A stretch of 64,000 nucleotides of DNA from Psammoneis japonica (lineage: Eukaryota), in contig QPGO01000025.1 of assembly GCA_008632985.1 (NCBI GenBank), positions 496,001 to 560,000 on the forward strand, written 5' to 3'. The position numbers and the translations under genes are program-made. Of the stretch, positions 1-64,000 are shown one piece after another. The notes below the pieces were generated by a model. The model saw only the letters and a program-made list of their open reading frames with translations. It did no database searches and had not been told where the DNA came from. The number at the start of each line of letters is the position of its first letter. Positions within the stretch are counted from its first letter, which is position 1.

Positions 1-2173
1 CGGACGCCGCTGCCCCCAAGCAGAACAAGAACGCGGGTGGCAATGCGTTGAGCCGAAAGGAGCGCCAGGCTGAGGCCAAGCAAATGCGCGAAAAGTACAT
101 TCAGATGCGTCAGAAGGGTGTCGACGAGGTTAGCAACACGAAAGAAGCAGCAGAGCTGAGAGACTACCGTCTCCGTCAGAAGAAACGCAAGGGTCTTATT
201 CGCAAACGCGATGTCAGTCTGGCGTCTGTGCTCTTTCCTGGTGTGTCTGCTGTAGAGTATCCCGACAATGAGGAAGTCATGGTGGTGGCGGACTTGGTGG
301 AGTCTAGAAAGACCCAAGTTCCCTATGAATTTTATGATCTTCCGACATGCGATATGCCAAAGCTTACTCCCGCCCGAAAGAAACTTCTTCATCGCAAGAA
401 CCTCGGAGCTCGTCTTCAGGGACACGATCTCAAACCAGCTCCTTTCGTGCTCAACGTCAAGCAAAGCCATGGCTGCAGACCTCTCTGTGAAATTACTCTA
501 AGCAAGAAAGACCTGTCTTGGATGAGAAAATTGGTCGAACGCCAGTACCGTGTGCAACTTAATTTGGATCAGCTTCCCGTTCTGATGCGAAGCAAAGAGC
601 TCAACTACGCGGCTCGTGGCTACCCGGTTGGGTTTAAGGCTCCACCCTCGCTTACCGGACTTAAGACAAGCGAGATCTACCTTTATAATCACCTCAAGTT
701 CACTGTTACCTACCGCGAAGACGCTTCCGAGTTTGATGGTGTTCGAATCACAGGCTTTGACGTTCATCCCGTTTCAGTGGAGCACCCCAAGCAAGGAGGC
801 AAACTTGCCTGCAGCGCTGAATCTGATATCGTAAACGTTGCCAATTCCTACCTTGCACTTCGTGCTGGAAAGGAGGGTGACGCTATCAACGTTTTATACA
901 CTTACGAAGTCAAGTGGGAACCAAGCGACCTTCCCTGGTCTGACCGTTGGGATGTCTACCTGATTGGAGGCCCTGATGACGATAGTAAGTTTTCCTGTGG
1001 TATCTATAAAACCGTGTTCCCCACGTCTTCGCATACTCACGATAAATGCCTGCTTGCTCTTATTCTCCTTGCAGTTCACTACTTTGCCATCGTCAATTCG
1101 CTCATGATTGTGCTCTTTTTGACCGGAGCGATTGCCACGATTATGATTCGCACCCTCCGCAAGGACATTGCTGGATACAATGAAATGCAGACCCTCGAAG
1201 AAGCGCAGGATGAAACTGGATGGAAGCTCGTTCATGGGGATGTGTTTCGGCCTCCTCAGACCAGTCCCATGCTGTTGAGCGTTGCTGTAGGCACTGGCAC
1301 TCAGATTGGTGTTGCTTCTTCCTTGCCATGATGTGCGCTATTTTGGGACTCCTCAACCCAATGAAGAAGGGTCAAACTCTGACTGCTATTCTCATGCTGT
1401 ACGTCTTTAGTGGTGGTGTCGCCGGATACGTTTCTGCTCGGCTCTACAAATTCTGCGAAGCGACGGCATGGAAAAGAAACGCCATTATGACAGCCGCGGC
1501 GTTGCCTGCAATTTTGGTGGCAATGTTTTCGGTCTTGAATGTGTTTTTGTCATTTGTGGGCGCTGCAACTGCAGTCTCCTTTTTGACTATTCTGGCTCTC
1601 TTTTCCCTCTGGGTGTGCGTGGCAACCCCGCTGGTTTTTGTTGGCAGCTACTTTGGACTACGTGCCAAGAGCATTGAGACGCCCACAAAGACAAACCAGA
1701 TCGCCCGTGTCGTCCCACCGTTGCCCTGGCACGTCCATCCCTTAGTCACTGCCCTGTGTGGTGGTATCCTTCCTTTCGGCTCTGTCTGCATCGAATTGGC
1801 TTTCATTATGAGTGCGCTTTGGTTGCATCAGATTTACTACGTGATGGGCTTCTTATTGGCCGTCCTTCTCATTTTGACTGCTACCTGCGCACAAGTATCG
1901 GTGGTGATGTGTTACCTTAATCTCTGCGCTGAGGATCATCGGTGGTGGTGGAAGTCGTTCTTTAATACGGCTTCGGCTGGCTTTTACATGTTCCTCTACT
2001 CCCTTTGGTTCTTGTCGTCCAGGCTCGATTTGGTTGGCATCCTCCCTGTCGTTGTGTACTTGACGTACATGTCCATGATCTCCATCTGCTTTGGTCTTTT
2101 CTGTGGTGGTGTCGGGGTGCTTTCCAGTTTCACCTTTACCCGAATCATCTACGGGGCCGTGAAGGTCGACTAG
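1..2173 (+). CDS. Transmembrane 9 superfamily (TM9SF/EMP70) protein, copy 1; 5' end probably outside the window; intron 985-1074; apparent 1-nt frameshift near 1320
   Basis: ORFs 48-1331 and 1220-2173 contain TM9SF motifs (YLYNHLKF, WSDRWDVYL, HYFAIVNSL, ETGWKLVHGDVFRPP, GGILPFG, EDHRWWW, C-terminal KVD). GTAAGT...CAG intron. Confidence 0.93.
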
Positions 2174-2823
2174 TCGTATATAATTCTAGCTTTGGTTGTG
2201 TCGTTCCCCTTTTGGTGATCTAGTAGTTTCGGATTCTGAATTACCCCTTGTAGTTCACCTTATGTCAGGGAAGTTGCCACTCGAGTGTCATTATTGTCCT
2301 ATGGTACGGTAATTCTACTGTCATTGTTCAAGCAATAAGTTTCGTGTGTTAAAAGTTTTGTACCCCGTCTCTTCCCCTCTAGAGGCATGACTCGATATTC
2401 ATCCCCCCCAAAAGCATGCTTCCCTTCGTCATTCTACCCCAAACTCATGACGAGATGATATTCCCCCGACAAGCATGCTTTCTTTCTTCTCCCACGCTCA
2501 CGAGATACCTTTGTCTCTCGGTGGTTGCCCCATTCTTGTAGAAGCCTTCGCCCCGATTGCAAAGGCAACGTTCAAGAAACAAGCTTCTTGTGTCCCAAGT
2601 TCTGTAACCCATCCCTTCGTCAATCGTCCCCTATTCATGACGTGTTATTCATTTCCCCAATAAAATGCTCCCCATTCGTCCTTCTCCCCTAGTAGATATT
2701 CTACGCCCCTGAGATATCTTTTCCCCAAGTTCCGCATTCGCGAATAATGCAATCATAGCACCGATGAGAACAGCTTAGTCTCCCCATGGTCGCTACTAAA
2801 ATATGTCCCATTGGAGCAGAAGC

Positions 2824-3064
2824 AGCAGCTTCATACTCTACATGATGTTTCCCTATTCGACAGAGCTTTGTCGTTCGTAGACTTCCACGTTTCCCACGTT
2901 GATCAATCTCCCATCAAAGTCAGCGAAAGGTGCACCGCATGCTAGCAGCTTCATACTCTACATGAAGTTTCCCTAGTCGACAGAGCTTTGTCGTTCGTAG
3001 ACTTCCACGTTTCCCACGTTGATCAATCTCCCATCAAAGTCAGCGAAAGGTGCACCGCATGCTA
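2824..3064. repeat. 120-bp tandem duplication of the 3' end and 3' UTR of the FG-GAP gene
   Basis: 2824-2943 and 2944-3063 are identical except at 2846/2966 and 2856/2976. Confidence 0.95.
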
Positions 3065-5219
3065 CGCGATCACCTGCATCTGAAAGAGAAACTGACCATC
3101 CAAACCTGTCCCCAATTGCCGTTCCGGTAATCTCTCGCTCCACCAGACTCCAAGACTCAGTTTCGTCGATATAATCAAAAATCTTCACCTTGCCAGCGTC
3201 TCGATCTACGCCGTCGTTGAGTGGACTTCCGACCGCCAAACCTTTTCCATTGAAGGATAGCGAGATTGAAAAACCAAAACCATCAAAGTTGTTATCCCCG
3301 ATTATATCTTCTCCCATCTGCACCCAGGTGTCGTCGTCGTTGTACTGAAACACCCTCACATACCCCGGATTCGTGTTTTGGTTCGCACCGACCGCAACGA
3401 TGGACCCATCATCGCTGCAGGCAACACTATGGCCAAATCGGTCTTCAGCGGCCGTGCCATAAATCGATTGGCCGACTTGTACCCATTCTGTGCCCTCCAG
3501 GCCCAGAATTTTTACCTGACCTGTGAAATCCCCGGTCCCTCCACTAATTGAATCGCTGCCCGGAGCTCCCGAAACCAAGCGTTGTCCATTGGCGCACGAG
3601 GCGACTGACCATCCAAATTGACTTAATGCTGCGTCACCTTCGATAGCACTGCCAAGCTGAGACCAGGTTGAGGCGTCTGTGGACGTAAAGGCACGAACCA
3701 TTCCTTTGTTTTCAGCGTCAGGACCATCACTTGTGGGTGCCCCAACTATAAGAATGTCGCCACTCGGAGAGAGAGCAACGGAGCTACCAAATCTCCCGTC
3801 AGTAGTTTCATTACCCAAGAGCTCACTTCCCACGACACTCCAATTGTCCGATGTTTCTTCATAGACAATTACATGTCCTCTGCCGTTTTGCCAGAATGGC
3901 GCACCAATGGCAACTTTGGAATTGTCTTTCGACAGAGAAATAGAACTACCAGCCCTTGCTTCGGGTCCTGGACCGTCGACCTGAAATACCGCAACCCATT
4001 CAGTGCCGGTCCAATCCACGATTTGAGATTGACCGACATTGCGTTGAGATGCGCCTTCATTCCACCCAGGGGCGCCCACTGCAACACGATTTCCGTTCGA
4101 AGCCAAAGATACCACATTGCCGAACTCGACATTATCATCGATCGACCCTACGATAGAATCTCCGACGATAATCCAATCATTATCGTCCGGAGGGTCGGTT
4201 GATGAGGACGAATCCCTGGATACCACCACCACTACGACGACGACTACAATCACGACAAGGACCACAACAAGACCAATCTTAAGCAGACGCCCCCGCAACC
4301 CAGACGTCGCTTGAGGCTCAGGTAAGACATCAAGTACTATTGCCTCGTCTCCTTCTTGTCCTTCAGCTCTCAGTTGACCACGGTTAGAAAGAACACCGAT
4401 GATTGGGCCTTGGTTGCTAGGTACGTCCTGGGGAGGCAGATTCAATTCCTCCGAAGAATCCTCCTGGGACATTTGTTCTTCATCTTCTTCAAAATCAGAC
4501 TCCCACCCCGCAGTCACGTCTGTTCCAATCCCTCCAACAGCAAAGGCCCCAGGCATCCCTACAGGAATACCAACTTCCGCCTCAATCTCTTCTTCATCCG
4601 TAGAAGTGGTTTGGGCGCTCGCTTTTGTGACAGAACCGCTGGTTCCACGTCTCTGTAGATCAGGAGCATCAAGGCCTCCTTGCTCCATCAGCTGATGCTT
4701 GTCATCAGTCCCAAGCGTGCTAGTTCGAGGCGTTATGGTTGCAAGAGATTCCGGTGGCGGCTTTTGGATCCCCATTTTCTCATTGTGCTCCCGTTCGGCA
4801 AGAGATTCTGCTACAACTTCTGATATCGCCTCCTGGTGAGCATCACTCTCCGATTGATGTGGCCGTCTCGTCACTTCCTCTTGTCGATAATCTTCTTCTT
4901 CTTCGTGATCACTGGCAGCAGAGGAAGCTATCGATAGGGTTCTTGTCATGGGAATTCCCGATTCAGCCACAAGAGCACTTGGTAAACCGACCGCAATAAC
5001 TCTACTCGAGCTAGTTCGTAGCTCACCCCCCTCTTGATACGATTCTTCACTCGAGACTTCATCGTCATAAAGGTCTTCGTCTTCGGCGAGCTCCTCAGAC
5101 GACGAGTCTGTTGGTCCTTCATATCTGTAGCCGGCGGACTGCTCCTCGTCCTCGTCCGTCTGAATCTCGGCCTCCTCGTTTACCAACGAAGGTGTTGATA
5201 TGGAGCTGTCTTCTTCCAT
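2973..5219 (-). CDS. Type II membrane protein with FG-GAP (integrin-alpha-like beta-propeller) repeats
   Basis: 748 aa with an acidic N-terminus, a PGAFAV motif, a poly-Val TM helix and repeated FG.SV.LS..G..VAVGAP units. Confidence 0.88.
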   Translation of the reverse strand: MEEDSSISTPSLVNEEAEIQTDEDEEQSAGYRYEGPTDSSSEELAEDEDLYDDEVSSEESYQEGGELRTSSSRVIAVGLPSALVAESGIPMTRTLSIASSAASDHEEEEDYRQEEVTRRPHQSESDAHQEAISEVVAESLAEREHNEKMGIQKPPPESLATITPRTSTLGTDDKHQLMEQGGLDAPDLQRRGTSGSVTKASAQTTSTDEEEIEAEVGIPVGMPGAFAVGGIGTDVTAGWESDFEEDEEQMSQEDSSEELNLPPQDVPSNQGPIIGVLSNRGQLRAEGQEGDEAIVLDVLPEPQATSGLRGRLLKIGLVVVLVVIVVVVVVVVVSRDSSSSTDPPDDNDWIIVGDSIVGSIDDNVEFGNVVSLASNGNRVAVGAPGWNEGASQRNVGQSQIVDWTGTEWVAVFQVDGPGPEARAGSSISLSKDNSKVAIGAPFWQNGRGHVIVYEETSDNWSVVGSELLGNETTDGRFGSSVALSPSGDILIVGAPTSDGPDAENKGMVRAFTSTDASTWSQLGSAIEGDAALSQFGWSVASCANGQRLVSGAPGSDSISGGTGDFTGQVKILGLEGTEWVQVGQSIYGTAAEDRFGHSVACSDDGSIVAVGANQNTNPGYVRVFQYNDDDTWVQMGEDIIGDNNFDGFGFSISLSFNGKGLAVGSPLNDGVDRDAGKVKIFDYIDETESWSLVEREITGTAIGDRFGWSVSLSDAGDRVACGAPFADFDGRLINVGNVEVYERQSSVD

Positions 5220-6059
5220 GTTTGACTCACAAAGTGAGCATCGTTATTTGAAGAATCCTGTCTTGTTTGTTCCTGGGCAGTGGTCTCTCTGTGTTGATCG
5301 CGTTTGGATAGGTCGTCGTGTGGTGATCACAGCAACGGCCACTTCTTGTCGGCGGCGGCACCCTCTCCTTTTTGTCAAAAAATGAAACGTCCTGTGCCAG
5401 TTTTATTTGTCTTCGTTCTCATAAAACCTTGGGTATGCTCGCGCTTCTTTTCTTCTCCAGCAAAGCAAAAAGTGCCGGCAAGAGCGAGAGTGTGTTGCGA
5501 AAAGCCAACGAATGGACACACGACACACGACACCCAGGAGGTGAATGAACAGGAACCGACGAAAAAATCAAAAAAATGTCATCCTGCAGAAAGCAGGGGC
5601 TGAATGCTTATTGGTTGGACTCATTGTCTTGTCATATTTATATTTAAGCCTGTATGTTGATAAAAAACGACCATAAATAATAATTACACTCGCTTTAATG
5701 CCTTATAGCAATAATTTATTAAAGTATCTTATAAACATTAAATGAAACTATTGCCCTTTGCGTTGTTCAATATACGCAGATTGAATATCCACATATTACA
5801 ATACGAGGCTCACGTAGAAGTCGCGTACGTAAATTTTTGGTGTAAAATGCCTTTGCGCGCTCTCTCACAAAGTCACATGCAGAACAGAATGATTGCGAAA
5901 ATTTTAGTACCAGACGATACGTAGAATCTACACGGGTGACGATGCCAGGTTTGAATGACCAGGATTTAGCATTTAGAAAAGCGCGCATATCGGTTGAGGG
6001 AAAGTATTGCAGCCAGGCACTTGCTGTGTGACTTTTGTACCGGCATTGAGTCGTCGACA

Positions 6060-8393
6060 ATGACGCCTCGGCATCGCGGCATCATGAGCTTACCAAGGAT
6101 GTCATCACTTCTTGTAGTGGTCTTGCTGTTGGGAGTGGACCTTACAGCAGGCAAGAAAGCGACTTGGAACGAGCGTAAGGAGCTTGCCAAAAAGCAAAAG
6201 GAGAAATTCCTGGCGCTCCGCGAGCAGGGTGTGGTGGACGAGGTTAGTCATACAGAGGAAGCCGCGGCTGTCCGAGCGTATCAGCTCCGTAAGAAGAAGC
6301 GCAAGGGCTTATTACGTCGTGAAGCTGACTTGGCGTCAGTGTTGTTTCCGGGAGTGTCGCCAGAGCACTACAAGAGCGGCGAGGAAGTGCTCATGTACAC
6401 GGACTTGGTGAATTCCAAGAAAACTCAAGTTCCCTTTGAATTCTACGACTTATCGACTTGCGACCCTCCCGATGTCAGTTTTAAGAAAGTGCGTAAGAAC
6501 TGGGTGCACGCTTGCAGGGTCATGACCTCAAACCGGCGCCATACACCATGAATGTGAAGAAGAATCAGGCCTGCAAAGTCTTGTGTCAACTGAACATCAG
6601 CGGAAAGAAACTCCGCTGGATGAGAAAATTGGTCGAGCGTCAGTACCGTATTAATCTCAGTTTTGATCAGCTTCCTGTTCTCATGAGGAGCAAGGAACTC
6701 AATTACGCCGTTCGTGGCTATCCTGTGGGATTCAAGGTACGACTTACTTGCGAAATTCTCGGAGCGCTGTCCTGACTTTTATCTTTCTAACGTTTTGCAT
6801 CGTTGTTCTTCTCGTGTCCCCTTGCTTTATGAAGGCACCTCCCTCCTACACTGGACTCAAAAACGACGAGTATTACCTTTACAACCACTTGAAATTCACC
6901 GTGACTTACCGCGAAGAACCGAGCGAGTTTGATGACATTCGCATCACTGGATTTGATGTGTATCCTGTTTCGATTGAGCACAAGTCTGACGGTGAAGAGG
7001 TTGAAACATGCAGCGACGATCCGGACGATCGTGTCGAAAACGATCCAAACACTTATCTTGCTCTTCGGACGGGTCCTGCCGGTGAACCTTTGGAAGTGCT
7101 GTATTCTTACGAAGTGGAATGGGTGCAGAGTGAACTACCGTGGTCGGACCGATGGGATGTATATTTGATTGGAAGCCCAGACGACGACAGTGAGTTTTCT
7201 TCCCGGCTTTATTTGCGAGGCGTTCTCTTGGTATATGCCACGCGTGTTCCTCGTCTCACCACTGTTTCTCATGCTTCTGTCTTTTTATTGCAGTTCACTT
7301 CTTCGCCATTGTGAATTCTCTCATGATTGTCCTCTTTTTGACTGGAGCTATTGCTACAATTATGATTCGCACCCTCCGTAAGGATATTGCGGGTTACAAT
7401 GAAATGCAGACACTCGAGGAGGCTCAGGAAGAGACTGGCTGGAAACTGGTTCACGGTGATGTCTTTCGTCCTCCGCAACAAAACAGCATGCTCTTGAGTG
7501 TCGCCGTTGGAACCGGCGCTCAGATTGGAACCGCGTTTTTCTCGGCCATGATGTGTGCCATTTTGGGACTCCTCAACCCCATGAAAAAGGGTCAGACCTT
7601 AACCGCAATCATTGTCTTGTACGTTCTTTGCGGCAGTGTCGCCGGATATGTGTCGTCCCGTCTCTACAAGTATTGCGATGCCAAGGCTTGGAAGCGAAAC
7701 ACAATCTTGACAGCCACGGCCTTGCCGGGTGTGTTTGTGTCCATCTTTATGGTGTTGAATGTCTTTCTCTCGATTGCCGGTGCCGCGACAGCCGTGTCCT
7801 TTTTGACTATTGTGGCTCTCTTTGCTCTATGGGTCTGCGTCTCGACGCCGCTCGTATTTGTCGGGAGTTACTTTGGCTTTAGGGCCAACAAGTTTGAAGT
7901 TCCCACCAAGACGAACCAGATTGCGCGTTATATCCCGGAGCAGGCGTGGTTCTCCAAGCCACCCGTTTCGTACTTGCTGGGAGGCATTTTGCCATTTGGA
8001 TCCGTGTGCATTGAACTGTTCTTCATCATGAGCGCGCTGTGGTTGCACCAGATTTATTACGTGATGGGATTTCTCTTGGTGGTAATGTTGATTTTGACTG
8101 CCACGTGCGCCGAAGTATCCGTCGTCATGTGCTACCTCCAGCTCTGTTCGGAGAACCACAATTGGTGGTGGAATTCCTTCTTTAATTGCGCCTCGGCGGG
8201 AGTTTATCTCTTTTTCTACAGTCTATGGTTTTTGGCTTGGCGTTTGGATTTGGTCGGATTTTTGCCCATTGTGGTTTATCTGACCTACATGGCCATGATT
8301 GCGACGTGTTATGGAATCTTTTGTGGCGCGGTTGGAGTCATTTCGAGTTTTGTCTTCAACAAGACCATCTATGGAGCCGTCAAGGTGGATTAG
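6060..8393 (+). CDS. TM9SF/EMP70 protein, copy 2; introns 6737-6834 and 7190-7293; apparent 1-nt frameshift near 6500
   Basis: Signal peptide, then sequence colinear with and highly similar to copy 1 (ORFs 5994-6551, 6512-6775, 6748-7314, 7311-8393). GT-AG introns. Confidence 0.93.
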
Positions 8394-8492
8394 TCTTTTC
8401 AATTTGATATGGCAATCGGGAAAAGAGAATAATGTACTCTAGTTGTTATCATTGTATTTCTTCTTGTCTAAAATGTCAATGTAGCGTGGAGC

Positions 8493-9089
8493 TCATGTTG
8501 GTTTCATGATTATATTCTCGTCACTTGCATCAGGACAGTCGACAATGCCGTCATTCACTCGTGATGTAAACAACAACGCAGATCCATCACGACACTGAAA
8601 CATGCGCTTTTGAACCAATACATGAGAACAAGCTGACGTCTTTGGCTCGTCGCTTCCATCTTTACAATCGCAATAATCATCATTCAAGACTCCACGTCGC
8701 CGCCCATTGTCGCAAGTCACGTATTGTCGTGTATCCAGTTTGGGGCGAGGAGGTACTACTTTTCTCGCGGCATCGTGTCGGTCTTGATGGTAATGCACCC
8801 CGTCGTCTAATTTCGGTTTCTTGTGGCGATGAACACGGTTCTTGTGCGAAAACAAGAGATTTGACAGTGGAAATAAATGGCTTGTACGCCACACAACAAA
8901 CACAGCAAAGGGGAGAAAAAGCAAGCAGATCCATGGAAAAAGTACATTGTAGTACCGTCGTCTTGTTGCTCCAAATCGTCGTGCATGTCTCGTCTGCGAA
9001 GCATAAAGAGGCAATACAGTCGAGTCTGGATCTGATAATGCAGCACCTCTCATTCTGCGTTGTCGAAGTGCCGACGTGACTTTTGCCAT
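8493..9089 (-). CDS. Small membrane protein with a glucosidase II beta subunit (PRKCSH) N-terminal LDLa-like domain
   Basis: LNDDYCDCKDGSDEPKTSAC and SRVNDGIVDCPDASDE motifs after a TM helix. Confidence 0.8.
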   Translation of the reverse strand: MAKVTSALRQRRMRGAALSDPDSTVLPLYASQTRHARRFGATRRRYYNVLFPWICLLFLPFAVFVVWRTSHLFPLSNLLFSHKNRVHRHKKPKLDDGVHYHQDRHDAARKVVPPRPKLDTRQYVTCDNGRRRGVLNDDYCDCKDGSDEPKTSACSHVLVQKRMFQCRDGSALLFTSRVNDGIVDCPDASDENIIMKPT

Positions 9090-9303
9090 GGTCAAATCTG
9101 TCGAATCTGAAACTAAAAAATGATGAATCGACTTTTGATTTTTTGTCGCCGGCTGTCCTTCGTCCGAAAAGATCGCCAATTGCGCGACTCACTCCTCCTC
9201 ACGCCGACTGTTTTGAGAATTTCCATTTTCGATTTTTTGAGTGTCAAAAAGTCATTGCGCTTGTTGTTCAAAGCTTTCTTCTTGTTGTTGTTGCAGAAAG
9301 ACC

Positions 9304-10904
9304 ATGGCACCAACGAAAGCGACTTCTGATGATCCCGCAGTCATGGACAAGTCAAATCGTATCTGTGACTCTGTCTTGGACGTGATTGGCGAAACGCCTC
9401 TGGTAAAACTCAATCGTGTGGCCGCATCACTGGAATGCGAAATGTGTGTCAAGTGCGAATTCTTCAACGCCGGTGGATCCGTCAAGGACCGAATTGGAAA
9501 ACGCATGGTGGAGGATGCAGAAAAGCAGGGAATCATCAAACCGGGCGACACGCTGATTGAACCCACTTCTGGAAACACGGGTATTGGTCTCGCGCTATGT
9601 GCAGCCACAAAGGGTTATCGCTGCATCATTACCATGCCTGAGAAAATGTCGAAAGAAAAAGTAGACGTGTTGAAAGCCTTGGGTGCAGAGATTGTCAGGA
9701 CTCCCACAGAGGCTGCGTACGATGCGCCCGATTCGCATATTTCTGTAGCAAAGCGACTGCAGAAGGAGATTCCTAATTCACACATTCTGGATCAGTACTC
9801 GAATCCATCCAATCCAATGGCTCACTATGACGGCACTGCAGAAGAAATCATTCGCCAGACGGGTGGAAAGATTGACATGCTGGTGGCGGGTGCCGGTACG
9901 GGTGGGACCATTACAGGCATTGCCAAAAAACTTAAAGAGCACAACCCGCACTGTATAGTGGTCGGGGTGGATCCTGAGGGATCCATTCTGGCCCAACCAG
10001 AAAACCTAAATGACGCTCATCGCCTGGAACCCTACCAAGTCGAAGGCATTGGCTATGACTTTATTCCAAACGTTCTGGACCGGAGTGTAGTGGATCAGTG
10101 GTACAAGTCCAACGACAGTGAATCGCTTGTCATGATGCGCCGATTGATTCGTGACGAGGGATTGCTCTGTGGCGGCAGCTGCGGTGCAGCCGTCAGCTGT
10201 GCTCTCAAGGCGGCAGCCTCGTTGAAGAAGGGACAACGCTGCGTTGTCATTTTGCCCGACTCGGTTCGGAATTACATGACCAAGGCGCTGTCGGACGAAT
10301 GGATGTTGGATCACGGATATGTCGATGGCGACGTTATTACGCCCAAGCACCATTCGGCGTGGTGGACCAACAAGCGTGTCTGTGACTTGCCACTCAATAC
10401 GCCACTCACCATTACGAGTGATGTCACCTGCAAGGACGCCATTGCACTCCTCAAGGAAGAAGGTTTCGACATGGTTCCCGTCCTGTCGCAGGACGGATCG
10501 GTGGTGGGTGTAGTGACGGAAGGAAACATGAGTCAACGTTTGCTTAGTGGTCGGGCGATCCCCAACAGTTCCGTGGAGGATGCGGGTGTGATCTACAAGA
10601 CCTTTCGCAAATTCAACGTCAATGATACTCTTGCCGATCTAGCTCATGCCTGGATATTGAGCCTTTTGTATTGATTGTTACGGAACAGCGTTGCTTCTCG
10701 TCCGCGAGTAGAAGGAGAAAAATGTCCAACGCAAGTGACGACCGCTCAAGGGATGATGGTTCCGTCACCACTGCCGAGTCAGCGTCACCGCAGCCACCGT
10801 CACGTGTTGTGACGAGAAGTGTGGTGAGTGGCATAGTCACCCGCATCGACTTGTTGGACTACGTGTCGAGTGGTAGCAACACTGCGGAGCAAAACGGAAT
10901 TTAG
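9304..10904 (+). CDS. CBS: Cystathionine beta-synthase with C-terminal CBS domains; apparent 1-nt frameshift near 10650
   Basis: [55 protein letters not shown]. Continues in ORF 10671-10904 ending [12 protein letters not shown]. Confidence 0.93.
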
Positions 10905-11364
10905 TGGGAGTGAGTCATGCTGTGCAACAGAAGGTTGATTGGAAAACGAATGGAAGCAACGTGCAGCAATGAGGAATTAACAGGAAATGATAGTCACGTC
11001 GGATAACAGAAGGTTACGTAGGGAATAAATACAGTAAGCAGGCATGCATTATTTATTGTTTATGAGAAGACCCGAAGCTTGACTCGAGATGCCACCTGTC
11101 AATAAAGCGACTTCAAGTTTATTATTCCGTGCAATCTTACAACCCTGACTCGGTATTCCGAGCGGATGATGCTAGTCTATCTGTACAGAAGAAGGATACA
11201 AGCAAACTCCGTGAAGAAGCACGCTAACATTCACAGAAAGGGATGTTGTGCTCGGTATGCAGTACTATGCTCAATAGACGCCGGAGCGTCATGCTTACGC
11301 CATGCTTTTAATGCATGATCGTTGTCGACAATACAAACCCAGTAGTAATCCATAGGCTATATCG

Positions 11365-14300
11365 TCATGGTAAACATGACGTACAACAGTTGACAGGACA
11401 GACAATGTCACAATCTACCACCAATGACGTGAGATCTACCGCTCGTAGCTCGCAGATTTCACTCGGCATGCTGCCAGTTAAGAGATTATCCTCCAGCAAT
11501 AGCTCTTCCAGACTTTCGATGAGCCCCAGCTCAGACGGGATCGCCAACTCCAACTAAGGCAGCGAAAAGAGAAAAGATTGTTAGGCACGCCCATAAATAT
11601 TGGATTCCATACGTGCCGAGCGCACTAAAACTACTCACGAGATTGCTCTTGAGCGAAAGAGATTCGAGAAAGCCTAGGTTCCCCAGTTCAGTGGGGATGG
11701 TACTTGCAAGGCTGTTGTTGCCCAGGTTAACGAGCTGTAGAGAAGCCAAATCACCGAAGCCGGTTGGAATTGTACCATTCAACATGTTATCATCCAAGAA
11801 TAGGAAGGAAAGCGATTCCAAATTCTCAAACTCGTCCGGGATTTGACCGCCTAATCTGTTTCGGCGGCGTTGAACAACTCTAAACGAGAAAAGAGAGGGA
11901 GCGGCAGAGTTTGAGACGAACAATTTTTGGGCTCGTAGCATATTCAGTAGTCAAACTTATTTCTGTGGCTCATACCGAGGCGAGTTAATCGTCCTATTTC
12001 CGATGGCAGTGCTCCGTCAAGTCGGTTTGTAGCCATTGACAAGCTCAACAAATTGTCCAGATTTCCAAGCTCAGAAGGAAGCATTCCAGAAATGAAGTTT
12101 CGGTCCAGCACCAAGTCTGTGAGTAGTGTCAGAAGACCGATTTCGCTTGGCACTGTCTCAGACAAAAAGTTTCTACTCAAGAACAACGTCTGCATTTCTG
12201 GCATGTCAATCGATGGAGGAATAGACCCAGCAAGAATGTTGCTTGTAATGTTCATTACCCGAGCCTGCGGAAGCTGAAAGAGCGATACAGGGAAGGCTGG
12301 ACCGAGGTTATTTGAACTTATGTCGATAAGTTCAAGTGCAACAAGTGAACTGAAAATATCGGGCACGGGTCCTGAGAGTGAATTCGTAAAGATTTCGAGC
12401 TGTGTTAGGTTGACAAGGTTCTCAAATTCTTGTGGGATTCTGCCATCCAGAGAATTTTCGAACAAGGAAAGAACCTCTAAACACGGAAACGGCGACGCAA
12501 CTTTGAGATTCACAAAACGTCAAAGACACAACTGCGCCTTGCATAGTCTCTTACCAAGGCTCGTCAACAATCCCAACTCAGTGGGGATCGTGCCCTCGAA
12601 ACCATTTATGGCCAACCGGAGGATCACGAGATTTTCGAGCTGTGACAATTCTGTAGGTATTTGTCCATCGAGAAAATTTCGCGTCACGTCAAAGAGCTCT
12701 GCGCTTTCAAGGTTTCCAATTTCTAGAAAAGGGGAGCGGTAATGAAGTTTGAGATCTCACAAAACGTCACTAAACGACGACAAGACCGGTGTATTGTAGA
12801 ACCTTACCACTGGGGATTTCGCCGTTTAATTCATTAAAGAAAACAGTGAGATCAACAAGTTCCGAAAGCGCCCCAATTTCTGATGGTATGCCGCCATTCA
12901 GAAAATTTATAGACAAGTCTATAACGTCCAACGTTGTCATTCTTCCAATGTCTGTGATAATTGCGCCAATTAGGCTGTTTTGTGATAGGAGTAGCATATC
13001 GAGACTTGAAAGGCCACGAAGCTCACTGACAAGCGACCCTACCAGATCATTTTCAGTCAATTCAACCTCCAGAACAACGTCAGCATCACACGAAAGGCCA
13101 AACCACCCTGGCGCTCCAGCAGCGTCTGGGCAAACGCTAGCAGACGTATTCCATCCAGTGTTTTCAACCCAATTCGAGCCACTGGTGGCAAACCAAAACG
13201 TGTTGAGAGAATATCGCTGGATGATTTCCAGGTGATCATCTGGATTGTTTGGATCCAACTCTGGATTTGTAGCCAATAGGGACAAGAACGCCAAGTTTTG
13301 CGGTGTGCCAGGCGTTGTTAAGGATCCATCGTCTGTCAGAGTGATGGTGAGAAACTCCAACAGTGTGATTTCGCCCTGTGTGGGACTGGTAGTTGTCGTT
13401 GGAGAAGTAGTCGAGGAAGATGGTGATGGTTCTAATGTTGGCTCTACCGTTGGTACTATTGTGGGCGCTATCGTCGGACCAGCAGCCGGATTAACAGTGG
13501 TAGGAGCAATCGTTGGTTTTGCAGTAGGTGATGCTGTTGGACCAGGCACAGGACTTGCGGTGGTAGGAGCATTCGTCGGTTCCGCCGTTGGTATCGCAAC
13601 TGGTGGGCCAGACACCGGACTAGCAGTGGTAGGAGTAATCGTCGATGACGGCTCTGTTGGTTGTGATGTGGGTTCGGCCGTTGGCAGATCAGTCTCTGAC
13701 GGACCTGAAGTGAGCGAGGGCGACGTCGTCGCGGCTGGAGGGCTTGACGGCGTGCTCGGTGGTCCCGGTGAGGGCGAGATTGTCGGTCGCAAAAAGAAGT
13801 TGTTTGCGTTTCTTTCTAGAGGATCATGGTTGTGCCTTTCTGCCAGTGCTTCGGCACTCTCAGTCGCATTAAATTCGTCTTCTGTGGGCGCCGGACTGAT
13901 TGTATCTTGAACTGGCGCAACAGACGGGGGACTGGGAGATGCAACTGGTGGTGGGGTAACCGTAGGTGTGGACAAAGTGGGAGAACCCGTAGAAGATACA
14001 ACTGGTGGTGGGGTACCCGTAGGTGCAGACAAAGTGGGAGAACCTGTAGAAGGCACCACTGGTGGAGGGGTGCTGCCTGTCGGCGGAGAAACAGTTGGAG
14101 GGGTAACCGTAGGTGCAGACAAAGTGGGAGAACCCGTAGAAGATACAACTGGTGGTGGGGTACCCGTAGGTGCAGACAAAGTGGGAGAACCTGTAGAAGG
14201 CACAATTGGTGGAGGGGTGCTGCCTGTCGGCGAAGAAATAGTTGGAGACATGGTCTGTGGCTCGGTACCTACCGCTGACGGGGAGTCGCTGGGTGAGGCT

Positions 14301-14518
14301 GTTGCCGGTGGTGTCCCTCCAGCAGACGGAGATTGCGAAGGACTCACACCTTGAGAAGGAGCCCCAGTTGTTCCTTCACTAGTTGGCTCTGCTGTTGGAG
14401 TTGTGGTCGGGAGTGCAGTTGGCTGTGCCACTGTGATCCTCAAAAAACAAAGTGCCACCATTGCAATTACCATGGAAGCCCGAGAGAGGGACGTCTTTTG
14501 AAGGCGTTGAGTATTCAT
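11365..14518 (-). CDS. Secreted leucine-rich-repeat protein with Pro/Thr mucin-like stalk (multi-exon)
   Basis: Signal peptide, PT-rich region, IIQRYSL..FWFATSGSNW..NTGW LRR cap, and plant-type LxLxxNxLxGxIPxEIGxL repeats across ORFs 12770-14572, 11944-12513, 11531-11941 and 11365-11553. Ends in CPVNCCTSC. Confidence 0.85.
13942..14248. repeat. Coding tandem repeat, 2 x 147 bp (49 aa) with internal sub-repeats
   Basis: PTGSTPPP.VPSTGSPTLSAPTGTPPPVVSSTGSPTLS.PTVTPP occurs twice. Confidence 0.9.
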
Positions 14519-15652
14519 ATTCTTCCTTTTGAGAATGTGATTGCAGCAACAACAAATACGACGGTCACACAAGATTGATTTGTGGCCTTGTTTGTGGCAT
14601 CACGTGCGACTCGACAAAAAATCATGAGAGCACCGACATTTTTTGAAAGTTTGTGCCTACGTAAAATGCTGTACTCATTCTACTTGTATCAGGTAAAAAG
14701 AAGCCCATTGACTATTTTTCGTGGATACATAAGATTCGTAGATTGTTACATACATTCCCCGTCTTTACGTTATCGATATATCACATCACATAATTTATGT
14801 GTGGCACATCTGTAATATTTGAGATAAACACATGTATTCAATCATATATTCAGTATCAAGTATTGTGAAAAATTTTTGTTCATTCACATGGAACAACGGA
14901 AATCGGGCGATACAATAGTAAGTACAGTATGCAGTACTGTACAGTATCGGTACTCTCAATTATGGCTCATATCCGTTTGATCACGCGGATCCGCGACCTT
15001 ACAATGAGTCTGTAAAAGCTATTGTAGGTAGAATTCATACCAAGTTTCACGGGATCATTCTTCGCGTGCGTGTCGAGTTCTTCTCGGGTCGCGCAACGCA
15101 CGAAAAGCACACACAAAAAGCAACGCGCGGAACAAGTCAGCACGCGGTCGTTGTTGACGAAGGTGAGTGCGCTCGATGCGTGCATGGATGAACGACATGG
15201 CTTGTTCATGCGCCGCTCGGTGTGAGTATCTTGTGATGGGCGCGAGGATCGTTTGTTGTGTTGGCAGTTGGATCTGATGCAGTGACAATGTCGTTGTGGC
15301 CGGTGGCCGTTCGTACCGTGCACGGTAGGCTGGTACATACCGCCGTAGAATTGTAAGGCGTTGCTACATGGCGTTGTCGAGCTTGCGAGATGTCTATGTC
15401 GACGGGGTTGGAATCATCCAAACTCGTTTACGCGCCGAGGAAGCGATTTTTGCTTCTCCTTTGGAGACTCTCCTCAGAAGTCGCGTTGAGCGGTACCTTC
15501 CTTACGCTTCGATTACTGTCTGAGTCGTCTTGCAATGGGCGTTCCTACCTCAACGGTATGTTTGCGGTACGGCAGCTAACAGATACTTCTCCTCGTTTGT
15601 TGTTCTCCCGTAGGTCGTATAACTCCACTCGAAGTAACTACCAGCAACAAGA

Positions 15653-16725
15653 ATGGAAGAAACTCCAGATACTCCCATCCCACAAGACGCTTCGGCTGCT
15701 GATGGTAAGGTCATCTTGCCCTGTCCAGAAGAGTTCGCCCCCGATGAAAGCTCGCGTCTCGGACGAGCCAACGGTAACGTCTACCATCGTAGACCCGGAG
15801 TCGATGGTATCAATGATGGTCAGGTCATGGTTCGTCTCAAGAAGAAGCGATTCATTGTTCTGGACTACAGCATTGCACCCGAAGAGGCGCCGGACGATGC
15901 GGTTTTGCCTGATGGCGCTGGCAAGCAGAAGTGCATCTCTCCTGAGTGCACTAAAGTAGGAGTCCCGGTTCTCCTCTTTGACTCTGAACCCAGCGAACCC
16001 TCGTCGTTGTACATGAGATCCGGCTTGTGTTTCACTTGCCAGCGTACGCTCAATGAGAAGCGACGTACGCAGCGAAAGAGGAAGAGCGAAGATGGAGAGA
16101 CTCCTACTGTTCGCGCCGGGAGTAAGAAGAAGGCCAGGCTTACGAGTGGCGAAACCATCCAGCTCTCTGGTGATGCCATTGTTATCAATGGCCCCGTGGA
16201 CGGTGCAAAACCCCATGGTGAGGGATACACTTTTAACGAAATCGGTCAGGACCTCCAGACCGCCATCCGGGAAGCTTCAGAAGATACAGACCGCCTGGTC
16301 ACAGCAAGCGAAGACATTACGAGCCTCTACGAAAAGGCGTCCACCTCCCTCAAGAAGGCCGTCTATCTCATGTCCCAGTGGAAAGGATCCTGGGATGCGG
16401 CGATTGCCGCTGCCGTTGCGCAGGAAACTGTTGCCGATGCCGGACTTGCCGACGCCGGTAAGTTGTAAAAGTGTAAGACGCTAACTACACTCTGTAAATG
16501 TGGCAACCGGTATGTTGAAAGTGCTCACGTTCGTGCTGCTTGATATTGTTAGTTGCCTCAGCGGCTGCGGTCGTGGCGGCAGCTGGTTTGGAAACACAGG
16601 ATCAGAGTTCTACCAACATGATTCCTCTCTTACTTGCTGCTGAAGCCAAGGGGGATGACGGTGCCAAGAAGGAGGGGAAGACCGAAGGGGGTAGTGGGGA
16701 AAACGTAGAAATGTTCTCCGTGTAG
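15653..16725 (+). CDS. Hypothetical protein (Cys motif and basic NLS-like stretch); intron 16458-16552
   Basis: 271-aa ORF with CISPEC...GLCFTCQRTLNEKRRTQRKRK. A GTAAGT..TAG intron joins it in frame to ORF 16540-16725. Confidence 0.75.
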
Positions 16726-16794
16726 GAGCATGGGCGTGGTGTTCTTTAAAGGATGCATGTAATACAAGTCGATAGTTGGGAATTAGTTGTTTAT

Positions 16795-19700
16795 TTATTT
16801 CTTCTTGCCTTTCTTCTTTTTCTTCTTCTTTGATGACTTCTTAGACGAATGTGATGATTCCTTCTCTTGGATCGCTTTGCTGCCGGCTTCAATTGCGGCT
16901 TCCTTTATGATTTTCGAAATCTTCTCACAGGAACTCTTTACAGCATGGCTCTCTGTCTCGCCCTCAAGAGATTCAAGTGGCTCAACGAGCTTTTGAAATT
17001 GATTCAGGAGTTCTTCGTTAGAAGACATTGAATTCTCTCGTGCAAAAACGACAACCTTATCAGCTGCTTTAAGAACGTCCCGTATTCTTTTTGTTTTTCG
17101 CATATCGTCGTCTTGAAGTGCTTCCACAAAGCTCTTGGCAGCTTGAGGGACTGCATCTCGAAGAGCCTTGATACCCATTGATTCGAGTTCTGATACAGAT
17201 TCGATTTTCTGATCTTTAGCTGTTGCAAAGATGTTGCCGAGCAATCGAAACGCTTCGGTCTTCAAAAATGGCGATCTTGCCTGATCCGTCGCTGTTATCA
17301 AAGGCGAAGCTAAGGCAGTTTGAGCAAGGCTAGAGCGAAGCAAGTTATATGCAACGAACATAAGTGAGAGGAAACTGCTCGAAAAAAGAAGGGCCACGAA
17401 ACAATATCTTACCTCGGACACTGTTGAATGAAGTCTTCGAACATGATAGTGTTCAAGCGCGTTGCTCGCCTTGTGCTCCATTCACCAACTGCAACTCCGT
17501 ACACTGACGCCGCAGCAGCCATTCTTTCTGGCTCTTGAATTGACCGCATCGTCATAACCAACGCCGAGCTGCAACAAGAAGAATGCCCGCTTTCTCCACT
17601 TTTCTTCATATCAGTCAGTATTCGAGACGCCAAGTCAGATACGTACTGCGGAAACTCTGCTGCGTTAGTACATGTCATCGGAGACAAGCGCAGCTTGCAT
17701 ATCTTGCTCTTCAGAAGCGTGGTAAGCCGATCCACTAGCGCTCTCTTTTCATTGTCAGCCCCTCCCTTCTTCCCAGCAATTGCAGAACTGGCCAGTGATT
17801 TTTCAAGAACTCGCCTTTGACGCAGCAAGGGAACCAGCAGACGCAAAGCCACCTCCTTATCAACAAGGATGGTTTCTGATCGTGATGAGTTAATCGCAAC
17901 AGCTATCGTCTCAATTAGCACGAGGCAGCGAAGGTAATTGGAGAACTCCAACTTTTCCTTCGCTTGCTTCCCAGCTTTTCGCGCTTCTTGCTTAAGTTTG
18001 ATGAGCTTACCCAAGGCGGCGTCGGCGCCGGCATGGTGCTCGAGCACGCCTTCATTATCGGAACCTAGTTCAGCGTCACTGTCTTCAAGCAACAATGACT
18101 CCAGCTTTTTGGGGTCTAGTTCTACGTCGTCGTCACTATCGCCTTTTCCTTCTCCGCTGTTGTCTGCTAAGGTCATTGTGTCCATATCGTCTTCGCCGTC
18201 CAACGCCTCCGCTGCCGCTGCAGTGAACACTACCTCTTCCTCAGAGTTCAACTCGGTGTCTTCTTGGTCGGAATCGATATCTTCTTCCATTTCATCTGCA
18301 GAATTTTCGCGTTCTTCGCCCCCTTCAGTGCCGTCAGCAGCTCCAACTGCACTCAAAAGAAAATCTACAACCTCTTCGTTCAGAAGATGCGATCTTTTTG
18401 TCTCTGAAGGACTGGATATCAGAGCTGCAGCAGCTAACCCATTTGCCCACAAAGACTTTACAGATTCCCTGATAATCTTGGGCGATCCACCACGTGTCTG
18501 ACTCCCGTAACATAATGGCGACGAAAGGATACTGGCAGATAGTTCTGCAAGCGCAAGCAGTGGATTTTCAATATCTTCGTCTGCGCTTTCACCCAGAAGA
18601 CCCTTCACAATGTCCGGCAAGTCCGAAATCATTTCAAGGATGTCCTCGCGATCATCATCACCATCGTCTTCTGAATCTACGTCGTCTTCGTCGTCTCCTT
18701 CCTTCGCACTACCACAGCTAAGCAAGTTCAGAAACAACACCGTCATTAGCTGCGCAGATCTAAGCGCAAACTTTGCTTTTGAATCCGATTCTTTCGCTTC
18801 TGTCGTCGAAGCAGCCACTGTCTTTGCATAGGACATAAATTCGTTGACTAATTTTTTCGCCTTCGGCGTGTCCAGGTCGTTTTCTCCAATGCTTTCTTCA
18901 TCAGTCATAAATGATACCGCACCTCTTTCTTCGAGACAAGTTAGGCCACGAATGGCGCTTTCCGTAATGCCGAGACTTTTTTCTTCCTTTGAGCCCACGT
19001 CTACAACAGTATCCTTTTCTTCCGAAGAAGATGCCCGCTTATGGGCAACAGCTACGAGGTAGTCTCCTAGTACCGAGTAGAACCGCGAAGACAAGGCAGC
19101 GCGGACCTTGTATGGAATCAGAACTTTGCCACTATCAACGGAAAGAACGCCATGAATAAACATTCCGGCAGAAACCGCGGGATGTAAACCAACCGCACTC
19201 TCGCTCTTGTCGGGTTTTTTCTTCCTTTTCTTCTTCTTCTTGCTAGACATTGCAGATGTCGCTGGTTCATCGTTTGAAATTTTTGAACAGTCGAAAAAGG
19301 CAGAAGCCATCAGAAAGCCCAAAGTGTCCTCGAAAACTTTGGATTGGAACTCGTTAAGTCTGCCAGGATCGTCGTTTTCAGACTGAACCCGAAGGATCTG
19401 CTTGACGGCATTGTAGAGTAAATCAACGTATCCCAGAGCTTGATATGAATTTGAACCCGCATCGACATCCGGTTCCTCTCCTTTGTCCGAGGGGCTCTCT
19501 AGAATGCTGCGCTTCAGAAATTCCAAGTATTTCGTCCACATTGAAAAGCGCGCTTCTAATCGCTCATCTCCAATATCAGAAGCGAGAACAGTGTCACCCA
19601 AGAGAAGAACGACGGGGACGGTTCTTGTTTTTGTACGAGAATCAAATCGAGGGTCACAACGAAGCAGAGCCCTTGCAAAAGCCAAGCGCCGCTCGCAAGC

Positions 19701-21155
19701 GTCCGCATCATCGTCGGCTTCCTGCGGAAGAACTGATTCCAACACGTGGAGAGCCAGAGGCTTTAGCATGTGCTGCTGGTGATTGGATCCTGGCTTTCCG
19801 CCCGCTGCAATCACGTCCAAAAACAGTCGCTGTACGACCACTGGACACAAAATTACGTTCTCCAACACGTCCGTGTCCAACCTTAATACTGCGGTCCCTG
19901 CGGTAAATGACTTGTATTTTCCTCCACAAAGCGTCTTTACTAGGGTAAGAGCCAGCGCTCTTCGTTCGTGAGTAGTATTGGATTTCTTACCACTATCTGA
20001 AGCGCCTAGTAGTGATTCAATAACAACGACGCGGAATAAGGCGGAAACTACGTCAAGACAGCTTTCGCTGCTGGCCGGAGCATGTTCGCGAAGCTGGCAT
20101 TGGGACACTCGCTTGTCGGATCCTCCTGCTTCGCCACCCGTGGTGAGTGCCGACCATATAACATCCCATACCAAATGAGTTCTTGGATGCACCACATGGC
20201 TGGTAGACATTAAAGCTTCGCTCAAATGAGCCATACTGTCAGACGACAAGACAGCTTCATCCAGTGGAAACGGCAAGGACTTGTTGCTGGTATTCGCCTG
20301 GACGTGGACAGCAACGGCAATTTGTTCTGGTGTGTATTGCTGCAGCAAGGAATCTCTCTCTTCACTGTTGTTTTCGCCAATCAAAAGCTTCGGAACTATC
20401 ACTTGCGTCACAACCTTGTTTGCCACTGACTGGAAGGCTAAAGTTCCGTCCCCACCACTCGGAAACGAGCTCAAAAGCGCCAGAATGCCCTGAGCAGCAG
20501 GTTCTCTCATCCATTTCTTGTGTTTATAGAGATCGACTAGATCGTTGGTATATCCAATGATGACTTCTTCCAGATCACTGGAGGAGTCGCCTATGAAAAA
20601 GATACCACTCCGAATCACACCGAGAATCCCAAAGATACGCCCGAAACAATAGTCACGTTCTTCTGATCCCTTCTTCTTGCCAAACTTGCCAGTCTGAGCC
20701 TGCTTTGCGTCAGTTGTAACCAAAAGACGATTTCTAACAAATACCAAAGCAGATTCGTCCTTGTAATCTCCAGTATACTCTCCCTTTATGTCATCAATCA
20801 TGCCCTGCTGAAACGCAATCTTTAGAAATGACGTCAAAGCAGAAGCATACCCTTGACGGGCAGAGGCCCGACCAGAACACAATCCGTTAAACAGCCGCTT
20901 TAACGCATAGGCAGCATCCTTGGTATTCGAGTTGGGTCCCAACAAACAATGCTTCAACAAATCATGAGCCGCTTGGGCCCGATCTGCCACCGATGAGGAC
21001 GATAAGCCGTAAAACGTGTCGAGAAAGGGCACCTCGTCGTCATCGGAGTTTGGCACTACTTGTTCTTTCTCGTCTTCAATTTCCATTTCATCAGCAGATG
21101 AGTCATCATCCTCTGATTCCGGATCATCTGGAAGGACGCGTTTCTTTGGCATCAT
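16795..21155 (-). CDS. DNA polymerase V / Myb-binding protein 1A (Pol5/MYBBP1A) family; intron 17330-17412
   Basis: FLDTFYGLSS, YALKRLFNGLCSGRASARQGYASAL, EERDYCFGRIFG, DAALGKLIKLK and a Lys-rich C-terminus. Confidence 0.82.
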
Positions 21156-21582
21156 GGTGGTCTATGGAATGAATACAAAGAAATGAGGCAGGCATTGGCA
21201 CGTTGGAAGAAAATCGGTGGTTGGAACATCGGAGGAAAATCTTCGCGGTTGAAATTTTTGCGGTGTTGCCGGCACGCATCATAACCTTTTATTTTCACAG
21301 AAAATATTACTTTCTGTTGGAGCGACGAGCAGACGAGGGTGCGACAGATGGACAGAATTGAAGCAATCTTTTTTGTTTTTTGCAATTTTTTGACGAAAGA
21401 CTTCTCTCCCTCCTGCACTGTACCGGTACGTATAAGCGAGAAAAATAGAGAGGTGCCGCGGCCGGTAGTCCAAACTGGGAGGTCCAAGAAGAAGAGCCAC
21501 TCCAGAGGGAACAGGAAAGGACGACTCCTTTGGCTTTCGTTTCCTGTGTGTGTCGTTTGACACAATCGCAAAACCAATCACC

Positions 21583-22497
21583 ATGGCACCACCCCTCGCG
21601 GCACGTCTCTCGTACGACGATATCAAAGCCATGTCCTACGAGGACTTGCAAGGTCGTTGCCGTGATGCCAACCTCAAGACGACGGGCACGGCCGCCAAGT
21701 TGCGACAGCGTCTTGGTGCCTGGGCTCGCCAAGACAATGCCAAACGTCCCAGAAGTGATCCTGTCGATGACTTGACGTGTCCCATTACCATGGACGTTTT
21801 GTTTGACCCCGTCATGGCGATGGATGGACGGGTCTATGAACGCCAGGCTATTGAAAAGCACTTTGGCGGCGCTGCCCGCGCCAGATCACCCGTCACCAAC
21901 GCAAAGATCAACACAACATTGGTTCCTTCCCCTCAAATGCGGAGCCTCGTGGAATCCATGATTGAAAATGGAATGATTACTGGACAGTTGTTGGAAAATT
22001 GGAATGCCAAGAAAAAGGAAAAAGAAGAAATGGATGCCCTCATTGCCGAGGCGCAAGGAGGCGATGCTGACGCCATGTACCGTGTCGGGATGAATTACCA
22101 CCATGGATTATCTGGCTTTGAAGAGAACGAAAAACTTGGCTTTCAATGGGTCAAAGAAGCCCAACAAAAAGGCAACATGTCGGCCGACTACATGTTGGGG
22201 AATTTCTACCTTCATGGAACTGGCGTCGCTGTGAACAAAAAATTGGGACTCATGTATCTAGGATATGCAGCTGGCAAGGGATATAGAAAGGCGGCCATGG
22301 ACATGGGTGACATATTTTCCAAGGGAAAACACGGTGTGAAGCCATGCACCGAGACGGCCATTCACTGGTACGGGTCGGTATCGAATCATCGACGTGCTCG
22401 AAGACGTTTGCAAGATTTGGAACGAGAGGCACCTGCCTATTGTGTGGAAGCTTTGCGAGAATACTTGCAATTGTCGGATGAAAGTGAGGGTGCTTAG
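21583..22497 (+). CDS. SAP-like + U-box + Sel1-repeat protein
   Basis: MSYEDLQGRCRDANLKTTGTAAKLRQRL (SAP-like), LTCPITMDVLFDPVMAMDGRVYERQAI (U-box), GDADAMYRVG / YMLGNFYLHGTGV (Sel1). Confidence 0.85.
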   Translation: MAPPLAARLSYDDIKAMSYEDLQGRCRDANLKTTGTAAKLRQRLGAWARQDNAKRPRSDPVDDLTCPITMDVLFDPVMAMDGRVYERQAIEKHFGGAARARSPVTNAKINTTLVPSPQMRSLVESMIENGMITGQLLENWNAKKKEKEEMDALIAEAQGGDADAMYRVGMNYHHGLSGFEENEKLGFQWVKEAQQKGNMSADYMLGNFYLHGTGVAVNKKLGLMYLGYAAGKGYRKAAMDMGDIFSKGKHGVKPCTETAIHWYGSVSNHRRARRRLQDLEREAPAYCVEALREYLQLSDESEGA

Positions 22498-22599
22498 TTC
22501 CTTCAAAAAAGTAACCTAGTTTAGATGTGGTCTCTCGGTGTACCCTTATCTACACCCTTATCTACCGCTGTGTTCACTGATGCGCATGAAGATAATTTG

Positions 22600-23600
22600 C
22601 TGAACATGTTGCAACAGAAAATGGGGTTGTTGAAGGTGCCGTGCATGTGTTGTTCGTGCGCAAGATGAACCCGATGAGCTTGTGAATGAAGAGGATGAGC
22701 GCATGGATCAGTTGTCCATTGAAGGCTCAGCATTTGATGAGGACAATCACCAAGTTAGTCGTGATGTGTTGAACAGATGTCTTCTGAACGCACCTGGTTG
22801 GGCATGATTCAGGATTGTGATGTCGCCAAAAATGGAAAAGCTGCATTTTGGTCATTGGCAAATTGCTGCAATGGTGGAGGAGAGAGTTGAGCAAGAGGGC
22901 TGTGTTGGCAAAAAGTGTGATCAAGATTGCACATTGTGAGAATGAGAGAGCACACTCATTCAATGTGCCAACAAAGAAATTGAAAAAGCACTCACAACTT
23001 TGGACAAAGATCCAGATTTGAAATGCTCCAATCATCAGAAAATGGAAGTGCTCTTAAATTGCAGTTGTGCAGCAGACATGAATTGGTCACATCGAAAGCA
23101 GTGATCAGCCAGAGTTGCACCAGTGACATCAGCAGAGTGTGTGCTTGTTTCTCGGCTCAAGTTTCTCAATGCACAGGGACACACACAAATTGAAACTCGG
23201 CATCATTCAAAGTTCAAGATTTCTGAGATTTCTCAGTGGCAGACATGTTCATGGACATGGAGGACAAGGACATGCGGGGGGTGGCAGAGGACAATGTGGT
23301 CATGGGATTGATGACAGCCATGGAGAGGAACTTGGTTGTGGTTGTCTTGGATGATGTGATGGTGTTCATGGACACAATGTCAAAAAAAAACTGCAATGTG
23401 AAATAAAAAAATGTGGAGCAACAGCCACATGGACATTGCCATGTCATGGTGAGCAAGAAGCACAGCACTGACCACAGCTGACTCATTTTTAATTTTTTGA
23501 TGACATCCATGCACTGCATCATCATGCATCATCTGACAACAATGGGCAACACAACATCATGCCAGAGCACAATGAACAACAAAAGAACACAACAAAGACA
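22600..23600 (+). mobile_element. Degraded diatom Ty1/copia-like gag fragment
   Basis: Broken reading GSAFDEDNHQV..PGWA(W)IQDCDVAKNGKAAFWSLANCCNGGGE..LSKRAVLAK..ENER..KALTTLDKDPDLKCSNHQKMEVLL followed by a Gly-rich tract. Resembles diatom copia gag (recognised from memory, not searched). Confidence 0.6.
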
Positions 23601-23629
23601 ACAGTGCTGGAGACTTTTGCACAAGGTTA

Positions 23630-24200
23630 GAGTGACGTGCACAGATGATGCAATCCCACATTGTCTCAAGCAGCACACAGCCAACTGCAGCTGATTTCAC
23701 ATCTTGCAAAGTTCTAAAAATGATTTTTGGTTTGTTGACACATGGCAGCAGCAGCAGCACACATCTCTTGAGCAACACAACAATGATGTTAGAGCAACAA
23801 AGCAAAGAACAAAAGAAAGATGAAGACAATGACACTGGAGACTTCAGCACAGCACACAGCATTTGCGTGTGATGAAACAAAGAGAGGTTTGCTTCAACAA
23901 AGCCTGTGATGGTGTTCTTTGCATGCTGCAGTGTTTTCATTTTGACACATGGGCAACAATGGATGCGCACCACATTGCAGTGCAGGTGGGCATCAATCAA
24001 GAGTTGCTCCATGATGAAAGACGCTCTAAATCCAGATCTTTGTGAGAGAGGCAGTGACAAGGTCCTTTTGCAGAAAAATGTGCCTTGTGTGGGAGATCTC
24101 TGCCCAAAACAAAGATTTTCTGATTCACTTTGAAAGAGTCCTTGCTGCAGGCTGGACAAAGCCATCACCAATGGAAGTGCATTTGGGGCAAAAATGGGCC
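23630..24200. pseudogene. Module copy 1: upstream region and 5' end of the MYND-SET gene joined by a deletion to the spacer and SNF2 3' end
   Basis: 23630-23710 resembles 25566-25650; 23780-23892 resembles 25780-25885; 23899-24180 resembles 26845-27110. Confidence 0.8.
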
Positions 24201-25079
24201 ATCTTGGCAAGCCAGGATGCAGCTTTTGCTTGCCCATGAGCAGAGACAAAAGGTTTCAGCACAGCAAGGCTGAGCAACATTGTTGTTGTCTCTGCCAACA
24301 TGTCTGCTTGACAAGCAAACATGTGCCACAGGCCATGGAAAGGAGCTGGTGTCCTTGCTGTGTCATCTTGTTCTTTTTTTGCAGCAAGAAATCTCACACT
24401 CTCCCTCAGGAGAGAAGAAGTCAGTCTAAACAACTGAGGCAGAAAAGCCAAAACAGAGCATCTTGTTGTCCATGCTGCACGCTGTCATCCTCTGTGTGGT
24501 GATGCATGATGAAACTTCAAGAGAGTGTGCCCCCTTTGTCTTCTGTGTGAATCCTTGCATCCTGAGTGGTTGTGACCTCAGCAAATGTGCTGGTGTGTCA
24601 GCTCATCCAACTGCAATTTTCCATGCTGCAATCCCTTGGTGTGATCATCTGTGTCACACCCCCTTGCCCTTCAACCTTCAACTGGTTTTCCATGTCAAGC
24701 CCCCACCCAGAAACATGCCTGCTGCTGGTGACTTTGTTGCTGGCTGGATTGGACCCAGAAACTCTCAAGCAGTTTGTGCCAAAGCCTTTGCTGCTGCAAT
24801 GCATCCAACACATCCCCCAATCTTCTCCAATGCCTGTTTGTGCTGGGAAGCATCTTTCCCATGGTGTTTGTCTGGGAAGCTCTCTGTTGAACAACCAGTG
24901 TCAGCAAGTTGACACTCACCACGTCTGCCACAGCACATTGCTGCATCATCATCCTAAAGCTGTTGACTCCATTGTGAGCACTCCCTTTGTGATCAACTTG
25001 TCTTGTTGTCTGCTTTGGAGTTCAGCGGTCAAATCAAGATGCCCAACAGCCCAAGTGCTGAGCTAGACAAAGATCATTG

Positions 25080-25560
25080 TGCCAAGACCACCCAAGACCA
25101 CATCAAGATGCATGGACAAAAAACCTCCCACTCATCTCAAGAACTTTGATGATTGAAGAGTTGTGTGTTTTCTTGACTGTCGTCTTCATGCCCCTTTGCA
25201 GCAAAGGATCTTGAAAAGGAGTTTCTCACTTGCCTTCTCACAGCCACTGGAGATGAGGCTTTTGTGATGAGCACGAGATTGACGATGTTGGTCTTTCTCA
25301 GCTCTTCATGAAATTGTGAAAATCACAGAAATGTTTTGCAAAATGACCAAGGAGGTCAAGCTCAACCATGTGAGGAACTTCAAGGGCTTTCCATGATCTG
25401 TTTTGTTTGTGATGGCTCTGGACACATGCAACATGAGTGCTCCAGTTGACGTCAAGTCATCCAAGGAGAAGCCAGCTGCATTGCGTGGCCCCTCTGAACC
25501 CCCAATGAACTTGTTTTCTGCAGTGTGGTGCGGGGGTGTTGCAGGCACGCATCATCACCT
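25080..25560 (+). mobile_element. Degraded gag-like fragment with CCHC zinc knuckle
   Basis: 25399-25440 reads CFVCDGSGHMQHEC (CX2CX4HX4C) in TpA/CpG-poor sequence. Confidence 0.5.
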
Positions 25561-25786
25561 TTTGGAGTGACGTGCAGACGATGCCACGTCTTCATGATGG
25601 ATCGATCAGCACAACCGACTATGCCTGATTTCACACCTAGCTCGCAGAAAGATTCCAAAGAGAGCTTTTGATGTGGTAGGTAGCTTTCGACTTGCCATTG
25701 TAGATTGTAGAGGTACGCGGTATGTATGTGGCATTGGCCACGGATTGGCATCATTACTCATCAATGCATGTACTGTAAGCAACAAC

Positions 25787-26772
25787 ATGTCAGAGCAAAA
25801 CAAGGAACAAAAGCAAAATGAAGAAAATGGTACTGGAGACTTCTGCAAAGCATGCGGCATCTATGTGATGAAGCCAAAGGTTTGCTCTTCGTGTCGGATC
25901 GCCAAGTACTGCTCCAAGGAGTGTCAGCTGGAGTGTTGGAAGGAAAAGGGCCATTCCTTCTTGTGCTCGTTGCAAGTCCATATTCAGAACTGCAAAGGTG
26001 CAGGGTTTGGAGTAGTTGCATTGAAAGATATTGCCGTGGGAGAAGAAGTACTCTGCGAAAAACCTCTCGTGAGGTTTGACGAGGGCGAAGATTTGAATGA
26101 AAAGCTTACCGCCAAAAAGAGACGACTGCTGTGGCAGATGCATGATGCATTCAACTACGACGGGAAGAAGTCCATCGGAGGTATTGCTCGTACCAATGGG
26201 CTACCCACAAGCGAGAGTCAAGGATTGTTTCTTTTGGCATTAATCATGCATGCAATGGGGCTCAGAATGCTCGGTACATTTGGAGGGCGGATCTAAACAA
26301 AATGATGGTCCGCGCGATTCGTCCCATTCGAAAAGGACAGGAAGTGACCGTATGCTACATTGATCCGTTCCTACCCAAGTCTGAACGACAGAAAAAGCTG
26401 TCGGACGGCTTTCATTTTGTGTGCGCCTGCTCCGAGTGTACCACCAACTGGACCGAGCTTAGAGACAAAAAGCTGGATACAATTCGACAGACGATTCAAG
26501 ACGTTGTTCCCATTGCTCAGTTCCAGCCTCGGAGAGCCTTGCATCTTTGCGAGCAGCTTTTGAAAATTTTGGAAATCGAGAACTTGAATACACCCATGGA
26601 CCGCGGTACCATACACTTTGATGCATTTCAGATTGCCGCCAGGGCCAGTGACCGTGCCAAAATGAGCTTTCACATCAAAAAAGCTCACGAGGCCTGGCTT
26701 CAGACGGATGGTGAAGGATCCGAGAGTGAATTGCAAGGGAGAATCTTGATAGAGAAGTGGTGCAGTGACTAG
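25787..26772 (+). pseudogene. MYND zinc finger + SET domain (SMYD-like) gene with a 7-nt deletion in the RINH motif
   Basis: CKAC..CSSCRIAKYCSKECQLECWK..H..C (MYND); GAGFGVVALKDI, NHAC, VRAIRPIRKGQEVTVCYI, FVCACSEC (SET/post-SET). Frame changes near 26240. Confidence 0.85.
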
Positions 26773-26844
26773 TCGAGCGACGAGTCGTTGTCAGGTGGCG
26801 TGAGATAGATAAGATGCCGTTTCCAAAAAGATAGATTCACGTTC

Positions 26845-27170
26845 AAAGCCTATGGTGTATATACTACATCGTTTTCATTATGACACATCTTCCTTACGAA
26901 GTGGGCAACAATGGATGCATCACGTTCCAACACAGGTGGTGTTCAACCGAGAGTCACTCCATGACGAAAAACACTCCAAATCCATCTCGTGGGGAAATGA
27001 TCATGTACGAAAGCGCGTGGACTCTAAAACAAAAAGACTTTCTGATTCCCTTTGTTGAAAGAATCTTCATTGTAGCAGGTGGGACAAAGCCGTCGGCAAT
27101 GAAAATGCGCCCAGCCTCAATCTTGGATAGAACTTTTATGATGTTTGACTCAATGACAAGAAAGCCAAAG
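26845..27170. repeat. Module copy 2: spacer and SNF2 3'-end relic (not TpA-depleted)
   Basis: Aligns with 33766-34105, e.g. gcaggtgggacaaagccgtcggcaatg occurs in both. Confidence 0.85.
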
Positions 27171-27229
27171 GGTTTTCTTGCTTCAACAAGAAAGCCTCCG
27201 TTCCACTCCCCCCTTTTACACCCTACTAC

Positions 27230-27630
27230 AGAGCAGTGTTTTCATTGTGACACATCTTTGTTGCAAAGTGCATGACAATGGATGCACCACATTCCAGTGC
27301 AGATGGCAATCAATCGTCAAGAGTTGTTTCTGATGAAAAACACTCCAAACCCATCTTGTGGGAGAGCACAGTCCCACCCTGGTGAACTGGATTGAGCAAA
27401 TTCTCTCTTTCAAAAGAATGCGACAAGCTCTTTTGTCCAAAACAAAGATTTTCTGGTTTTCTTTGGTCAAAAGAATGTCACTGCAGTGGGTGGGACAAAG
27501 CTGTTGACAATGGAAGTGCACCCAGCCTCAATTTTGGAACACAGTTTGTCAGTGTTGACTCAACAGAATTGTTGCTTGGCCACAGACTTCCTCTTTGCAC
27601 ACAAGGCAGCTTTCTCATTTTTCCAGGTGG
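27230..27630. repeat. Module copy 3: spacer and SNF2 3'-end relic (TpA- and CpG-depleted)
   Basis: acaatggatgcacc..., caaaacaaagattttctg and gtgggacaaagctgttgacaatggaagtgcacccagcctcaat match copies 1, 2 and 4. Confidence 0.8.
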
Positions 27631-30210
27631 TGGGGGTGCAACATGTCACCTGGACTTCTGTGTGCAGTGGACAGTTGCAGCCAACACCACAGTTGATGTG
27701 ACCAAATGAAAAATGAGTGCGTGTCAACAAGCAAAATGCATGTTTCCAGTTTCTATGATGACTGGCTGGGCTTTGCTGTCAGAGGCTGGGGCTTTGCCAA
27801 AAAGACTGAGTGCCAAAACAATGGCATGCCATTGAAAAAAATGTTGTGCTGTGATCTCTAAAAAGCAGTTGAAACCAATGCAAATCCAGCTGTGTCAATG
27901 GAAGACCCAAAGTGGACCTTTCTTGTGTGGCAACACTTCACAAAGAAAGGCTTTGGTGGGAGCCCTTGGCTCAAAGAGAAGAAAATTTGGCTGTGTGTCA
28001 TTTGCAGCCATTGTGGAACCCAACTGCTGCATTGTGTGCCACCCAAATGTTGCCCCCTTGCGTCATTGCCCTTGCATGCCAAATGAAGGAAGAGAACACA
28101 TTTGGGTGCCACATGTGTGTCTTGGCATTTGGACTCTGTCTCAAGAAACCATGTTAAAAAAACTGGGTGAGAGACTGTGCTCTCACCTGCTGAAAGCAAA
28201 GTGGCATCTCTGCACATGACCATGCAAGCCCAAAGAGTCGCAATGTTGGACAATTCAGTGATGGTCTTGCTGTTGCTGTCTCCATGTGTGGGTGCATTCG
28301 CCACTGATGACAGCTTCCTCTTTGCAAAGCTGGTGGCAATTTTGTGTCCCAAAGGAGTGCCAAAAGTGCAAAAACATGAGAGAGTTTTTGACCATGCCTG
28401 CAGAGTTAGAGGGGCTTCTGTGGAAATTGACAAGCAGCAGCTCAAATCTCTTGCAATTGCTGTCACACTGCAGTGGCCATTTGGCACAAAATGAGTCATC
28501 TTGGTGAGCAAGAATGTGGCTGCTGCTTGCCCATGAAAAATTGATTTTAGCACAGCGGCGCTGAACAATGCTGTGTTGATGGCTGCCAACAACCCCCCCC
28601 CTTCTTGGCAAGCGAGTGCCATGCCAAAGACACATGGAAAATAGAAACAGCTCTTGCTGGCTCCTTTCACATCATTTGCAGCAGACCCCACACTCTGGGG
28701 GCTCAAAAGACCAAAAGTCAATCCAAACAAACTGCAAAGAAAGAAAGCCACCCTGGGCATGCAAACCATGCAAGAGGCTTTTGGGAAATTTTGATTTTGT
28801 TTGGTCCTTTTGGTTTCTCAATCCCACACCACACAAAATCTGCTCCTGCTCTTTTGCCCATCATTTTGGCAAATGTGTGTTTCTTCTCAATTGTGGTGCA
28901 AGCAACAACAAGGAGAGATGGGAGCTCTTCTCTCCCAGGTCACATCGTTTGATCTTTCGAACAATGGCAGGTGCTTTTGCACCATCACATTGCCTGTGGT
29001 GCCCAAGTGTCTTTCATGGTTTGACTGCAGGTCGTGCTTGTTGGACATGCACATGCAACAAAAACCAGAGAGTGACCCCCAACCCTGTCACACACCTCAT
29101 TTTTCACCACCCCAAGGTGGTGCAGAGCTCATGTTGTGCACTGACCAACCATTGACTCTCAAGACAACACTGGGATTTGCCAACAGGTTCTCTCATGCTT
29201 TGCTTTCAATGGTCATTTTGTGTTGTTCCTGACTCTGTGTTGTTTCTTTGTGTTGCATCAAAGCAAGCTCATCTGCTGAGTTGCGCGCACATGGGGCATT
29301 TTGCTCTTGATGTGCGACTGATGGCAAACATGACTTGCCACACATTGAGACCATTTCCTGTGGATCAAACCCCTCTCCACTTCATTCAGTCCCTTGTCAG
29401 TGTTGAGAAACTTGACAATGTCCAATGGCCACCACGAAGTGGTGGCACTGAGCATCTCCCAGCTGTCCACTTTGTCCTCCTCCACACTCCATCATTGCTT
29501 GGGATGTTTTTGTCCTGTGTCCATTTTCATGATTTGTTGCTGAAAGTTGCAAGCCAGGAGTGGGCAGAGCATTTGCGTTGGCATCTGCAGAGCAATGAGC
29601 ATCATGGTGCAACAGTGATGCTGCAAATCTTGCCCAACATTGTGTTGCAATGCTTGTTGGTCAGCTTGCCACAGATGGTGATGCTTGCTTGTGCTGTGGC
29701 AAGAGTGCAACATCAGTCAAAGACTGCAACTGCTGGCTTTGCCCGCAACAACAAGAGGTTGTTCTGACAATGAATTGGAACACAACAACAAAAAAAGCTC
29801 ACTGCAGCAAAATTGCTCTATCTGGGCACCCTTTAGAGAACCACACAGTTGGAGCACAGTGCATGCTCTCGCATCATCCCCATTGCCGTCATGTCGTCGA
29901 CCAGCAGCGTTAAATCTGCCATCTGACCATTCTCAGCATTTCCCACTCGCACTTCAGACCAAGATCATGTCATTCTTACATCGGCAGCGACCTGGCTGAT
30001 GTGACACCGGTACAATTCAATAAAAAATACAAACCTGTTCCGCCAATAGTCAAAGGATAAATGATACGGTACGCCATACGAATGCTGCTACACTACTAAA
30101 GCATGATTCTATGCCGACCCACATGAAGGAAGATTGCAATGGCTGCTAAAACACTGGAGTGATCAAGTTTCCTGTAGAGTAAATCAGTCCAAGACAGACA
30201 CACCCAATTA

Positions 30211-32174
30211 TTACGGCCTGCATGTTTTATTTTTTCCAGATCCCCTGCATTTGTTGCTGCAGCATTGGCGGCGCCTGCGGCAAGAGGCGCCATCTGGCAA
30301 AAGCGAACAGGTGGGCTCAGTCGTAATCGTGCACGTCAGCGTGAGATCGGAGAATGCCAAATAAGCCTTGACAGCCAAAAAGAGTTCAGCGTCACTGGGA
30401 ACAGGACCTGTGGAGCACTGTTCATTCGAGTCGTTGCCGATCGAAGCGCACTCGTTCACGCTGGTCGATGGGATTTCTGGTAGGTTACCGAAACGCGTGT
30501 ATAGGTCCGCGTCACCATTTCCTCCAGCAGTGCTGCAGGTAACCACATCTCCCGCGGACACGCTGAGCTTGAAGTACAGAATCGAATCCTTGTTTAACGA
30601 CAGACCCGTCACTGGGACACCGTCTGTCAAGGTAGTTGGCTCTTGCGGAGGTTCCGGAGGGTCCACTCCGACAGCCGCCCAAGCGTCACCAACATTGGTT
30701 TCATAACCGGACGGACTGGCCATTTGGATGGTACATTCCCGGGCGTGCTGGAAATCCGAGGAAGGGGTCATGCAATTCACGTTGGCTTGATAGAAGATTT
30801 CTGCCGCAGCTTCGAAATCAATGCCCTGGACATTCACACTGGTCTTTCCTTGCGGGTGTGTGCCACCAGTGACAAGGAGCTTGAAAGCAAGGTTGGCAAT
30901 GCCAGAGTTCCAGTGGACACCACCGTTGTCGCTAGAGCCAGTGTATCGAGTAGGGTAGTAGTCGTAGTCGCCCGCTGATGCAGGATCTGCCATATCGCGT
31001 AAACCATCACCCGGCGTGTTGGGTGTGTAAATGTCTTCACCAATGAGCCAAATGTCATCACCAGTGGCTCCATTGAATCGATCCACCATGGCACCAAAGA
31101 TATCTGACATTGCCTCGTTGAGTGCGCCCGACTCATAGCTGTAAATCAGGTTTGATTCACGCTCGGTGATGCCGTGAGTCAGCTCGTGGGCCACAACATC
31201 AGCATCACGGCTAAGTTCGATGAAAGTGCTCCCATCACCATCTCCGTAGGTCATCTGGCTGCCGTCCCAGAAGGCGTTGTTGTAGTTAGTGCCGTAGTGG
31301 ACCCTCGAAACAAGCGTCATGCCGTTGTCGTCGATCGAGTCACGGTCGTGTTTCTGGAAGAAGTAATTATACGTGTCGATCGCGTAGTTGTGGGCTGCCT
31401 CGAGCGCTAAGTCACCAGTACCGCTGATCTTGCTGTTGGGATTGGAGTAGATGGAGATGGGGCAATTGCTTGTGGATTGATTGCAATCGCGCGTTTCCAT
31501 AGAAAGAGCATGCCTGAAGAGAGGAAAGCGAGCTACGAGGTTGCCCGTCTGCGAGTCGGCAAAGATCTCGTCGCGATGCGGACGAACCACTCCTTTGAAC
31601 TCAGCCTTGTAGTCGACAACAACCTTCCAGGCGAGGTATCCATAGCCATCTTCACCGCGTACGACGACGAGTTCGGGTTCGGTGAACCAAGAGTCGATCG
31701 CCTGGCCAAATTGACCAATGGCGGTGTCGAGGGCCTCCTGCGCATCCAAGATCGGCTCTGTAGGAACATCGCCCTTGATGAACTCGCCGTTGATGGCGAA
31801 AATGGTGCCGTCTGGCTGTGCGTGCAACATGAGGGAGGCGCCCGCCACAGTCATGCCGTTGACTTCTTCCGTGAAGCGGATGTGGATCCCATCCTTCTTG
31901 TCTTTGCCGATCTTCTTGACAGTAACTTCCTCGTTGCCAATAGCCTTGAAATGAGCCTTGAGGACGTCCTTGAGGATCTTCTTGGCGGATTCTTCATAGC
32001 GTTTTCGTCGGCCTTGTTGAGCAGGCCAAAGTTACCCTTGACGACGGAAGGGCCTTTCAGCTTCTTGTTCTTATCCGGCACAAGCACTCGGGGCTGGGGG
32101 TCTCCTAATCGCTGTCCAAAAGAGCCGAATGGGGCCAAGAGGCCCATGGTCAAGGCGAGTGTTGCGAAGCGCAT
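30211..32174 (-). CDS. Secreted M4 (thermolysin-like) zinc metalloprotease with propeptide, PPC domain and Cys-rich tail; apparent 1-nt frameshift near 32003
   Basis: Signal peptide MRFATLALTMG; NAFWDG, VVAHELTHG, GALNEAMSD, DNGGVHWNSG; GNGDADLY (PPC). Confidence 0.92.
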
Positions 32175-33139
32175 CGTTACTCTCTGTTGAATGTTGAGCG
32201 TTGATGGTTGATGTTTTGTGCATTTATTGTGATTGATGACCGCAAAAGATACTTCCGAGGGAAAGATTTCCTTCCCTCGTAGCTCTACGTACATACCGGT
32301 ACACTTGTATTGGCAAGATGTCGTTATTTATGCCTGATGTCCAAAATGAGAACCGTGCGTGAGTGAAACACGTTATTTGCATCTCTGTACATAAATATGT
32401 ATTAAATGAAAATTCGAAAAGTTACTATCGTCAAAGTGGTGTAATGGCATAAGTCTTCTTTGGAAGAACACCGGCGGAGTCTAAATAATTTGATCGTGGA
32501 ACATTTAAAAACATTTAAAGGAGACTTTTAAAAAAAAATAGAGTGAATATGAATTATTAGAACGTACGTGTATTGTACTAATGCATCAAAAGGTCAATGT
32601 TTTTTGCAGTCACTTTTTGAAATTCAAAATAGAAGTACCAAAACCCAAAACATGACACACAGTACATTCATAAAGCACTGAACGGGGATGATCGGGGCCG
32701 GCCCTGTATTGTTTTTCTCACCAGTTTCGAAGTTGAAGTGTGTTGGCCAGTGAACAAATGCAACCTGCTCTCGAAGACCAGTGTTGCAGTGCAGCAGCAC
32801 TGCGACCATCTGCTGTGTGCTCCGTGTTGCTCATCTGATTGAATGAAATGGTGCACACGAGGCTTTCAAGATGAACATGAGTGGCTCCGAGTGCTTCTTG
32901 CTTGGCAGCCCATCTGAGAAACATTGCCAAATTTGGAAGTGCGCAAAGAAGTGACGAGAGCATGTCGGCTGCGTTTTGTTGATGTTGTGGATTCCGCAAT
33001 GCTGCGGACGTCCGCAACGTTGTGGGTTGTGGATGTCATGGAAACCTTCCTTTGAGGATGAGGTTTCTCAAACATTGCAAGAAGCAACTGCAAGATGATG
33101 TTAACTTTGGCCGCACAGCACAGCTTGCAAAGTCTCCGA

Positions 33140-33715
33140 CCATGGCGAAGATTTGAATGGAAAAGTCGCTGCCCAAAAGAGACCGCTGCTGTGACAGATG
33201 CATGACGCTTTCAGCTACGATGGGAAGAATGCCATCAGAGGCATCGCTCGTGCCAATGGGATGCCCACAAGCGACAGTCAAGGATTGTTTCTTTTGGCAT
33301 TCCGCATCAATCATGCTTGCAATGGGGGTCAGAATTCAGAGTGCTCGGTGCATTTGGAGAGCGGACGCCATTCGAAAAGGACATGAAGTGGCAGCATGGT
33401 ACATTGAAGAACATTGATCCGTTCCTGCCCAAGTGTGAACGACAGAGAAAGCTGTCGGATGTCTTTGACTTTGTGCGCGCATGCTCCAAGTGTGCCAGCA
33501 ACTGGAGCGAGCTTCGAGACAGAAAGCTGGGTGCGATTCGACAGACGATTCCAGACGTTGTTCCCATTGCTCAGTTCCAACCTCGGAGAGCCTTAGATCT
33601 TTGCGAGCAGCTTGGAAAATTTTGGAAATCGAAAACTTGAATGCTCCCATGGACCGTTGCACCACACACGTTGGTGCGTTTCAGATTGCCGCCTGGGCCA
33701 GTGACCGTGCAGTGA
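33140..33715 (+). pseudogene. Module copy 4: hypermutated SET-domain gene fragment
   Basis: Colinear with 26080-26660; retains FRINHAC; has indels and TA->TG/CA changes. Confidence 0.9.
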
Positions 33716-33978
33716 GTCTTTGTCAGGTGACGTGAGATGGATACGATGCCGCTTAAATTCAGATTCAAAGCCCAGGGTGTTTTCACTGCATCATTTTCAC
33801 CATGTGACTCATCTTCACTGCCGTGCGAACCGGGTGACAACGGATGCATCACGTTCCAACACAGGTTGCGATCAAGTGTCGCTCCTCACAAAAAAAGATT
33901 CCAGATCTGTCTCATGGGAGAGCAATCTTGTACGAAAGCGCGTGGACTCTGACGCAAGAACAATTGACGAGTTCTTAT

Positions 33979-36404
33979 CTAAAGCAAAGACGTTCGGATT
34001 CCCTTTGAAAGAATCCTCACTGCAGCAGGTGGGACAAAGCCGTCGGCAATGGAAATGCGTCCAGCTTCAATCTCGGAGTGCAGTTTGACAATGTTTGACT
34101 CAATGGAATTGTTGAACACAAACCTCTTCACTTGCACCGCTTTCGTTTGTCCAAGGCGGTGGATGCGACCTGCCGCCTGGACTTCCGCAGCAGGATCGAT
34201 GCACAGCTCGAGAAGATGCACAATCGATGCTGCAGTCAACGTGACTAAATGGCAGAACAAATGTGTGAGGTCGAGAAGGCAGAAGACAATTCTCGAGTGA
34301 AGACACCACTGCTTGCTTCCAATGTTGCCAGCCTTCAGCGTAATGACAAAGACTGCTGGTGTGGGATCACTTTCATTTTGGAACTTCCGGATGGCCTCAT
34401 CTCGGGCAGGACCACTTGTTGATCTGGTGAACTGGCACAACCAGTCCTTGGTTCTTGAGTGCTTCGATCACTGCCAAGTGCTGACGAGTGTGCTGCGTAA
34501 AAACAACAGCACGGAGCTTGGGTTGAGAACGGCGCATGAGCTGCAGATCATCCAGAAGAGCCTTGGTCTTGGTGACGGCGTGGTCAGCGAACGTCATGCG
34601 AAACAGAAAGCACTGCTCAAGAGCAAACATTTTGGCTCCTTCTTGTTCGTGATGACGAATGACCTCGCGGGCTTGCTGGCTTTTCCAAACATCTCTCTCT
34701 CGACCGGTGACATGTCGACGTGTGAGGTGGTCAAGGTGGACGCAGGGAGAACCAAAGCTTCCGATTCTCGGATGCGTTGCTTTTTCGTGTGACGAATCAT
34801 GACACGCTTTAACTGTTCAAGAAGGGCATCGAAACTCTCCTTCTTCTTATGAGGCAAGGCTGATTCAAAATTCCGAATCAACCTTGAAGGCACCGCATCG
34901 TAGTTTTCTGAAAAGCAGAGCTGAGAGTCAAGCTCACAAATGGACGAAGTGAACGGAGTCGCTGTCACACACCACCCAGTCTCTGAACGAATCAATCCTG
35001 CCTCATGCCGCTTTGCTGACGAACCGTTTGTTGCAAACAGATGACTCTCGTCGGCAACAACCCGGTGGAACTCAAAGTTGTCGATGATGCTTGGTTTCCA
35101 TGTGAAGGTGGAAGTGGAAATGATGACATCTAAATCCACTGGCTGGCGTGGATCGAATTTTCTCTGGTTTCCGTGGTGCCTTGCAACGCGGAGATTTGGA
35201 GCATGCTTCTTGCATTCGTCGAGCCACTGGCCAACCAATGAAACGGATGTTAACACCACTGCAGTCTTGACTGGAACCCTCTCCCACGTCCTGACTGTTT
35301 CCTTCCATTCCCTCCATTTCTTTCTGTCAAAGTCTGGGTCTCCGCCATCACGAAAGTGGCTTGGTCGAGAGAGCTCCTTGGACCTGTGGTCAAGTCGATG
35401 AGGCAGCTTCTCCCAGTCTCGCAGTTTCTCTCCAATCAGGGACAAAGTCGGCAGTCTTTTCGGTGCCATGGGATTGGAGGCAACAAGAGCAAGAACAACG
35501 GCAGACTTGCCCATTCCAACCTCATCGCACAGGAAGCCCCCCTTGGTCTTGCCACCAGCAGAAATCTCACAGATCTTCCACGTCTGGCATGAATGCCAGG
35601 CTCTGACGTTGGCAGTGGCGAAGGCTCGTGGAAAAGAGGTTTGCAGGAGGAACCTTTTCGACAGGGTGCACCTGAGTCGCGGCGTCCAGCAACTTCCGAA
35701 TCGAGAACTCATCTCTGGCGGTGCGGTTGTTGCGGTTGTTGAATGACCAAGGGTTGAGGGTCCTGGCAATGGCAGCCTCAGCTTGCAGTGGAGGTCCACG
35801 ATCATTTCTGCACATTTCTTCATGCTTGCGTCTCCACTGATCATCGCTGCACTTGGCATGGCAGTGCTCCTTCCACGAGGTGCAAGCAGAGGCCAAAATG
35901 TCACACACGCAGCAAAAACAGTTTGCGCAGTGCTTTGAGGGATCGACGTTGTGAGGGTGGACAACGCAGTTCTCACGGGAGTGGGGAAAGTCAATGAGAG
36001 CAAAATGACCTGTCGTTCCAACCACAGTCACCTCTTCATCGTCCTTCTTCTCCTCGTCATCAGCAGAAAACAACTGGGCCGTGGCAGACTTGACTCAAGA
36101 AGCAGAGACCTCATGAACATCGTCGTTGTTGTTGTCAGACGAAACTTCTTCTGCGTCTTCTTCGCTCGTCGAAGCACTTGTGGTCGAACAACAGAGGATT
36201 GGCACTCGCCACTGCTTGTTCTCCGGGTGTCGTGACTGGAAGCATCACCTTCTCGCCATCGGGACAACCCACCGATGCGCCACCAAGTGTGTTCTCGGTC
36301 TTGACTCGCTTTGAAGTTACTTTCGGTGTCGCTGCGGCGGCTGGCCTCTTTCCGCCCGCGTCATCATCATCTGAAGACACCAGATCAATCACGTTCGTCG
36401 ACAT
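33979..36404 (-). pseudogene. SNF2-family (Rad5/Rad16-like) helicase pseudogene with N-terminal Cys/His domain; intron relic 34245-34316
   Basis: DFPHSRENC..CANCFCCVCD..HCHA, GGFLCDEVGMGKS, SLVGQWLDECKKHAP, VVADESH, WCVTATP, MIRHTK, EVQAAGRIHRLGQTK, split over several frames. Confidence 0.88.
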
Positions 36405-36699
36405 GCTGTGTGGATGAGGCTATGAGATTTCAAGTGCAGTGAGCATTCAACGACAAGAAGCAACGAAACGACTCAGCCGTCAGCCTCATCGACATTGCAC
36501 TTGCACATTGTGAACTGCCGACTGCCGAGACGCGCCGCCGCCTGCTCTGTGCGAAAGACGCGCGAAAGATTTGCCCATCTTTTTTTGGCGCGCACCCCCC
36601 CTCCCTTCGTTGTTTCTAGAATGGCCCATTTGGACAAAGAGACCTGTTTCGCAAAGCCAGAAAAGAACACTGAAGGCTCACATTTTCCGGTCCAGCCAG

Positions 36700-38465
36700 C
36701 ATCCACCGGTGAGAAAAACAAGCAATGCTGAGAAAAGCTTTTTGTACACACCAGCAACATCAATGACAAAACAACTGGTGGGTTGGCTGCTTCAAGGTCA
36801 GCCACGTCTTTTTGTGTCGCAGCAACAAAGCCAGCAGCTCTCCACATCCCCTCCTTTTCTCTTCAAAAGCAAGTCATGTCAACAGGCTGCTGGCAGAGGA
36901 GTGCTTTCAAAAGTGCAAGGCCTCTTGGTGCTTCGCAAGTCACAACTTTCCTCACTCCGGTCAGGGGCCCTCTGCATGCACCCCCCAAAACACAGCTCCA
37001 TGCAGACACCACACGCCACACAGCAAATCAGCACAGGAGGGTTTCATTTTGGAGACAACATCCTGGTGAGGAAACCATTGCTCTCACATTTCTTTTAGAA
37101 ACAAGCCTGGGAGCATGCTGTGCACATGAAGAGCAACATTTTTAACCTCTGCAGTGGCAGGCCACCACACCAGCACACATCATCTGCGGTGCCAACAGCC
37201 CATGGGTTCAACCACCTGCCACAAGCTGGGAATTTCCTGACTGCAATCCCAGAAAAGTGCTGCTCAACAAGTTGGGTGATCACTTTCATTGAAGTTCAGA
37301 ACCAACTGAGTTTGTGGGCCCCTTGAAGCAAGATTGTGCCCCGCTTTTGTTGCAGCTCTTGTTGCCTCTGACCTCAAAGTCAATCTTGTTTTTTTTTGTT
37401 CTGTTTTTGTTCCTGATGCATTTTCTGTGGTGACTTTGCCTGATTTGTCATTGTGCATTTTGTTGTTGTTCATAGTTGGCTGACATGCAGAGCACACCAA
37501 AAGTTGAGGCAGCAGCAATGTGAGAGAGATTTGTTCCACTTGGACAAGAACAGATGTGGGAAGCATTCTGGGGGTTCTCAGCTGTTGTTTGAAGCAATGT
37601 GGGTGCTTTTGAACTTCTCAACAAAGTGATGCTGTGTGGCACAGTGTTGTGCCAAGAACATCACAACCAACTGTGCCACGCTGCAAGAAAAAATGGCCCA
37701 AGTGCAAAAAAAAAAACCAGTTTGGGCTGGAGCCACCACCCACAACAAAACTGGGCCTGGCACATGCTTGGACTGTTCCTTGGCACATTGTTGCTTGTGG
37801 CAGTGACAATGATGAGGAGCACATCATGGTGCCTTGGCTTTGACAGTGCTCCATCACCTCTGTGCCCCCCCCCCCAGAAGCTGCTGTCTGTTCAATCAGG
37901 AAAGTTTTGACTGACCCAGAAGAGATTGCACTCAGATGACACAGAGAACGGGTGTTTCACAGCTTCAAATGGCACATCAATGGCAGTGGCTGCTGCTGCT
38001 GCTGCTGCCGCTGTGTTTCAATGTCTTTTTGTCTCACTCTCCTGTCTTTCTCCCAACCCTGCTTGCTCTCAGGTTTGAGGAATTGTTTTGCCCTTGCTCT
38101 CAATTTGCTTCTGTTGAACCATTTGACTTCTCAAAGCAGCTGTGTGTCTCTAAAGAAGAAAAGGTGGAGAAAGCACAGATGGAGGTGGCATCACATGGGT
38201 GCCACTGCTCTTGTCTGAAAACTGTTTCAAAGCTGTCTTCTTTGTGACCACAAAAACTGCTTGAGCCATCACTCAACCACCCTTCAAGCAGGAACCCACC
38301 ATCCAATGCACTCCAGCAGGAGAGATTCTGGCTGTAAAAAACAGGATGGGGTGTGTGGCTGTTTTTGTTGGAATTTGCTGCAAAGCAACAGCAGCAGTTG
38401 CTTTTTTGAAATGCCCACATGACCAATGGATTGGAAAGATCTTTTTGAAACAGAAAGCAGCAAGA

Positions 38466-38497
<32 letters not shown>

Positions 38498-40450
38498 GGC
38501 AAGAGAGAGCTCTTTGCTTGCAAAAATGTGCAAAGAAATCCTGAGTGCACCAGTTCTCTTCTTGTTGAGCTTGGAGACCTTGGACAACTCCCGTTGGTGG
38601 CACTCCTTTCTCATGCTGCATGCTGACAACAGGCTGTGCACTTGCTCTCTGCTTGACCTGGGGCAACTCCCCTTTGGAGGCATTCCTTCATGCTGCACGC
38701 TGACAACAGGTGGTGTTTTCAACCCCAAGCAGCTGACCAACAAAACAACAGCAGCATGGCTCCTCTGCCATTTCTGCAACAGTGATCAACTCCTTGCTTG
38801 TTTCAAGAAAGAGTGCACAGTTCAAAGAACCAAGTTGTTGGTGCACACTTGGACAACTGCTGCTTTTCAACCAAGCCAAACAGAAAACCTTGGAGCTCAG
38901 AAACACACCTCTGAGATTGACCAATTCGAGCATGACATCCTTGGGAGCCCTTTCAAACAATGAAAGAATCCACTCAATCATCACAGACAAATGTGTCATT
39001 GTCATGCTCATGCTGCCCCTCTTGTGCTTTTGATCAATCTTTTCATGTGATTTTTTTGTGTGGCTTTCGATGCACAGAAGAACATCAATTTGCAAGCACT
39101 GCATTTTTGTCAAATTTCCCATCTTTTTCTTTTTTGTCAAATTTTTTGACCAGAATGAGAACAAAACGGCAAGTCATGAATGGGGCACATCATGACACCG
39201 GGCAGAGGTCAAGGGTGGCCAGGAAGTGGGGGTTGTTTCATGTGGAACAGAGTTTGCAGCCAGCACCATGCACCATGCAGACTTGCCATGTGCCTGTCAA
39301 TGGATTGCAGCTGTGGAAATTGGCTGCAAAGGAAGCAGTGCCCCACTGGAAGCACCGCGCAGCTGAAAATGAATCTGCAGAGAATTGTTCAATGATGGTG
39401 CTTCTGGTGGGGCTGCTTTGCCAGTTGGCAGCATTTGGCATCACATGGCCCTTGTCTGAGCCACCCAATCTCTGTGTTTGCATCACCATGCTTTGCACAA
39501 GTGCAGCTGCACTCTTTTTGCAGATGTTGTTCTTCAAGGTTGCCATGGCAAAATTCCCAGTTTGGGCAGCAGAGTTGTTCCAGAATGAACTCCAGTTCCT
39601 CATCACATTTGTTTGCAGCTGGTGCAACCACACAATGTGGTTGTGGTGCTTTAGAATGTGCCGCAGGCTTTGAAGAATGTCTTTGGGCAAGTCATCTTCT
39701 GCTTGTTCTGAGGTCAAATGCAGAGACCATCTTTTTGCTCTGGCATTGGAGCATGTGCTTTGAAAGCCTTGTGGACAATCTTTTTGCTCTGATGGCAGAG
39801 AGGGCCAAGCCACTCTCACAATCAATCCACACATTTTGAGGGTGCTTGGTTGAGGGCAAAAGAGAGTTGTTGAATCACACTGCTCTCCAGCTGTCACTGC
39901 AGCTGCCAAAACATTGCTGACACCAGCTTCCTCATCATCTGAGCACTCCTCCTCTTCATCCAACAAGGTGGGTTCATGCTCACAGGCTCAAGTTGTTGCC
40001 TTGTGTGCTCCTCTTCATCCACAAGGTGTGTTCAAACCCACACTCTCAAATCTTGCCATCCAAAGTGAAGCATCGCTGCAGCTCCAGCCAGCCTCACAAG
40101 CAAAAAGCTTGTGCCCTCTGCTTGGCTCTTGAGGACATTTCCGTGCTCCTTCCCCCACTTCCCTTAGAAGCACCTTGGTCACAGCAAGGATTGCTGGAGC
40201 CCCACTTGCTTCTTCCTTCTTTTTCTTCTTTTTGCAATGTGCGCGGCGCCTTCAAGCTGACACAACCTTTTTTCTTGCGCACTTTCTCAGGTCCTGTTCT
40301 CTCAATTTGGCAGGCCCTCCACTTCCTTGAGCACTCGGTCAACATCTTTGGCATTGTTGATGCACAGCAATTTTTCTTTTGACAGTTGTTTGTGAATAAT
40401 TTGTTGCTTGAAAGTGTGGAAATGCGACATTTTTCAAGTTGTCAACACGC
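36700..40450. other. Heavily degraded TpA- and CpG-depleted relic, family unassigned
   Basis: TG/CA-rich, Tyr-free overlapping ORFs, (CT)n at about 38473-38497, and a ~40-bp direct repeat at 38595-38635 / 38673-38713. Confidence 0.55.
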
Positions 40451-40966
40451 AAAATTTGGTTGAAAAAGGTTTTTGTTCAATGCGAGCCTTTCTTTCGAGG
40501 AGTGAGGGTTTCTCAGTGCTGTTGGCTGGTGCAGGCGGGCCTTGAGCCACCCTAATGGATGTAGCCATGTCGATGAACTTTCTCTCACTAGGTCATTGGC
40601 AGTGGCCGCATGGCCGCCAGCCGCCACACCAATCCGATCGTTCCTTGGCTGCCACCACACGCCGGCCGAACGGCGCAGCGTCCCACGTGGCGTGATGGCG
40701 GCGTGGCTGGGGCGGGACGAAGACGAACGTCGATGGTGGGGTAAGGATGATGTCATCTTTACAAAGTGAAGAGTAAATTTCATAGCTGACGTCGTTTGTC
40801 CAATCAGATTTCCATACCGCCGTTATGACCGCACTTACCATACCGCGGATACGTTTTCTGCACGTTCGAGCGCCGCTACTCGCTAGCTGTTTAGCTGTCT
40901 TCAGTTTTGCTGAGAACTGAATTGTATCGTCCCGCAGTAAGTTACGACGGAGGAAACTCAACGATC

Positions 40967-41485
40967 ATGAGCCGCAACTCGACAAGAGACGAACTAGATG
41001 TTACTCATCGTGGCGATAACCCAGAAGGAAAATTCGATTCACTGCTTTCTCAATTGATGAGAGAAAACCTTGAAGTTGATGGCGACAAGGGATCGAAGGC
41101 AGAAGCTTCATCCTTGCAGACACCAACGTTGTCTTCCAAGGAGAGTACGTCATCCTATTACATACCGGGTATTACAGAAAGAGCTCGCTGTTTGAAATCC
41201 GCAAAGAAAACATCTAGGCGGCTTGATCCTCCCGTGACACACATTCACACGACGCTGCATAGAGACCCAGAAAAGGCGAAAAAGAAAAATCATAAGACGA
41301 GAAGTGAAGAATGTTCCAAAACGGTGGACGACAGTAAGATCTTGCCAAAGAAGAATTCATATTATATTCCTGGAATTACGGAACGATCGCGACACCTGAA
41401 AAGTAGACGAAAGACTGACGGTGCTGACACACCATCCTCAGTCCCATCCTTGGAAGGTTCCTTGCTCTCTTCTGACTACACTTGA
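40967..41485 (+). CDS. Hypothetical protein with duplicated SYYIPGITER motif
   Basis: Open frame of 172 aa from ATG 40967; the motif occurs twice with synonymous divergence. Confidence 0.6.
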   Translation: MSRNSTRDELDVTHRGDNPEGKFDSLLSQLMRENLEVDGDKGSKAEASSLQTPTLSSKESTSSYYIPGITERARCLKSAKKTSRRLDPPVTHIHTTLHRDPEKAKKKNHKTRSEECSKTVDDSKILPKKNSYYIPGITERSRHLKSRRKTDGADTPSSVPSLEGSLLSSDYT

Positions 41486-42362
41486 TTGACACCGTGGTCT
41501 GCGATACTCTACCGTATGACGTCAGTTACACCAGTCGACCACACTTTTGAAATCGCTGACCTGGAGTTGGGAATGATAGCACAGAAGCAAGTACCGGTAC
41601 TGCGTCGTAGCTCCTCTAGAAAGAGTTGGTGCTGAAGTGCTAGTTTTGTTGCTCATTAGCAACACTACTTGTCGAAGGATCCTTGGGTGTTTCGAAAGTT
41701 GGACGAGCTGCTTAACGAATTGATGCTCCAGCTGGCTACTTTTGAAGTGGATTCGACTCAACTCTTTTTTCTGGCTGTAAGGCCTGTTCTCGACAAATAT
41801 GGCTGGCGTGTTGCTACCGCGGCAAAAGGCAGTCTGGAGCAGAGTCATTCATGCTCGAAATGAAAGTTGACCACTGACCACACAACGTTTTTAGCCTGTT
41901 CCAGGATTGAGTGTACCCGGTGAAACGATTTAGGAGATCCGGTTCATCATTTGGAAACTGGTGTGATGGAGCCGGTGTTGTCCGTTCGTGTTCGGCACTC
42001 GGATGATGACATTCGCAATTTGCAAGTCCGGATCTATTAGTAAGGCAGCTTCCAGCAAGTTTGGAAGCGTTCATCGTTCATGTATGATGCTACTCTCTAG
42101 TAGAAGTAGTAATAGGAGTAGCTATTCTTACTTCTAGAGGGCCCTACCGCATTCAATCATATCAAACGCAAATAAATTTTCGCCCGTCCGTCGTCCGTCC
42201 ATAAGTTGCATACGAGAGATATGGATCATGTGCCGATCTTCATCGCTGAAGATATTCATAATTCAAGATCCTTCCTGTGACCCTGCTGTTGCTGTTTCTG
42301 TTGCGGTCGGTGGAGGTCATGGCCCCTCTAACCGCCGGCATTGATTCAGTGCGACTGCGAAC

Positions 42363-43983
42363 ATGGTGACTGTGACGGTAAGAATTGAATTTTTGAAGTG
42401 ATGTCGCAGCCGTTGTTTTCGGCGCAACCTGGGTGTAACTTGTAGCTCACCGATCGTCTTACAAAATGATACCTCTTCTCTACCTCTTTCTTCAGGTATC
42501 AGATCCTCAGAACCACGGGGAAGGCAGGAACTTACACACTTCCTACCGTGTGGATACAGACAACTCCATCAAGGGCTTGCAAGGCCCAGCAGGAAGCAAA
42601 CAAGGAACCTTTAGCGTGCGCCGCCGGTACTCTGATTTCCAATGGCTCTATCAACGCCTCTTGACGGAGAGCCCTGGAGCAGTCGTTCCAATTATCCCCC
42701 ACCGCCGCGCCTTGTCGGCAGAAGCTCGTGTTTCAGAGGAGCTCATCAAAGAGAGGCGTGCCAATCTGGAGACGTTTATTCAGGCAGTTGTGGTTCATCC
42801 CGAGTTGGAGGCTTGTCCGAGTTTGGCCGCTTTCTTACGTGCTGAGGCAGGAGAAGCCTTTGATGCTCAAAAGAAGGAGCTGGAAACCTCCAACCCAAAC
42901 CAGGACAGCAACAATATTGACTCGGATTATCCAGAGACTGCAGGGTTGACGGGGTCAGATTCAGCGCCCGTGGGAGGGAAAATTAGGAACGCGTTGGCCA
43001 AAGCGGCTGTCGCTATGTCAGGTAAGATTGGCTTTGTATGGACAAACTTACCGGTACCAAATCGTATCAGCAACAACGTTTTCCCTTGGTTTACTGAACC
43101 CACTTTCTTACTTGTTCTTCATAGCTATGGCGGGTCAGGTCGAGCTGGAGAGGACCGAGGACGAGAACGAAATTGAGGAAGTACAAGAGTATATTGATGG
43201 ATTGACTGCTCATGTCAAAGCTCTCGTGACGCAGTCTGCAGTCATGGTCAAGTCTACCGACGATCATGCTTCCAGTCTACGCATTGTCAGCCAATCGATT
43301 TTCAACTGGGCTCAGACCCATCAACACCGATACTGTCCCGGAGGAACCGATACCACCGTCAATACGCTTGGAAAGATTAGCAGTTCTACCTCGGATGTCT
43401 CGACGCTGGCAAACCAGAAGAAAGAACTCGAGGCTGTCAAGTTTGAGCAAGCCCTTCAGGATTTGTCCAATAGTGTTCAGGCCATCAGGATTGCACTCAA
43501 AAAGAGATACAACCGCTCACTCACCTACACGACTCGTCTCAAGCAGATTGCCAACCGGCAAGCTGCACTCGGAAACTTGCAAAAGAACAACAAAATCAAC
43601 AAGGTTCCGCAGGCGCAGTTGGACTTGGCCGCGGCCGAGCGTGATGCTCACGCGGCTTTACAAAATCTGAATCAAACGAGTCAGCGTGTGTTGCGAGAGA
43701 TGGATCGTGTCCAACCCGACCTGGACGCTGACTTGACTCGTCTCATCAAGAGTTATACGGAAATTCAAATCGAGTACAACAAGAAAATGATGGAGGCGTG
43801 GAATAATCTTCTTCCTCATGTGAACAGTGGTGGGGGAGGAAGCGTTCCACGAGCACCATGCCGTCGGCACCTCCTCCCTCGGCGCCTCCGGCAGCACCAG
43901 AGGAAATGATCTCAATGTTGAACGTCGACGATACGAAAAATGGAGTGACTGCAACAGAAGACGAGGAGGATAAGCTCTTGTAG
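42363..43983 (+). CDS. Sorting nexin (PX + Vps5/BAR); introns 42378-42495 and 43022-43124; apparent frameshift near 43856
   Basis: FSVRRRYSDFQWLYQRL..PGAVVPIIP (PX) followed by a helical BAR-like region. Splice sites preserve frame. Confidence 0.88.
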
Positions 43984-44289
43984 ACGAGCTGTGACCTATG
44001 TTGACTTTTCACCCGCATTTTCTGTGGTTTGTTGTTTTTGGAGAGAATCACATGGGATTCGCTAGCGTGGGAAATACAAAGGGCTACGGTCAGCCATCAA
44101 GATGTCTAATGTAGCCTCTACTAGCTGTCGTTTCTTCACCTACAGTATTGAAACGGAATCACTTGTCTTTCGTATGATGGGAGAAGAACGGAATCAGCTG
44201 TAGACTAAATGTGGGCACTATGGATGTTTACGTACAGCGAGCTCAAGAATAGTGGATCCTTGCTCTTCTCGCAGAGGAGTGTTCTTGTG

Positions 44290-46009
44290 TTACATTGTTT
44301 CTCGATGAGCCGCAGCCAAAATACCAAGACTGAAAAATGCGGTAGCCCATAAGCTGAGCTCTCCTAGTATCTGCAAGTCTGACGCATTTCTCAAGTCTTT
44401 CTGCAAATCAAGAGGCAGCATAGGAGCCATGATTGGATCAGGGACAGCCACCGACGCCACCTCGTTTGTTTCAAAAGACATTGGCTTGAGTTCAATTTCG
44501 GAGACTTCTTCATCGGTTTTGGGCTCTTCTCGGCGCTTTCCACCTTTATGGTTTCCCATTCCAACCGCAAAAGCCCCCACAATGATCGCCGTATGATTTC
44601 CGCACAGGCAATCGCAGGGCTAATAAACTCAGCCCAATTCCCCTCAAAAGTCTCCTTGATGATACCCGACGGATGGAGGTATATTTGAGGGAGAAAGCTG
44701 AGCGTCCAGCAGAAACGCAACAGAACGTTTACCACGAAAATAGTCCAATACATTGCTCTGGAGGGATACAAGAGCTTTGAGCGTAGTGTGACGCCACCTG
44801 TTGGCGATACACGCAACAGCTCCCAGTCCATAAAGACGTCCCACCAGATTTGATAAAGTGTCGCCACGACAAACGAGGAAATCCAAAGATAATGTTGCTT
44901 CTTCGTTGGGTCAAAGACTCCAAACATGGCAACCTCAGCTGCGACCATGTACTTGAGCGCGTTTCCCAAATAAGGCCATCTCTGCTTCTCATCGTAAGAC
45001 TGACGAAGGTTCTGCAAGAAACGCCACCATAACGGACTGACCATGCAGGCCGGCAACACCACGGTGTGAAGCAACCACGATCTCTCTACCGGCGTGTCGG
45101 CGTGATTCAAATCATAGGATTGAGACCACCATCCTCTCAAGCCCGAAAGAACATAAAAAAGTGTAAAAGCCAAGTCCTGTAGAGGTCGTACAGTGGAAGT
45201 AAACACATCGCCGATGAAACCGTCACTACGTACAAAGCAACCGTTGTCAATGAATGATCAGACGAACGTTTACTTGCATCGTCGTTCCTTTCCAAGCCCA
45301 TAAACACTACTTACCGGAACTTCACATCGCAGAATGGTGCACTAATTGTCCATGAAATGACAGTCCAGAAGTCTCTTCTTTTCGCCCAAGGAAGAAAGCA
45401 TGCAGCGGTTGTGCACACAAACAAACCGAGAGGAAAGACGGGAGCAGCAATGTTTGACACTCGTTCGAACGTGTTTGTAGGTATACCATTGACGTCGGCA
45501 CAGCTCAATGTGAAAAAGAACAGACTCAGTAAGCAGCAGAGCAGTAAATCCAACGCTGCTCCTGCTACGGCAGCCGGAGAGGGGGGATCTGGAAACACCA
45601 TTTCGTCGTTCTCAGAATACGAGTCTTTCTCTTCTTCAATATGCACATTATCGTCATTTTGCGGAACACTCTCGTCATCTTCTTCATCGGAATCAGATAC
45701 TACTTGATAGCTTGATTCGAGATGACTTTCTTTGTGCTGTTGTTCTGGTGAAAGAAATAGCAGGCGTCCAACCTTACGTTTACCGATAGCCTCCGTCTTG
45801 GACCAAACGAATAAAGCAAAAGATGTGCAACACAAGAGAAGTGTGATCTCTCCAAGGGCTCGATAAACTCTCATACTAGGAGGATGATCTCTGAGAGCCT
45901 TCCATACCGCGAGCTTGCCATTCTCTTCGTCCTTCAGCAGCCAGAGAGCAAACAGTAGCGGAGGGAGGAGCACCGGCTTTTTCCACACGGACATAGTTTC
46001 AGAAGTCAT
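44290..46009 (-). CDS. EXS-family (ERD1/XPR1/PHO1) membrane protein; intron 45226-45314; apparent frameshift near 44530
   Basis: FRDGFIGDVFTS, PLWWRFLQNLRQ, YLGNALKY, WWDVFMDWEL, EIIRRSLWGLLRLEWE. Confidence 0.88.
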
Positions 46010-46451
46010 TATGGAGATTGCGACTGCAAAGAAGAAGTAGAAAATTTCGGTGGTGGTAGTTTCCACTTTCTAAACACTCTCAGCAACACAATGCAACAAC
46101 TTCACAAACTGAACAACATCGCAATGAATAAAGGACGAGCGATGTCTTTTGCTCATTTTTGTGTGTTGAATGAAGCAGGGAAACGAAACGACCGGTCATT
46201 TCACAAAGACCGTCTGTCATCCTGCCCACTTCCCGTTTTCTCGACCGTCTGTCCATCGTACCAAATGTACCAATTTCGCCGATTTCGCGCGGGAAAAATT
46301 GGAAATCCAAAATCGAAAGCAAATCCTTCTCGTGCATCATTCTCAAGATTCGAGATCAATGAGTGACACTTGCTTGTTGCACAAGCTGTGTCGCTGCTCA
46401 CATAAACATTTCGGCACTCATTATTTAAAAAAAAATAGAAACCAATCAAGT

Positions 46452-48398
46452 ATGGAAACTTTATCCGAGACAATCAAGAGGACCATTAACAAGGGCGCAC
46501 CGCTTTACAACGAAGGCAAGGAAAAGGAATGTTTTGAGCTGTACCAAGCAACTGCTGAGATGGCCCTGGAGCAAGAGGAGATTTCGAACTCCGCCTTTGG
46601 AGAACTTCTGACCCAAGCCCTTGAAGAAGTGCAACAGCTGAAAGAGAAAGAGCAATACGGAGAGGGCGCCTGGGTGCTTCGCCACACCTTTGACGAAATC
46701 TTGTCATCGGAACAGAGCAGGAGGCTTCGCTTGGAAAGTTCAAGAAGCATCGAGAGCGGCTGGCAGGACGAAAAAATCCGAAACGCTTCCGACGTTGAGA
46801 AGGGCCAAGCGTTGTCGGACATTGCTTACATATTGAAAGCGTCCATTACTCCAAAGAAACACACGCGCTACACAAAGACATATAACGAATGCTTTGCGGC
46901 CTCTGAAGCTGTCGAGCTTCTTACTTCTTTAGGACTAGGGTCCAACCGAAAAGATGCTGCAAAGAAATGTGGCTTATTACTCAAGGCGGGCTTCATCATT
47001 CCAGTTTCTCACCCAGACGAGAAAAGCTTTGTAGATGGCACTCATCTATATCGATTTCCCAAACGGACCGAGATCCAGGCTACCTTGGACGAACTTCTGA
47101 CCAAGGATGAGACACAAGTCGAAGGATCCGATGAGCACGTGGCAATGCTTGCACTTCAAGACACACTGGAACTCCCCGAAGCATCTACGGGGGACGACAA
47201 ACCTACAACATTTGGCGGTGTCTCGACAAGGCACTTGCTCCAGAAGACTGCATCAAAGCTTAGCATTGAGCAAATAAAAGGTCAGGAACTTGCTGAATTC
47301 GCGGCAATAGTCGAGAAAACAGTGGACATTTCTGATCGAAAGTACAGGTTAAAAACATACGAGAAGTGTTTTGTGGGCAGAGATGCTGTTACTAAACTCC
47401 TTGCCGAGAAAATCGCTTCTTCCCGTGCAGAGGCAACGGAGAAGCTGTCCGAGCTCCTTGAAGTTGGAATTATTCGCCACGTGACTCTGGACCATAAGTT
47501 TCAGGACGAGAAACTCTTCTATAGGTTCACTTCTGTGGCTGATCTCAAGAACAGTTTGGACACATTGTCTGGTCTACGTTCCGCTGCCGGAGGTCCAGAG
47601 CTTGTTCGATACACCGCATTAGTCAATCGATACAAGCAATTTGCAAGCCTGGACATCAAATCAATTCTTAATGATTTCTATGGTTGTGAGGATGAGACTG
47701 GTTGGGATTTGGTAGATTTAGAAAATTGGAGGCTGAATATGAAGCGCTGGGGCTTCGGGAAGCCTGAAGATCGGGATGACGCCATGATTGATCGACTCTC
47801 TCCCATTCTTCTGAATGTTGATCCTGATACGTGGGACGTATCCGGCGACGAGGATTGGGAAAGCCCATTTGGAATTCTGGCACAGATCGCTTTGTTCGAC
47901 CAGATCAGCCGTTCGGCGTTCCGGGGCACCTCCAAAGCATTCAAGTGGGACGAGCTTGCAAAGCGCGCCACAAGAGTAGCGATCGAAAAAGGATATTTTG
48001 ATACCGCCTACAAGTCTACGCTGAACCAGTTTCTCATCCTTCTTCCTATGGAACACAGTGAGTCTTGGGAAGACCAGAAGCTGGGCGTCACCCTGTTGCT
48101 GCAGCTATTGAGTACGGTGGCGGTCATGGATGAGGGACTGTCTGACTACGAGGTCGTGAAGCGACTGGAGTTTTCCAAGAGGTTGACTGTGGCTTTCCTG
48201 GAGCACGCCCAAGTCATTGCAAAGTTCAAAAGATACCCACACCGAAATCGCGCTGAAGGACGAACAACCACTCTGGAAGAACGTATCTGGTTGGCGTCAG
48301 ATCTTGTGCCTCGTTGGGCGAAGTCCCAGAACCCCGAAGACGCCAAAAACGTCATATCTGTACCGCCAATTCCTTTGAAGAAGCTCGCAAAAAAGTAG
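46452..48398 (+). CDS. Protein with two DEP domains and a C-terminal DUF924 domain
   Basis: YTKTYNECFAASEAV..HLYRF and DRKYRLKTYEKCFVGRDAV..LFYRF (DEP); LFDQISRSAFRGT, LPMEHSE, HAQVIAKFKRYPHRNRAEGRTTT.EE (DUF924). Confidence 0.82.
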   Translation: METLSETIKRTINKGAPLYNEGKEKECFELYQATAEMALEQEEISNSAFGELLTQALEEVQQLKEKEQYGEGAWVLRHTFDEILSSEQSRRLRLESSRSIESGWQDEKIRNASDVEKGQALSDIAYILKASITPKKHTRYTKTYNECFAASEAVELLTSLGLGSNRKDAAKKCGLLLKAGFIIPVSHPDEKSFVDGTHLYRFPKRTEIQATLDELLTKDETQVEGSDEHVAMLALQDTLELPEASTGDDKPTTFGGVSTRHLLQKTASKLSIEQIKGQELAEFAAIVEKTVDISDRKYRLKTYEKCFVGRDAVTKLLAEKIASSRAEATEKLSELLEVGIIRHVTLDHKFQDEKLFYRFTSVADLKNSLDTLSGLRSAAGGPELVRYTALVNRYKQFASLDIKSILNDFYGCEDETGWDLVDLENWRLNMKRWGFGKPEDRDDAMIDRLSPILLNVDPDTWDVSGDEDWESPFGILAQIALFDQISRSAFRGTSKAFKWDELAKRATRVAIEKGYFDTAYKSTLNQFLILLPMEHSESWEDQKLGVTLLLQLLSTVAVMDEGLSDYEVVKRLEFSKRLTVAFLEHAQVIAKFKRYPHRNRAEGRTTTLEERIWLASDLVPRWAKSQNPEDAKNVISVPPIPLKKLAKK

Positions 48399-48482
48399 GA
48401 GGTATCAGCACCCCACTAGATATACATTGGGTTCAGGAAAGCTTGTATTACAACTCGTACCACTTAAAATTCAAGTTATTGC

Positions 48483-49286
48483 TCATGTTATAGTAGGGCG
48501 GTAGGTCTTAGCTTGCACTTCTCCGCTGGAGGCAAATCCACTTCGACCCTTTTGAAGCTTCAAGACATGCTTGGCTTTTAGTTTCTGTCCGGTGATTGGG
48601 CATGTCATATTCGGCTTTACAAGTTTTTCATAAACGTCTTCTAGTATGACATGTCCACTTTTCGTCAATGCCACAACGGGTTGGGTTGTAATCGTCTTGT
48701 TGGAAACGGCGCACTCTACCTTACCAGACGCATCTCTCTCCAATACAAGGGGAATCAAGTCTTTTCGTCGAAGCGGTTGACCTGAGAACGGGCTCGTCGG
48801 TCTGTCAGGAGGAGGCGACGGGGCTCGATCAATATGTTCTGGTTGCACCTCTGCCAGCCAGTAACTTGTGCTTTTCAGAATCTCCTTTTTTGACGGCTCT
48901 TTCTCTTTCTTGGCGACGTTCTTGGTGGCACGCTGCGTGCTCTCAAACTTCGCGATTGATTCATCTTGTTCTTTCTCAAGTCGCTTTTGTTCCTCTTTAT
49001 TCTGAGATGCAATGTAGGCCTCGTACTTCTGTTTCTGTTGCTTCAATTCAGCTGTCTTTGTCAATAGATACTCTAGAATGGCTTCTTGGCTGTAAATCCG
49101 CCCACTCGGGGTCGCAACGGGATTCTCAGCAGGTTGCAGGGACAGACAACAATCTCCAAAGTTTCCTTGCGATTCGGTTGACAAACGTGCCGTTGTCGTG
49201 CCATAGTGACTAGACTTGAACTTCTTAGTCCTTTCATAGTGTGTAAGAGGTTGGTGACCACCCGCCTGTTTGCTCTTGCGTGTCAT
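48483..49286 (-). CDS. NOSIP: Nitric oxide synthase-interacting protein homologue
   Basis: RLSTESQGNFGDCCLSLQP..PVATPSGRIYSQEAILEYLL, PFSGQPLRRKDLIP, CPITG..LQKGRSGFASSG. Confidence 0.85.
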   Translation of the reverse strand: MTRKSKQAGGHQPLTHYERTKKFKSSHYGTTTARLSTESQGNFGDCCLSLQPAENPVATPSGRIYSQEAILEYLLTKTAELKQQKQKYEAYIASQNKEEQKRLEKEQDESIAKFESTQRATKNVAKKEKEPSKKEILKSTSYWLAEVQPEHIDRAPSPPPDRPTSPFSGQPLRRKDLIPLVLERDASGKVECAVSNKTITTQPVVALTKSGHVILEDVYEKLVKPNMTCPITGQKLKAKHVLKLQKGRSGFASSGEVQAKTYRPTIT

Positions 49287-49742
49287 GGTCAATGTCGAAT
49301 CTCGAACCTCCTTCCACTTCCTTTTTTGGTGTGTTTCGTGTGTGGGTCTTTTTGCGCACTGCGCACGTGTTTTGCCAATCCACAATACGGCTCTGCGGGA
49401 AATCGCGGATTGTGTCGAAAAACGGACAGAATTCATGCAGAAATATGCCAGAATGAACGTGTTTGGTCTGAAATCGTACTGTACCGGCATGCACAGCCTG
49501 ATTGGACGAACGAGGTCGGTTTCGAAAGCATTATTTATTTACATATTCAGTCATGCATTTTAAAACGTTCAGCACCGAACATGTTACTTTAATTAATTGA
49601 TAATTAGGAAATGTTCTCTTTTTTCTATGACACACTAGAAGCACACGCATCCAGCCGATTTGCAAATGCCAACATGAGACTAGAGCAAGACTAGAGAGTA
49701 CAAAATGTGCTATTTTACCAAAACAGAACAACTACTACGACT

Positions 49743-51003
49743 TTACAAACACTCATCGTCATCTTTGAGATTGCCGCATTCCTCAGAATCCGAAACCATG
49801 TCGTCACACGAGTTGACTCCCTCCGCTGCCGCCCCGCCGAGTGTTCGAATCTAGTTTGGCGACGCTTCCTCGCTTCCTGCTTGGCAATTGCGGCATCCAG
49901 AGGAGACTGACCAAGAAATTTGATTTTCTCAACTGCCTTGCCCTCGTCTGAAGGCTTCTCCACCGCCACGAGCTCCATCGAAAGGAGCGTGCACCCTTGC
50001 GCTTGCTCCATGAGCTCTTCGTTGTCGTGTGCGAACACTTCAAGCTTCCAACCGGCCTTGCTGCTTGTGGAATAAAAATCGGTCTCACAGGGGAATGGGA
50101 GGTGAATGACACGGGGGCGGCAGTGAACCACACGGCGTTTGCCGTCACCCAAGGTCTCTTCAATGCCGCAGCTCTTGAGCAGCTCTTGCCCGGCTTGCTC
50201 GACTCCGCTTGGTCTTCCGAAGATGGCCCAGAAGTGAGAATAGAAGCACGCACGCGATCCTTCTCAAACATCCAATGAGGGATGCACTCGTTGAGTGTGA
50301 CCCTCGTGCCACAATCAGAAACCTTCAGGTTCCAGTGTGACGTGGCGAAGGGCGGCACAAGGACATCCACGGCAGTGTGCGTGCGCTTGTCGGATGCTGC
50401 CCACAGAGACGCTAAGAAAAAGCATCCACACTCACAAGTGATCTTGCCCTTCTTCACAAGCGAGTCCGCCTTCTTCTTGTTCCTCGACTTGGTCTTGCCA
50501 GACGATGAAATGGTGGCAGACGACTTGAACTTTGATGCAAGGTCGCGGCTCACGTCTCGCGTCGTCTTGGGGGTCCTCTTGGTCTTGCCCGGCATGCTGG
50601 TGGCTGCCTCCTCATCGCCAGAGTGTTCCTCTTCGTCTTCTGAGGTTTCGCACTCCTCGTCCTCGCTCGACTCCTCGTCTTGCATGTCTTCCACAACGTT
50701 CTCGGCGCTTCGCTTGGTGCCTGAGTCGTGCAAGTGCAAGTCAAAGCAGAAAGACGATGGTGTGAGCACAAGACGAACAAAACAATGGAGCAGTGGAAAC
50801 AAACACACTTCTTGCCTTTCCGCCTGGCTCGAATGAGTTTGTCGGTTTCCCACTGCCGACACTTCTTGCGGCGCGAAAGTCTGACACTTCGGAATGTCGC
50901 TGAAGCACTTCTCGCATGCTTTCTTGATGCTTTGCAAGTCAAGTTTTGCAAGCTTTGTGTCGTGATCTTTCGTCCAACGGGCCTTCGTCCCTTCGTTGCT
51001 CAT
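49743..51003 (-). pseudogene. Probable accessory (Myb/SANT-like) ORF of a PIF/Harbinger element, TpA-mutated
   Basis: MSNEGTKARWTKDHDTKLAKL start and acidic tract, divergent from the transposase. ORF 49804-51120 has no Tyr in 438 aa. Confidence 0.5.
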
Positions 51004-51238
51004 GGCGTTCGTCGTGGACTGGTTGCTGTTGTGATTATGATGGTTTGGAGCGCAGCACTGGTTTTTCTGCAAGACGGTCGCCAAACGGGCGAGACACGAA
51101 ACCCAATGGAAAAATGGCATGACCTGGGTTTTCCTGGCATGTCTCTACAAAGAGCTCGTGAAAACGACATTTTTTTCACACGTTTTCGGTCACATGATGA
51201 CAGGGGCATTGTGATTGCGTCACAGATTTTTAACAAAA

Positions 51239-51436
51239 CACCCGGATGTGCAGCTTTGGATTTGGGTGAAACCCGGAAACTGCGCAGGAGCGCTGCCAGC
51301 AGCTACGACACACAAGCACCCGGATGTGCAGCTTTGGCCACAGTTTTTTTCTGCACATCCGGGTTGCAAAAATTTGTGCAGAAACTGTGCTGAGAATCCC
51401 GTGGGATAGAAAGAAAAACCCAGATGTGCAGAAAAA
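51239..51436. repeat. Four copies of ACCCGGATGTGCAG (three forward, one inverted)
   Basis: CACCCGGATGTGCAGCTTTGG at 51239 and 51317; TTTTTCTGCACATCCGGGTT at 51346-51365 pairs with AACCCAGATGTGCAGAAAAA at 51417-51436. Confidence 0.9.
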
Positions 51437-51709
51437 TGACTGTGACAAAGACTTTTTGTTGACAAAAGCTGTGTCACACCTTCTGAAATCTTTGGTTGAA
51501 AAACGCGCGAGCTCTCCTCACACAAAAATGTGCACTTTCTACGCAAGAACAGAGAACAACGGTTAAAACACGAACAAATCGTGACCGTTAGATTGCATCG
51601 TGTGCTGTGCCGATGCGCACACTTCAACAGCAGTGGACAATCCACGGCCCAACCTTGTTTCCATCACTCAACGCTGGTTTCATTTTGTTCCGGCTCGCCA
51701 CTTTCCACC

Positions 51710-52706
51710 ATGGCTTCTCCACCGCCAAGAAAGAGGATGCGCTGGCTTGCCGTCGGAGTTGAGGACATCATCAATTTGGGGCGCTCAATGATGAATAGAC
51801 GCGAGAAGAAGTTCGGCGCCACAATGACCGAGGACAGGCGTTTTCATGAATTTTTTGGTTGCAGCCCAATCGTGGCTCTCACGCTGTGGAACCCACTCGT
51901 CCTGCACGACGTCCTGCCACAAGGTGGCAATGTTGTCCACATGATGTGGGCACTTCTTTTTGTGAAAACTGATGGCAAGGAAACTGAACTTGCCTCCTTG
52001 GCTGGGGGGGTAGACGAAAAAACTTTTCGAGAGTGGAAGTGGGCGATTGTGGAGGCGACATCGTCACTCGAGCCGTGTGTGGCAAGTGCCCGAGTGAAGC
52101 AACATTTCCATGCAATTAAAATCGATTCTCACCTGCATTGATTTTTTTGCTGTTTGCTCTGTCCAGATTGTTTGGGAGAATCGCCGCATTGACAACACCG
52201 GGAACGATTGTTTGGCAACAGTCGACGGGACAGACTTTCGCACTCCGAATCACGGCCGGAAGTTCTACTCGCAGAAGTTCAACGAGTGTGGACTTCGCTG
52301 CGAAGTTGCAACATGCATTGAAACTGGTGAAATTGTGTGGATTGGTGGGCCCTTTGAGCCCGGTGTGTACAACGACTTACAAATTTTTCGATCGGCATTG
52401 AAGACGGAACTTGATGAGGGTGAACGCGTGGAAGCTGATGGTGGGTACTTGGGTGAGGCACCCATGTGTGTAAAGTGCCCCAGTTCTTTTGTCAACCGAA
52501 AAGAAAATGAAGAAATGCAGAGGCGTGCTCGTGCCAGACAGGAGACCTGCAATGAACGGTTCAAGAATTGGGGGGTGCTGAGCACGAAGTTCAGACACCG
52601 TCCCCTCTCCAAGCATGCTGATGTTTTTAGGGCAGTTGCAGCAGCAACACAGCTTTCCATTCAAAATGGTGAGCCACTTTTTGATGTAGATTGCAATGAT
52701 TTGTGA
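51710..52706 (+). mobile_element. PIF/Harbinger-type DDE transposase (DDE_Tnp_4-like), mutated; intron 52082-52166 with GC donor
   Basis: FHEFFG, HMMWALLF, VDEKTFREWKW, CLATVDGTDF, YSQKFN..GLRCEV, GEIVWIGGPF, VEADGGY, ARARQETCNERFKNWGVL. Confidence 0.88.
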
Positions 52707-53449
52707 CCATCATTCTCCAGTGGCATCATTTTCTCAAAACTGGTTTTACACACACTGCTCTAGACTGTGCCGAAACTGCCGGTAGAGTGCCATCCAAAGT
52801 GTGCTGTGCCAACAATTGAAGGCGTCGAGCCCGGGGTCCTGCCATGCTGTAGAAGAGAAGGGGTTGCATCGTGGCAGCATTGCAGCAGCGGTTCTCGACA
52901 AGGCGTGAAACATCTTTTTATTTCGTGTGCAGGTACAACTGAAATGATGTGTTGTTCCATGAAGATGACATTACATGTGTTTTGTTAAATGACAAAAGTA
53001 AAGTTTATTGCACATTTTTTCCTCATTACAGTGTCTTTCCATTTTTCTGTCTCGCGTGCGCAAGGGGGTGAAGGAAGGATTCCAGAGCACTGATGGCCGA
53101 CAGACGTGTGGCGGACATGCTGTGGAAGTCCATGGCGGTGTGGCATTGGATGCGACTGCAGTGGGAGCAGTGACTCTCAATCTCAAGCCATGTCAGGAAA
53201 CACACTCAGAGACGACCTCCAGAAACCTTGGTTGGATGACCAGGTTTCTGGCTGCAGCAGCAGACAAGCTCGCGCTTGGCGTGCGAGGCAGGTTGGCGAA
53301 ATCGTCGATTTCCCGCAGAGCCTGCGCAACTGCATGCTGACGCCGACTTGCATCTGATTTTGAAATCATTGTTGTTTTGTGGCTGTCCCGAGAGACTGAT
53401 GTCAGTGCAACAGGTGTCGTGACACAGGGCTTTGATGCTCCATCTCAAC

Positions 53450-55700
53450 TCACAGCATCTGTTCCTTTTGGCTCAACCCAGTGCTTGCAGAGAGACAGAC
53501 CAGCACCACAGTCCTTCATCTTCCGGCTGTGCTGAGACAGGGCATCTGGCCTGCCAAGAACAATCTGAGAGGGTGGGGTGATGCACGACCCCAGCAGGCA
53601 AAGATGGGTTGCCCTCACAATCATGACACTCATTCTCATGCCAACCAAATTGCACACTTCTGAGTGTGGCTTTTGCCATTTGTCCACCAGCTGTGCCACG
53701 CTGGCAGCAGCAGCCAGCACCGCCACCCCACCACACACACAATGCTGCCCTGCTGCTGGCCTCGTCGCCAGGCAGCCCACCACACAATGCCACAAAAAAG
53801 GAGCAAAATGGTGTGCAGTGCTGTGCAAGGCAATGATTGAGATGTTTGTGCTTCATCTCTTTTTCATGGAGTTGCAGAACTTGCTGTTCTGACTGGGGCA
53901 ACTTTGATGCCCCTGCTTGTGCACCTGTCACTCACCCCCGCCAGCCGCAGACCAAAATGTCACTGTTGTTGCCATCTCTCACAACTTGTTGGAGTTTGCA
54001 GCAGCACTCAGCAAGCTGATGGATTGGCTGGGACTCCCTGATGCAAGATGACATGGGTTGACGATGGCTCGTCCCATGCTGAGCTTGCTGCATTCACAAA
54101 TCTTGTCATCATGTTTAGAGAAATGTGGCTGGCCCATCTTTCTTGTGCTGAAGGGCATCCTGAGTGAAACTTTTGTGCCCACGTCAATCACAATGATGGG
54201 GGGCAGATGTGGTGGAGTGCAAACGGAGCATGCTGGAATGCACTTGGCAAGAGAGATGGGCACCATTTTCAGCATTCACAGTTGCACTGAGACAGCTGTG
54301 CACTGGCTTTGGTGTTGTGCCCCACAGCCATTGGGCCTTGACATTGGGTGGTTGTGTTTTACAAAAGATCATTTTGACCTGTGGCTCCCTCCCTCCAAGT
54401 TTCCAGCACTTCTTGTTGTGCTCAACACTCTTGCTCTTCTTTGCTTTGTTGTTTCTTCTTGAATGGAGATGGGACCTTCTTGCCAAGGGCCTCACTGATG
54501 CTGCATGAGAGTGGAGTCACATCACAGAGTGAGTTGTGCAAAAAACAAAAGCAACAAAAAGGGTTGACTCTTGTCTGTTCTCAGACAAAATGCCACAATG
54601 GTTTGAGATGGATGCAGCAGCTGCTGCAGATGGTTTTGCACACCAGCAACAAGAACTTGAATGACCACAACCAATTGTCTCTCAATGTCACATGTTGTGG
54701 AACCACCAGAAAGGTGCCTGCTGCGGCATTGACAGCACTGAAAATTTTGGTTTTGCATCTGTCCTTCCATCAGAGACATGCCATCCACATGTGGACATGA
54801 TGGTGCACCTGGCACGTGATCAAGAATCTGCAACATGAAACCTTTCAGGCACGGCACGGCTGGGAGAGACAACCAAGAGCACATGAGAATTCACCCATGA
54901 CACACACAGATTTTCTGTGAATTCTGGCACACATGCAACCTGATGCTGAATTTCAAATTTTAGCTCTGCTTTTGATTCGCTCACACTTGGCTGACAACTC
55001 AAACACCACAGTGTGAGCAAGCAAGCAAGCACTGCCTGTGTTTCTCTCTCAACCATGAGCCAATGCTGCTCAGGGATGAGCCAACACAGGGTGAGTGTGT
55101 TGTTGGCATGATTGTGTCATTCTTTTTGCTCTTTCCACACTGCACATGTCCTCACATCATCTGCTCATCATTGCACTTTTTCTTTCTTGCACATTGACAG
55201 CATTCCAGTCTTGCACCAGTTGCTTGGGGAAGAAGTCAAGATTGTTTTTCAAGATGGGTGGAAGAGAAAGATTGTCAAATTGAGGCAAAGAAACAACACA
55301 CAAGCAGCATGTTCAGACAAGAGGAAAGCAACTTCAGAAAAGTTGGCTTTGTTGCTTTGCTGTGACACCAGGACAAGAGAAATGGCGTTTCAGGCTTGCA
55401 TCAGGAATGTGCAAGATGATGCCACTTCAGAGGCCCACTCTCCTCATGGAGTGCAGCTGAAGCTGTTTGTCAAGATTGGCAGTGGAAAAGAAAGATCAAA
55501 TTCAAGCCCTCAAGTGACACTGCTCAAATGTGCTCAGAGACAAGACAAAAGCTTTTTTGGAAGTTGGCTTTGTTGCTTGTTCAACACCAGCGGAAGAGAA
55601 ATCAACATTTCAACCTCACATCGGGAGAGGAGTGCTGCGAGATGATGCCATCTTGGAGGCCAGCTGCCAGTGAAACAAAAAGACTGACCAGCCAATGCAC
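53450..55700 (-). mobile_element. Degraded RLE-type (CRE-like) non-LTR retrotransposon, 3' part
   Basis: Fragments SRHLSGG, NGAHLSCQ, PPHLP, VLQLHEKEMKHKHLNHCLAQ, HFAPF, DKWQKPHSEVC..RMSVMIVRATHLCLLGS, and GAGLSL match the C-terminus of RLE elements (from memory). Confidence 0.7.
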
Positions 55701-56191
55701 TGCAATTGTCAGATTGTCAGTTGGTTGCTGTGGCTGGTGCTGCGAGAACTCTTCCTCCGGTGCCCGGTGCAAGTCCCAATCAATCGGTGATGCCGAATTG
55801 TCAAGGCTGCATTTTGAAACAGCACGCCACTGGCATTAGACCAGCAACTCAAGAAAGTGGAAGATTGTCTGGTTCGACTCGAAGCCAAAGCAACGACGCA
55901 GTAAAGGGCAGGGCCCCATGGTGTAGACTTTTAGACAAAGCCACTAGCTAGAGATGTCATGAACGAAAACACCACGTGTGGACTGACAGGCAAAAGAAAA
56001 GAAATTGGTAGGGCCCTCTAGCTCGGACGAAACTGGGACAAAGTGGCAAAGCTTTCTTACCACTAGTAGAGGGCCACAGCGTGCGTTTGTCTACACAGTG
56101 CGAAAAGACAGAAACATGACAAAGAGCAAACTTGAAACCAACAATCGCGACACTGGTCAATAGCAGGAACAAGGGCAAGCCTTCCCTTTAT

Positions 56192-57215
56192 CTAGTTACT
56201 CAAATCAAGCTCTCGCGGTACCACAGGTCTGGTGTAAACAAATAGATCACCACTTCCATCTTCAGCAATACGAAAGTCATCATCCAAGTATCGAATGCGA
56301 ACAGAACATGTCGCAGCCCGCCCCTTGTTCCATGGCAGCAGTTTCCAAATCGCACCAACGGGAACACGGATCTTCCAAATCCATTCTCCCAGTCCACTCA
56401 ATCCTGGAACAGGCCGAGAAGTTGTATAGTCAACCTCCATTTCTAGCTTGCCTGAATCCGCTAGACTGCATTTTGCAGCGGTAACAACACATCCGCCAAA
56501 CGTGGGAAGCAATTTGAACCAGCCAAGAATTGGAATCACAGTGAGGGAAAAAATTGACGTGTCGAACTCACTGTACAAATAGCCGGTTGAAGCATCAATT
56601 CGTTGAGCAACTCGACCAATTTTTGAAACACCCCAAGAACAAGTCTGTAGCTCGTGAAGTTTGAAGAAGAGCGACGCCTTGTCAGTTCCGAATATTTCTG
56701 AAGAGGAACAACATCAAAGCTACCAGTAAGATTCAATACTTTCGAGTCACAAAAAGATTGTTATGCGATTCTCATAACATCTTACCTCTTTCTTCAGCGT
56801 AATCATAAGAATCTTGAATAGCCAGGAAGAATGGACTTGATCGAAAGATGCCGTGCGGCACTGTGCTTAGAACCAATTCCCATTCTCCGTTCATTTGATC
56901 GAGTGACGAAGGGATTTTGTCGGATGAATCAACCAACTCGAGTATTTTCTCTTTTGCAACCTTCATTGTCTCATTATAGTAGTCACCGGATGTAGGATTA
57001 TAGGATTGTCCCCGATCGAGTGCAGCTCCCAGTTGTAAGATTTGCGCCTTGAGTTGTTGCTCCGTGCTGGACCGACTGTCAGTCGACGTTTCGGGGAACC
57101 ACGTCATCGTGGCGGCTTGCCGAGCAACTGGCATTTTCGGGAAGGACGGTGAAGTCCACGCATGTGACGCTCCCAAGAGGCCAGAAATCAACAAGAAACT
57201 CGATAGCAACGCCAT
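56192..57215 (-). CDS. Plastid lipid-associated (PAP/fibrillin-like) protein; intron 56698-56785
   Basis: Bipartite-like presequence (..GASHAW..), LKAQILQLGAALDRG, MNGEWELV, IRYLDDDFRIA...LFVY. Splicing restores frame. Confidence 0.78.
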
Positions 57216-57538
57216 TGTCGTCGTCGTGATGGATCCTGCACCTGGTACGATACTGGTGTGTTGATCGAGAAGAGAGAAAGGAAGCGAAAAAGATGAGGCG
57301 ACTGACGTGTTCTTGAATACACAATATCTAGTCACACATACCTCAAACCTAATGCTTTTTCTTCAAATACGAATACAATATTTTTCTGATTCGTTTTCAG
57401 ATATTCGTGTACGGAGCTATCTTTTTCATCGGAAATTGTGACGTGTGCAAAAACTCGAAGAAAAAAAGGAAAATGGGCGAGAGCATTTTCTCTGCCGTTG
57501 CGCAACCAACAGACAGAGCACGAGCAAGACGCAGGACA

Positions 57539-59084
57539 ATGGATAACCATCAGCAGCAACAGCAGCATGGTCCCGGGGTACCCCCGCAAGGTGTTCCTCA
57601 AGCTGATGCGTCGGCTAAGCGTCAAGCGCTGACGGGGCAATGGCGAACGCCTCCGCTGCCTGTGTTTGCTGCTTCGAGCAAGACTCAACATCCTACCACT
57701 CGCCAAGTGAGTTTCGTTCCCACCGCTCTTCCGGACAGTTCTGAAGATTATGCAAAGGCTCTCGAGGAGGCGTATCGCCGTGGTGCTGAAGCCGCTGCGG
57801 CTATGAGTGCCAATGCAGCGGGTGCTGCTGCTCCTCCTCCGCCTCCCGTTGCTTCGGCAACTGCAGTCATGCCTACGGCTGTTTCGTGTCCCAACTTGGC
57901 AGATCTAGGTCCTACTGGCGTCATGTTTGCGGACGAGACGCACCCGCCTCAGGATCCCACAGTTGAAATATTGGGGGAGGCTGTCCCTAATCCTCTGCAG
58001 CAGCCTCCACCTCCTCAGCAGCCGCAGCAACAACAGCATCATGCGATGCACCCCCCTCCACCTGTGGCTCCCACGCAAATGCAGCACCATCATCACCCGC
58101 AAGTAGCGACTCAGCATCATGCGGCTGGACAGCCCGTTGCAGGTACAGCACCCGCGAACAGGTCGTTGTCTCTTCCGGATATCGCATCATTTGCGGCACG
58201 GGCGCAGGCCGAAGAAGAAAAGAGGAAGAAGAGGCTCGCCCGAAACCGTGCCTCTGCGCGTCTACGACGCTTGCGTAAAAAGAACTTGGTACGCGTAATG
58301 CTTTCATGATTGGTAAAAGTTGCCAAATGAGCTCGACATTCTAAGGTCTTTTTCTGATGAACTCTTTTTCTCACATCTTTTCTTGAATCTTGATGTTTGA
58401 TCGACGCAGGTGGATAGTTACGAGGGTGAGGTGGGCGTGTTGGAAGCCTCCCTTCAAAAGCTCAAAGCCCATGAATGGGGTGCCACAGAAGATCATGAAG
58501 CCTTATTGGAAGCTCTTGGTATGGAACGGGGACAGCAAGCCATTAGCAGTGAGCAGAGAGCCACTCTCATCAAGGAGATTCTCGCCCAGCAACGTACTCA
58601 GGTTGCTTGGATCAAGGAATGCCAATTGGAACAGCTCACGCTGAAATGGATGGCGCAGAACGCAATGACAGAGACGCCCTCGCCAGAATGCGACGAAGAA
58701 GAGCTTCAGCTGTACAGAGAGCTTCAAGATCTACTTCAACTAAGCGACGACCAGAAGAACAACCTACTACGTGCCACGGACGGAATTGAACAAGAAGTCG
58801 CAGCTGTTGAGGCTGTTGACGACTGTCTTCGCGCCATGCAGGAAAATGAGTGGTTGTTGAATGAAGGCGTCACGTCCATTTCAAACCAGTTTACTTCGAT
58901 CCTTCATCCCAACCAAATCTCGAAGTTTTTGCTCTGGACTGACGCCAATGCCGAAGCCATTGAGCAACTTGACTACTGCCACGCGCCTCGCGCCATTTCG
59001 CCACCTTCGTCTTCGCCCATCTTTGGCTTTGGTATGGACGGTGACTATCACGCAGCCAACGCTGCTGAAGAAGATGACAAGTAG
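57539..59084 (+). CDS. bZIP transcription factor; intron 58289-58409
   Basis: EEKRKKRLARNRASARLRRLRKKNL|VDSYEGEVGVLEASLQKL; Gln/Pro-rich N-terminus. Confidence 0.88.
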
Positions 59085-59418
59085 ACTTACAGAGAGAGAG
59101 ATACCTATACGACGCAATATGGAGATGAGATAAAGGGTGAAGCCGGAAGCAAGGGATACCGGGATCTATTGCGCATTACGTACGTTATGATCTAAGCGTA
59201 TTTACATACTGAATTACATGGGTAATAGCGGGCTGGGAGTCAACGACTGACGAATGCTCCGTTTCGTTTGATAGATAATTTTTGATAGAACGCAATCTCA
59301 TTGCGATTTTCTTTAATCATATCGCGACGTACGTTAGATTTTGTTCGATCTTGCGGACATGCCGAAGGTCCGGAAGGACGTAGATCTTCGCCGTTGCATT
59401 ATCGTTCCTTTCTGATTC

Positions 59419-60330
59419 TTAGAACGACTCCGGCATTACCACGTCCAACGTCAGTAGAACTCTGCCTTCCAGTGGATGAAGGTCTGGAGACTTGTGTATG
59501 CATGCATCTACGCCTTTCCTGTCGTCGTTCCAACCGTTCCCAACCAGAATAATCGCCTCACCTTCTCTGCCCTGTCGTATATCTGCTTTGACTGGGCTGA
59601 CCATTCTCGAGTTCACGTCACGCACCGCTATGTTTGTCCAATCCAAATTGTTCAATGCGCTACGGTTCACTCCCTCGTTGCCGACAACGTATTCGCAACC
59701 AGGACCAACGAGGCTTTGGATCCATCGAACAGGAACGTGATCAAGATGCCATCGCGGACACTTGGTTCCTGATGATCCTCGTGTCGCCACAATTCGAGCC
59801 TTACAACGAACTTCAGGCAGAGTGGGACACATTTCTTGAACCAATTGCTGAAAGTGCTGAAAGCCTTCTTCCAAAAAAGAAACAATTTCACTGTCGGTTC
59901 TGGTCGTGAAGCATGCTTCAGCCATTCTCACAGCCCCATCGTGCGCGTCAACAAACTCCAACGCAACATCCAAACCTTTGGACTGTGGCAACAGAGGCAC
60001 TAATCCGTGCCAAAGATTATTCTTGGTGCTGTGGGAGGCAAGATTGTAGGAGCGAAAATTCTCTTTCTCCCACCAGTTCTGATGAGCACCTGAATCTGTA
60101 CAAACAATGTCCGAAGAAACTCTGTCTAAAACCGCAGCTTTGAGGTAAGCCTGTGGTGCACGATGCACAGCTCGCCTTACTCCGGGAACCCACGCATCTG
60201 ACGCCGAGAAAAGAATTGGGGATACAATCCAAAAGGCCGCCTTCCCAAAGGAAAACTCTCGCATTTTTTGTTGATGGTAAAGTCTGAACACTTGCAGAAA
60301 TGGGATTCCTTTACCGCCACTACTCGCCAC
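59419..60330 (-). CDS. DUF1826-family protein
   Basis: CPRWHLDHVPVRWIQSLVGPGCEY, IILVG, HKSP..RVLLTLD. Confidence 0.8.
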   Translation of the reverse strand: MASSGGKGIPFLQVFRLYHQQKMREFSFGKAAFWIVSPILFSASDAWVPGVRRAVHRAPQAYLKAAVLDRVSSDIVCTDSGAHQNWWEKENFRSYNLASHSTKNNLWHGLVPLLPQSKGLDVALEFVDAHDGAVRMAEACFTTRTDSEIVSFLEEGFQHFQQLVQEMCPTLPEVRCKARIVATRGSSGTKCPRWHLDHVPVRWIQSLVGPGCEYVVGNEGVNRSALNNLDWTNIAVRDVNSRMVSPVKADIRQGREGEAIILVGNGWNDDRKGVDACIHKSPDLHPLEGRVLLTLDVVMPESF

Positions 60331-60599
60331 GATCGATGTTCGATGTTGGCTTCGCGTTGCTTTTCCTCTTCTTCGTGCGGAGTGCTTTTTGTGTCATCGA
60401 AGTTATGACGCGACGACACGTCATCCGATCTCGCGCGCAAAATTGGGGTTCTGAGTCGTGTGACCCTACGTACAGCTCCAGTAGCATTTCTACAGAGTAT
60501 CGATGCGGTAGATAGGTGGCGCTCGGCGGTGGGAAGCAGGGAACATAGGTCCTATGCAGGGAACGTTCGATTTCAAAATTTTGGCAAGTACTTTCTCTA

Positions 60600-60680
60600 C
60601 CACTCACTCTAGAGTAGAGTAGCTAGAGAGCTAGAGCTAGCTAGCTAGCTAGTTACTCTAGCTAGTAGAGAGTAGAGTAA
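60600..60680. repeat. CTAG/AGAGT low-complexity run
   Basis: ctctagagtagagtagctagagagctagagctagctagctagctagttactctagctagtagagagtagagt. Confidence 0.85.
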
Positions 60681-60766
60681 TCAAAATCTTGGACGTCAAC
60701 GTAACACAGCACTGACACAAACAGAAATTACACCCCAGAGATTGAAGAAGCAACCAAGCATCAACC

Positions 60767-61929
60767 GTGAGACGGTTTCTTTGCTTTGTCACTCTAGTCA
60801 TTGCGTTCCAGATTCCAGCAGGGAAAATTGAAAGGATCAGAGCCGAGAAAAATGGACCGCGAAATTTTCATTTGAGAAGACAACCGAAAAAGGGAGAAGT
60901 CGAGGGGAAGTCACCAAAAGAAGAAAGAGGCAACTCATTAACGACTAAAAATCGAAGTTAAATTCGAGGTGAAGTCGCCAAAAGAAACAAAGGGCAAATC
61001 ATTATCGGCGAAAAAAGTCGAACCGTGGTTCTCATTTTGATGAATAATTGATTTCAGAGCCCCCGACAGCGAAGCGAGACACGGCGTCGCCTAAGAACGA
61101 ACTCCAAAATGGGTTGATACCCGACGACTATGTTCTCATGCAAGAAAACACGTTGGCAGAGGAAGACACGGATTCTCAGTTTGATGATTTTTTCAGAGCC
61201 ACCGACAGCAAAGCGAGACACGGCATCGCCTATGATACGAACGGACGCAGAAGTGAGTTAATAACAGACGATTATGTTCTCATGCAAGACAATACAGAAT
61301 ACGTTGGCAAAGGAATACACAGACTTGTGGAAAGATCTCGATGAGAAAATCTTCAGGATGAGTATGACTTCGGCCCCCCACATCGCTCGCAACTTTTACG
61401 TCGCCAGGCCCGAGTGTCACCCCCACCTTTCTTCCAACGTCTACCACACCAAGCCCGGATTCCACCCCACCTTTCTTCCGGGAAGCGGGTCAGCATCTTT
61501 CTAATTTATTCGTAAAATGGACAATCGTGCAAATATTACGGGGAGACTACTATGAGCTGTTCACAACTGAAAATAACATTGGACGTTTTGCCGACAGAGG
61601 AGATCAAGCTTTTTTGACGTTTGGGCCGTACTACAATTGGACGTCTAAGGGAAGAATTATTGATTCAGATAAGTGCTGCATCTTTCTCGCAAATGATGGA
61701 CACAGCGGAAAACCTTTTGGCTATCCTCCGTCCGACGTTGCATTTGACGGTTGTACACAAAGGGTCATTCGCTGCTTAGTGATGTTATTCAATTATGTAC
61801 GGCGTATCTCATGTCTGTTGTAGCCTGTGATTCTCCTTCTTTTTTACAGGAGGTGAAGGACACGACATAGATAGTTACACGTTTGGCTGCGCGTGTCCAC
61901 CGGAGAAGCAGCCGATCTACAATCTGTAA
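60767..61929 (+). CDS. Possible multi-exon or fragmented hypothetical gene with internal duplications
   Basis: Consecutive + ORFs 60767-61823, repeated DDYVLMQ, and an acceptor-like tttttacag near 61849. Confidence 0.35.
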
Positions 61930-62138
61930 CTCATCAATTTCGGGGCCTCTTCATGGCTTCCTTTCTAAATGCCGTCTGTAGTATACAGCGTCTTCTAGCG
62001 CTGAATACGTGATACTGAAAGAATGAGTACCGGTAGCATGAATCAAATTAAGGATTCTCGTATGACAGAACATGACAGGCTAGGCCTAGAGAATCAGACG
62101 CAACCGCCCTGAACGACAACACGTTTTCAAATATAATC

Positions 62139-64000
62139 CTATGTGCCATGCTGAACTAAACCTCTATCGCTATGCGAACGGCGGAAAAGGCGTTGCTCCA
62201 AAACTTCTCGCGCCCAACGTTCTGCTCGTAAAGATCCCGACGAACTCTGAGACTGATCATCATCATCGACATTGGAATCATCCCTCCAAGAGGCGTTTGG
62301 AGATGGTGACGAAACACCGGTTTGGAGCATCCCCATGGTTGACCGGCGAGAGACAGTCTCGGAAAACGTATCCGATGCCGATCTTGTAAAGAGCATCCTG
62401 CTTCTTGAGCTTCGACGAGTCAGAGCCTTGTCCAGCTGATAGAATAGACGTTTGCGATTATTCGCGGTCTTGGTCCTTTCCAGCTCTGTTTTCTCGTCAA
62501 AGTCGGTCTTCACGAGCATTTCCATTACTTCAATGTCAAGACGCTCCAACGCACTGTGGTTGACGTGAGAGTTGTTTGGGCTTGCGCCTTCCAACCAAAA
62601 GGTCAACATGTCGCCCTTGCCCTTCATGTTTATTAATCCACGGGGTTTCAGGTAGTATTGTTCACCTGCGCGTTCGGTCAAATGGTCAAAGGTACGGCTT
62701 GAGCAGTGAATCTTTCCGGATGAACCGGAACTTTCGTGACGCGCCGTCGTGTTGACCGTGTCTCCAAACACACAGTATCGTGGATTGGTGACCCCCACAA
62801 TGCCGCTGGCGCAGGCTCCTGTATGAATTCCGATGCGCAGTTGAATCGGCTTGTTGTCAAGCGGCGACAGGACGTGCTTGCAGCAATGGTTTACGGCAAT
62901 GGCAAAATTGGCAACCTTTTCAGCGTGGTTCACATCAGCTTGAGGAAGTCCACTGCAGCACACATAAGCATCACCGATCGTTTCGACCTTGAATAGATCA
63001 AACTTCTTGGCGAGGAAATCCATGACGCAATAGAGTCGGTTCAGCATGCCAATAACCTCCCACGGGTACATCTTGTCGCAAATGTTTGTGAAGCCGACTA
63101 TATCAGAGAAGAACATGGTTACATGCTTGTGTAGCATCGGTTCCACCACTTTACCGGCGCGGAGACCCTCTGCTGCATGTCGCGGCAGCAATGATTCTAA
63201 TAGAGACTTTTCTCGTCGTAACGTTTGAGTCATCTGCTCGAGTTTCAGGCTGGAGTTAAACTGTGACGATAGATGCTCTCGAAGAAACATGGCTTCTCGG
63301 CATCCACCATGAACTGGAAGGTTAGACATGGTAAGGTCCATTTCGCGGAGCTCCTCCAAATTTTGTGCGTTCGGCGTTAAAATGAACATCATCTGGAGAG
63401 GGCTCACTGCGATACGTATAGCACTGGCGGTAAAGCGCAACTGCGTGTCGAAGATAGGTTCGACATTGAACAGCTGATCTTCTAGTTTTCGAAGCCAGCT
63501 CCAATCCCAAGTAAAGCCACGCGGTTGGGATACTTCAAAAATGTCCCCAATATGCTCGCCTACAAATTCGTCGCCTTCCTTGCCAAAAAGTTCTGCGAGG
63601 CTTTCACCTACCTGAATGATAAAAGAATCGCTGTCAACAATCACATGATGTGGAAAGAGCTTCCTCGTGATCTCCCCAGAAAGTCCAATCGACTTTTGCG
63701 ATTCAGTCACACTGGGGTCGACATCAGATGGCTCCCGGTAGCTACTCTGAGAAGACTTTCCTTCTGTGGAAGTTACAGTGGAGGCCGTCTTCTCGCAATG
63801 AAGTGGAGGCTGCCTTAGACCCGAAAATGGACATTTCGTGTTATGCATATCTGCGTTTGCCGCACTCTGCGAAGTGCAAGAGCTATCAGCATCTTTATCA
63901 AGGATAGATTGTGAGACTTCACTATGATCGATAACTTCAGATGATTTTCGTGGTGACGACAGTGGTTGGAATGGCTTCAGAAGGTTCGGGCGACGAAAAG
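62139..64000 (-). CDS. Soluble-type guanylate cyclase (H-NOBA/PAS + class III cyclase); frame open to the window end
   Basis: KLFPHHVIVD, VTMFFSDIVGFT, FKVETIGDAY, LRIGIHTG, PRYCVFGDTVNTTAR, MKGKG. The Glu and Cys residues indicate GTP specificity. Confidence 0.92.
   Translation of the reverse strand, partial: FRRPNLLKPFQPLSSPRKSSEVIDHSEVSQSILDKDADSSCTSQSAANADMHNTKCPFSGLRQPPLHCEKTASTVTSTEGKSSQSSYREPSDVDPSVTESQKSIGLSGEITRKLFPHHVIVDSDSFIIQVGESLAELFGKEGDEFVGEHIGDIFEVSQPRGFTWDWSWLRKLEDQLFNVEPIFDTQLRFTASAIRIAVSPLQMMFILTPNAQNLEELREMDLTMSNLPVHGGCREAMFLREHLSSQFNSSLKLEQMTQTLRREKSLLESLLPRHAAEGLRAGKVVEPMLHKHVTMFFSDIVGFTNICDKMYPWEVIGMLNRLYCVMDFLAKKFDLFKVETIGDAYVCCSGLPQADVNHAEKVANFAIAVNHCCKHVLSPLDNKPIQLRIGIHTGACASGIVGVTNPRYCVFGDTVNTTARHESSGSSGKIHCSSRTFDHLTERAGEQYYLKPRGLINMKGKGDMLTFWLEGASPNNSHVNHSALERLDIEVMEMLVKTDFDEKTELERTKTANNRKRLFYQLDKALTRRSSRSRMLFTRSASDTFSETVSRRSTMGMLQTGVSSPSPNASWRDDSNVDDDDQSQSSSGSLRAERWAREVLEQRLFRRSHSDRGLVQHGT

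Follow-up and report, generated by a model that had tools for sequence, protein, structure and literature searches.

So far, natural hypermutation of DNA directed at adenine has been described for one organism only, the alga Bigelowiella natans, in a preprint of April 2026 (Mettrop et al., bioRxiv 10.64898/2026.01.13.699255). According to its main text, two integrated viral regions yielded 231 mutations in mutation-accumulation lines, of which 230 changed A to G or T to C, each of these at TpA, and adenine deamination is the cause that the authors favour, as a proposal. The main text does not mention flanking bases, context or CpG, which the supplements could contain. Other described systems differ in chemistry or substrate. 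RIP of fungi is reported as C to T change, mostly at CpA, which creates TpA (PMC2621366). Among the adenine deaminases, the core recognised by bacterial TadA is given as UACG, extended to YUACGAA (PMC11472039); amphioxus ADAT2, the sole ADAT2 for which DNA editing is described, acts on GAA by preference, and also on TCG, in hairpin loops (PMC10354150); and mRNA editing by fungal Tad2/Tad3 prefers UAG (PMC11087585). Transposable elements of diatoms are reported to carry DNMT5-dependent CpG methylation (PMC9998398).

The present analysis concerned a window of 64,000 nt from the diatom Psammoneis japonica (the whole stretch analysed: GCA_008632985.1, contig QPGO01000025.1, positions 496,001-560,000, forward strand). 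It contains four TpA-poor blocks, divided into six sub-blocks, with 82 TpA within 19,519 b; the window outside the blocks (1,642 TpA in 44,481 b) was taken as background. On a position map of TA and CG the block edges were sharp to about 100 b, with normal genes on either side. We consider it probable (roughly 0.7) that the blocks are silent, decaying, diatom-like nuclear DNA, converted nearly completely by a DNA-level, TpA-targeted, A:T to G:C process with a bias towards TAY. The features of the window on which the argument depends are the following.

22600-25610, no strand: block B1, TpA and CpG nearly absent; contains 22620-25560
25673-26772, plus strand: SMYD-like gene of normal composition (Pfam zf-MYND E 4.6e-6, weak SET E 0.0017)
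27044-27154, minus strand: remnant of an SNF2-family C-terminus, 37 residues (tblastn with P0003, P0004 and P0006, E 1e-4 to 1e-6)
27230-29815, no strand: block B2, TpA and CpG depleted; repeat families D1 and D3
32710-36750, no strand: block B3a, TpA depleted, CpG normal
33138-34105, plus strand: SMYD-like pseudogene fragment in B3a (DNA match to the normal 26078-27155)
33997-36151, minus strand: frameshifted SNF2/Helicase_C pseudogene in B3a (SNF2-rel_dom E 1.4e-24; tblastn E 1.6e-121)
36751-40550, no strand: block B3b, contiguous with B3a, CpG also gone
49750-53420, no strand: block B4a, TpA depleted, CpG normal
52098-52706, plus strand: PIF/Harbinger-like DDE transposase remnant in B4a (DDE_Tnp_1 E 6e-5)
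53421-55830, no strand: block B4b, TpA and CpG depleted

The depletion is extreme and confined to particular dinucleotides. Within the 2,941 b of 22620-25560 there were 11 TpA, where the non-block rate predicts 108.6 (Poisson P = 5e-33), and the observed/expected (o/e) ratios there were 0.05 for TA, 0.17 for CG, 1.90 for TG and 1.85 for CA, with the remaining 12 dinucleotides at 0.75-1.23. The same held for the blocks generally, where the dinucleotide table confined the falls to TA and CG (in the TA-only sub-blocks to TA alone) and the rises to TG and CA; AA, CA and GA were not depleted, a T directly 5' of the changed A being the sole lost context. TA o/e was 0.03-0.12 across the blocks, compared with 0.56 in the background, so TpA has been lost rather than gained, and RIP was rejected as the source. 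A near-normal island within B4a (52251-53029) retained 18 TpA, or 23 TA per kb.

Loss of CpG was limited to part of the blocks. CG o/e was 0.16 in the four sub-blocks depleted of both dinucleotides (B1, B2, B3b and B4b), while B3a and B4a, as a class, kept their CpG (o/e 0.84) at a TA o/e of 0.12, and surviving CG showed no flank bias comparable to that of TA (0.11-0.21). The two losses are separable, and that of CpG is probably a second layer produced by ordinary decay of methylated CpG. The CpG-poor parts are probably the older ones. Such decay also turns CG into TG or CA, and therefore all pyrimidine-purine steps converge on TG and CA.

The direction of change could be read from paralogues. 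B1, which spans the gap between a U-box/Sel1 ORF (end 22497) and the SMYD-like gene (start 25673), carries a degenerate duplicate of 25610-27130 that has lost internal sequence (collinear direct-repeat families D2, D4-D8 and D10), and at the start of B2 lies a tandem duplicate of 26871-27127 in mutated form. The SMYD-like gene, with a background-like 15-17 TA per 500 b, was used as the unmutated comparator for block copies. In eight alignments of normal-composition DNA (25611-27229) with block DNA, scored at ungapped TA sites, the 35 TA of the normal copy faced 13 TG, 11 CA, 4 TA and 7 other dinucleotides in the block copy (TG or CA at 24/35). In the reverse comparison TA stood in the block copy at only 1 of 110 TG and 2 of 128 CA of the normal copy (3/238). 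The change has run from TA to TG and CA. Aligned CG sites had become TG or CA in 20 of 59 cases. The TA changes made up about 24 of the 237 substitutions between aligned paralogues, and therefore much ordinary divergence is mixed in.

The DDE transposase remnant told the same story at the protein level, with a TGC cysteine at two of the four columns where 50 relatives carry tyrosine and other residue classes nearly all kept. The SNF2/Helicase_C pseudogene of B3a had a single tyrosine in 477 residues; Cys or His occurred at none of its four majority-Tyr columns (F, A, I and T instead), all of which fall in its N-terminal region, where the alignment is poor. Further evidence came from the 31 listed in-block differences between the window and the contigs of one sequencing run (X1), of which 21 were interconversions among TA, CG, TG and CA and 6 of these 21 adjacent double changes between TG and CA, the outcome that independent resolution of a single ancestral TA or CG in two copies or alleles would give. 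Certain viruses avoid both TA and CG, and the blocks could on that model be foreign or specialised DNA that never had these dinucleotides and underwent no mutation. The TG and CA opposite TA of the normal paralogue, the Tyr to Cys replacements at conserved DDE columns and the TG/CA double differences between copies have already refuted this for the alignable parts; it could apply only to the unalignable remainder, and as an explanation of the blocks we give it almost no credence.

Among the identifiable targets one was of mobile-element type, the PIF/Harbinger-like DDE remnant, and the others were dead copies of genes of SNF2 and SMYD type, B3a matching the normal-composition 26078-27155 at 79.6% and 72% DNA identity. 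An exhaustive search recovered 3,066 relatives of the DDE remnant at E<=0.001, with DDE_Tnp_4 in 2 of 10 tested, and a word-indexed search for longer relatives of this ORF gave none. No viral hallmark was seen in the blocks, and no convincing LTR or TIR at their ends. Pfam searches of stop-to-stop ORFs (at least 70 aa in B1) gave no matches in B1 (0/15), B2 (0/21), B3b (0/28) or B4b (0/16), 0/80 in total. With two stop codons out of three removed, such blocks pass for open reading frames.

The 37-residue SNF2 C-terminal remnant sits in normal-composition DNA adjoining B2. The idea that B2 might be the body of this SNF2 copy found no support: 27230-29815 gave no tblastn match, and the 319-aa ORF at 27861-28817 in B2 resembled neither P0003 (E 0.45) nor P0001 (E 5.5).

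The few TpA that survive define the flanking preference. The preliminary description had listed seven in 22620-25560 (TTAG 22755, TTAA 23054, ATAA 23403, TTAG 23627, CTAA 23714, CTAA 24026 and CTAG 25063), and all were found at those positions, together with four that it had overlooked, all YTAR (with the TA at 23490 in TTAA, 23790 in TTAG, 24427 in CTAA and 24955 in CTAA). Ten of the 11 survivors are therefore YTAR and none is TAC or TAT, which bears out the claim that nearly all are YTAR and lack TAY (binomial p 9e-8 against the background 258/1642; 8e-6 against a flat 0.25), with ATAA 23403 alone representing the RTAR exceptions, rare as described. Over the six sub-blocks estimated survival was 0.34 for YTAR, 0.034 for RTAY, 0.085 for YTAY and 0.095 for RTAR, an unequal depletion across the NTAN classes (chi-square p = 1.3e-13). 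Without the island there were 64 survivors, 36 of them YTAR, and survival was 0.33, 0.02, 0.054 and 0.071 for YTAR, RTAY, YTAY and RTAR. These survival figures assume that the original NTAN make-up of the blocks equalled that of the gene-dense, coding-rich background, an assumption from which the flat-0.25 tests are free. YTAR itself was cut about threefold, and therefore the preference is relative rather than absolute, as had been proposed.

A Poisson fit with the island excluded gave h = 2.12 for 3'Y and 0.57 for 3'R (likelihood-ratio p = 9e-15), that is, a per-strand loss about 3.7 times higher with a 3' pyrimidine than with a 3' purine. When all four bases at +1 were fitted, the values were T 2.15, C 2.10, G 0.76 and A 0.39 with the island excluded, and T 2.14, C 1.58, G 0.76 and A 0.36 with it included. 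YTAR, with TTAA and TTAG/CTAA foremost, lasts longest because it has a purine 3' on both strands. CTAG was unprotected (4 seen, 15 expected at the resistance of TTAA and TTAG/CTAA; p = 8e-4), and the survivors carried an A two bases downstream in 52% of cases, against 26% in the background. In the direct paralogue alignments mixed-context outcomes favoured the flank rule by 8:3; the TA kept in the aligned block copies were ATAA, CTAC (twice) and GTAC, none of them YTAR. Among environmental contigs carrying relatives of the DDE protein, 1 of 80 (L052) was strongly TA-depleted (TA o/e 0.08, CG 0.82), and its surviving TA (ATAC, CTAT, CTAC, CTAA and TTAC) do not follow the YTAR pattern, five being far too few to judge by.

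Survivors alone cannot separate a TAY preference, as originally claimed, from a preference for a 5' purine, and it is the product contexts that favour the former. The ratio (TGY+RCA)/(TGR+YCA) was 1.29-1.34 in five of the six sub-blocks, with a background maximum of 1.24 in 14 chunks; B3a, the least saturated sub-block, had a ratio of 1.06 and no asymmetry. In the TA-only blocks the product excess was +201 for TGY/RCA and +57 for TGR/YCA, where the predicted excesses were 203:27 under a 3'Y rule, 139:92 under no preference and 74:156 under the opposite rule. These contexts show that the changed adenine is the one before a pyrimidine, 5'-TAY-3'.

Because TA is self-complementary, the survivor, product and alignment results can equally be read as a change of T to C that favours a purine on the 5' side. 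The changed base could then be thymine, modified at 5'-RTA-3' in silenced chromatin (for example by oxidation to 5-hydroxymethyluracil or a J-like base) and miscopied or misrepaired as C. Several protist lineages contain modified thymines. Nothing in the window points to one, however; hydroxymethyluracil forms its pair with A, and is not known to produce T to C changes almost exclusively. The authors of the B. natans preprint, too, favour adenine as the deaminated base. We regard this route as unlikely. A labile modification of adenine, offered in the preliminary description as an alternative to deamination, cannot be told apart from it by sequence.

Both strands were affected, as had been maintained, and equally so. 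B1 contained 355 TG and 345 CA, and the two were interspersed (runs z -2.5 to +0.8 in blocks, background -1.2 +/- 0.85), with no strand-coordinated clustering of TG or CA in the blocks beyond the background. The assertion that DNA transposons are hit also held, in the Harbinger-like remnant of B4a, alongside other non-retro targets in the dead SNF2 copy and the SMYD-like fragment; a restriction to one strand of retroelements was not seen. With TG equal to CA and interspersed, and with dead gene copies and a Harbinger-like remnant among the targets, the process therefore acts on DNA.

The same observations weigh on an origin by ADAR-type editing of repeat dsRNA that was returned to DNA by reverse transcription. 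ADAR hyper-editing resembles the present case in changing A to G in repeats, repeat RNA being hyper-edited, with a 5' U favoured (bioRxiv 10.64898/2026.01.13.699255, main text). It differs in having an RNA substrate, whereas here non-transcribed-looking DNA was changed on both strands and without runs, entire intergenic blocks being hit up to the gene borders, including the DNA-transposon remnant and the dead cellular gene copies. ADARs, moreover, prefer a 3' G, a base against which the present process is biased (h 0.76 for G and 2.1 for C and T). The ADAR explanation is close to refuted.

A TadA/ADAT-like deaminase acting on DNA, the reading put forward at first, fared better in outline than in detail. 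Directional change in DNA, action on both strands, non-retro targets and the TAY context speak for it. The UACG-type core, with a 3' C and then G, was not borne out: TACG was retained at 8/113 sites and other TAC at 8/395 (strand-wise, Fisher p = 0.016), and a 3' T was lost like a 3' C. Because TACG escapes more often instead of being a preferred target, the case for a TadA-like enzyme is supported only in part. The likeness to TadA, ADAT2-ADAT3 and TadA-derived base editors is limited to the U or T before the target A, which is common to ADAR, and a loose 3' pyrimidine, which is shared with bacterial TadA as described in PMC11472039; unlike TadA with its UACG core, the present process hit TAT as much as TAC. 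The GAA and TCG contexts reported for amphioxus ADAT2 (PMC10354150) and the UAG preference reported for fungal Tad2/Tad3 (PMC11087585) are likewise unlike TAY and its 3' pyrimidine bias. No deaminase domain was found among the scanned ORFs of the 64-kb window.

Modified bases can be miscalled by long-read base-callers, and modified CpG and TpA in heterochromatin might have been miscalled as TG and CA in sequencing or assembly; 5mC would be expected at these same blocks. Contigs of run X1 over B1 and B2, at a depth of 55-65, nevertheless matched the blocks nearly letter for letter (1, 9 and 8 differing letters over 1.4, 4.3 and 4.2 kb), X1 being possibly the source of the assembly and so not independent. 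Contigs of run X2 within 22000-41000 covered non-block parts only, and X3 gave none. Compared with their paralogues, the block copies also differ by indels that shift the frame and by numerous substitutions outside TA, and CpG is normal in the TA-only blocks. An artefact is very unlikely.

In the reading that we prefer, conversion of silenced DNA at TpA, the blocks contain dead duplicates of host-type genes, a Harbinger-like remnant and unidentifiable sequence. Each TA becomes TG or CA according to which strand's adenine changes, and per strand the adenine of 5'-TAY-3' is changed at about 3.7 times the frequency of one before a purine. The chemistry is probably conversion of adenine to hypoxanthine in DNA by a deaminating enzyme, aimed at silenced chromatin as a genome defence, and the process is probably of the same kind as the real-time TpA hypermutation of B. 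natans. TA-specific biased repair or gene conversion towards G:C, by a glycosylase or mismatch route and with no dedicated deaminase, would also predict unclustered changes on both strands, and confinement to chromatin domains is feasible. To our knowledge no TA-specific repair pathway of this kind has been described. The near-complete loss (TA o/e 0.03-0.05) and the sharp borders resemble an active, targeted process instead, and in B. natans the rate was given as about 1000 times the baseline, in bursts in some lines (bioRxiv 10.64898/2026.01.13.699255, main text). We rate biased repair as improbable.

Taken further, TpA conversion suggests, tentatively and with the odds somewhat against it, that diatoms and chlorarachniophytes share a dedicated, chromatin-directed defence that deaminates the adenine of 5'-TAY-3' in duplex or transiently opened DNA, a functional counterpart of RIP with the opposite chemistry. 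If so, the flank rule would be the fingerprint of the enzyme, itself a natural deaminase of adenine in DNA with a double-strand context, and, together with CpG methylation, every pyrimidine-purine step of silenced DNA would be turned into TG or CA. Candidate deaminases may be judged against this rule, namely loss in the order T, C >> G > A at +1, sparing of TACG and no protection of CTAG. A natural DNA adenine deaminase, if it exists, would be of interest as a base-editing tool. For annotation, such blocks conceal dead genes and transposons from similarity searches.

Among known systems, the decay that methylated CpG undergoes in transposable elements of diatoms (CpG methylation as described in PMC9998398) resembles the CG to TG/CA layer of B1, B2, B3b and B4b, but leaves TpA untouched and is absent from the TpA-poor B3a and B4a. 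RIP is similar in being hypermutation by transitions that ruins duplicates and mobile elements within blocks of sharp outline; it differs in that TpA is here destroyed by A:T to G:C change, B1 and B2 are at single-copy depth, and the 80%-identical active paralogue is untouched. A full-text search of the openly accessible literature and of preprint main texts found no report of TpA hypermutation in diatoms and none of the flank rule. The likeness to B. natans, as far as the preprint's main text goes, lies in the exclusive change of TpA to TpG or CpA on both strands, in discrete regions of an otherwise normal nuclear genome, and there too a DNA adenine deaminase is only proposed. That alga is a chlorarachniophyte (Rhizaria) and the present organism a diatom, the genes of the window having their nearest relatives in diatoms; the targets reported there are a giant-virus and a virophage insert, while here dead gene duplicates, the Harbinger-like remnant and DNA of no recognised identity are affected; and the depletion is far deeper here (o/e 0.03-0.12) than the Rho of 0.45 reported for the B. 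natans viral region. The same signature, at saturation, in a stramenopile suggests a system that is either old and widespread in SAR or of multiple origins.

The window consisted of eukaryotic, gene-dense DNA with few introns and a G+C content of ~49%, and its cystathionine beta-synthase shared 75-81% identity with diatom proteins (Thalassiosira profunda, Seminavis robusta, Mayamaea, Ditylum, and others), on which basis the source was taken to be a diatom or a near relative. Four blocks (B1-B4) had lost almost all TpA, with TG plus CA raised about twofold:

B1, 22600-25610: CpG nearly gone
B2, 27230-29815: CpG nearly gone
B3, 32710-40550: CpG normal on the left (B3a), nearly gone from ~36751 (B3b)
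B4, 49750-55830: CpG normal on the left (B4a), nearly gone from ~53421 (B4b)

Observed/expected dinucleotide ratios
Background (rest of window): TA 0.56, CG 0.98, TG 1.15, CA 1.13
TA-only blocks (B3a, B4a): TA 0.12, CG 0.84, TG 1.43, CA 1.39
TA+CG blocks (B1, B2, B3b, B4b): TA 0.03, CG 0.16, TG 1.83, CA 1.82

The remaining dinucleotides shifted by no more than ~0.3. Block edges lay near adjoining ORFs, B1 being flanked by an ORF ending at 22497 and another starting at 25673. Inside the continuous TpA-poor stretches of B3 and B4, CpG fell from normal to nearly absent within ~100 b (36700-36800 and 53400-53450), so the domains of TpA loss and CpG loss differ. A recognisable coding remnant was found in none of 80 ORFs of the TA+CG sub-blocks, which suggests that these CpG-poor parts are older or differently marked.

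Elsewhere, two EMP70 (endomembrane protein 70) genes of normal composition (120-2175 and 6234-8395) lay 6 kb apart with 67-70% DNA identity, and short tandem duplications occurred in or beside long ORFs at 2824-3064 (121-b unit, 98% identity) and 13937-14248 (~50-150-b unit, 72-94% identity). Adjoining B2, a bacterial-looking gene of normal composition (30211-31854, minus strand) specified an M4 peptidase of the thermolysin type that carries a bacterial pre-peptidase C-terminal domain.

Within B1, the interval 22620-25560 retained 11 TpA against 108.6 expected (P = 5e-33). The preliminary description, made from sequence alone, had reported survivors that were nearly all YTAR, with no TAC or TAT; every site it named was correct and the four it overlooked were also YTAR, giving ten YTAR, one ATAA, and no TAY (binomial p = 9e-8 against the background share of YTAR, 8e-6 against a flat quarter). 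Across all blocks, 39 of 82 surviving TpA were YTAR, and loss relative to background was unequal among the four flank classes, as that description had anticipated, with survival of 0.34 for YTAR, 0.034 for RTAY, 0.085 for YTAY, and 0.095 for RTAR (chi-square p = 1.3e-13). In the most saturated (TA+CG) sub-blocks, YTAR supplied 21 of 28 survivors and RTAY none. A 779-b island inside B4 (52251-53029) had a nearly normal TpA density (23 per kb, versus 37 in background and ~3 in blocks) and a context mix resembling background; it covers the 3' two-thirds of a DDE remnant (52098-52706) and its downstream sequence. With the island left out, YTAR made up 36 of 64 survivors and RTAY survival fell to 0.02.

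Survivors do not reveal which neighbour of the adenine matters, 3' or 5', because YTAR is unfavourable under either reading. The products are informative: if adenine before a pyrimidine is preferentially changed (the 3'Y rule), YTAY should become YTGY and RTAR become RCAR, whereas the opposite rule turns YTAY into YCAY. Scored in the TA-only blocks, free of interference from CpG decay, the excess over background was +201 for TGY/RCA and +57 for TGR/YCA, compared with predictions of 203:27 under the 3'Y rule, 139:92 without preference, and 74:156 under the opposite rule. The ratio (TGY+RCA)/(TGR+YCA) was 1.29-1.34 in five sub-blocks, versus 0.72-1.24 in 14 background chunks, B3a (1.06) being the exception, and informative sites in direct alignments favoured the 3'Y rule by 8:3. 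These three results support the TAY preference originally proposed. A Poisson survival model gave a cumulative per-strand loss of 2.12 before a 3' pyrimidine versus 0.57 before a purine (p = 9e-15 against uniform loss; T 2.15, C 2.10, G 0.76, A 0.39). CTAG was without protection in the blocks, A was favoured at +2 of surviving TpA, and TACG was retained better than other TAC.

The window contains an internal control for the direction of change: 25611-27229, which spans a SMYD-like gene with its 3' flank, has normal composition and is paralogous to stretches of B1, B2, and B3a. In eight alignments, the 35 TA of this normal copy faced 13 TG, 11 CA, 4 TA, and 7 dinucleotides of other kinds in the blocks, while just 3 of the normal copy's 238 TG/CA faced block TA. 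In the DDE remnant of B4a, TGC occupied two of four columns where 50 relatives carry Tyr. The SNF2 reading frame of B3a had one Tyr in 477 residues. As counter-evidence, Cys or His occurred at none of its four aligned Tyr columns, which sit in a poorly aligned stretch. Wherever block DNA could be aligned, native avoidance of TA is thus excluded.

TG and CA were equally frequent and interspersed in the blocks, so both strands were struck in many independent events, in support of the DNA-level process proposed earlier. Identifiable block content comprised a frameshifted SNF2/Helicase_C gene copy (best named relative, T. profunda), a SMYD-like fragment, and a DDE remnant of PIF/Harbinger-like type, for which 3,066 relatives were found. 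An active-looking SMYD paralogue with 80% identity to the B3a copy was untouched, and contigs of sequencing run X1 covered B1 and B2 at flank depth (55-65), so that both are single-copy at present. From this we infer that the process follows a silenced domain, not present-day repetition. Parts of B3a had higher depth (71-174). Word depth in X1 reached ~930 at 40386-41000, just beyond the right edge of B3, and ~174 at 35948-36581, versus ~60 elsewhere, which marks both as genomic repeats.

The X1 contigs matched the blocks almost exactly, and 90% of differences from the window (169/188 places) were transitions. Of the listed events within blocks, 21/31 interconverted TA, CG, TG, and CA, including six adjacent TG/CA doubles, as expected if one ancestral TA or CG was independently resolved in two alleles or copies. 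This agreement argues against a consensus artefact, although X1 may be the assembly's source data and so is not independent proof. Contigs of X1 and a second run, X2, carried 7 extra bases after 26236 relative to the window, and the B3a paralogue likewise had 7 extra bases in this stretch (gap after ~26241 in the normal copy). The SMYD-like gene may therefore be split into two ORFs (25673-26296, 26302-26772) through a difference in assembly or between alleles.

The reported observation was thus confirmed and sharpened, and a DNA-level process preferring TAY is supported. This TpA hypermutation signature in a stramenopile belongs to a kind for which there is a single, very recent description, from a rhizarian. 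Across two integrated viral regions of Bigelowiella natans, one from a giant virus and one from a virophage, mutation-accumulation lines yielded 231 mutations, and 230 of these were A to G or T to C changes, every one at TpA; the rate was ~1000x baseline, in some lines only, and the genome holds 124 TpA-poor, CpA+TpG-rich clusters (bioRxiv 10.64898/2026.01.13.699255, April 2026). The main text of that preprint nowhere mentions flanking context or CpG, and our literature search turned up nothing comparable for diatoms. The CpG loss accords with CpG methylation as known from transposable elements of diatoms (PMC9998398). A second, independent case is possible: among 80 metagenome contigs encoding relatives of the DDE protein, one, a 1,067-b environmental sequence (51% identity), was TpA-depleted with normal CpG (TA o/e 0.08, CG 0.82, TG+CA 1.35).

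The B. natans authors proposed an ADAT2-like deaminase, and the preliminary description had favoured a TadA/ADAT-like enzyme or a labile adenine modification. The 5' T agrees with such an enzyme; the TadA core, UACG (PMC11472039), does not, TACG being spared here, so the analogy is weak past the 5' T and the assignment to a TadA/ADAT-like enzyme is not established. Amphioxus ADAT2 prefers GAA on DNA (PMC10354150) and fungal Tad2/Tad3 prefers UAG (PMC11087585), whereas the blocks described here point to TpA followed by a pyrimidine, a flank rule that offers a new, testable fingerprint.
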